This document shows positions 1 to 40,871 of a stretch of 40,871 nt of DNA, piece after piece (the first letter of the stretch is position 1; each line of letters opens with the position of its first letter). This DNA comes from a virus. Lineage: Duplodnaviria; Caudoviricetes. Made by a program: the position numbers and the translations under genes. Under the pieces are notes generated by a model. It worked only from the letters and a program-made list of their open reading frames with translations, ran no database searches and was not told the DNA's origin. The DNA lies in the IMG/VR virus record IMGVR_UViG_3300030376_005400, positions 1 through 40,871 of that record; one strand, written 5' to 3'.

Positions 1-99
1 TTGGTCTTCTGACGACCAAACACCGTCACCTAAACTTCCATCAGCGTTCTGCCAAGTAGCAGTACCCCACACAGAAGCACTAGTACGACCAGTAATATC
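1..99. repeat. 99-bp terminal direct repeat, copy 1 (circular-assembly overlap)
   Basis: Identical to 40773-40871; a reading frame continues in frame across the junction. Confidence 0.95.
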
Positions 100-1431
100 C
101 ACAGGAAAAGTCTTAGCATAATCAGCAAAATCATAATCTTTATAGACTTCTACAGTCATTTGAAGCGAAGATTTGGCCAACGTCACCATTTGAGGCTTAC
201 CCCAACGCTTTTTGACTACAGGATTACGTGTAGATAACCAAGGAGTAACAAAATGCGAAGGAATGTTGTCCTCATTTGTGGCATATTTGTCAAAAACCCT
301 AGAATCATCATCATCTATGTGGATTAAACGCCCAGTATTAGTCACACAACCACCAACTAGCAAATGCTCAATATTAGGTGGATGATACGCAAACAGCGGA
401 CCAGCATCTATATCTGACATAATCCAAGCGCCTTGCTGCCCCAAAGAAGGATCATAAACAAATGTCCTTCTGGTGGTTGAACCATCTCCAGTCCAATCAA
501 CAGTTACATAAAGCTTTTCATTTGCCCACGCCAATTGCGGTGGATTTGCAAATGTTATACGCCCATCATCTATAGCAGGGCGAAGTTTATCAAAAAGATA
601 AGCCGTTCCGTTTTGCCCTAATACATGTACGCCTGAACGATCATGCCAAAAGAAAACACCGTAAGGTGAAGCAACAGGGCTAGATAAAGGTATTGAACCA
701 ACTGTTTTAGTTAAGTTAACCAGTTGAAAACTATCACTATCAAACCCATAGATAGCATAAATAGAATTAGACTTAAAAACGACAAGCTTATCGCCAGCAG
801 GTACGACCCCAGTAATGTAATCCCCTGCTTCTCCTTTATCCACGTCCACATAATCTGCTGCTGCCCACTTTTCTGCATCGTTAAGGTTAGACCACCTTAA
901 CCGATATTTTGTGTTTCCGCCTTCGTAGGTGTTCCCAACCCAAACATGGTTATTCCATTGGGCAACATATTGCGCTTGTGGAAACTGACCTGCGGAACCA
1001 TTGAGTGTCGTACCCAAATCCGCATCAGTGCTTCCATCCCATTTAAAAGAAACTTTGTCATAAGAAACTCCATACGTAACATTATTAAATGTTATCCCAT
1101 AAACTCTAGAACCATCTGTCCTGTCAGTAATGTTTGTCAGGTTTGTGAAATTTCCAGAAGCTGAATGAGCGACTTTAGTTCCGTAATTGACCATTACACG
1201 GTTAGTGCCACCATCAGTATGGAACCCCCAGATGCCTTTAATGTCTGCGCTTAATGCAGTTGCATTACGGCGAATAACGCCGTTACGCAATTGCACACCG
1301 CCACGAGGGTCCACAGTAACGTTAAACAAATCAGGTGATTCGTCATCAGCTAAATCAAATTGGTCAGCACGAAAATTTAGACCGCCAGAAAAAGATTCCA
1401 ACATTTGAAGTTGGAAATCACGTTTAGACAT
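1..1431 (-). CDS. Tail tubular protein B / head-tail stabilisation-like protein, 5' part (continues across the origin to stop at 40629; ~524 aa)
   Basis: Not in the ORF track. ATG at 1431 gives MSKRDFQLQMLESFSGGLNFRADQFDLADDESPDLFNV..., in frame with the 40629..40844 ORF after circularisation. FSGGLN N-terminus and position after the adaptor are typical of podovirus nozzle proteins. Confidence 0.75.
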   Translation of the reverse strand, partial: MSKRDFQLQMLESFSGGLNFRADQFDLADDESPDLFNVTVDPRGGVQLRNGVIRRNATALSADIKGIWGFHTDGGTNRVMVNYGTKVAHSASGNFTNLTNITDRTDGSRVYGITFNNVTYGVSYDKVSFKWDGSTDADLGTTLNGSAGQFPQAQYVAQWNNHVWVGNTYEGGNTKYRLRWSNLNDAEKWAAADYVDVDKGEAGDYITGVVPAGDKLVVFKSNSIYAIYGFDSDSFQLVNLTKTVGSIPLSSPVASPYGVFFWHDRSGVHVLGQNGTAYLFDKLRPAIDDGRITFANPPQLAWANEKLYVTVDWTGDGSTTRRTFVYDPSLGQQGAWIMSDIDAGPLFAYHPPNIEHLLVGGCVTNTGRLIHIDDDDSRVFDKYATNEDNIPSHFVTPWLSTRNPVVKKRWGKPQMVTLAKSSLQMTVEVYKDYDFADYAKTFPVDITGRTSASVWGTATWQNADGSLGDGVWSSEDQ

Positions 1432-1436
1432 CTAAA

Positions 1437-2162
1437 TCACCATCTAACCCCACCAGTACTTGCATAGCGCAATTGACCAGTTCCAATCATGTACCTAGTA
1501 GAGGTACGTGAATTAGCTATCATTGGTTGCGGAGCAGGAGCGTCAGCGTAACGCCTAGCAACATTATCTAACTCCATTGCATATTGCTGCATGTACTGAT
1601 TAGACATAACAGGGTCTTCTTGCTGTAAATAAGCTTTAGCAATTGTGTACGTTGTTAGAACAGGGTGAAATGGATTAGGTAAATCAGGCGTTTCAGTCCC
1701 TGCAGCACTTGTTGCACTACTAGGAAAATCTGTAGGATAACGTACACAACGAACATAAATAGTTTCCACCGAATCGGGAGTGGGATAGAACCTAACGGTG
1801 TCATTCCAGAAACTCCATTCCCAAGGATCACTACTTGTTGAGACATTTAAAGGGTTATCACGATCACCTTCGTCACGACCTATATACGTCATAACGTGAT
1901 CATCGTCCCTTATAGAAATTAAATCACGGATTCCTTGCGTAACGCTTGCTCCCATTGTCGCTAACGTATAATCAGAAGTGCCAGCAACAGTCTGAAACGT
2001 TGTTTCCGTTTCGTAAAACGGCCAACGTTTTTCACTGTAAGCAATAGTGTCATACCCCTGTCCTATAATGCGATTAAGTACAGTGTCACTAATGTCGCTT
2101 GAATCTATATCTATTACATCACGAGTTTGATTACGTATGTCATCTAGGGTCATTGCAGGCAT
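1437..2162 (-). CDS. Head-tail adaptor / tail tubular protein A-like
   Basis: 241 aa; MTLDDIR start, TVAGTSDY, RFYPTPD and PDLPNPFH motifs; located after the capsid gene. Confidence 0.7.
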   Translation of the reverse strand: MPAMTLDDIRNQTRDVIDIDSSDISDTVLNRIIGQGYDTIAYSEKRWPFYETETTFQTVAGTSDYTLATMGASVTQGIRDLISIRDDDHVMTYIGRDEGDRDNPLNVSTSSDPWEWSFWNDTVRFYPTPDSVETIYVRCVRYPTDFPSSATSAAGTETPDLPNPFHPVLTTYTIAKAYLQQEDPVMSNQYMQQYAMELDNVARRYADAPAPQPMIANSRTSTRYMIGTGQLRYASTGGVRW

Positions 2163-2431
2163 TATTCAGCCTCGTTTAAAAATTTTTCAAATTGTTGTGT
2201 GTGACCTGCACACAACTGCGTTCCTTTAATTGGATGAGCTTTGCAGTCGCTTCCAGCTTTAGTTTGCCCTGAGCAAGAAGCAGGTTCTAAAGGCATTTCA
2301 GCAAACTCAGAAACACCAGCAACTTGACGTATATTGCCAGACTTTCCGTGTGCTGCTCCCCCAACTGGTCTACCGTCTTGACCTGCAGGTCTTGCGTTTG
2401 AATTGTAAGCTAGTGCGTTTGCTCTCATCAT
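2162..2431 (-). CDS. Small protein with C-terminal CCCH-type zinc-binding motif
   Basis: CSGQTKAGSDCKAHPIKGTQLCAGH. Confidence 0.65.
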   Translation of the reverse strand: MMRANALAYNSNARPAGQDGRPVGGAAHGKSGNIRQVAGVSEFAEMPLEPASCSGQTKAGSDCKAHPIKGTQLCAGHTQQFEKFLNEAE

Positions 2432-2433
2432 GC

Positions 2434-2479
2434 TCCGATCTGACTAGTGGGGAGGCCACCTGCCTCCCCACCAATCGGA
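2434..2479 (-). promoter_or_regulatory. GC-rich stem-loop after the capsid gene (attenuator or stabiliser)
   Basis: GTGGGGAGGC-cacct-GCCTCCCCAC (2447-2471) plus outer TCCGAT/ATCGGA; no U-tract on the minus strand. Confidence 0.6.
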
Positions 2480-2483
2480 TTTA

Positions 2484-3440
2484 TTAGTCAGTCAACCCAG
2501 AAAGAACACCTTGTCGTGCTCTGTTGCTAGTTGTGAGGTTACCGTAAGACAAGATTTGCGCATAGCGTGCATCTTGGTTAGTTGGACGTACAAACGGTGT
2601 TGGCTTGAACCAAACATCGCTGTGTGCAACTAGACGGATGTACTTCGTGTTTAGGAAGTACATTTTACCTGCTAGGTTTGAGTCGCCATCATAGGTGCAT
2701 GGAGCGCCTTTGAAGAGAAGGTTTTGGAACCCTGCATCTGCAACTGTTGCATCGGTGTACCGAAGCTGTGGCTGTAGAAGAGATTCGTACTTCTCGTACT
2801 CATCCTGATCGCTGATAATCATTGTAGGTTGGTCGTTACCAACTGAAACGTTATTGTACATTGTTGACATTCCAGCAAGTGTAAGTGCTCCACCTACGTT
2901 AGTAGCTGAAGATCTCCACCATGAGTTGTCAGAATCAGAAGCATCAATGCCACCAATCTGAGCAGACCCTGCTCCGTCATTGCTTGTACCGACTATAGCA
3001 TCAAGCCCTAGCCAGTCTTTGCCTGCACCGTTTGAGTAAAACATGGTGTTCATGTTTTCAATAACAGTTTCTTCGGCTTGCATGATCTTGCCCTCTAGGA
3101 GGTCAATGATCGCAGCTTCGCCATTGTTTTTGGCTTCTTCAATACCTGTGATGGTGACAGTTACTGCATACTGTTTCCAGTCGTACTCAGCAGCGGTTAT
3201 ACCGTCCTGAGCATCAATGCTAATAGAGTCAGCACCACTGTACGAAGCAGCGGTTGAGTTTTTCCCATAAATGATAGGGACAACGATCTTTGCACCGCCA
3301 CTCACACGCCGAACGGTTTGACCGTTCGTTAATGCGTAGAACAATGGACGTGCAGAGAAAATGTTGTCCGTCAACTTGGGAACGTAGTTTTTCAGAGTCG
3401 TTGATAGAATCTGATCAAAAGCTGTATTTCCAGCAGTCAT
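2484..3440 (-). CDS. Major capsid protein
   Basis: 318 aa; DNIF..RPLF, GG..IVVPI.YG.N, A.YDWKQ and G.MYFLNT motifs; follows the scaffold gene. Confidence 0.9.
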   Translation of the reverse strand: MTAGNTAFDQILSTTLKNYVPKLTDNIFSARPLFYALTNGQTVRRVSGGAKIVVPIIYGKNSTAASYSGADSISIDAQDGITAAEYDWKQYAVTVTITGIEEAKNNGEAAIIDLLEGKIMQAEETVIENMNTMFYSNGAGKDWLGLDAIVGTSNDGAGSAQIGGIDASDSDNSWWRSSATNVGGALTLAGMSTMYNNVSVGNDQPTMIISDQDEYEKYESLLQPQLRYTDATVADAGFQNLLFKGAPCTYDGDSNLAGKMYFLNTKYIRLVAHSDVWFKPTPFVRPTNQDARYAQILSYGNLTTSNRARQGVLSGLTD

Positions 3441-3465
3441 ACTATTTCCTTATATTGTTAGTTGG

Positions 3466-4158
3466 TTAATTATTTTCTTGTAAAGCCAACTCGTATGCGT
3501 CACGTATTGAAGTAACCGCATTTACTGCCTTATCAATATTTCCAGCAGGAGTTCCCACTGAAGAATCTATGATTTGAGCATCACGCTTTTCTTGCACAAT
3601 ATCTGCTGTTGCAGAGTCCGTAGGACTCGGAACACCAGATTCAGTCTTAACAAATTGGTCATAAGTCATGTCCTTGTAAGCTGCCTTCAAATTAGGAATA
3701 TTGTGCTTAATAGCATGAGTAAAAAGTTTTTGTTGATCTATCTCAACACCATACTCTTCACTTAATTGCACTATTTCACGTTGCATATTCTGTTGTCTTT
3801 GCGCCCGATTTTGTTGTTCAATGGCAGATTCAAGTCGTCTCAAGCGAACTTCTTCGGGGTCCAAATCCTCAACATCCTCTGGTGTTTCGGTGTATTGGTT
3901 GCCCAGAGAAACCCCGAATGCGTTTCCTAGAGCCGATATGGCCCCTTCGGGATCACTCTCTAATGCTTGGACAATTGCCTCTCCTTGAGCCAATCTCTCA
4001 CGCTCGGCTGCCAATTCCTGCGTCTTACGTGTGTAATCAGCCTGACGTTGGTAGCCATTCTGAAGTTCCTGTATAGAAACTTCTTGTTCTACACCATCTA
4101 TTTTGACAGTGTAGCTAGGGTTGCTAGGGTTGCTGGTATTTTCCAGTTCTGCTTCCAT
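3466..4158 (-). CDS. Capsid scaffolding protein
   Basis: YTVKIDGVEQEVSIQELQNGYQRQADYTRKTQELA signature; coiled coil; between portal and capsid genes. Confidence 0.85.
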   Translation of the reverse strand: MEAELENTSNPSNPSYTVKIDGVEQEVSIQELQNGYQRQADYTRKTQELAAERERLAQGEAIVQALESDPEGAISALGNAFGVSLGNQYTETPEDVEDLDPEEVRLRRLESAIEQQNRAQRQQNMQREIVQLSEEYGVEIDQQKLFTHAIKHNIPNLKAAYKDMTYDQFVKTESGVPSPTDSATADIVQEKRDAQIIDSSVGTPAGNIDKAVNAVTSIRDAYELALQENN

Positions 4159-4180
4159 AATTGGAATCCTTTCGGTTATT

Positions 4181-4206
4181 CCTATAAATAATAAAAATGT
4201 GTCCCA
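4181..4206 (-). promoter_or_regulatory. Putative late promoter (TGGGACA-N7-ATTAT)
   Basis: Shared motif upstream of the scaffold/capsid unit. Confidence 0.55.
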
Positions 4207-6093
4207 TTACAAATTAGGCAATTCAAGGCCCATTTGACCTTGCAATTGACTTAGAAGCTCAGGGGGGACACCTCCAGTAGCTTCAAAAGCACCACCACCA
4301 GCACCTGCAGCAGGCGGACCGCCCATTCCACCAGCTATTGACGGTGGAGGGGCAGCGCCTTCAGGAGGGGTGGCAGCACCTTCAGGTCCAGCAGGCTGAG
4401 CCTGTTGAGACATGAACTTTTCAGGGTTTTTAACCCCAAATCCGTAAGAAAGCACGTATTTAGCTAATTCAGTAGGGTCAATAACTGTTCCCACCAAAGG
4501 ACCGACAGCGTTCATCAAAGAAATAGCTTGCTGTCTCCGTGCAGTTTCGTTATGTGGTTGAGTAGATCCACCTTCTACAGTAAAATCGTATTCTCCTAAA
4601 ATATCGTCTCTACTGTAAGCGACAAAATACTTTTCATCGTCTTTTCCTGTGATTCTTACCATTTGTGGACGAGTCATAAACTGTTGCATTAATTGCAGTA
4701 CTAGCCGAGCAACTTCACCAATGTTTATTTCAACCATTGCTAGCTTATCTGCTGCTCTGGCATTGCCAGCATCAGCGATAATGCTAGCTTCTGTTGCAGT
4801 ACGCCTAATTTCAGGCATTTGCCCACGAGAATACTCAGATACACCGCTAACAGTGTTTATGTCGTTTTCAATAATACCTGAATGGTTATACATTTCAGGA
4901 GCAAGCGGTACTTGCGCCAATGGTACAACCACTTCACCAAGGTTTCTATTTTCATCAACAACAGGTACAAACCTACCATCTTCATCTGATTCCAGCGCCT
5001 CACGTCCTTCAGGGCCGAAAGATCGCTCATGATACAGGTATTTGCGTGCATATCGTTTTCTATGATTAACCATCTGGGTACGAGTTTTATTAAGTTCTTC
5101 TTGAAGTGACTCAATAGCTTCTAAGTCACTCATAGGATAAAAAATGTCAGGAATGTCATAATTCCGTAACATTACAAAAGGATGCCCGAAGCTGTAAGGC
5201 ATCGGAGTAGGTTCAAGCAAGTAATCATCACCTGTGTCGGTGCAAACCGAAATCGTACCATTTTCTAAATCATAAAATTCGTATAAAGTTACACGATCTA
5301 CGAGTTCTTTATAACGGTCACGTTCATCATCGTTATCCCAACGAGATTTGATTCCACTATCTGCTTCAATTTTTCTACGAGTGCTTGATTTAAACCTTTT
5401 GTCTTTTTTGACTTCAGAAACTGGTCTTACAATTCTTTGTGCTATCCACTTTGCGTCCTCTATGCAAGTAGCTTCAGGATCAATCAACATATCAAATGGC
5501 GAAATGCGCTCAACAAAAGGCTGATCTTCCACTATGACCATAGTTGTGCTAGGTAAAGTGTCTAAAATGTCTTGATCAGAAGGCAACTCTCCAGCCATTT
5601 CAGGATTTGTAATAGCCACATCACGAATTTCTGCTACAGAAGTGTTGTATTCTTGTTGCATTTCTTCAGTGCTCATAGGGCGCTCTTCTTCAACGAACTT
5701 CCAACCTACTTTTAACCAGCCATGACCAAAGATTAAAAAATCTTTAACCATTCTACGAAACGGTTTACGGTAATCGTGGTGTCGCCAAAGATAATTAATA
5801 ACAGACTCAACAAATATAGCCCTGTCTTCATCGGCTTCTTTTGTAGCAGCAACCGTAATTTTAGGATGGTTAACAGCTACTGAAGGAGCGATAACATTAA
5901 CAGTGCTAAAAGCAAGATTAACAGATATGCGATCATTGGTAACTCCAAATTGGTGGTTATCAAAATAGGTTTTACCACGATACAGGTCAATCATACGCCT
6001 CCACTTAGCATCATACCCTTCATCGGTACGCCACTTTTGAGCCATACGTAAGCGTTGCTTTACCTGATCGTATTCATCTGCTTTATATGCCAT
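4207..6093 (-). CDS. Portal protein
   Basis: 628 aa; DFLIFGHGWLKVGW, ERISPFDMLIDP, SGVSEYSRG, RTATE motifs; Pro/Gly/Ala-rich C-tail; downstream of terminase. Confidence 0.9.
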   Translation of the reverse strand: MAYKADEYDQVKQRLRMAQKWRTDEGYDAKWRRMIDLYRGKTYFDNHQFGVTNDRISVNLAFSTVNVIAPSVAVNHPKITVAATKEADEDRAIFVESVINYLWRHHDYRKPFRRMVKDFLIFGHGWLKVGWKFVEEERPMSTEEMQQEYNTSVAEIRDVAITNPEMAGELPSDQDILDTLPSTTMVIVEDQPFVERISPFDMLIDPEATCIEDAKWIAQRIVRPVSEVKKDKRFKSSTRRKIEADSGIKSRWDNDDERDRYKELVDRVTLYEFYDLENGTISVCTDTGDDYLLEPTPMPYSFGHPFVMLRNYDIPDIFYPMSDLEAIESLQEELNKTRTQMVNHRKRYARKYLYHERSFGPEGREALESDEDGRFVPVVDENRNLGEVVVPLAQVPLAPEMYNHSGIIENDINTVSGVSEYSRGQMPEIRRTATEASIIADAGNARAADKLAMVEINIGEVARLVLQLMQQFMTRPQMVRITGKDDEKYFVAYSRDDILGEYDFTVEGGSTQPHNETARRQQAISLMNAVGPLVGTVIDPTELAKYVLSYGFGVKNPEKFMSQQAQPAGPEGAATPPEGAAPPPSIAGGMGGPPAAGAGGGAFEATGGVPPELLSQLQGQMGLELPNL

Positions 6094-6094
6094 A

Positions 6095-6364
6095 TTATGT
6101 CCAACGGTTCCCTACGTACTCTATTTTTCTGCCTTGAGCTTTCGCATCAGATATTACCTTACGTTCACGCTCTTTGAGCGTCATATCTTGTTCTTCTTTA
6201 GGCAAAATTGAACGTTCACCCTCAAAAGAGTACATTTGCAGGCTTAATGTCTTCTCACGAAAAGACCAACCTTCTTTGAGTGCTTGTTCAGAGATATTGG
6301 GTTCCCTTATTCTCTTATCTATGCAGTATTCCTCAAAGGTTGCATCGTGTGGCAACATTGCCAT
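6095..6364 (-). CDS. Hypothetical protein
   Basis: 89 aa, tightly packed in the late operon. Confidence 0.7.
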   Translation of the reverse strand: MAMLPHDATFEEYCIDKRIREPNISEQALKEGWSFREKTLSLQMYSFEGERSILPKEEQDMTLKERERKVISDAKAQGRKIEYVGNRWT

Positions 6365-6369
6365 AGGAA

Positions 6370-6630
6370 CTATATAGCTCCGCTAGGTTGTTTAGCAGAA
6401 GGTTCTACCCTGCCACCAAGACCATGCTGATTCTTAGGTGTTACACGAGGTGTTTTGTGATTTCCGCCCTCACCAACGCCTGAGCCAGAAGCTTCAGCGT
6501 TTTTGTGGGCTGATTGACCAGCGCCTCGTCCACTCGCAGGGCGAGCAGGACCATTGTATAGCATGGAAGTGTTGCCAAGACGAGGCTTTGCACCAGCTCC
6601 TACTTCATTGTATTTGGCATTAACCGCCAT
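6370..6630 (-). CDS. Gly/basic low-complexity hypothetical protein
   Basis: 86 aa; AAGGAG SD; own GGGACA motif upstream. Confidence 0.7.
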   Translation of the reverse strand: MAVNAKYNEVGAGAKPRLGNTSMLYNGPARPASGRGAGQSAHKNAEASGSGVGEGGNHKTPRVTPKNQHGLGGRVEPSAKQPSGAI

Positions 6631-6652
6631 TGGATCTCCTTAAATTAAATAT

Positions 6653-6678
6653 CCTAGTTATTAGATTACGCTGTCCCA
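6653..6678 (-). promoter_or_regulatory. Putative late promoter (TGGGACA-N7-CTAATA)
   Basis: TGGGACA GCGTAAT CTAATAACTAGG on the minus strand. Confidence 0.6.
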
Positions 6679-7334
6679 CGTCCTAAATGCTTTCCTATAA
6701 CGTTATCACCAAATTCAGAGTATTTAGGTATTTGACGCAGCCACCAATCAAAAGTAAACGTATCATCAACCTTTTCTACGTAATCAGGTACAAATGCGTA
6801 CTTACGCATTTGATTTGCTAGCGCTAACGCCATCACACGGTCATCATAAGGAGAGCCAGACATTTGACCCCTGTCATTTCGTGTATATGTCCTCAATTCA
6901 GCAATCGTGTTCTTGTCATACAGCTTTAACTCATAGTTTTTAAGAGCCATACCTAAATCATCAATCATTAACGGCTTAGATGTACGTGTAGTTTTCCACC
7001 CATATTCTTGAGTAACCCTTTGATCAACTTGATTCATTGTTCTTTTCCTAAACAAATTAGGATAACCAAGTTGCCTAAGTTGAGTAATAGTCGTAAGGCC
7101 GTGGTTGTTTGCCTCAACACAACACAAGGCATCGCTATACCATAACCCAATCTTCAAAACCTCATGCGCTAATTCATCTGGCGGTATGCGTCCATGCCAT
7201 ATCGCCACTTGCTCCCCTGTGCGCACATCCAAAACCTGTACACACGAATAATCGCCATGCCCTAAGCCCTCAGCAGTATCTACCCCTAAAACGTATCCGC
7301 TAAAGTTTTTTGGTTTTTCCCAAACAGTTAACAT
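6666..7334 (-). CDS. terL: Terminase large subunit, nuclease (RNase H-like) domain as a separate gene
   Basis: YVLGVDTAEG..DYS, VEANNHG, DDRVMALALA; GGAG 5 nt before ATG. Confidence 0.9.
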   Translation of the reverse strand: MLTVWEKPKNFSGYVLGVDTAEGLGHGDYSCVQVLDVRTGEQVAIWHGRIPPDELAHEVLKIGLWYSDALCCVEANNHGLTTITQLRQLGYPNLFRKRTMNQVDQRVTQEYGWKTTRTSKPLMIDDLGMALKNYELKLYDKNTIAELRTYTRNDRGQMSGSPYDDRVMALALANQMRKYAFVPDYVEKVDDTFTFDWWLRQIPKYSEFGDNVIGKHLGRGTA

Positions 7335-8215
7335 CTGAACTCCACAACTCTCGGATACGGCTCATGCAAATGGCCTTCTCGGCCAGCTCTAACATGGTGC
7401 TCAATAGATTCCAAAGCGTCAAGATCAAATACAGGGTTACCAGAGCGAACGAATGCCTCTTCAGGGGAAGTTGGGTATTCCTGTGCGAGTTGCCAAGGCA
7501 ACATAGCGTCTTTTTTACCTTCATACCATGAATCATCTCTATCCTCAGATGCAGACCAAGGAAAAAACATAGGATCAAAGTTGTTATTGCCAGTTACCGC
7601 ACCTGTCCACAAATTGTGGAAGAAATTACCCGAACCGTTTGCTGTAGAAAGTCCAATAATACGACCCCCCACATCAGCAACAGGCTCAATAGAGGCCCAA
7701 GCCTCCTCTGGGTTAGGTAAAAACGCCCATTCATCCACAACAATAAGTGTTGCAGACTCTCCACGAGCAGGATCAGAAGCGGAAGGCATACTAGTAATCT
7801 GCGAACCGTTAGAGAACCCCATCCTTTGCTGGTGCTCAACTTCCGATTTAGGACCACGTTCAACCATCCACTTTGGCAAATGCTTAAATCCATACTTAGT
7901 TTTCCTTAACAACAAGACCGCCTCACGTTCAGTACGTGAAAGGTCAATAATATTTTGGTCATCATGGAAATATGCCAACCAGAACTGATGAGCAGCTACT
8001 AACGTAGTCCAACCTATCTGCCTAGCTTTAAGTGTTAGCGAATATCTTTCATCTCGCCATCGGGTGAGAGCTTCTTTCTGAGCCTCACGTAATCCAAAAA
8101 GTATGCGACCATGAGCAGGGTGAGCAATACTCCAATAGTTTTGAAGAAAATAGTCCTCGCTCTTGACACAGTTCCTCCACTCGGCTTCTTGCCGAAGCTC
8201 CGTAATACGAGCCAC
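7328..8215 (-). CDS. terL: Terminase large subunit, ATPase domain
   Basis: LKARQIGWTT (Walker A region), LIVVDEWAF (Walker B), STANG coupling motif, QEYP..PEEAF. Confidence 0.9.
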   Translation of the reverse strand: MARITELRQEAEWRNCVKSEDYFLQNYWSIAHPAHGRILFGLREAQKEALTRWRDERYSLTLKARQIGWTTLVAAHQFWLAYFHDDQNIIDLSRTEREAVLLLRKTKYGFKHLPKWMVERGPKSEVEHQQRMGFSNGSQITSMPSASDPARGESATLIVVDEWAFLPNPEEAWASIEPVADVGGRIIGLSTANGSGNFFHNLWTGAVTGNNNFDPMFFPWSASEDRDDSWYEGKKDAMLPWQLAQEYPTSPEEAFVRSGNPVFDLDALESIEHHVRAGREGHLHEPYPRVVEFRC

Positions 8216-8322
8216 TAGTAACCTCTAGCTCGCCCCATACCCTTAGACTTGCTTTTGGACTTCTTTCTAGCTTTAGAAGACTTACTCTTCATACCGCTAT
8301 ATCCACCTTTACCTTTAGGCAT
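8215..8322 (-). CDS. 35-aa Lys/Ser/Arg-rich basic peptide
   Basis: Not in the ORF track: MPKGKGGYSGMKSKSSKARKKSKSKSKGMGRARGY*. It fills the gap exactly and overlaps both neighbours. Confidence 0.7.
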   Translation of the reverse strand: MPKGKGGYSGMKSKSSKARKKSKSKSKGMGRARGY

Positions 8323-8761
8323 TTTCCACCAACCTTAATGTTCCAATCGTAGCCTCAAGCGCATCAGCCAACTCATTATCAGACATAGAAGCTACATCAC
8401 GATCCTCAGTTACGGCCACCCTACGTTTAGGCGTAAATTTATCAATATACTGTAAGTAAAGGCTTGCAGCCTTTACATCACCATCGGCAGCACGCTGCCA
8501 AAGAGCATCTATGACGCTCTGAACCCTTTCAGGGTTAATGTTGAGTTCGGCTGCACGCCGATCCCATTCTTTAATGAACCTAGGGTCTTTCTTAATTCGT
8601 CTTACAGAGTCCTCATGTAGGTCGTTTTGTCTCGCCCACTCACGTTGTGTGTAAGGCTCCCTTTCTGGACCTTGCAAGAGCCAGTCTAATAGTCTTAGCC
8701 AGTGGTCTGGCATAACCTTTAGGCCTGTCTCAGGATCTGTTTTCCAATTATTCTTTCCCAT
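8315..8761 (-). CDS. Putative terminase small subunit (HTH)
   Basis: HTH-like TQREWARQNDLHEDSVRRIKKDPRF and GDVKAASLYLQ; start moved to ATG 8761 with AGGAG SD; upstream of TerL. Confidence 0.65.
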   Translation of the reverse strand: MGKNNWKTDPETGLKVMPDHWLRLLDWLLQGPEREPYTQREWARQNDLHEDSVRRIKKDPRFIKEWDRRAAELNINPERVQSVIDALWQRAADGDVKAASLYLQYIDKFTPKRRVAVTEDRDVASMSDNELADALEATIGTLRLVENA

Positions 8762-8769
8762 AGTTTCTC

Positions 8770-8850
8770 CTACCTTGTTAGCGTAATTGTCCCATTCGTG
8801 CTTTACAAGTAATCTAATAAAATACTGGGACACTTCGCACTAATAGGTAC
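8770..8850. promoter_or_regulatory. Divergent pair of GGGACA motifs
   Basis: Minus: TGGGACA ATTACG CTAACA (from 8794). Plus: TGGGACA CTTCGCA CTAATA (from 8826). Confidence 0.6.
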
Positions 8851-9202
8851 TAAGTACTTAGAACAAAATTTCGTTTCTCCAAAGAAAAAGAAATTTTGGT
8901 ACTGGGTAATCTTATATCGCTAACAGCACTTTGTGATAGCCAGAGCTTCTAAAAACCAAACGCAACGGATATGGATTAATAATTATTATAGGAAACAAAG
9001 TGGTGGGGGGCCATAGGGGTGGGTCGGTCAGTCCCTGTGCATAATGCGCACCGACTGGTCAGTCTTCTCACGCCAATTCCTTCGCACAAGAAGAAAACTA
9101 GTCCTGACCTGCTGTTTCTTCTGCTCCAGTCCTGCAGTTATGTGGGGGGATCTGCGCAGGTAACCGTACAACTGGAGAGAGCTGAACCCGATCTGGTCTG
9201 GC

Positions 9203-9293
9203 CAAAACCATGCTACAACAAAGTTGTAGTCAAAAGTACCTGAAGAATGAAGGTACTTTTGCCTTCCCAACAACGAAAGGAGATTCGGCGATG
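9203..9293 (+). promoter_or_regulatory. Early leader cassette A1 (double hairpin plus SD)
   Basis: CTACAAC-aaa-GTTGTAG; CAAAAGTACCT-gaagaatga-AGGTACTTTTG; homologous to 9705-9802. Confidence 0.7.
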
Positions 9294-9587
9294 AACGAAT
9301 CACTGCTAATCACACTCAAAACAATATGCAAGGAAATCCCACCTTGTTGGAAAGAATGGAAAGCTGGCTGGAAAGCCGATGCTTGGATTGACCTACGGTC
9401 TGAGGTCCACTACAACTTCTACCACTGGTGGTTATCAAAGCGAACCACTTCTCGGTTTGCTTGGTTCTTTAATGCGCTGTCCAGAGAAGATCTCTCTGGA
9501 TACACGGAACCAAGTCTTGAAGACTGCGTTACAGCTCTGGAGAGCTGTATTGAAGGCCGAGAATGGAGAAATGAGATGGGATACTGA
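9291..9587 (+). CDS. Trp-rich early hypothetical protein (98 aa)
   Basis: Start moved to ATG 9291 after AAAGGAG. Confidence 0.7.
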   Translation: MNESLLITLKTICKEIPPCWKEWKAGWKADAWIDLRSEVHYNFYHWWLSKRTTSRFAWFFNALSREDLSGYTEPSLEDCVTALESCIEGREWRNEMGY

Positions 9588-9595
9588 TCCCTTGG

Positions 9596-9637
9596 AAGGT
9601 GTGCATGGTGATAATATCACTGTGCGCACCTTTTTTT
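9596..9637 (+). terminator. Rho-independent terminator
   Basis: AAGGTGTGCATGGTGAT-aat-ATCACTGTGCGCACC followed by T7. Confidence 0.8.
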
Positions 9638-9704
9638 GTGTCCTGTGACCTGTATGCGTAGCACCTTGTAAAGGTGGAGAAAAGGGTCGCTAACAGGACG
9701 AGAA

Positions 9705-9802
9705 CAAAACTATGCTACTACGTTAAGTAGTAGTAAATTACCCCTTCTGTAGTTGAAGGGGATAATTTCCTCACACAACAACGACTGGGAGGTCGGCAAA
9801 TG
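9705..9802 (+). promoter_or_regulatory. Early leader cassette A2 (double hairpin plus GACTGGGAGGTC RBS)
   Basis: CTACTAC-gttaa-GTAGTAG; AAATTACCCCTTC-tgtagtt-GAAGGGG-a-TAATTT. Confidence 0.7.
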
Positions 9803-10183
9803 ACAACACAAATTACAATCAGCAAAGCTGAAGCAAAAGCAATCCTTGGATTGGCCTCAAAAATCAGCAGGGCAGAAGGCCTGAAGGAAGATGCACCTGC
9901 GGTTAAGCCGAAGGCTTCTAAGGCCAAGAGTTCTAAGGCCAAGTCAGCTAAGAAACCACGTGTTGAGGCTAAGCCTCGTGTAGTTTCTAAGTCGGCTAAA
10001 GCCCATGCTAAGGCTATTCTTAATCGTAAGATTAATGGCCACAAAAGCGCTTCAACGTTAGCGTTGAGTCGTGGTGAGAAAGAAGTAGCCATTGAGCATC
10101 TCCAGTCTGCGCTGGACTTATGTCCTTCAGAATGGAGTAGCGTGATGGATTCTATCCACCGAAGGCTAGTTAAGCTAGCTTAA
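9800..10183 (+). CDS. Lys/Ala-rich (histone H1-like) early protein
   Basis: PAVKPKASKAKSSKAKSAKKPRVEAKPRV; strong RBS. Confidence 0.75.
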   Translation: MTTQITISKAEAKAILGLASKISRAEGLKEDAPAVKPKASKAKSSKAKSAKKPRVEAKPRVVSKSAKAHAKAILNRKINGHKSASTLALSRGEKEVAIEHLQSALDLCPSEWSSVMDSIHRRLVKLA

Positions 10184-10187
10184 AGTT

Positions 10188-10235
10188 GGGGCTGATACGC
10201 TTGCATCATCATCGTGGTGTAGGCGTATCGGCTCT
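10188..10235 (+). promoter_or_regulatory. Long G-U-containing RNA hairpin (possible RNase III site or terminator)
   Basis: GGGGCTGATACGCTTGCATCA...TGGTGTAGGCGTATCGGCTCT, about 20 bp. Confidence 0.6.
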
Positions 10236-10251
10236 TCGGATTAATTTAGGT

Positions 10252-10310
10252 TATAGTTTATTAACTTGAATTAATGAAAGTTAATAAACATATAGATGAC
10301 TGGGAGGTCA
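10252..10310 (+). promoter_or_regulatory. Early leader cassette B1
   Basis: TATA-GTTTATTAACTT-gaattaatga-AAGTTAATAAAC-a-TATA then GATGACTGGGAGGTCA. Confidence 0.7.
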
Positions 10311-10314
10311 GAAC

Positions 10315-10755
10315 ATGGAAACAGTAAACCCACTAACAGGAGCGCCAGATTCATTCGGTTGGTCCGAAGAACCAGCAGTTCCTGCTGAAAATAAATTGCC
10401 TAGCTTCTACACGATCACAGATGATCCTGAGATGCGTGTTCGCTGGGCAGATTGGAAGAACCCAGCAGTTTTCTCTCCAGAGAAATACACGCTTGGCGAG
10501 TATGAGCTACTCCAAGCCATTGGCATGGACCCAAGGAGAACCTTGGACTATGACGATGCGTTTGAGATGGGCAGTATTGCCCTAAACATGGTCTTCTGTG
10601 AAGGTCAGGGAGTATGGGTAGAAGACGGCTTTCAGGTAACTGAAGAATATTGGGTTAATGAGTTCCGATACCTGTACGAAACTAGCGTGGATTCCGATTG
10701 GGAACATGACGGTTTTGAGTACGTTATATCCGAGGAAGATTTCCTCGGAGCTTAA
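10315..10755 (+). CDS. Highly acidic early protein (DNA-mimic candidate)
   Basis: 146 aa; about 32 D/E vs about 8 K/R by hand count; aromatic-rich. Confidence 0.7.
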   Translation: METVNPLTGAPDSFGWSEEPAVPAENKLPSFYTITDDPEMRVRWADWKNPAVFSPEKYTLGEYELLQAIGMDPRRTLDYDDAFEMGSIALNMVFCEGQGVWVEDGFQVTEEYWVNEFRYLYETSVDSDWEHDGFEYVISEEDFLGA

Positions 10756-10777
10756 TTAGACTGGGAGGTCTACACAC

Positions 10778-11137
10778 ATGTTTACTTTCACTGTAACCCT
10801 TGGGTTAGAAGATGATTTTGGTGGCGAATACAATGGCGATTGGATTGGACGGTACGTCCAGTCTAGTGAACACGCTAGGCGCTTTTTCAGCGTATTTACC
10901 ATTGCTAATGGTATGGGTATTGATACCGAAACCGACAAGCAAGAACCTGTCCTTGTGATACAAGGATCTTGTGAGTCTAGAGAGCTGTTAGACGACACAC
11001 ACACATACTTTCGGAGCGTTGCTGAAAGCATGCGCCAAAGAGGGTTTGGTTGGTTTGAGTCGGAGATCAATAGCTACGCTTACACGGACTACGGCCAAGA
11101 GGTTATGGAACATAACTGGGAAGCCGAGTTGATATAA
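10778..11137 (+). CDS. Putative SAM lyase (T3 SAMase-like)
   Basis: FFSVFTIANGMG...EPVLVI...VAESMRQ matches the FT-x-G..E..A..Q pattern; 119 aa; early position. Confidence 0.5.
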   Translation: MFTFTVTLGLEDDFGGEYNGDWIGRYVQSSEHARRFFSVFTIANGMGIDTETDKQEPVLVIQGSCESRELLDDTHTYFRSVAESMRQRGFGWFESEINSYAYTDYGQEVMEHNWEAELI

Positions 11138-11147
11138 ACATCTTAGT

Positions 11148-11178
11148 GGTTTACCCCTCTTTAGTGAGGGGATAAACC
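11148..11178 (+). promoter_or_regulatory. Bulged hairpin (CCCCT/AGGGG family)
   Basis: GGTTTA-CCCCTC-tttagt-GAGGGG-a-TAAACC. Confidence 0.65.
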
Positions 11179-11203
11179 TCTTAGCCAGATTGGAGAAAAA
11201 ATA

Positions 11204-11548
11204 ATGCTTAAATTTTACGAAAAAGAAACTACCTCCGAAGGAGAAGAAACAATGGTATCAAAGACCTTTGGTCCATTAAAGCAACACCCAAGCAGGGAGA
11301 TCCTGCGTATGGCTCTCTGCCGAGACATTGATGGACACCTTTACGGTGTCGTCATGGTCCATTGGGGCAACATAGACCCAGAGGAGTATGTCGTTTGGGC
11401 TGTTAGGGCTGACAAAGGGCATGAAGAGGAGGGCTTTCACACGGCTCATGGCTCATACGTGGTTGGCATTAATGAAGCCAACGCTGAGTTTAATCGTAGG
11501 TCCAGCAATTGGTCTTACATAAAAGGAAGGTGGGCTTTAGATGCCTAG
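11204..11548 (+). CDS. Early hypothetical protein
   Basis: YVVW...HGSY...ANAEFNRR motif; alternative start at 11252 with AAGGAG. Confidence 0.7.
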   Translation: MLKFYEKETTSEGEETMVSKTFGPLKQHPSREILRMALCRDIDGHLYGVVMVHWGNIDPEEYVVWAVRADKGHEEEGFHTAHGSYVVGINEANAEFNRRSSNWSYIKGRWALDA

Positions 11549-11825
11549 TGGAACTATTAACGGTGTAACCGTTGCCGTAGGACACGGCGACTTGATCGCA
11601 TTTCTTCCATGTTCCCATTGTGGGAAGGAAGAAACGGTTAAGGCCAGATACGAGGACGTGCAGAGATATCTGCGTGGTGCTCTTGTGCAAGAGGTGTGGC
11701 CAGAAGCCACCCCTGCTTACAGGGAGCAGATGATAGGGTTGCGTAATGGTGGAAACCATTACCATTGCGACACCTGTTGGAGTGATCTCTTTGGAGATGA
11801 CGATGACGAAGATGACAATTGGTAG
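11541..11825 (+). CDS. Zinc-binding early protein
   Basis: CSHC...GALVQEVWPEATPAYREQMIG...CDTCW; acidic tail. Confidence 0.75.
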   Translation: MPSGTINGVTVAVGHGDLIAFLPCSHCGKEETVKARYEDVQRYLRGALVQEVWPEATPAYREQMIGLRNGGNHYHCDTCWSDLFGDDDDEDDNW

Positions 11826-11840
11826 ACCATAGGAGGTCAA

Positions 11841-12053
11841 ATGAAAAACACTGAAAGAAACCGTTTACGGTATCGTAAGCTAAATGCACAGTTGGCTAAT
11901 GCCACCAAATTCAACAAATCAGGTGAACCTGAGAGAATGGTGGAAGCGCTTAATAGCGCATATAAGCTAGCTTCCACACCTACGGTGTGGCCACACGAAC
12001 AAGAACGTGTGTTGAAGTCGGCTAAAAAGCACGGTGCTATAGTCGGAGCTTAA
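11841..12053 (+). CDS. Early hypothetical protein
   Basis: 70 aa; AGGAGGTCA RBS. Confidence 0.7.
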   Translation: MKNTERNRLRYRKLNAQLANATKFNKSGEPERMVEALNSAYKLASTPTVWPHEQERVLKSAKKHGAIVGA

Positions 12054-12056
12054 CAG

Positions 12057-12123
12057 GTGGGGCCTCGTATGAGGCCCTACTACAGGGCGTACATGTATTC
12101 CCCCATGTGCGTCCTGTAGTGGG
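12057..12123 (+). promoter_or_regulatory. Two overlapping RNA hairpins
   Basis: GTGGGGCCTC-gtat-GAGGCCCTAC overlaps CTACTACAGGGCGTACATG-loop-CATGTGCGTCCTGTAGTGG. Confidence 0.6.
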
Positions 12124-12149
12124 TAAACCACTGAGAACAGGAGGTCGTC

Positions 12150-12662
12150 ATGTATATGACACTAGACATTTGGATTCCCCTAGTTTTAGGAGGGATCTCT
12201 TGCGCAATGTACATTGCGTGTATATTGCATTTCCGTGAACTTTGTGAAGTTCACGACACATATAAAGAGATGGTTGATAGGGCCGAGCAAGCTGAAGCTT
12301 TGCTTGAACACGAGGCTAGACGTGACGAGTATAATGGCTGGTCAAACAAGGAAACGTGGTCTTTAGCCCTGACCATAGACAACGACAAAGAGCTGTACGC
12401 TCATTTCATACGGCTAATCAGGGATTTCGCCACAGATTTTGAGCTGTCCTATCCCCTTAATGGGGAAGACACACGGCGTATGGGCCATTACATAAGTTAC
12501 CATTGGGGTAACTTGATGGAGGAGTGGTATGAAGAAAAGGACCACATGTACCTATTTGCCAAGATGACGATCGGTTCCGACTGGCGTGTAGATTGGTTTG
12601 AAATAGGCGAATGGGCTTCAGAGAAGCTCGCCGATTTTGACCCTCACAGGGAGACAGCATGA
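12150..12662 (+). CDS. YNGWxNxETW-family phage protein with N-terminal membrane anchor
   Basis: Hydrophobic IWIPLVLGGISCAMYIACIL; YNGWSNKETW...IDND..LY; RVDWFEI. Confidence 0.7.
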   Translation: MYMTLDIWIPLVLGGISCAMYIACILHFRELCEVHDTYKEMVDRAEQAEALLEHEARRDEYNGWSNKETWSLALTIDNDKELYAHFIRLIRDFATDFELSYPLNGEDTRRMGHYISYHWGNLMEEWYEEKDHMYLFAKMTIGSDWRVDWFEIGEWASEKLADFDPHRETA

Positions 12663-12931
12663 TAGATGAAAACTCTTACGAGCACCTAGAGTCCGAACAC
12701 CACAGGGCTAGGACGATCTTGGATAATCATGGGTTATCTGATTGGGTTGTTTTGCCCAACGAACGAGAGCTAGTTAGGCGTATAGACCCCAAGGATTATT
12801 ACGCAAATGAAGAATGTCCGAAGGACAAAGACAATGGCGATTTTATGTGCCAAGGGTGTGGTGAGTGGTTCGGCGAAACTCTTTCGTTTACAGGATATGT
12901 GTGCCACTGGTGTACAGGAGCGCTGACATAA
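12659..12931 (+). CDS. Zn-ribbon hypothetical protein
   Basis: CQGC...CHWC. Confidence 0.7.
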   Translation: MIDENSYEHLESEHHRARTILDNHGLSDWVVLPNERELVRRIDPKDYYANEECPKDKDNGDFMCQGCGEWFGETLSFTGYVCHWCTGALT

Positions 12932-13201
12932 ATGGTTTACAGGGAGTTATGGACACCTATTGAAACCCTTAAGGTTGAAGGCAAGCGTTACCCTTTGGAA
13001 CGTGGTCGTCTTTTCAAGGTAAAGGGAGAACGAGGGGTCTACAGGGTCATGGACATGTTTGCGCATAAGGAAGACCCTAATCGGATTGAGATTCACGCTT
13101 GGTGGCGTGATAGAGAACTGTTCACAGGCGGTAAGGCTATGTGGAGGTACGTCAGGCCTAATGACGTTAAACGAATTTTAGGCAAATTAGAAAAAGTATA
13201 A
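12932..13201 (+). CDS. Small SH3-like beta-barrel hypothetical protein
   Basis: LERGRLFKVKGERGVYRV ... RYVRPNDV. Confidence 0.6.
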   Translation: MVYRELWTPIETLKVEGKRYPLERGRLFKVKGERGVYRVMDMFAHKEDPNRIEIHAWWRDRELFTGGKAMWRYVRPNDVKRILGKLEKV

Positions 13202-13254
13202 TAATTATTACTGAATGTAATGAAGTAATAATTATATATAGAACTGGGAGGTTC
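13197..13254 (+). promoter_or_regulatory. Early leader cassette B2
   Basis: TATA-ATAATTATTACT-gaatgtaatga-AGTAATAATTAT-a-TATA then GAACTGGGAGGTTC; TATAAT at the 5' foot. Confidence 0.7.
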
Positions 13255-13256
13255 AA

Positions 13257-13883
13257 ATGAGTAATGAAATTGAAGTAAAGCTTGTGTTAGATCAAGCGCA
13301 ATTGAATGGTCCTACTGCGTTGCAGTTAGTGGAGATGTTCAAGCAAATAGCTGGCAATGAGGCGTTTGGTAACGCTGTTGAACAGGTGTTTCACGATAGG
13401 TCCAGCTTTGTAGCTGATCTCAAAGGCATAATGAATGTGCAAGATACCGATGACCTTCGGTACGACATCATCAACAGCTACGACTTGGAAAATGCTATAG
13501 ACGCACAAGTTGAAAACTGGATAGGTAACAGCGATTTGTATTATCTGCCTGACACTGTTAGCGACTTGCAGAGTTCGTTTGAAGAGTATGACTTGATGCA
13601 GATGCAAGATGACCTTAACCGTGATGAGGAAGCCATTGACAACCTCAAGAACGAGTTTCAGGAGCAAGACGGCAAATGGGATAGCTTCGTAGGCGACATT
13701 CGAGATCGTTTGGACACGATTGAAGACAAGCTAAGCATAGATACGAGCGAAGAAGGTTACCGTACAATAGACGGTCTTCAGGAACGTGTACTTGAACTTG
13801 AAAAGAATGTTGCTAACCTAATGGCGATCAACGAACGTCAAATGCACATTATCCATAACATACAAGGAGTGGAGCTAACATGA
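13257..13883 (+). CDS. Acidic coiled-coil protein
   Basis: 208 aa; heptad pattern, D/E-rich. Confidence 0.75.
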   Translation: MSNEIEVKLVLDQAQLNGPTALQLVEMFKQIAGNEAFGNAVEQVFHDRSSFVADLKGIMNVQDTDDLRYDIINSYDLENAIDAQVENWIGNSDLYYLPDTVSDLQSSFEEYDLMQMQDDLNRDEEAIDNLKNEFQEQDGKWDSFVGDIRDRLDTIEDKLSIDTSEEGYRTIDGLQERVLELEKNVANLMAINERQMHIIHNIQGVELT

Positions 13884-14059
13884 GTGGAGGATCATACATA
13901 CTTACTTTCGTATTGACGGAAGAAGCACCATCAAGCAAAGCGTATGAGAACGCAGTCTCAGATTTCGTGTCACATGCAGGTGACATGATTGTTGAGATAA
14001 GCGAGGGTCCAATAGAACCCGACTTTATAGACAACGACCAGAGGAGGTCACAATTATGA
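13880..14059 (+). CDS. Hypothetical protein (59 aa)
   Basis: Not in the ORF track: MSGGSYILTFVLTEEAPSSK...; GGAG SD; ATGA overlaps at both ends. Confidence 0.7.
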   Translation: MSGGSYILTFVLTEEAPSSKAYENAVSDFVSHAGDMIVEISEGPIEPDFIDNDQRRSQL

Positions 14060-15060
14060 CATGGGCTAAAGATTTCATGTTTAGTACAGGAGATGACGAC
14101 ACGCCAACAGCGTCCGTCATGCTCAAAGCACAACAGGTAGGGGCAGATTTTGATGTCACCTATTTACCAGCAGGTTTCCTGAAACAGGCTGTGTCTTGGC
14201 AACAACCAGAGTTCACGGTTCCTGTCTACGACTCAGGCGAGTATGAAGGTAAACCTAAACAAATGTACATTGTCCGAGATGACACTAACGAGGTAGTGGG
14301 TCAACACTCATCTAAGTACCCGAAACGTGATGCGTATCATCACAACTTTCAGGTCTTGGAAAATGCGTTCCCTAATTCCTGTGAGAATGTCCAAATTTGG
14401 GATAATGGAGGCTTATGCCTCGTTACACAACGCATAGGTGATGAGATTGAATTACCTATGGGAGATGAAGTTGTCCAATACGTTTACAGCGTTATGTCCT
14501 TGAATGGAACCAAACGCACAATGACTATACCCAAAGCAAGCAGGGTTTCCTGCACAAATGCGCTGGGTTTAACGTTGGCTATCATCTCGTCAAAGGCTAC
14601 ACGTAACCATGACGCTAGGATTTCGTTCCAAGCTGAAGTGTTTGAGAAATCAGAGATTCAGTTAGATGCGTTGGTGAGAATGGCCAAAGTCTTTACTAGT
14701 AAAAACTTCACAGATCAGGAGTTCACACGCTTAGTGGACAACCTGTTAGAAGTTCCTGATAAAGATGCTAGCACTAGAGCTGTCAACACGTACCAACGTA
14801 CTCGTAACAGCATGTTCACTACGTGGCGGAAAGAGTGCCAAGAGTACAACGACCAAAACATGTGGCTTGCATACAACGCAGTCCAAGGTGCGGAACAGCA
14901 TCGTGTAAACGCCAACTTTAAAGCCGAGGACGACAAAGGCTATGAAGCTGGCCAAAAGAAGTCCATCTTCAACGCTCTTGAAGGTGGTACACCTCTAGCT
15001 GAATCTTGTGAGAAATATCTCCGAGCAGAGCTAGATGCGCCAGAAAAGGCGCTAGTATAG
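14056..15060 (+). CDS. DUF932/DUF945-like phage/plasmid protein
   Basis: IVRDDTNEVVG..SSKY, RVSCTNAL, WLAYNAV..EQH motifs. Confidence 0.8.
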   Translation: MTWAKDFMFSTGDDDTPTASVMLKAQQVGADFDVTYLPAGFLKQAVSWQQPEFTVPVYDSGEYEGKPKQMYIVRDDTNEVVGQHSSKYPKRDAYHHNFQVLENAFPNSCENVQIWDNGGLCLVTQRIGDEIELPMGDEVVQYVYSVMSLNGTKRTMTIPKASRVSCTNALGLTLAIISSKATRNHDARISFQAEVFEKSEIQLDALVRMAKVFTSKNFTDQEFTRLVDNLLEVPDKDASTRAVNTYQRTRNSMFTTWRKECQEYNDQNMWLAYNAVQGAEQHRVNANFKAEDDKGYEAGQKKSIFNALEGGTPLAESCEKYLRAELDAPEKALV

Positions 15061-15062
15061 GT

Positions 15063-15153
15063 GGAGGTCTAGGTGGGACTGCCGTCCTTGACACGCAAGT
15101 GTAGTGAATGACCTCCCTCTCTGATGGCAGTTCCACCTCTCTAACGAGAGGGA
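15063..15153 (+). ncRNA. Candidate structured regulatory RNA with anti-RBS loop
   Basis: 16-bp stem 15071-15086/15123-15138 with two G-U pairs; inner ACAC-GCAA-GTGT GNRA hairpin; unpaired TGACCTCCCTCTC. Confidence 0.6.
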
Positions 15154-15156
15154 ATT

Positions 15157-15519
15157 ATGATAATAATTAACACAGACGGTGCGTATGATGTCGTGCCGTA
15201 TAACGATGGCGTTCTCGTAAGGACCCATCACACAGAGTGTCTGCGAAAAATGATGACACGTATACATGGCAAGAAATGGGTATATGCCAATCTTGCCAAC
15301 CACATTAAACACACACCCAAGACAAGGTGGAAATGGCGACTGACCCTCCCTACCCACGATTGGAATGGGTATCTAGGCAAATGCACTCGTGCTATGGACT
15401 ATGACTTTTTCTACGACAGAATGATCACAGAGGAAGACATAACTACCACGAAATTGCATGGAATAGCAGGTGTTTACACACACATGAAGAAAGGGTGGTC
15501 CCATGTTGAACAGGTATGA
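15157..15519 (+). CDS. Hypothetical phage protein
   Basis: 120 aa; M.I.T.G...V....VLVR...MDY..F pattern. Confidence 0.7.
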   Translation: MIIINTDGAYDVVPYNDGVLVRTHHTECLRKMMTRIHGKKWVYANLANHIKHTPKTRWKWRLTLPTHDWNGYLGKCTRAMDYDFFYDRMITEEDITTTKLHGIAGVYTHMKKGWSHVEQV

Positions 15520-15715
15520 AGTGACATTCTTGTACACATACGAAGACACAGAGACAGTTGAAGTTATCGCTAACAGTGAGTGTGAAGCTCAAAGGCTAGC
15601 GGAAAGCGAACGCTCTGGGCCAGACTATGCGTGGAATCACGCATCTCTCACAATGGACGATGTATGGTCTGTTGAAGAGGTGGAATCAGACATAACCGAG
15701 GAGGTAAATGCGTAA
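15503..15715 (+). CDS. Small acidic hypothetical protein
   Basis: VEVIANSECEAQRLA (V.A.S..EA...A motif). Confidence 0.7.
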   Translation: MLNRYEVTFLYTYEDTETVEVIANSECEAQRLAESERSGPDYAWNHASLTMDDVWSVEEVESDITEEVNA

Positions 15716-15912
15716 TGGAAATACAAGTAGATGTAACGCTTACATTGAGTGAGGATTTTGTTGAAAACTCTTTTTATACTGAAGATGGGTTTACACCAAC
15801 AGTCAAAGACATAGTGCATAGGGCTATTGAAGACATTGATGGTTCTCATCGTTTCGGCGTAAGTTATGAAGCTAAAAATGTAACAATTAACAAATTGGAG
15901 GTAAGAGGCTAG
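15715..15912 (+). CDS. Hypothetical protein
   Basis: 65 aa; GAGGAGGT SD. Confidence 0.7.
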   Translation: MEIQVDVTLTLSEDFVENSFYTEDGFTPTVKDIVHRAIEDIDGSHRFGVSYEAKNVTINKLEVRG

Positions 15913-16170
15913 ATGGCTGAAATATTGGACCAGTTCCCTTTAAGGTTTGCAAATAGGCCTAGGGGCAAGCCCCCTAAATACCAAGAAGATTGGTTTGATG
16001 GGCGTGCAAGGAGGCTTAATTACCACGTAGATTTGAGTAGATACGCAAGTATCGCTTCTGCTCGTACTTCCCTGTATAAGCAAGCAGTTAGTCGCAACCT
16101 AAAAGCGCTAATAGCTGTAGAGGGAGATTTTTTGTATTTTCAGGTTGTGAACGAAAGTGTCACACCCTAA
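15913..16170 (+). CDS. Small basic, possibly DNA-binding protein
   Basis: RPRGKPPKY..WFDG...L motif; basic. Confidence 0.6.
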   Translation: MAEILDQFPLRFANRPRGKPPKYQEDWFDGRARRLNYHVDLSRYASIASARTSLYKQAVSRNLKALIAVEGDFLYFQVVNESVTP

Positions 16171-16173
16171 AGT

Positions 16174-16232
16174 TATACTAGTACTTAGTACATAATCACC
16201 CTTTAGGGGGTGATTATGGTACTAAGTAACTA
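16174..16232 (+). promoter_or_regulatory. Long inverted repeat with -10-like TATACT before the replication module
   Basis: TACTTAGTA-CATAATCACCC-tttagg-GGGTGATTATG-g-TACTAAGTA. Confidence 0.7.
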
Positions 16233-16250
16233 CTGGAGGTATTGTTAGCG

Positions 16251-17063
16251 ATGAGTCTTTTTCCGATTCATATAGATGAAAAAGGACGTTACGTTCACAC
16301 ATGGGTTAGGCAATCGTCTGTAAAGACAGCCGACATGTGCATGGAGCGTCTAAGAAATAGCATGTTTCACTTGAGTGAAGAACCCAAGAACGATGGGGCT
16401 GAGTTAGGCACAGCGTGCCATCAAGCCGTAGAGGACTTGTTGATGTCTCGCATTGAGAAAGAAGCTGAAATGACAGAGCATGACATGTATGACGCATTTG
16501 ACTACTACTGGGACGAAATGTCGGAAGAAGTAGACAACTGGTACTCGTACGGAAATGCTAAAACAGCGTGGGATAACGGACGTGGGAAGTTGGGAAACTG
16601 GTATCACAACGTTTTACCCATGATTCAAAATCCTGTGGGTGTAGAAGTGGGCTTTAACAAGTTGCTTATAGAGGACGATGAACGTGTTGTGTATTTGCGT
16701 GGAACTGTAGACCTCGTAGAGGAGGGAGTTCTTTGGGATTGGAAATTCCCTAAAGCAGATTACACACGTGACCGTTGGCAATATGACCGATGGGACGTTC
16801 AAAGCATCGCCTACACATGGGCGTTAGATGTTCCTACCTTTAGGTTTGGTGTTATGCACAATAAAGGTTGGGGAACAATGGAATTTACACGCAACGAATC
16901 ACATGTAGAGTGGTTGCGTAACAAGGTCGCTAGTATCTGCCGATACGTTGAAAACCAAACAGCTCCTTGGCTGTTAGGGGACAATGGTTGGTGGTGTAGT
17001 GAAAAATGGTGTCCATCTTGGACACAATGTAAGGGTAAGAAAAGCCCAGAAAGCGAGGAATAA
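16251..17063 (+). CDS. Cas4/RecB-like PD-(D/E)XK exonuclease
   Basis: GTACH, GTVDLVE, DWK, QSIAY and four Cys (CMER; CSEKWCPSWTQC); start moved to ATG 16251. Confidence 0.85.
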   Translation: MSLFPIHIDEKGRYVHTWVRQSSVKTADMCMERLRNSMFHLSEEPKNDGAELGTACHQAVEDLLMSRIEKEAEMTEHDMYDAFDYYWDEMSEEVDNWYSYGNAKTAWDNGRGKLGNWYHNVLPMIQNPVGVEVGFNKLLIEDDERVVYLRGTVDLVEEGVLWDWKFPKADYTRDRWQYDRWDVQSIAYTWALDVPTFRFGVMHNKGWGTMEFTRNESHVEWLRNKVASICRYVENQTAPWLLGDNGWWCSEKWCPSWTQCKGKKSPESEE

Positions 17064-17064
17064 C

Positions 17065-17766
17065 ATGGCTTACTCCATGACTCCTTATGAAAGAGCGTCC
17101 ATAGAGGCGCAAGTCTGTATAAAAGCAGGCGTTGAGATGGCCGTAGCTGAAATAAGCAACGGCGGTTCAGGTGGTGTGTCACTTGCTTTAGCAAATGCAC
17201 TAGCACTTGCTGAATCACTTGGTGACTTGAAAGATGTCATCGTTGGTGAAAATGCAAGCGCACCTACTCCTGTTCCGATGACTACAGAGGCAGACATAAA
17301 GACTGCGTTCCCAACTGCGGTAACGCAAACCACTCCCTCTGGGCAAACATCACAATACATCTCCGATGAGGATTACTCATTGGTCAACAAATTATTCATG
17401 CACGAGAAGGCAAATGGCATAGCCTACGCCTCCAAGGACTCGGTATTCATGGATAACCAAGCTATTAGGAAGCTATTTGCCGAAGGCACAAGGCAATTCC
17501 CACCAGACTACTGGGCGGAATCCATGCGTGGCAGAGAAATACCTACAACTAAAACAGGCAAATGTGCTCTTGGTGATTTTAAAATCAAAAAGGGTACAAA
17601 CGTAAGTGCTGATGGCACTCCCATTTTGGGGAATGGTGAAGGCAATCACCCACTTGCGAACAAATCAGGTTACTTCGGTGGCTTGGTTAACCACACGCCT
17701 TTTAGTTGGCCTGACCGTCCTGCACCTATTGACCCTAATGGGTGGTTAGCAGGAATAAGTGGCTAA
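17065..17766 (+). CDS. Hypothetical replication/recombination-associated protein
   Basis: Start moved to ATG 17065 (GAGG SD); between exonuclease and helicase, a slot often held by SSB or annealase genes. Confidence 0.65.
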   Translation: MAYSMTPYERASIEAQVCIKAGVEMAVAEISNGGSGGVSLALANALALAESLGDLKDVIVGENASAPTPVPMTTEADIKTAFPTAVTQTTPSGQTSQYISDEDYSLVNKLFMHEKANGIAYASKDSVFMDNQAIRKLFAEGTRQFPPDYWAESMRGREIPTTKTGKCALGDFKIKKGTNVSADGTPILGNGEGNHPLANKSGYFGGLVNHTPFSWPDRPAPIDPNGWLAGISG

Positions 17767-18745
17767 CAAGCGTCTGTCCATGACAGATGCAATGGATTTG
17801 CTGGGGCAGTCACAAACTGCCTCAGCAGTCCATAAAGACGTTAAAGGGGTCAGTGACTCAGACCTAAAGCGATTGTTCACACCTAAGACAGAGCAGATGA
17901 AACGTATGCGCTCTGATCTCCGTGCAGGCGGAGAGTGGCGCTTTGGTATTGAGGCCTTTGACTCAGCGACTCTAGGAGGCGCACGAGCAGGACAGCTTGT
18001 AACCCTCATAGGGAAAACGCATACAGGTAAGACTATGGTAGCCATGAATATGGTTGCGAAGAACAAGAACCACCGTACTCTATGGGTGAGTCCAGATGAG
18101 ACAGAGACTATGTTCTGGGGCCGATACTCGGCCATGCAACTGCAGATTCCCCAATCTGACTGGCTATCTAGGCTGATGCGACAGGACGAGATGGCGTGGG
18201 AGCGCACATCTCAGATAGTCCAAGACCAGAAGAACCTACATTTTGAGTCCACAGGCATGTCTGTAGACGACCTAGATAAAGCTTTACGAATAGCATCAAC
18301 AGAGCTGTGGGACGGTGAACGTCCACATGTTCTCGTGTATGACTACCTTGAGCTGATAAGGGGTGGCACAGGTGATGCACAAAGCGTGCAAGCCAAGATT
18401 GAATCCTTTAAACAGCTAGTTTCGGATTGGCGTATAATAGGCGTTATGTTACATCAGTCTGGTCGTGGTTCAGGTACTCGTGGAACTGCAGGAGGTATTG
18501 ACTCTGGCAGATACGGTTCTACATCTGAAAGCCATTTCGTTATAGAGACATGGCGTAGATGGGACGACACTAGCCTTGACGAGGAAGATCGTGCCTACTA
18601 CCAGAATGAGATAAGCGTTGGCTTATGGAAGAACAAGGCAGGTGAAGGAACCAAGGCCGAAGCGAACCTGACCATAGACCCAAGCGGACGACTGCTTGAA
18701 GCAGGCGTAACGTGGGAGCAGAGGGAGTTGGATTTAGATGAATGA
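17759..18745 (+). CDS. dnaB: DnaB-like (SF4) helicase
   Basis: GKTHTGKT, SPDET, LVYDYLELI, LHQ, KNK.G; no N-terminal primase domain. Confidence 0.85.
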   Translation: MANKRLSMTDAMDLLGQSQTASAVHKDVKGVSDSDLKRLFTPKTEQMKRMRSDLRAGGEWRFGIEAFDSATLGGARAGQLVTLIGKTHTGKTMVAMNMVAKNKNHRTLWVSPDETETMFWGRYSAMQLQIPQSDWLSRLMRQDEMAWERTSQIVQDQKNLHFESTGMSVDDLDKALRIASTELWDGERPHVLVYDYLELIRGGTGDAQSVQAKIESFKQLVSDWRIIGVMLHQSGRGSGTRGTAGGIDSGRYGSTSESHFVIETWRRWDDTSLDEEDRAYYQNEISVGLWKNKAGEGTKAEANLTIDPSGRLLEAGVTWEQRELDLDE

Positions 18746-19757
18746 ACAACTAGTCCGAGATTTCATAACGCTCTTTAAAGGGTTTCCTAACGCTTACGGA
18801 ACTAACGAAGGTGGGTGTAGATGGGAAAAGCCAAACTTTGAGAACCATCTCTTCGGAGATAGGGAAGATGACATGATTGGTACATACCCAATGGTTTACG
18901 ATCCCTATTGCAAGATAGAGATGCAAGGACCAGAAGCCTATGACTCTGAGCGTAAATACGCAGAAATGCAACCAGATATGTGGCATTGTATTTGGGGTGC
19001 TATTGACATAGACGAAGGCGATGAATCGCTAGACTATGCCTTTAACGCCCAGACAATACTTAGAGCTTTAGAGATACCTAGTTGGGTAGAACTCTCAAGG
19101 TCTAAAGGCTGTCATGTGTGGGTATTTTGTGAGGAATGGGTTACCGCCAAGCTGATACGCAAGGTGTTAAAGGGTGTTATGCAAATAGGCAAGATACCTT
19201 ACGATGCTGCGTATCCCAAGCAAGATTCTCTTGATGGGCCAGTTGGTAACTACATGAGGCTTCCTTATGGGTGTAAGCGACCTAAACAACGTCAGGAAAT
19301 GATAAACCATACAGGTGAACCATACGACTTAGAGTCGTTTCTGTTTACAGCGATTGACAGAAGGGCTAGCAAAGTGGCTTTAGAGGCAGCGTCTGCGCTG
19401 TACAAAGAGCCACAGGCTGACTTGCCACCTCCACGTGAATACTCCAAAGAGCCGTTGATGACAGCAGATGGAAGTAAACTCCGTGGAGCTTCTAGACGAA
19501 TGTATGAAGACGGTCCTGTTGACTATTTCCTTAACGGACAAGGCGCAGGACGTGGCCGTCACGGCTTTCTACATAGATTTGCTAGAGCAATGTGGGAGTC
19601 AAAGTACCAGAGAGGTGATATAGTTTCATGGACTGCAGATCTAGACGCTCGTCTTGGTCTATGGTTTAGTGAAGGACCTAAATTCTCTGGGAGGCGAGAT
19701 GCCGAAAAGCAAATCCAAAAAATCGTTGATGACGCAGGCTCAAGAGCCTTGCGTTGA
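18738..19757 (+). CDS. AEP-family primase-polymerase
   Basis: AIDID, SRSKGCHVWVF, GNYMRLPY; helical C-terminal domain. Confidence 0.8.
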   Translation: MNEQLVRDFITLFKGFPNAYGTNEGGCRWEKPNFENHLFGDREDDMIGTYPMVYDPYCKIEMQGPEAYDSERKYAEMQPDMWHCIWGAIDIDEGDESLDYAFNAQTILRALEIPSWVELSRSKGCHVWVFCEEWVTAKLIRKVLKGVMQIGKIPYDAAYPKQDSLDGPVGNYMRLPYGCKRPKQRQEMINHTGEPYDLESFLFTAIDRRASKVALEAASALYKEPQADLPPPREYSKEPLMTADGSKLRGASRRMYEDGPVDYFLNGQGAGRGRHGFLHRFARAMWESKYQRGDIVSWTADLDARLGLWFSEGPKFSGRRDAEKQIQKIVDDAGSRALR

Positions 19758-20088
19758 GTTCATTGTTGAGGGCCGACCCAAGCCAAAGGGTCGGCCTCGC
19801 ATGACTCGTAGGGGTAGAGTGTATACACCCATAGAAACGATAGAAGCTGAAGAGCTTTATGCTGAAACAATTGCAGGTAAATACGAGCAATTTGAAGGAC
19901 CTGTGACAGTAATACTTAAATTCAGCAAAGACAACACTTACGTTCAGATCTGTTCAGCAGGAGATTGGAAATCTCCCTTGCGTGGAGATCTGGACAATTA
20001 TATTAAATTGGCTTTAGACGGCATACAGCGTGCAGGACTTATCAAAAACGACAAACAAGTTGTCCACGTTGATGCCATTAAGGTATGA
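19699..20088 (+). CDS. rusA: RusA-like Holliday junction resolvase
   Basis: GRPKPKGRPR..VYTP, DLDNYIKLALDG, NDKQV; start moved to ATG 19699 after GGGAGG. Confidence 0.85.
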   Translation: MPKSKSKKSLMTQAQEPCVEFIVEGRPKPKGRPRMTRRGRVYTPIETIEAEELYAETIAGKYEQFEGPVTVILKFSKDNTYVQICSAGDWKSPLRGDLDNYIKLALDGIQRAGLIKNDKQVVHVDAIKV

Positions 20089-20089
20089 G

Positions 20090-20527
20090 ATGAGTTTTAA
20101 GGATAGAGATTTTGAACACAGGTTTAAGATGATGGGCGACATAGCAGAACAAGCATTTGAAACCGTATGGCACACCAACTGGGAAAGATTTGGATTAAAT
20201 AGGCCTAGGTTAAAGATGAGTGCTTTGCCACCAGTAATACGGCACACGCCTGATTACCTAACATCTAACAACCTCGTAGAAGTGCAAGGTTTAGGCAAGG
20301 ATCAAACGCTTAAGCTTAAGCTTGAAAAGTACGAAACGCTAGAGTGGTGGAACAAAGTTCACCCACTTTTGTTCTTCGTTTATGACTCGCATAATGATCG
20401 GGCGCATTCCCTTGAATGGAAAGCCCTTAAGAAACTGTGCAAATACGCACCAGTTCAAGAATTTCCTGAAGGGAAAAAGTACTATGCGATACATGCTGAA
20501 CTAATATGGAGTAATGGCAAAGCGTGA
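20090..20527 (+). CDS. PD-(D/E)XK-like nuclease
   Basis: GDIAEQAF, TPDYL, VEVQG; start moved to ATG 20090. Confidence 0.55.
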   Translation: MSFKDRDFEHRFKMMGDIAEQAFETVWHTNWERFGLNRPRLKMSALPPVIRHTPDYLTSNNLVEVQGLGKDQTLKLKLEKYETLEWWNKVHPLLFFVYDSHNDRAHSLEWKALKKLCKYAPVQEFPEGKKYYAIHAELIWSNGKA

Positions 20528-20894
20528 CTTTATTATTGACCCGATTGAAGCATCGTGGATATTTGATAAAGCATACAGCAAACAAAAACACAGAGTAGCC
20601 ACAGCAATGGAGGCCCTTATGCTTGCCGAACCTCACAGAACGCCTGAAGTTTCTCTAGAGGAACAACACGATCTGAGGGAGATCCTTGTTAGCGCTTTAG
20701 ACACACTTGATCCTATGGAGCTTTGGATCATTAACGCTTTACTGTTTGAAAAATTAAGTTTACGAGAAGTTCAACACATATTAGGAATACCAAAAACCAC
20801 TCTCGCTAGAAAGCGAGACAAAATCTTAGAAAAGCTAAGAAACAAAATACGAACCATTCCACAGGTAAAGGAGTATCTAGATGGACAACAATAA
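20514..20894 (+). CDS. Sigma-70 region 4-like HTH protein (candidate late activator)
   Basis: ALDTLDP.E..II...FEKLSLREVQHILGIPKTTLARKRDKILEKLR. Confidence 0.8.
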   Translation: MAKRDFIIDPIEASWIFDKAYSKQKHRVATAMEALMLAEPHRTPEVSLEEQHDLREILVSALDTLDPMELWIINALLFEKLSLREVQHILGIPKTTLARKRDKILEKLRNKIRTIPQVKEYLDGQQ

Positions 20895-21441
20895 CGACAT
20901 AATGCCTAGGTATTGGGAAGATGCAGCAGGCCTAATGGCCTTCAGGATAGACGATGCCAGAGGCAGAGGATTAAAACACCCAAATGCAGAAGAAGGATTC
21001 TTTGCATTGCTCAAAGCCATACGTGAAGAATACGACACGTGGTGCATGAAACTCTATGGGGTACTAGACGAAGACATTGACGAAACAGTAGTAGCTAATT
21101 GGTTTACTGCGTTTGCGACACTGGTTCTAGACGCAGGTGAAACACATATAGAGATCAACATTCCCGATGCGGAATCATTGTTGCCGTTGCTTGTAGCAAA
21201 ACAACATGATTACGGACACATGAATATCCAAAAATTTGGGTTAGACGGCATTCTTGTGAGAATGCACGACAAAATAGCTCGCTTGGAGAACCTGACAATG
21301 CGTTCTTACGACATGGGCGATGATGAACTTTGCGAAGCAAAAGCTGACACCATCGCAGATCTAGTGGGGTATTGCATAATTGCGTGCATGTACGCCTATG
21401 AAATATGGATGCTCCCTATGCAACTTGACGACATTGACTAA
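20881..21441 (+). CDS. DUF1599 / nucleotide-modification-associated domain 1 protein
   Basis: KQHDYG, GILVRMHDKIARLENL, DTIADLVGY. Confidence 0.8.
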   Translation: MDNNNDIMPRYWEDAAGLMAFRIDDARGRGLKHPNAEEGFFALLKAIREEYDTWCMKLYGVLDEDIDETVVANWFTAFATLVLDAGETHIEINIPDAESLLPLLVAKQHDYGHMNIQKFGLDGILVRMHDKIARLENLTMRSYDMGDDELCEAKADTIADLVGYCIIACMYAYEIWMLPMQLDDID

Positions 21442-21623
21442 TGAAGCATCAGGTCCACATACATCAACAGCGCTTACGACAAGGAAAACCTGCAATCATA
21501 CACAGAACCTATAAAGGGTCTGAATATCACCAAGAGTTTGAGGTCCCTAAAGGAGCTAGGGTTATACAGCCAGAGAAGCCACTTTCTTGTGGCGCTCGTG
21601 CATGGATTGAATGGGAAGATTAA
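21441..21623 (+). CDS. Conserved small phage protein (KPLSCGARxWIE family)
   Basis: VHIHQ...KPLSCGARAWIE. Confidence 0.7.
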   Translation: MKHQVHIHQQRLRQGKPAIIHRTYKGSEYHQEFEVPKGARVIQPEKPLSCGARAWIEWED

Positions 21624-21787
21624 CTGTCTCTGCTTAAAGCTTTAGATACAGGGTTCTTAAAGAGGCAACCACCAATAAACGCTATTGCAGCGTCTCCACC
21701 AATGGTCCCTACTGCTGCAAGTACAACAACAGCGCAAACACCTACAATTGTAAGCAATTCGCTCTTTAGCTCTTTTACACTGTCCAT
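21620..21787 (-). CDS. Putative holin (55 aa)
   Basis: Not in the ORF track: MDSVKELKSELLTIVGVCAVVVLAAVGTIGGDAAIAFIGGCLFKNPVSKALSRDS*; GGAG SD; follows the endolysin. Confidence 0.6.
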   Translation of the reverse strand: MDSVKELKSELLTIVGVCAVVVLAAVGTIGGDAAIAFIGGCLFKNPVSKALSRDS

Positions 21788-22518
21788 AAATATCTCCATG
21801 TCACTGGTCCAATAACTCCATCGTTTACGATGGGGTGTTGTTTTTGAAAGCGCAATACCGCTTTCTTGGTATTTTTACCGTAAATACCATCAACGACCAG
21901 CTTAACAGGAAGTCGTGCATTTAGCTGAGTTTGAGCCATTTGCACGTATTTACCTCTAGAGCCTTTACGTAATGGTTTACGTTGTAGCTTTACGCCTATG
22001 TCCAACAAGGCTTGCCTAATACCACTGAAATCTATTTTTTTAGGATTTTCACTGGCTTCTGGCATTCCTGCTTTAATCCAACTAGCTATAGCATTAGATG
22101 GACAATAGGTCTTTGCAAAGTCTCGGTGACATTTAATCCATAAATGATCACCGTATTTTTTACGCACGCCCTCAACAGCAGTACGTATTCCTTCTTTGCC
22201 TTTCTCAGTGATCTCGTCACCTGAGCCTATATAAGACAAAGATATAGTTCTCCAATTCCAACCTCTTGTAGCTGCGCCTTGATGCCAACCACGCCCTTCA
22301 AAAATCTCTCCATTTTCTCCAATTAAGAAATTGTACCCAATTGATTTCCAACCAAGAGTTTTGGTGTGGTAGTGATCATGGCTTTTTACACGCTCGGCAG
22401 GCATTGATGAAGCACCAGTAGTGTGATGCACAACGATGCCAACAGGTTTAAAACGAAACGGAGATAGCCGTTTTCCTGATTCAATCGCTCCCCATTCTTT
22501 ACGAGTAATAAATTCCAT
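21775..22518 (-). CDS. Endolysin: PGRP-like N-acetylmuramoyl-L-alanine amidase plus peptidoglycan-binding domain
   Basis: VVHHT, GW.SIGYNF, IFEGRG, HRD..T.CP; VDGIYG..T..AV..FQ...DGVIGP.TW. Confidence 0.92.
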   Translation of the reverse strand: MEFITRKEWGAIESGKRLSPFRFKPVGIVVHHTTGASSMPAERVKSHDHYHTKTLGWKSIGYNFLIGENGEIFEGRGWHQGAATRGWNWRTISLSYIGSGDEITEKGKEGIRTAVEGVRKKYGDHLWIKCHRDFAKTYCPSNAIASWIKAGMPEASENPKKIDFSGIRQALLDIGVKLQRKPLRKGSRGKYVQMAQTQLNARLPVKLVVDGIYGKNTKKAVLRFQKQHPIVNDGVIGPVTWRYLWTV

Positions 22519-22540
22519 ATCTATAAGTCTCCTTGTCCCT
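22519..22540 (-). promoter_or_regulatory. Putative late promoter (AGGGACA-N6-CTTATA)
   Basis: Motif immediately upstream of the endolysin ATG. Confidence 0.5.
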
Positions 22541-25500
22541 AGTTGTTGTTGTGAATAGCGTCCAGCAACTGTAAGCGGTTAGCATCAGTTGTTTTCTGCC
22601 TGTTTTCGTAATATTGCCCTGTTTGAGCTTGCTCTATTTCATAAGGGCTAAGTGTTCTTAGACCTATTCCAAAGAACCAACTCATTATATTAGAGAAATG
22701 CCTTTCTTGGTATTTCTCCTCAGTAGGAGCTATCCTACGCAAATCGCTAATAGGAGGCGTTACTTGTGTTAAGAAGTGTAGCCACTTAGATTTTATAGCA
22801 TAACCACCGTTAGGTAAAGGCTGTGCAACACCTTGAGATTCTAACAGTGGCATTAACAACGGAACTTTTTCCAACCAGAAAGGCACATGTTCATACCTGT
22901 CTTTAAAAGAATAGTCTTTCCAAATGTTCCTATTCATCATCAACTCCAAAGGAGCTTTAGCTAATGGAGTCATCATTGACGCTCCAGAGCGCAATGTGGC
23001 TCCTACTGCGCCCAATACGTCGCCTTGAGCTAATTCACTTACAGGCTCATTAAGCATGTCAAAAGTAGAACGAACAGGAAGATCTGGCATAAAGTAAACA
23101 GGGTTTCCTTGCACATCCATACTTGCAGGCAATCGCACACCGCCCTGCCTTAACATCCAATCAGGAACAGGGCCAACATTTCTATCTTCCTTATCAGATA
23201 AGGCACGCATCATTATCGCATATCTGTGGAACTTAGCTGGCTGTTGAAAGAACTGCCCAATAGTCAAAGGAATAGCGTGACGTGACCACGTATAAAACGG
23301 AATCAATCTTTTAATTTTTCGTTCAGTTTGGCTTAAATCAGAGTAATCAAAATGCCATTTAACAATGTTGTCCCAAGCGTCATCCACAGTTCCGCCAGAG
23401 TTTAACGTGTGCAACCCTAAAGAACCCCTCACTACGTCTTCTACAGTAGCGTTAGCTCCTCTAAATTTCTTAAGAACAATGAACTGAGAACTGAAAGGCA
23501 TAGCTGCTCGTACGTTCCAATCTCTTCCCCTCCATCGTTTAACAGTCTGTATTTCCCTGTTCCCAATTTTTATTGCTCGTTTAGAATCAGGAATAAATTC
23601 TTGCCCATAAAATCCAGATCCTTCTTTCCCTATTAAACCACCGTCCATCATTGCACGAACTGCGTTAATGTCTTTAGGGTTAGTCTTCTTGCGTGCTGCA
23701 TCAGCTAATTGCTGTGCGTCACGCAATACACGCCTACGCAATTTTGGTTTAGAAGCTCCAAATATAGCTGCGTCAGCTATCTCGTCTTGGTACTTTAAGT
23801 ACTTATAGGCGTTTAAAAAATTGCTATAAGCGCTTACAGGGACATCAGCTAAATAGTTCATCCATAAAGCTCCGTAAAAGTTTCTAGCCAAGAAGCCTGC
23901 TTTTAAAATCATGTAACCTTTTGTAACGTTATGAACGTTGTCGTAATACTGAACAAGGGTTTTAGGGGGTTTACCTGTAGTTTCTAACCCAAGTTTTGTT
24001 GTTCCCATTATTGTTTCAGTTATTCCTTCTCTACTAGAATTAGCTAAACCAACTGGGTTCTTAGCAGCATCATGTGCATAGATTAATGATGTGAAAAGAC
24101 GTTCTTTCGTCTTTTCACTCATTTCTGAGTAGTTAGGTACAAATAACTGATCTACATCTGGTTTAGGATTATTTAAAGTCTTAAGAACATAGTCAATTTC
24201 ATCTAAGTCATTAATTCCTATTTGCTTTAAAGAAGCTGAAAAATCTAAAAGATTTTCCAAGCTTCCTATCGCTAACAAATCATCCTCAGCAAAACCATCT
24301 ATCATATTTTTAAGTTTGTTTCTGGCATCAACATGAAGCTGTATGCGTTGAGTAACATAATCTAGCGCCTGTTTCTCTTGAAGGATACGCAACTCCACAT
24401 CCTCTAACTCTTTGGCTAAGCCTGTTGCTTCAATTTCATCATCAGGCATCCACCTTCTAAGCTTTTCAACGTCTTTAGACAATTGCGTATCATAAGGCCT
24501 AGAAGTTCTTATCTTATGCAAATCCCCTAAAGCTTTGAGTCTGTCCATGTAGTGAGCTTGCAAATTTTCCATATTGTACTTAATCTGCTTAGATTCGTTA
24601 ATGTTTTCAAAAACGTCTTTCTTTAACAGACTGTAGTTTTCTCGGCCAATATCGTAAGCAGCTTGATCTTTAATATCAAGCGCTTTTTGCAACCCTTTTC
24701 TTTCTACTATTTTCCCTTTAGGTCTTCCCCCTTTAAGGAATAAAGGAAACATGTTTCCCCTAGCGGAAGCTTGCAAAGCTTCATAAGCAGCTTTGTCAGC
24801 AACACTTGCGCCTTTAAAATCAAGAGTTGGATTATTCAAAAAGTTTCTTACTTGCTCATCGTAACGTTTAATAAGTGATTCTCGTGTAGGTATTTTACTT
24901 GCAACAATTTCGTCAATAAGCTCCTGTTCGTCAGCGTTCCACCATTTCTTCCATTTTTCATCAAGTACAGGATTGTCGTTAAAAGCATAAATCTTTTGAT
25001 CTGTGTAAAGTTCATTAAACCCTGCGACTACATGATGCGTGTCAGAAGGCATAGGTACTTCTGCAGGCCTATCCTTAATTGTCATTGATTCCATGTCTGC
25101 AAATGGTTCTCTCCTAGAAGGAACATTTGGATCACGTTCTAACACTTTAAATTTATTAACATACGTTTCCGCATCAACTTCACGCAAAGTACCCTCAGCT
25201 ATTAACTGCTTTACAGTGTCGTCACCACCCCTGAACGTATCTGCTAAACCTTTAGCCGTATAAACCCTTGTAACTAAACCAGTACGCATTTGCTCATTTG
25301 ACGCTGCCAAGAAATGATGCACGTCTATAGCAGCATTGATTTGCTGTCTCGCTCTATGGGCAGCCCACTCAGGATCAACAACAATCGCATTAGGGTTAGT
25401 AATTATGTAATCCATTGTAAATGGGGCTTGAACAGTGCCTTTACGAGCTTGCTCTACTGGGTCCGCCATAGCGTCCCAAGTCTCATTCTCAAGGTCAGAA

Positions 25501-28500
25501 GCCTGTCTAGTGCTCATTCTTCTATTAATGCCTTCTACGTCAAGCGCTATAGTTTCTTGTTGAGAGACAATCCAAGGGTCATCTATTACATCATCTTGAT
25601 CACCGTATCTACGTGCAGCTTTTTGCATATTCCCTTCAGTAGAACGGCTGTATTGAGCTTGATCCCTGTAACCCCCAGACCTAAGTTTAGCCCTCACGTC
25701 TCTAACGTTTGAATTAAAGCTTTGATCGTAGGTGGCTTGACCGTGCATTCTAGGTTGAGAAACACCTATATACCCATCATTAGCTAAAGACATTTTCCAA
25801 TCGTCTATCATTCTCTTAGCTAAAAGGCTGTCAGCGCCCTCAACTTTAGTAAACAATTGCATTACCCTATTTACGTGAACATAAGATTGCATCTTAGCTT
25901 TAAGAATTTCATCCTTAAAATGAGGATTAGATGGGTTTGTCGCATACGCATACTCACCCAAATCGTCCATAAAGTTATTAAACCGATCACCGTCCCTAGT
26001 CAAATATCCATTAACTGCGTCTATTTGCCTGTACTTGTTATCCCTCCAAGAAAGGAACTCAAGAACTTCTTGGAAAGTTCCACCTTCCTTAAAATAATTT
26101 GCCGTAATAGGATCAGTTTTAATAGCAGCTCTTATAGAGCGAACACGAGCCATCGTCCTTACAGAAGTAATCGTATCTCTTCTGGTTGCTGCAGTCATAG
26201 TATCAACTACGCTAGGAACGCTACTTCCTTCAGAAACCCTGTAGATGTCGTTTAGGATTATTTTACCTTCACCTGTTTTAGGGGAAATACCTGCAGGCGT
26301 AACCTGAACAACTTCAGTAGCAGGTTGTGGCATTCCCAAATCTGCGTCTTGTAACTCTAAACTGCCTTTGTATTTGTTAGCGAGCAACAATTCCATTTCT
26401 TTAGCTTGATTAGACGTTAAAGCGTCTTTAGTAATTACTCGTATTATTTCATCCATGACAAGCGGATCTTGCCTGCCCAGAATGTCTACCATTCTTTCGC
26501 CTAAAGAAATCATGTCTTGTGGCATAAGTTTGGTAGGCCCTTCCCAGCCAACCAAACGAAGTATTTGATCAGTAAACTGACTTAAATCATCACCTTTAAG
26601 ACCAGCAGGGTTAGCAGGACTAAGCTCAGTCCAGAATCTATACAAACCTTCTTCATAGCCATTGAAATGGATAAGAGATGTGTCACCCATAGTTCTAGCT
26701 TGCGCATCTAGCTTAAGCAAAGCTGCTGTAATTTCTTCAGGTTCTTTAACTTGAAGTACAGGATCAACACCATAAAACCTTATTTCTCCCATGTTTGTAT
26801 CAACAGCTAGACCTTGATACTTAACCCCTTCCCTGTAAGCGTAAGGCGCTAACGTCATCCTAGACTTACCCCCAAATGGGCTTTGCTGATGGCCCATGAC
26901 ATCAGAAAGGCCCAAAGGTTTAGCAATCGTGTCATCGTAGCCACCTGAATTATCCAAAAGTCTAAGAAGACCAGATTTGCCTTCTGTTGCCCACGTATCT
27001 AAAACAACTTTGGTTGGTAAAACGTTAGAAGCAAACTGCTTCAGCATTTCGTCTTCGTCTGTCAAATAAGGTAACCCAAAATATTCAGATAAATATTTTG
27101 TTCTAACTTCCAAGAAATGCGCCAACTCATCTAATGCCTTTGCATCTAAATTAGGAACAGCGTTCTCTAAATAATTTCTCCAACCTCCCACAGAGTTACG
27201 CACATGCAACATTCGTTCTACTTGCTGATTCATTGAATCAGGCATAAACCCACTAGGTAATTTTCTAGCAATATCTTCAGGGATATCATTAGGAAAGTAC
27301 AAACTTTCATCGTATGCGCCATACATTTTAGGACCTAAACCTAATTCCATAACTTCTGTAATGTCGTAATTAACGCCTACAACTTCCCTTGGCTGTCCAC
27401 TAGCTCTAGTTGGAGTAAGCGGATCTCCTTGCCTTGCAAGATCATCTACACCCTCAAAGACTTTATTTAGCTCTTCTGCTAAATCATCCTTGACTCGCAT
27501 TATCTGAGCTTCCATATCTTTAGGCTTTAACTCTTCTAGTTTCGCAATCTTTCTTTGCGCACGCCTAGAAGCAAACCCAGCAGTCCGCCATTGCTGGTAT
27601 TGAGTGCCATATATTCTTTGACCCTTACCAAATCCTTTAGTCTCAAGCCATTCTTCAGTTAAAGGATTCTTACGTTCCCTAATTTCTACTTGGCTAGGTT
27701 TCCTAGCTTTGCGCTCTACAACAGTTCCATCTAATTGCGTATAACTTACCCTATCTTGTGGAGTAATTTCCTTTACACCTTTAGGTGCTTTAGGGCGTTT
27801 AGGTTCAACAGTAGGGCGAGGCCTAGGTGGCTCTAACGGCACAGGAGAATCCACAGGCACAAAGCTAACGTTATCCATTACGCTTGCGTTAATAGAATCC
27901 ACCATCGCATCAAATTCCATAGGGTGCGTATCTACGACATCAGCAGCATAATGATACAACCCAGTTTTCTTAGTTAATTGTTCCGCTAAATCATTTGCTG
28001 CCTGTTGACGAATTTGATCATCCGTCATATCCCAAGCAGCATTAGTAGCCACAGTAGATTTACCACCGTTGCCTTCCCAGTTTCTCATTTCAATGTCGTA
28101 TTTTTCCCAAGCTCTACTATCTTGTTTGTAAGCGGTTAATTCTTTGTTGTATTGAATCATTTCAGCTTCATACACTTGTTGTGCTTTAACATCAGCATCT
28201 GCAAGAGATTCAGGCGTGCTTTTGCTAACTATAATATTGTTTTGATCGTCTATAGAGACAGTAGTTGGTTGTTTTTCAACCAACTGCAGTCTTCCGTCAA
28301 CATATTCTAAAGCTTTATAGGGTTGTCCATCAGGAAGATGTTTTTCAGTTCCTTTAGAGGTAAAGAAAGCATCATCCATTCCATACCTAACAGTCGTAAA
28401 TCTACCAAACCTTTCAGCTTGATTACCCCAAGCATCAAGAGCGCTAGGTCTACCAGTTACAGGGTTTAGCTCTCCCCACAAAATACCGTAATTCTTAGCA

Positions 28501-31500
28501 GCACCTGTTCCATTAACTGACCAGTTCCCCAACAAAACATCAGCTATAAAATCATTGGACATTTTAAGAACTTGTGGTTCAACTTTTACTCCCCAGAAAC
28601 CCATTGCCATTTGAGTTAAATCTTGATTTGGCGGTTGATACTGAGGATCAAACATAGATCTTTGAGAATCGGCTGTACCTAATGTATCTTCATAAACAGG
28701 TCTAGGGTAACCTCCCTGTTGCGTTGCTCTAGGATCAACAGGCGCACGACCACGACTAGCTCTTTGAGAACCAGCTTCACCGCCAACAGTATACGGCTTT
28801 ATACTTTCATTAATTTTCATAACAGAATAAGCAGTACCACGTTGAACTCTGGCCTCCATACGAGGCACAGCAACACCCAAAATTTCATAAACCTTTTGAG
28901 CAGCTAACTGCTCATCTCTTTCACGGAAATTCTTTTTCTTTCCTTGCGGAGTTGCATTGTCATGCTGCGAAAACGATCTAACGTAATACGTTTCACCGTC
29001 AGCGCCTTTGTAGAAACCATCCAAAAGATCAAAGTCTTTTGGAGCAACAGGGAAAGCGTCACTCCCCTGAAAACCAATAACTTCTGGCTCTATTCTCATC
29101 TCTGGATTTAGCGTATCTAAATCAATATCAAACTTCTTAAGAGGAACAGGGCTTTGCACGCCTTGTTCCATCGCTTCACCAAACTTCTTAGCGTAACGCT
29201 CTACCCTAGCAATCTCTTCCATCGTCACAGGAACACCATCAAGCTCAACTTTCATATATTCTTCTAGCTTTGCAAAAGGATTCCTTGACAATTCTTCTTG
29301 AACTGAAACTAAACGCTTGTCTACTGCGTCCCTGTATTTGCCTATTTTTAACGCTAAATCAGAAGAACTCTCAACAGTCCCTAAAGATTGTTTCCCCATC
29401 AACAAATAGTATTGCCTTATAGCGTTGCCTAATTCTCTGTTAAGTTCAGGATTGGCAATAACCTTTGCTTGCTCATCTACACCATTATGCAAATGCGCTT
29501 TAATTAAGTTTCGCCATTGCTCAACGTTCTCTACGGTGGGAACACCAAACTGGGCAATAGGGCCTTGGTCTTCTAAATTGCTAAACTTTTTAGCTATTTG
29601 ATCTAACTCATCCATCAAAGATGAAATTTCCATATCCATTGATTGCAATGTCTTAAACATTGACGCAGGCAAATTAGCAGGATTTTCTTTGACGATAGCA
29701 TCGTGATGACTTATTTGGAACCATTGCCCCATACCTTCGTCAAACCTGAGCATTTCAGTATCAAAATATTGGCTTATTTCTCTGAAAGTCATTTCTGACC
29801 CATCAGATAAAACAACCGTCTTAGGTCCAACCATTTGAGAAATAGTTCCATCAGGCATAACCCTGTAAGAAACGCCACCGTCATTAAGGACCTTAACGGC
29901 CTGATGAGGTGTCATAAAGGCTCTAACCTTTGCAGGGGATGGTTCAGGACCCATTCTAGCAAGCACATCTTCATCAGGTCTTGCAGCCCCCATAGGAGTT
30001 ACTAACTCGTCTTCTCCTGTCATTTGGCCACGTTCTTCAAAGTTTCTCTTCAGGTAATCCTGAATCTCTTCACCTTCTCTTGTCCCTTGATGCCGTTTAG
30101 CGTTAGAAGCTTCCCACCTTTGCCTTTGATGCTTAATAGTGTTTTCAATCTCTAGCGTTTGAACGTCTGTTAGCTCTTCAGCAGTAATTTTTTGTTGCGG
30201 AGCAACATCATCTGTAACCGCAGAAACTTGTTCCAAAGCTTGCTCTCGTTCAAGAGGCGTAACGTCTTTTCCTGTTAGCGGATCACGGAAAGCAGGCTGA
30301 TCTAAAGCTTGCGCTCTTTGAGGTGGAGCATCAGGGAACGTCATCCGTGCTATATCGTCTTCCCACCTTCGCAAAGTTAATTCTATAACTTTGCGATCTA
30401 CCATTTGACCAATTCCTTGAGAACCAGCTATTCCCTGCACTTCTTGATAACCAAGTTTATTAAAGGAAGTTATCGCAGACATTTCAGCAGGAAGATCTTG
30501 TTCAACTTGCCTCATAATAACTGGCAACAGTTCTTCTGAGGTCATGTGATGCCAATTAGGCATTTGCAAAAGTTCAGGCATAAATTCATGCGCCTTATGC
30601 GCATCTAAACCTTTAGTAATCTCAAGAAGTTTATTCACTTCAGTCGAAACACGTACTTTTGCTTGCAAATAGCTTTCGTACATGCTTGCAACATTAGGAA
30701 TGTTTCCAGCTTCGTCAGCGAACTCTTCCCAATTTATGCTACGTATAAACATTTCTAATTCACGTTTAAGGTCTTGACGTATCGCCCTTAACGCAGGGTC
30801 AGTAATCTGTGACGGATCAACTTCCGCATCTATACCTTTAATTACTCGTATGATGTCGTCTTTAGTTTCGTTCCAAATTTCTCTACCAACGCTGTCATTC
30901 CAAATAGTGTTTAACGTAGATAGCTCCAAATCTACATCGTCACCAAAGACGCTCATATTTGTCATCCTATGAGCTTCATAATTCCTATTTGCCTGTATTA
31001 CCTCAGCAATAGCTTGAGTGTATTTATCGGCAGCATCTCTGGCTCGTTCTACGTTTCCAAACCTTTCAATAAGGTGCTGTTCTATTTTTGCTCTAGTTTG
31101 GACACCGTTGCTTAATGACTCGTACAGATAATAATAAACGTTATCCGTTATATCATCTCCACCAATCATTAACCTTTGGAGCACTTCTTGAAGTTCTTGG
31201 ATTTCCACATTCGCTTCTATCGCTTTTTGGAACTGAGGAAATTCTTCAATTGATATTTCTCCAGCTTTAAATTTTTCAATGTCAAACATGAACCGTTCTT
31301 GTTCGTCCATAACTTGCATCAACTTGTTGAACAGTTCGTCTGTTTTTTCAACAGACTCTGCGTACATTTGCTCACGTCTATTAAGCAATTGCTCACGATC
31401 CAATGCACGAGACAATTCTGTCTCGTAATCAGCAAGCAACTTAGCGTGTTGGTTTTCTAAATTTGTAATAGTTTCATTAATTAAACGTTGCTGAGCTACT

Positions 31501-34310
31501 TCAGCTTCCGCAGCCCGAATAATTGTTTCATCTATTTCAACTTCTTTTTTCTTAATTGTCTGAACCATGCGAGTTAAACGCCTACTTGCTGCAACCGAAG
31601 AAGCAGAAGGCATCTTTAAACCAGTTACCCAACCAGTAGCATTAGGCGACCATCCACCTTTAATAATTCTCTGATTTAACCAATTCATTCCAACTAATTG
31701 AGAAACACCTTGGTTGTAGTTGTCTAAAACTTTTTGCATATTAAAGCTAAAGAAATCAGAGTTCATCCCTAGGTTTTCTAGAATCTCAGACATTTGCTCA
31801 GGGATAGTTCCATACGCTCTACCGCTTATCGGGTTTAGCTGTCCAACGTTTCCTAATTCTTCTCCAAAGAAACTAGTCCTAGGAGAACTAGTTGAATTAG
31901 CAAACTGTCTGCGGAAACTTTCCATTTGCGCATCAGTAGGAGGAACAACCTTTCCTTGTGGATTACGCACAGGTGTGTAATTGTCAGCAAACCATTTTTC
32001 AAATTCTGTTTCAAATTCTTTAGGCTCAACATAAAAACGTCTTTGCTCAGGACCTACAGCCGTGCCTTTCTGTTTACTTGCAATGGCTGCTTTCCACTCA
32101 TCAGTTAATTGATGAGGGAAATAGCCTGCTCTCTTGGCAAGAAAATCTGTTTGTGCCATGCTGTTCGCCATCAAACGCAAACTCTCCATTAAAGTTGCTC
32201 CTTGGCCAACAAGGTCAATACCAGTCTTTAACGCAACTTGTTCCATAACTTCTATAGCTGCTTGATCGCCTTCTATCGCTGACATTAAAAGACGTTGAAA
32301 TGCTTCACTATCGTTCTTTGCGTAAGCAGTAGGGAAATCCCCCAAAAGAACACCATTCTCAGCTTTCCACGCATTAAGAATAGGCTTTATGCTTCCTAAC
32401 TCATCATTAACAATCGCTCTAACTTTGTTTAAAAACAAATTAGTAGGTTTGTCCAATTCTTTACGAGCACGCATTGTAAGCATTCTTGCCTGCCCATTCC
32501 AACTAAACAGTTCCTTAGCAGCAATAACTTCCCAAGGGTTATTGGAACCTTTCATAATTTGTTTAGCTGTAGGCAGACCACCCTCAAGCTTTGTTAGTTT
32601 TTTTACGCCCTTTTGGGTTCTATACTTCCCCCATGTCCCACGAAATGCTTGAGGTAAAGCTCTAAAAGTTTTATCTAAAGCAGGGCTAGAAAACTTAAAC
32701 ATTGTTATACCGTATTGACGGTCTGCAATACCCAAAGTTGGAGTTAATCTCGCACGGTAAGCTAACTTGTTAATAGTTTCTGCTGGGAAAATCTTTCGTG
32801 CTCCCTCAGCAAAAGTAATTCCTTGCTTTTTGCCCACATGTTTAGAAAAAGGAACAGTTGTGTTTCTGGCTATATCGCCAGTAAAAGGAATTTTAAACCC
32901 ATACGTAATTTTTTCTAAATCATCCGCAAAAGGCATAAAGTCATCAAGCAATCTGTTCCATTGCCCTTCTATTACATTTCCAGCGTCATCTAATTTTGCT
33001 CCACCTGCCTCTATCCATTGTTGAGGCGTAAGCATGTCATCATTCAAGCCTTTTCGCTGTGCGTAATTACCCAACTTTCTAATGTCGTCTATCGTTAGCG
33101 CTGATCTTCCGAACCTATTACTCTTTAACGTAAGTGCAGCTATCTCTATGTATTCTTCTATTAAATCGTCAGCACCTTTAAAGAATAACCTACTTGAAGA
33201 CGTACCTATTTGAGGAGTAACGCCAACAGGAAACATGCCCCCCATAGGAGTTGCTTGGGCTGGAAGCCAACCACCTCTAGCGCTTTGCTTAATTGCAAAA
33301 TCATCCAAGATTTTAGTAATGACTTGCCTGTATTCAGCGGAAGTAGCTTTGGGTCCTAACTCTGCAAGAGTTTTTTGAACTTGATTTGATAAGTCATCTA
33401 TAGCTTCATCAGGGACAAGAGCACGTATTTGCGCACTAACTATTTCATCTGCCTGTTTCCCACCTTGACGAACCACATTTCTTGTAAAAGCAGTTTCAAG
33501 CAGTTCTTTCGTACTTGCACGAACAATCTTTTGAGCGTTCCTTATCGTTGCCATACCTATTTGGCGATAAGCACCTAACCCACCAAACCAGTTCAAAGGA
33601 TCAAGAATTAAATCTGCAGGTAAAGCAGTTAAACCAGACGCAGAAACCGTCATTCCAAACCTAGGCCCAATACCTCCATAATACAAAGGATTTAATGGGA
33701 TGCTTGTAGACCAACTATTTTGCAACCAGTTCTCTTTATGTAACCACTCACCAAAAGAAAAATACTCTTCACCAGTAAGAATATTCCATTTTGCCTTAAT
33801 TCTTTCCCAACTGTAAGGATTGTTTTCATCCCAATTAGTGTCTTGCCCACGAACTAACGCAATACCAGATTGCATTAAATCAACAGTATCTGAAACGCCA
33901 GAAGCTGCTAGCCCTAAACCAATTCCCAATGATTGCAAAAGCTTCCCAGAAGGAGACTCCATAACATCGCCTAATGCTTTTTGCCACCAAGGCATAGCAT
34001 CCCTTGCTGCTTTTTCCGCAGCAGCACGTTGCTCTCCAAAATAATCGTAATCAGGATCAACAGCAGTTTTCCACACGTTATCCATAATTGGATTAGGCCT
34101 GTAATCATCAGTAGACAAATGCCAAGTAATAGGAGCAAGGTTGTGGTTCTTTAACACGTACTGCTGATAAGCACTAGGTTCAATTTCAATAGTTTTTAAA
34201 GCCTGAGATATTTGCGCTCTAGTTCCTATTTCAGGTTTATCAACAGTATCTAAAGAAGCTTGGTTTAATGCCTTAAAGGCCTTTAGCCTATTTGGGTCTT
34301 GTATTTGCAT
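22539..34310 (-). CDS. Giant (3923 aa) polyvalent internal virion / ejection protein
   Basis: Last of three ejection-type genes; DLILDPLNW near N-terminus; LPD38-like C-terminus HFDYSDLS..ER..KR.IPFYTW; kinase-like and possibly ART-like internal motifs. Confidence 0.8.
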   Translation of the reverse strand: MQIQDPNRLKAFKALNQASLDTVDKPEIGTRAQISQALKTIEIEPSAYQQYVLKNHNLAPITWHLSTDDYRPNPIMDNVWKTAVDPDYDYFGEQRAAAEKAARDAMPWWQKALGDVMESPSGKLLQSLGIGLGLAASGVSDTVDLMQSGIALVRGQDTNWDENNPYSWERIKAKWNILTGEEYFSFGEWLHKENWLQNSWSTSIPLNPLYYGGIGPRFGMTVSASGLTALPADLILDPLNWFGGLGAYRQIGMATIRNAQKIVRASTKELLETAFTRNVVRQGGKQADEIVSAQIRALVPDEAIDDLSNQVQKTLAELGPKATSAEYRQVITKILDDFAIKQSARGGWLPAQATPMGGMFPVGVTPQIGTSSSRLFFKGADDLIEEYIEIAALTLKSNRFGRSALTIDDIRKLGNYAQRKGLNDDMLTPQQWIEAGGAKLDDAGNVIEGQWNRLLDDFMPFADDLEKITYGFKIPFTGDIARNTTVPFSKHVGKKQGITFAEGARKIFPAETINKLAYRARLTPTLGIADRQYGITMFKFSSPALDKTFRALPQAFRGTWGKYRTQKGVKKLTKLEGGLPTAKQIMKGSNNPWEVIAAKELFSWNGQARMLTMRARKELDKPTNLFLNKVRAIVNDELGSIKPILNAWKAENGVLLGDFPTAYAKNDSEAFQRLLMSAIEGDQAAIEVMEQVALKTGIDLVGQGATLMESLRLMANSMAQTDFLAKRAGYFPHQLTDEWKAAIASKQKGTAVGPEQRRFYVEPKEFETEFEKWFADNYTPVRNPQGKVVPPTDAQMESFRRQFANSTSSPRTSFFGEELGNVGQLNPISGRAYGTIPEQMSEILENLGMNSDFFSFNMQKVLDNYNQGVSQLVGMNWLNQRIIKGGWSPNATGWVTGLKMPSASSVAASRRLTRMVQTIKKKEVEIDETIIRAAEAEVAQQRLINETITNLENQHAKLLADYETELSRALDREQLLNRREQMYAESVEKTDELFNKLMQVMDEQERFMFDIEKFKAGEISIEEFPQFQKAIEANVEIQELQEVLQRLMIGGDDITDNVYYYLYESLSNGVQTRAKIEQHLIERFGNVERARDAADKYTQAIAEVIQANRNYEAHRMTNMSVFGDDVDLELSTLNTIWNDSVGREIWNETKDDIIRVIKGIDAEVDPSQITDPALRAIRQDLKRELEMFIRSINWEEFADEAGNIPNVASMYESYLQAKVRVSTEVNKLLEITKGLDAHKAHEFMPELLQMPNWHHMTSEELLPVIMRQVEQDLPAEMSAITSFNKLGYQEVQGIAGSQGIGQMVDRKVIELTLRRWEDDIARMTFPDAPPQRAQALDQPAFRDPLTGKDVTPLEREQALEQVSAVTDDVAPQQKITAEELTDVQTLEIENTIKHQRQRWEASNAKRHQGTREGEEIQDYLKRNFEERGQMTGEDELVTPMGAARPDEDVLARMGPEPSPAKVRAFMTPHQAVKVLNDGGVSYRVMPDGTISQMVGPKTVVLSDGSEMTFREISQYFDTEMLRFDEGMGQWFQISHHDAIVKENPANLPASMFKTLQSMDMEISSLMDELDQIAKKFSNLEDQGPIAQFGVPTVENVEQWRNLIKAHLHNGVDEQAKVIANPELNRELGNAIRQYYLLMGKQSLGTVESSSDLALKIGKYRDAVDKRLVSVQEELSRNPFAKLEEYMKVELDGVPVTMEEIARVERYAKKFGEAMEQGVQSPVPLKKFDIDLDTLNPEMRIEPEVIGFQGSDAFPVAPKDFDLLDGFYKGADGETYYVRSFSQHDNATPQGKKKNFRERDEQLAAQKVYEILGVAVPRMEARVQRGTAYSVMKINESIKPYTVGGEAGSQRASRGRAPVDPRATQQGGYPRPVYEDTLGTADSQRSMFDPQYQPPNQDLTQMAMGFWGVKVEPQVLKMSNDFIADVLLGNWSVNGTGAAKNYGILWGELNPVTGRPSALDAWGNQAERFGRFTTVRYGMDDAFFTSKGTEKHLPDGQPYKALEYVDGRLQLVEKQPTTVSIDDQNNIIVSKSTPESLADADVKAQQVYEAEMIQYNKELTAYKQDSRAWEKYDIEMRNWEGNGGKSTVATNAAWDMTDDQIRQQAANDLAEQLTKKTGLYHYAADVVDTHPMEFDAMVDSINASVMDNVSFVPVDSPVPLEPPRPRPTVEPKRPKAPKGVKEITPQDRVSYTQLDGTVVERKARKPSQVEIRERKNPLTEEWLETKGFGKGQRIYGTQYQQWRTAGFASRRAQRKIAKLEELKPKDMEAQIMRVKDDLAEELNKVFEGVDDLARQGDPLTPTRASGQPREVVGVNYDITEVMELGLGPKMYGAYDESLYFPNDIPEDIARKLPSGFMPDSMNQQVERMLHVRNSVGGWRNYLENAVPNLDAKALDELAHFLEVRTKYLSEYFGLPYLTDEDEMLKQFASNVLPTKVVLDTWATEGKSGLLRLLDNSGGYDDTIAKPLGLSDVMGHQQSPFGGKSRMTLAPYAYREGVKYQGLAVDTNMGEIRFYGVDPVLQVKEPEEITAALLKLDAQARTMGDTSLIHFNGYEEGLYRFWTELSPANPAGLKGDDLSQFTDQILRLVGWEGPTKLMPQDMISLGERMVDILGRQDPLVMDEIIRVITKDALTSNQAKEMELLLANKYKGSLELQDADLGMPQPATEVVQVTPAGISPKTGEGKIILNDIYRVSEGSSVPSVVDTMTAATRRDTITSVRTMARVRSIRAAIKTDPITANYFKEGGTFQEVLEFLSWRDNKYRQIDAVNGYLTRDGDRFNNFMDDLGEYAYATNPSNPHFKDEILKAKMQSYVHVNRVMQLFTKVEGADSLLAKRMIDDWKMSLANDGYIGVSQPRMHGQATYDQSFNSNVRDVRAKLRSGGYRDQAQYSRSTEGNMQKAARRYGDQDDVIDDPWIVSQQETIALDVEGINRRMSTRQASDLENETWDAMADPVEQARKGTVQAPFTMDYIITNPNAIVVDPEWAAHRARQQINAAIDVHHFLAASNEQMRTGLVTRVYTAKGLADTFRGGDDTVKQLIAEGTLREVDAETYVNKFKVLERDPNVPSRREPFADMESMTIKDRPAEVPMPSDTHHVVAGFNELYTDQKIYAFNDNPVLDEKWKKWWNADEQELIDEIVASKIPTRESLIKRYDEQVRNFLNNPTLDFKGASVADKAAYEALQASARGNMFPLFLKGGRPKGKIVERKGLQKALDIKDQAAYDIGRENYSLLKKDVFENINESKQIKYNMENLQAHYMDRLKALGDLHKIRTSRPYDTQLSKDVEKLRRWMPDDEIEATGLAKELEDVELRILQEKQALDYVTQRIQLHVDARNKLKNMIDGFAEDDLLAIGSLENLLDFSASLKQIGINDLDEIDYVLKTLNNPKPDVDQLFVPNYSEMSEKTKERLFTSLIYAHDAAKNPVGLANSSREGITETIMGTTKLGLETTGKPPKTLVQYYDNVHNVTKGYMILKAGFLARNFYGALWMNYLADVPVSAYSNFLNAYKYLKYQDEIADAAIFGASKPKLRRRVLRDAQQLADAARKKTNPKDINAVRAMMDGGLIGKEGSGFYGQEFIPDSKRAIKIGNREIQTVKRWRGRDWNVRAAMPFSSQFIVLKKFRGANATVEDVVRGSLGLHTLNSGGTVDDAWDNIVKWHFDYSDLSQTERKIKRLIPFYTWSRHAIPLTIGQFFQQPAKFHRYAIMMRALSDKEDRNVGPVPDWMLRQGGVRLPASMDVQGNPVYFMPDLPVRSTFDMLNEPVSELAQGDVLGAVGATLRSGASMMTPLAKAPLELMMNRNIWKDYSFKDRYEHVPFWLEKVPLLMPLLESQGVAQPLPNGGYAIKSKWLHFLTQVTPPISDLRRIAPTEEKYQERHFSNIMSWFFGIGLRTLSPYEIEQAQTGQYYENRQKTTDANRLQLLDAIHNNN

Positions 34311-34317
34311 ACATTTC

Positions 34318-36102
34318 CTATTCCATATTGGCTATTTGCTGAGCAGCTAAATCCCCATAAAACCTATCAAAACCTTGATAGATTTGCTGGTTTCCAAATG
34401 GATAATTTATTTGTGGCGGAGGAACCAGCGTCTGGCCTGCTGACCATACTGGTTCGCTTGTAGCAAATATAGGATCTACTTCAGCGTCCAGAAATGAGCC
34501 TGCTTGGTATGGAGCAACTTGATCTAGGTAATCAACCGCCCCCAAAATTCTTTGCCCACTAGCAGTCAGGCCATTAACATCGCTTATTCCCCTAGTGCTC
34601 ATAAACTCATCCATAGCTGTTTTGGCAGCAACAACGTCAGCGTGTTCAGAATCTCCGTATTTTGCAAGCGCTTCAGTATAAGCGTCTTTCTTAGCCCTGT
34701 AAGAAAGCGCTATAGAAGCATCTGCAGTATTCCAACCCAATTCAGTCAAACCTTCCAAAGTGTTAACTGAAGCTGCTGGTGAAGCTTCTGTTGATTTAGC
34801 AACTTCTTTCAGCAAGTCTTGCTGTTGCCAAGGCTCCATAGCTTGCCATGTTGCTACAGAAACACCTGCAATAATAGAGTTCATCTGATCTGATCTCATC
34901 TGACCCAATTGTTCTTGAGCTTTTTCAGGAGAATACGCATTTTCCCACAACTCAGTCTTTAACTCGCTAGGCATAACTTTATACATTTCAGGTGGAATGC
35001 CTAACAAACTTGCTGCTAATTGATCGTCACGTTCTTTTGACTCAGCCTTAGCTCGTGCTGCAGCAGCAGCAGCAGCTTGAGCACGTCTGCGCTGTTCTTC
35101 CTGTATATACGTCTGAGTACGTTGCCCCTCTATTTGCATTAATGCTTGCGCCATAGCCATATCCTGAGCATAACCCTGTTGAGCAAGCCTTTGGGCTTCT
35201 CCCAAAACTTGCTCACGTTCTCTAGCATTTAATTGACGTAAAGCATCTGACGTTGTTTGTTTAATCTGATTCTCTAAACGGAACTTCTCATCGCCTACAG
35301 CCATCTGTGCTTGTGCCATTAACTTAGCTGGCATAGCAAGACGTTCTTGCGAAGCCATACGAGAAACAGTCCTAAGCCTATCCATAGCAGCAGCACTAGA
35401 TTCCGCTGTACTAGAACGCAAACCTTCAGTTAAAGCTACAACTTCTTCAAACTCAGAAGAAACCTGTTGCCCTAATTGTGCTCTTTGAGCTGATACACGA
35501 GAAGCTTCATCTATAGCTGCTTGCCCTCTACGGTCTACGCCTGCTTGAGCAATTGAATCTAATTCTTGTGAACCTGCAGTATCTAATACACGAAGCTCGC
35601 TAGTCAAATCTGAACCTATTTCGTTTATTTGACTAATTCGCCTATCAAAAGCATCTTGCAAAAATGTTAATTGCTCTTGGTTCATTTCTTCTATGTCTAT
35701 ACGGCCTTGTTCAGCCAATGATTGAATCTCGGAAGTAAAGTCTTTGTGTTCAATTTCACCAAACAGATCTCTGGTAGATTGCGCTAGGTTGTCGTAAATG
35801 TCTGCAAAGAAATTGCTACCACCACCTGCACCACCACCTGTGTTTACACTATTTGTATCTGCTTGTTGGTTGGCCCTTAGCCAAGATGAATTTCTGTTTA
35901 TACTTCCATCAGCATTCTGAAACAGAGGATTAATTGTTTGGCTATCTGGAGTAGCTTGATTGCCTGCAATTCCACCTGCTTTAGACCAATCAATAGGATC
36001 TAACTGAAGAGGTGGCTCAGCCCCTGTGAACCTTTTACCTATTTCATCTATGTTGGCTGTAATAAGGTCATCTGAACTGTATTGGTTTTCTTTTGTTGTC
36101 AC
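34318..36102 (-). CDS. Internal virion protein (Ala/Gln-rich coiled coil)
   Basis: 594 aa; helical composition; precedes the giant protein. Confidence 0.65.
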   Translation of the reverse strand: MTTKENQYSSDDLITANIDEIGKRFTGAEPPLQLDPIDWSKAGGIAGNQATPDSQTINPLFQNADGSINRNSSWLRANQQADTNSVNTGGGAGGGSNFFADIYDNLAQSTRDLFGEIEHKDFTSEIQSLAEQGRIDIEEMNQEQLTFLQDAFDRRISQINEIGSDLTSELRVLDTAGSQELDSIAQAGVDRRGQAAIDEASRVSAQRAQLGQQVSSEFEEVVALTEGLRSSTAESSAAAMDRLRTVSRMASQERLAMPAKLMAQAQMAVGDEKFRLENQIKQTTSDALRQLNAREREQVLGEAQRLAQQGYAQDMAMAQALMQIEGQRTQTYIQEEQRRRAQAAAAAAARAKAESKERDDQLAASLLGIPPEMYKVMPSELKTELWENAYSPEKAQEQLGQMRSDQMNSIIAGVSVATWQAMEPWQQQDLLKEVAKSTEASPAASVNTLEGLTELGWNTADASIALSYRAKKDAYTEALAKYGDSEHADVVAAKTAMDEFMSTRGISDVNGLTASGQRILGAVDYLDQVAPYQAGSFLDAEVDPIFATSEPVWSAGQTLVPPPQINYPFGNQQIYQGFDRFYGDLAAQQIANME

Positions 36103-36515
36103 GATGCTAATCCTTGAATACTTTGAGCTACCCCAAATCTACGCATAGCATCAGCTATTGCCTGATCCATGCCAGCACCACCAAACTGATCCTCCAAAAT
36201 AGCTTGTTGGCGATCTAACTGTGCTTGAGCTTCCATTTGCTGACCTTCTACGTTCCATGATTCTAGTTGTTTATCTCCAGCTAATCTTTCGGCAGCTTTC
36301 TTAGCTACACCAGAATCTATCATTCCACGCTGGTTCATGTTTCCACGCTGACTTTTAGCCATATCGTCAAATCTGCGATTCAAATTAAACCTTTGAAGCG
36401 CATTTTGACGTTTGTGTGCCTGCCTAGCAGAGGTTATATCACTCATGCCATAACCGTAGTTAACTATTCTGTTAGCAGAATTGCTGGAATTGGACCCTGT
36501 ATACGTAGAACTCAT
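36099..36515 (-). CDS. Small internal virion protein
   Basis: 138 aa; RGMIDSG motif; Gln-rich. Confidence 0.6.
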   Translation of the reverse strand: MSSTYTGSNSSNSANRIVNYGYGMSDITSARQAHKRQNALQRFNLNRRFDDMAKSQRGNMNQRGMIDSGVAKKAAERLAGDKQLESWNVEGQQMEAQAQLDRQQAILEDQFGGAGMDQAIADAMRRFGVAQSIQGLAS

Positions 36516-36540
36516 ATCATAATTTAGTCTGTTTGTCCCA
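36516..36540 (-). promoter_or_regulatory. Putative late promoter (TGGGACA-N6-CTAAAT)
   Basis: Motif upstream of the ejection-protein cluster; no SD before the ATG. Confidence 0.55.
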
Positions 36541-36700
36541 CTTCTTCGCTATTAAGGGCTTGTTCAATAGCTGCAATTTCAGCTTTTTTCATAGCTAAAT
36601 CCCATTCAGCTTGGCCTCTAGGGCTTAATTGCTTAAGAACATCCTCTAAATTTATTACATTTTCCTCTACTGGCTGTTCGTGTTCATCTGGCATTGACAT
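36524..36700 (-). CDS. Hypothetical protein (58 aa)
   Basis: Not in the ORF track: MSMPDEHEQPVEENVINLEDVLKQLSPRGQAEWDL...; GAGGAG SD. Confidence 0.7.
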   Translation of the reverse strand: MSMPDEHEQPVEENVINLEDVLKQLSPRGQAEWDLAMKKAEIAAIEQALNSEEVGQTD

Positions 36701-38703
36701 TTATTCTCCTCTATTTGAATAGATAATTCTTGAACTGCTTTAATTATAGGTCCAATAAGTTCACTATAGCGTAATGCTTGGTCTGTAGGGGCAGGTACTT
36801 TAACTGTTTTTTCAGGATCATCTTGATCAACTATTTCATCTTCTACACCATCAACAGAAAAATCACACCACATAGCTTGCTCGCTAGCATTAGTTTCGCT
36901 TCTTGCATCAAGAATAGCTTTAACTTCTTGCGCTATTAAACCTTGGTGATCTCTAACACCATCTTTCCCTCCATCAGTTTTTTTCCATTTGTATTGGATT
37001 GGGCGCAAGGATTTAATAAAATCTAAGCCCAAAGGAGTATCAACAATATCTGTTTTAAGATTAACGTCTGAAGTGCTAATTGTTGAAGTATCCGCATACA
37101 ATTGCGTCCACCTAGCAGACGATGACCCCAATTTCATCTGACTATCATAATACGGTCTAAGTTCGCTAGATGATTGCCTTGTCCTCCATCCACCACCAGC
37201 CCTAGTGTAGAAATACCCTGAACCTGTCGTGTAAATACCACCCATAGTTGTATTAGAGCCAGTGTCACCCATATAAATAATAGAATTAGCTGCTCCAGCC
37301 GCAAGAAAATAACTGTAATGAGTAGAATTAGTGTGAGTTGTAAAAACGTTATTGCCAGCACTAGAAACGTACCAAACGTTTTCTCCACCAACTGCACACC
37401 CTAACGAATTAGCAGCATAGCGATACCAACCAGAGTCACCATCAGAAGTAAACGTAAACGAAGGGTCAGTAGGATCACCATTATCAGCTCTAACTTCATT
37501 TACATCAATAACATCAGTAGTAGTAATTTTAGCGTTTTTAAAATCAGCTATATCATCACCAAATGTTGCTCGTACCGTACCGCCTGTAGCGATACCTACA
37601 ACTACGACAGTTGAACCTCCAGAATTTGTTTCAGTGGTTCTGTAAATACCAGTATCTGTATCATCAGTAAATTTAATGCTAGGCGCTCCAGCACTACCAT
37701 CAGCAAATGTAACTGCTCCGCCACCACCACCCAAATCAGCTATAGATTGAGCCGTGACTTTCTTAACGTTAGCGCTATCTGAAGTGTCAGTAATTAACAC
37801 AAGATCATCTGCAGCTACTGTAACTGTTCCTGCAGTTACGGTAGCAGGAGTAAAAGCACCGCTTACAGTTAAAGAGCCAAGAGTACCAACGCTAGTTAAC
37901 GAAGAAGTAACGACAGTAGACTTTAACTCAGTTCCAGTTAATGTGCCTGCAGCAGCAGTCACAGTAATAGGTGCTGTACCATCAAAATCAACGCCATTAA
38001 TAGCTCTAGCAGTAGCTAACGCAGTTGTTGTGGCAGCTAAAGTAGCTGTAGCAGCATTTCCAGACGTATTCTGGTTACCTGCAGTATTTACGCCAGCTAA
38101 ATCAATGTTTGCTGTGCCATCAAACGACACGCCACCTATAGTGCGTGCAGTTTGTAACGCAGTTGCAGTACCAGCGTTACCACTTATATTAGTCACTCCT
38201 GTTATATACCCATAAGAAAGTATTTTGTCTTGTATCGCAGCACTAGTCATTAAACTAGTGTCGTTATCTGCAAAAGATTCTGAGCTTGTTTGCACAGCAG
38301 CATCAGCAAACTGTGCAACTGCAACATCGGCAACGTTAAGAGTTACGCTACCTGAAGAACCTCCACCTGATAAAGCTGTTCCAGCTACAACTTCTGTTAT
38401 GTCTCCCTGCGGAGCTAAAGCAGCTATAGACGAAGCGGTTACCGTTTTAGGATTATCACTATCGCTTGTGTCTGCAATAATTACTTTATCGTCTGAGGCT
38501 ACAGTTACTGAACTTAACTCAGATGGAGCAAAATTGACAGTGACAGTACCAGTGGTCCCACCGCCTGAAATAGCATCTCCTGCAGTAACACCTGTTATTG
38601 TTCCACTACCACCAGTGGGCATTTTTTGAGCTATTTTACGTAATTCATAATCAATAGCAATAGCGTCTTCAGTTACAAATTTACGAGAAGGCTTATATGC
38701 CAC
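36667..38703 (-). CDS. Tail fibre with C-terminal peptidase S74-type intramolecular chaperone
   Basis: G/T/A-rich repeats (ARTIGGVSFDGT / ARAINGVDFDGT); TSDVNLKTDI, GLIAQEV, LRYSELI.PIIKAVQEL. Confidence 0.85.
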   Translation of the reverse strand: MAYKPSRKFVTEDAIAIDYELRKIAQKMPTGGSGTITGVTAGDAISGGGTTGTVTVNFAPSELSSVTVASDDKVIIADTSDSDNPKTVTASSIAALAPQGDITEVVAGTALSGGGSSGSVTLNVADVAVAQFADAAVQTSSESFADNDTSLMTSAAIQDKILSYGYITGVTNISGNAGTATALQTARTIGGVSFDGTANIDLAGVNTAGNQNTSGNAATATLAATTTALATARAINGVDFDGTAPITVTAAAGTLTGTELKSTVVTSSLTSVGTLGSLTVSGAFTPATVTAGTVTVAADDLVLITDTSDSANVKKVTAQSIADLGGGGGAVTFADGSAGAPSIKFTDDTDTGIYRTTETNSGGSTVVVVGIATGGTVRATFGDDIADFKNAKITTTDVIDVNEVRADNGDPTDPSFTFTSDGDSGWYRYAANSLGCAVGGENVWYVSSAGNNVFTTHTNSTHYSYFLAAGAANSIIYMGDTGSNTTMGGIYTTGSGYFYTRAGGGWRTRQSSSELRPYYDSQMKLGSSSARWTQLYADTSTISTSDVNLKTDIVDTPLGLDFIKSLRPIQYKWKKTDGGKDGVRDHQGLIAQEVKAILDARSETNASEQAMWCDFSVDGVEDEIVDQDDPEKTVKVPAPTDQALRYSELIGPIIKAVQELSIQIEENKCQCQMNTNSQ

Positions 38704-38705
38704 AG

Positions 38706-38987
38706 CTACTCCTCTTCGTTACAAAGTTCTTGAATTATCTCGTCCATTGTCGTAACTTGTTCATTTAGTTCGTTAATCTGAAATTGCAATTGCTGCAATT
38801 CAGATTGCGTTACGCTATTCGCAATGAGTGATTCAACTTGGTCGCTTACACGATTAATTTTGTTTGAGTAGCTAGATACTGACCATACTATTGTTGCCAC
38901 TATTACAATAACTGTCATTAAGAAACCAAGTGTCATTGAAGATACTCGGAAGTTTTTGACGTTATCTTCGGTTAGTGGCGTATTCAT
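38706..38987 (-). CDS. Single-TM coiled-coil protein
   Basis: LGFLMTVIVIVATIVW followed by heptads. Confidence 0.65.
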   Translation of the reverse strand: MNTPLTEDNVKNFRVSSMTLGFLMTVIVIVATIVWSVSSYSNKINRVSDQVESLIANSVTQSELQQLQFQINELNEQVTTMDEIIQELCNEEE

Positions 38988-39760
38988 TAGTAGTCCATTG
39001 TCACAGTTAATACAGGATTATACGTGTCTCCAGCGCCATCTATAATGCTGTAAAGTTTGTTGTAGGTTGCGCTTCCTCCGTAAGCAACCCAACCAGTTGT
39101 CTTTTCAGACAACCACATTTGTTTAGTGCTTACGTGAGTAATGAAATCAGTCAAACCAGACGAAGGTAATGTAAAGGTTTCAGCATCGTTTGTTCCCCAT
39201 CCAATTAAATCAGAAGCAGGTATTGTCTGCATGTTAGTTGTTTGCACAAAATCGGCTGCATCGTAATTAAGCGTTGTGCCATTAGCTTTGTTCATTTGCC
39301 CAACTTTTAATGTGTTGGTCATACTAGGAATAGTCCCAAAACCTGCTGTTCTTCTATAAAGATATAGCGTAGCGCTTGTTACATTGGGTCTAACAGCAAG
39401 AGCTTCTGCCAATGTTGTGCTTGTATGCCCACCAGTAGTTGAATTACCACTGAACTCTAAAGCACTTAAATTATCTCCGTAAAAAGTACCAAGCGTTCCG
39501 TAGGGCGCACCGCTTTGCCATGCTCCAATGTATATGTCGTCATTTCCTCTCCAACTGTTTTCTCTCCACCCTTCTGAAACGTTGCAATCAAATGCAAGCG
39601 TCAAAGGATCAGACTTGTTCCAAACCGTGTACCACGCTCCATTTTTACGAGCTTGAATTTTAGTAGGGTTAACTAAAGAACCATTTTTTTCAGCCTTAAT
39701 AGTTGTACCATTAGGCACAGAAACCCAAGCACCATTCTTGCGAGCTTTAATCTGTGCCAT
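38987..39760 (-). CDS. Tail-associated / receptor-binding protein
   Basis: Three N-terminal KA(R/E)KNG-type repeats; beta-rich body ending NPVLTVTMDY. Confidence 0.6.
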   Translation of the reverse strand: MAQIKARKNGAWVSVPNGTTIKAEKNGSLVNPTKIQARKNGAWYTVWNKSDPLTLAFDCNVSEGWRENSWRGNDDIYIGAWQSGAPYGTLGTFYGDNLSALEFSGNSTTGGHTSTTLAEALAVRPNVTSATLYLYRRTAGFGTIPSMTNTLKVGQMNKANGTTLNYDAADFVQTTNMQTIPASDLIGWGTNDAETFTLPSSGLTDFITHVSTKQMWLSEKTTGWVAYGGSATYNKLYSIIDGAGDTYNPVLTVTMDY

Positions 39761-40629
39761 TAGCTTATATCAAACCAAATGTCACCATTGCTAGTGGCAG
39801 TAGGTTCCGAAGTACACACAAAAATCGTAGGCGTAGTATCAACCTGATCACTTGCAACAGTAGCAGCACCATCGTGGCTATACGCTATACGAGTAATTGA
39901 GTTAGCGCCCGAAACAGCGCCAGCAAACGTTAAATCAGCAGCAATGTTCACAGCGCCATCAATATCAACAACATCTAAGTTAGTCGTACCATCAACATCT
40001 AACGTATCAGCAATATAAACATTGCCGTCCAAAACAGATAAAGCGTTTTGGTCAGCAGTACCAGTTATTTTAAGTATTTCTTCAGACGCATCCCAAAAGA
40101 AATAATCTGATCCTGTAGCAGAATGAAATATGACATCATGCCCTGAACCATCTGAACCAACATTTACTATCCCAGTTATATTTGTAGCTCCTAACGTAGT
40201 AGTACCACCAGTAGCAGTAAAATTACCAGAAACGTCTACGACTCCATTAACATCTACTGTTGGCGCTGTAATATCTAATGTTGTACCAGCATTAATTTCT
40301 AAATGCCCATCAGCAGAAGCTACAATGTTTTCACCACCAGCAGCATCATGGAAAGAAAGTTTAGAATCGCTAGTTAAAACTAGCTCATCTGCTGATTGAT
40401 CCCAAAGCACATAATGACCAGCGGAATCACCAAAAAACTTGACATCATAACCTGTTCCATCGGAACCCACAGTTATAGTGTTTGTCCATGTGCAAGCGCC
40501 AGTAAATGCAGCGCCGTCCAAGCGAGCTACTTCGCTTGACCAGCTAGTAACTGTTGCAAAGTTAGCATTCATTTGAGAAGCAACTATTGTTGTTCCTGCA
40601 TTAAAACTTGTAAATGATCCTAAAGCCAT
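39760..40629 (-). CDS. Tail fibre / tail-associated protein
   Basis: FNAGTTIVASQMNANF N-terminus; duplicated VGSDG.G.DV.F...W D.S module; C-terminal EPT...GDIWF. Confidence 0.7.
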   Translation of the reverse strand: MALGSFTSFNAGTTIVASQMNANFATVTSWSSEVARLDGAAFTGACTWTNTITVGSDGTGYDVKFFGDSAGHYVLWDQSADELVLTSDSKLSFHDAAGGENIVASADGHLEINAGTTLDITAPTVDVNGVVDVSGNFTATGGTTTLGATNITGIVNVGSDGSGHDVIFHSATGSDYFFWDASEEILKITGTADQNALSVLDGNVYIADTLDVDGTTNLDVVDIDGAVNIAADLTFAGAVSGANSITRIAYSHDGAATVASDQVDTTPTIFVCTSEPTATSNGDIWFDIS

Positions 40630-40871
40630 TATCTCATCCTTCTAGGTACATACGTAAACCCTATCGCATTTACCTGCCAATCGGAATTAGTAGCTGTGGG
40701 TCCAATAATCTTCATACTTATAGCCCTAGCTGTCCCTAAAGTAGGCAATCTTTTAACATCCGTAACCTTAGATTGGTCTTCTGACGACCAAACACCGTCA
40801 CCTAAACTTCCATCAGCGTTCTGCCAAGTAGCAGTACCCCACACAGAAGCACTAGTACGACCAGTAATATC
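40629..40871 (-). CDS. 3' part of the origin-spanning tail tubular B-like gene
   Basis: In frame with 1..1431 through the 99-bp overlap. Confidence 0.75.
   Translation of the reverse strand, partial: DITGRTSASVWGTATWQNADGSLGDGVWSSEDQSKVTDVKRLPTLGTARAISMKIIGPTATNSDWQVNAIGFTYVPRRMR
40773..40871. repeat. 99-bp terminal direct repeat, copy 2
   Basis: Identical to 1-99. Confidence 0.95.

What the first reader, a model, noticed from the sequence alone, without database searches (positions are those of the whole stretch)
15063..15153. Structured RNA presenting the exact antisense of the early RBS motif: candidate phage translational timer
Seen: a 16-bp stem (15071-86/15123-38) encloses a GCAA-tetraloop hairpin and an unpaired UGACCUCCCUCUC. 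UGACCUCCC (15109-17) is the reverse complement of GGGAGGUCA, matching 9 nt at 10302 and 7-8 nt at five other early RBSs, including the non-canonical C. The same loop can pair in cis with GGAGGUC at 15063-69 (no gene follows it; a pseudoknot or self-decoy) or with GAGAGGGA at 15146-53, the next gene's RBS, which has its own CCUCUC-uaac-GAGAGG hairpin. The element lies just after the last GGAGGUC gene, and downstream RBSs lack the C. Inference: a phage small RNA or switch, co-evolved with a barcoded RBS set, that silences early anti-defence genes at the early-to-middle transition. I know of no description of this system but cannot search.
Basis: partly seen in the sequence, partly recalled or inferred. 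Interest (0 to 1): 0.85.

Follow-up and report, generated by a model that had tools for sequence, protein, structure and literature searches.

The report
Phage RNA mirroring early ribosome tags
A family of uncultured phages keeps a predicted RNA hairpin whose open loop is the mirror image of a sequence tag in the ribosome-binding sites of its own early genes, and loop and tag change together between lineages, so the RNA likely turns those genes' translation down as a group.

Summary
The hairpin is conserved directly after the DUF932 gene in relatives down to about 36% protein identity. Its stem carries compensatory changes, favours the + strand, and keeps a CCUCC loop open. No Rfam family matches.

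The loop bases beside the core match the non-canonical bases of the phage's own early RBSs in 7 of 10 lineages (permutation p=5.5e-5; held-out lineages p=0.011); three lineages fail. The early RBSs are themselves small hairpins, and they persist in a sister clade that lacks the element.

Best reading (0.6): an antisense RNA, or the 3' end of the early transcript, that pairs with tagged early RBSs and blocks initiation. No transcript or effect is shown.

Not supported: the cis pseudoknot, a conserved GCAA hairpin, conserved pairing to the next RBS, and the label 'anti-defence'.

The single reversed SAS of mycobacteriophage Adephagia sits in the loop of a similar conserved stem, where late transcription is reported to start. 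That gives a testable handle on the unexplained SAS, although TM4, Pixie and AnnaSerena showed no such site. This scan noted similar hairpins on other DNA before (unchecked notes).

The parts
15071..15138 (+). Predicted RNA hairpin: 16-bp closing stem (15071-86/15123-38) around a 36-nt loop region
   Evidence: z -4.24; 15 of 15 pairs in 6 of 7 close relatives with double-sided changes at 6 columns
15109..15122 (+). Open anti-Shine-Dalgarno tract UGACCUCCCUCUCU; CCUCC core kept family-wide, 5' bases lineage-specific
15091..15102 (+). Inner ACAC-GCAA-GUGU hairpin; not conserved (GAAA loop in L092, other sequences in other relatives)
9782..9795 (+). Predicted target: RBS hairpin CGAC-tgggag-GTCG of ORF 9800-10183
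10297..10310 (+). Predicted target: RBS hairpin TGAC-tgggag-GTCA of ORF 10315-10755 (9-nt match)
10758..10771 (+). Predicted target: RBS hairpin AGAC-tgggag-GTCT of ORF 10778-11137
11825..11838 (+). Predicted target: RBS hairpin GACC-atagga-GGTC of ORF 11841-12053
12137..12146 (+). Predicted target: GGAGGTC RBS of ORF 12150-12662 (only a 2-bp local stem)
13241..13254 (+). Weaker predicted target: RBS hairpin GAAC-tgggag-GTTC of ORF 13257-13883 (T in place of C)
14036..14049 (+). Predicted target: RBS hairpin GACC-agagga-GGTC of the DUF932 gene
14056..15060 (+). DUF932 gene (334 aa), the conserved upstream neighbour; function unknown, no fold match
15136..15151 (+). RBS hairpin of ORF 15157-15519, overlapping the 3' end of the long stem; a hairpin is kept with changed sequence in close relatives

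Best explanation
The element is a conserved, predicted RNA stem that holds open a loop complementary to the tagged ribosome-binding sites of the phage's own early genes, and it likely pairs with those sites to block ribosome loading on several early messages at once. Shown: the stem, its compensatory changes, its position 3' of all predicted targets on the same strand, and the lineage-by-lineage match of loop and tag. Inferred: the RNA is made as the 3' part of the early transcript or is cut from it; its CCUCC core would seed on the GGAG loop of each small RBS hairpin and zip through the 3' arm (7-13 bp), hiding the SD from the 30S subunit. Because it lies downstream of its targets it would build up after them and act as delayed negative feedback on the early class. 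Whether it acts in cis or in trans, and when, is untested.
For: Conservation: 35 of 107 non-redundant DUF932 3' flanks have a stem of 8 or more pairs around ACCTCC; 31 of 47 tree rows at 35.5% identity or more carry it. Stem covariation. z-scores -2.9 to -5.5 in 6 relatives. The + strand folds lower in 33 of 33 open-loop elements. Co-variation of the base after GGAGGT in early RBSs: clade A 22/31, B 11/20, C 5/12, D 6/12, E 0/17, F 1/1; the true loop-to-clade assignment is best of 120 permutations. Held-out loci from an exonuclease scan: L242/L249 GTAC loop 4/5 each, L206 GCAAC loop 4/13, L239/L243 GAAAC loop 2/11 and 2/10; sisters L231/L233 switch loop and RBS base together. Ten-lineage permutation p=5.5e-5, five new lineages p=0.011. 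Early 32/185 against downstream 2/89 RBSs with three or more extra pairs (hand sums). In the window the top 5 of 42 initiation regions by duplex energy are early GGAGGTC genes. Precedent for anti-SD pairing: icaR (PMC3868564, abstract) and c4 (PMC12197685, passage).
Against: No transcript, promoter or processing site was shown; the scan found no terminator at the element. Three of 10 lineages (E, G217, G230) show no match beyond the core, and L101, L021, L032 and L129 have no early RBS with three extra pairs to their own loop. Clade B's downstream RBSs match as well as its early ones (8/9). A generic anti-SD control separates early from other genes as well as the loop does (p about 0.001 for both). 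The sister clade (L103/105/106/136/189/190) keeps RBS hairpins without the element (no forward ACCTCCC in a 24-kb, 61%-complete record). Lineages were defined by me and are not independent (D with E; five within one clade); the first statistic was chosen after seeing the data; near-duplicate genomes inflate the pooled counts; the strand comparison used windows picked on the + strand.
Confidence: 0.6

Rival explanations
1. The same pairing mainly serves exclusion: the RNA of a resident phage would silence the early genes of a superinfecting relative with the same tag, and tags diverge to escape it, as c4 specificities do between P1 and P7.
For: Tags differ between lineages with matched loops, which a pure timer would not need; c4 precedent (PMC12197685 passage).
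Against: No integrase or repressor was named among the 45 ORFs scanned; tag drift with compensation explains the divergence as well; the RNA would also hit its own genes.
Confidence: 0.12
2. The RNA is a general mimic of the 16S rRNA 3' tail that damps any strong-SD message, host messages included; the early-gene match follows from strong SDs.
For: Only CCUCC is invariant; three lineages lack a specific match; the generic control separates early genes equally well.
Against: The loop departs from the canonical tail (recalled) towards each lineage's own RBS base; swapped loops score almost no three-pair extensions (matrix).
Confidence: 0.1
3. The stem is a cis processing, stabilising or coupling element for the DUF932 transcript and the next gene, and the RBS hairpins are read by a protein (a RegB-like nuclease or a CsrA-like repressor); the loop would be secondary.
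For: RBS stems of 3 bp or more in 45 of 85 early sites against a null mean of 11.4, maximum 22 in 1000 shuffles, with outer pairs varying within one genome. The hairpins persist without the element. RegB can cut an unpaired GGA with a constrained fourth G (PMC3014915 passage). The stem overlaps the next RBS hairpin.
Against: It does not explain the invariant loop or its co-variation; no RegB or CsrA family hit among 29 proteins.
Confidence: 0.1
4. The tag is a DNA site for a phage protein and the loop is a reversed copy of that site, so both change with the protein's specificity and no RNA pairing occurs.
For: It would give the same co-variation; asymmetric repeated DNA sites exist in actinophages (stoperators, mentioned in PMC3203893).
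Against: Tags sit at SD spacing (4-9 nt) from start codons; the reversed copy lies in the open loop of a G.U-rich + strand stem.
Confidence: 0.05

Closest known systems
SAS of cluster K mycobacteriophages and cluster EF Microbacterium phages (PMC3203893, PMC7302621, PMC11373665, PMC12699233; passages read)
   Same: Conserved SD-containing tags before non-structural genes, with self-complementary ends; role reported as unknown. In Adephagia the one reversed SAS lies between genes 92 and 93, in the loop of a long stem (z -6.7) that has blastn matches in 131 phage records, in the interval where late transcription is reported to begin.
   Different: No sequence kinship was tested or seen. Here the tag is shorter, varies by lineage and co-varies with the loop. 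No reversed site in the fetched right parts of TM4 and Pixie or in the whole of AnnaSerena. DarthP's loop departs from its unchanged SAS, and SirPhilip's match lacks the loop.
c4 antisense RNA of phages P1/P7 (PMC12197685, passage)
   Same: Phage RNA with complementary sequence in loops, acting on the phage's own message, with lineage-specific pairing.
   Different: c4 controls the antirepressor message of temperate phages; this element has one loop aimed at the SD of 6-7 separate genes; no Rfam match.
icaR 3'-UTR/SD pairing in Staphylococcus aureus (PMC3868564, abstract)
   Same: A C-rich 3' motif pairs with an SD and blocks initiation.
   Different: One chromosomal gene there; here many genes, a closing stem and a co-varying tag.
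T4 RegB (PMC3014915, passages)
   Same: Class-wide inactivation of early messages through GGAG in their SD.
   Different: RegB is a protein nuclease; no such family hit here.
C/U-rich-loop sRNAs such as RsaE, cuckoo/CcsR and 6C RNA (recalled, not read)
   Same: An open anti-SD loop with several targets.
   Different: Chromosomal and aimed at host genes with canonical SDs; no Rfam match here.

Membership tests
Any Rfam family (c4, cuckoo, 6C, RsaE and others) | Covariance-model score at the gathering threshold | tested here: not met
   0 hits in the window; only an E=3.3 chance hit beside the element; none on the element in 11 loci
c4-like phage antisense RNA | Loop sequence complementary to the phage's own mRNA sites with lineage-specific co-variation | tested here: met
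   7 of 10 lineages
c4-like phage antisense RNA | Targets an antirepressor message in a temperate immunity region | tested here: not met
   No antirepressor, repressor or integrase named among 45 ORFs
c4-like phage antisense RNA | Discrete processed RNA that represses its target | not testable with these tools
   No RNA holder listed
Cluster K SAS/ESAS | Conserved SD-containing repeat a few bases before start codons of non-structural genes | tested here: met
   7 tagged RBSs at 4-9 nt spacing
Cluster K SAS/ESAS | The 13-bp cluster K consensus itself | tested here: not met
   The window's tags read GAC-N-GGAG-GTC-type, not the published consensus
Cluster K SAS/ESAS | Upstream 17-bp inverted-repeat ESAS with SigA-like promoter | tested here: inconclusive
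   AT-rich inverted repeats precede two tagged genes (10267, 13212); no sigma-70-like site was called there
icaR-type 3'-UTR/SD pairing | Motif and SD on the same transcript | not testable with these tools
   Same strand and order, but transcript ends are unknown
RegB or CsrA protein systems | Phage-encoded RegB or CsrA family protein | tested here: not met
   No such Pfam hit at E 0.01 among 29 proteins; a host CsrA could not be tested

The most novel reading that the evidence does not exclude
Phages use a two-part RNA addressing system: hairpin-shaped, tagged ribosome-binding sites on one gene class, and one anti-tag RNA that silences the class and whose code diverges between lineages. It arose separately in this podovirus family and in cluster K1 mycobacteriophages, where the reversed SAS in the late-transcript leader would shut off SAS genes and so explain a motif unexplained since 2011.
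Probability: 0.33. Interest if true: 0.88.

Novelty: new variant of a known kind. Interest (0 to 1): 0.72.

Why it matters
If true, a lytic phage can switch off a whole gene class with one short RNA and no protein, an RNA counterpart of T4 RegB. The natural tag/anti-tag series (GAC, GTAC, GAAAC, GCAAC, TAAC loops) gives ready-made specificity tests. It also makes the open question of mycobacteriophage SAS function directly testable in a cultured phage on a laboratory host.

Tried and rejected
RNA evidence: no RNA holder listed for 9600-17100; this is uninformative.

Host: the only genome-contig hit was one 10-kb contig in a Flavobacteriaceae MAG at 28% identity. Endolysin top hits are Streptomyces and Thermobifida phages at 25-32%. 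A WhiB-like pattern occurs only in 3 distant DUF932 loci. An actinobacterial host is a weak guess, and the host 16S tail could not be checked.

Structure counts: the count used a structure string that I mis-registered on a MAFFT alignment whose arms are out of register, and RNAalifold on the same alignment missed the stem. Both were replaced by an anchored count. RNAcofold gave zero because it cannot represent loop pairing. In one search the L028 loop was mis-picked; it was corrected.

Proteins: the DUF932 model (pLDDT 74.5) had no PDB match at E 0.001. The Atlas search of ORF 15157 gave only hits under 0.9. A DUF932 paper listing (12 papers, listing only) showed no function in titles.

Other: an exact 16-mer scan gave 10 viral loci, 3 of them family members and 7 without a family protein hit. 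Rejected: the cis pseudoknot, a minus-strand sponge (G.U asymmetry), and conserved pairing to the next RBS. L104, L105 and L136 were not held for whole-record search.

Full report
Context. The window is a 40,871-base virus record. Structural genes (portal, capsid, terminase, tail, amidase, a 3,923-aa protein) lie on the minus strand. A + strand block runs from small unknown ORFs (9800-15060) to exonuclease, helicase, primase, RusA and a sigma-like gene. 'Early' is inferred from this layout. The host is unknown; an actinobacterium is a weak guess.

Observation. The 16-bp stem has two G.U pairs; the 68-nt element has z -4.24, and the pyrimidine tract is predicted to be mostly unpaired. The loop gives 7-9 nt Watson-Crick runs with seven early RBSs. 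Across relatives 45 of 85 early GGAGGT sites have a stem of 3 bp or more, against a shuffled mean of 11.4 and a maximum of 22; downstream the count is 12 of 32.

Conservation. DUF932 scans kept the best 80 of 112 viral and 80 of 270 metagenome matches. In one search, 163 sequences (fetched loci plus the window) matched, giving 107 non-redundant 3' flanks. Thirty-five have a stem of 8 or more pairs around ACCTCC near the stop codon, nearly all at 36% identity or more; 31 of 47 rows in the tree carry it. In the close clade 6 of 7 sequences pair at 15 of 15 anchored positions; the seventh has a 1-nt bulge and scores 11 of 15 ungapped. Double-sided changes occur at six columns, while GACCTCCCTC is invariant. 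The + strand folds lower in 33 of 33 open-loop elements (windows were chosen on that strand). The inner hairpin, the upstream GGAGGTC (2 of 7) and the next gene's SD are not conserved. Rfam has no match.

Co-variation. The base after GGAGGT in early RBSs equals the complement of the loop base in clade A 22/31, B 11/20, C 5/12, D 6/12, E 0/17 and F 1/1; downstream it is A 2/14, B 8/9, C 0/1, D 1/7 and E 0/2 (pooled early against downstream p=0.16). The true assignment is best of 120 clade permutations, and best of 20 without F. L110 has 13-, 11- and 10-nt perfect matches. As a held-out test I used an exonuclease scan (best 80 of 125). L242/L249 match at 4 of 5 early RBSs each, L206 has a new loop matching 4 of 13, L239/L243 match 2 of 11 and 2 of 10, and the sisters L231 and L233 change loop base and RBS base together on 2-3 sites each. 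Over ten lineages (26 loci picked by me as representatives) p=5.5e-5, and over the five new ones p=0.011. Three lineages fail, and several members of matching clades show no long extension. The lineages are not independent, so the p-values are optimistic.

Against. A generic anti-SD separates early from other genes in the window as well as the loop does, so class selectivity partly reflects SD strength. The sister clade keeps RBS hairpins but shows no element in the DNA fetched. The hairpins are therefore selected on their own account, and the RNA is an added, losable layer. No RNA data could be obtained. A palindrome found before the exonuclease gene in 66 of 70 loci, and at window 8847, 16181 and 16219, is a better candidate for a transcription-class boundary than the element. 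Nothing links the early genes to anti-defence.

Mechanism. I commit (0.6) to antisense occlusion. Predicted duplex energies for the seven tagged leaders are -15.6 to -21.7 kcal/mol, against local leader structure of -4.4 to -6.0, so pairing could open the RBS hairpin; the cost of pairing inside a closed loop was not computed. The element follows all its targets on the same strand, which would give a built-in delay. Exclusion of same-tag phages, general 16S-tail mimicry, a protein reader with a cis stem, and a reversed DNA site are the rivals.

Known systems. PMC3203893 (passages) describes SAS tags of unknown role and one reversed site in four K1 phages. In Adephagia that site is in the loop of a long stem between genes 92 and 93, where PMC11373665 (passages) places the start of late transcription. 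The region has blastn matches in 131 records. Of six divergent ones fetched, three keep the K1 loop (in Peanam the stem did not form in the lowest-energy fold), two have an altered loop and one lacks it. The right parts of TM4 and Pixie and all of AnnaSerena have no reversed site, and DarthP's loop did not change with its SAS. This is an analogy, not homology. PMC12699233 and PMC7302621 (passages) still leave SAS function open. c4 (PMC12197685 passage), icaR (PMC3868564 abstract) and RegB (PMC3014915 passages) are the nearest tested mechanisms. Searches (listings only) returned no description of a phage RNA against a tagged RBS class; the c4 search returned only unrelated papers. Subscription papers, figures, the supplements of the SAS papers and large RNA catalogues were not seen and may bear on novelty. 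The scan's own notes list 71 findings with these words on other genomes (unchecked) and none on look-alike DNA; I had found the SAS link before reading them.

Verdict. A real, conserved, uncatalogued RNA structure with partial but significant loop/RBS co-variation; function inferred, not shown. New variant of a known kind; interest 0.72.

Noticed in passing
L027:5138-5220, L110:4445-4526, L033:2714-2808: tmRNA matches of only 82-95 nt that keep the tRNA-like domain and lack the message part (Rfam 60-70 bits); L017:3011-3334 has a full-length ARAGORN tmRNA call. None in the window.
   Followed up: partly
L027:4873-4934: Pistol ribozyme (51.4 bits) in the early region of a relative.
   Followed up: no
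window 8847, 16181, 16219: Palindrome TACTnAGTA before the terminase small subunit and exonuclease genes; present upstream of the exonuclease gene in 66 of 70 loci. Candidate promoter or operator for middle and late genes.
   Followed up: partly
window 10253-10292 and 13198-13237; L003 several: AT-rich inverted repeats with variable arms around a conserved TGAA..AATGAA centre, just before tagged early RBSs; L002 has repeated CCCTC-ATTT-ATGAGGG hairpins instead.
   Followed up: no
L110:7700, L206:8268, L231:8003, L233:6939 and others: A conserved GCAG..GTGCG.CTGC..CGCAC motif right after the anti-SD stem in 28 loci (redundant ones included); reads as an H-type pseudoknot, possibly marking the RNA's 3' part.
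   Followed up: partly
L172:33661-33714 (Adephagia, about 58.66-58.71 kb): The reversed SAS lies in the loop of a conserved stem in the interval where late transcription is reported to start.
   Followed up: yes
window 6666-8215 (-): The terminase large subunit is encoded as two adjacent ORFs (222 and 295 aa).
   Followed up: no
window 22539-34310 (-): A 3,923-aa protein with no PHROG or Pfam hit.
   Followed up: no
window 9594-9634, 9707-9768, 10190-10232, 11140-11190, 12055-12125: Further long intergenic hairpins between early genes; possible processing sites or terminators.
   Followed up: no
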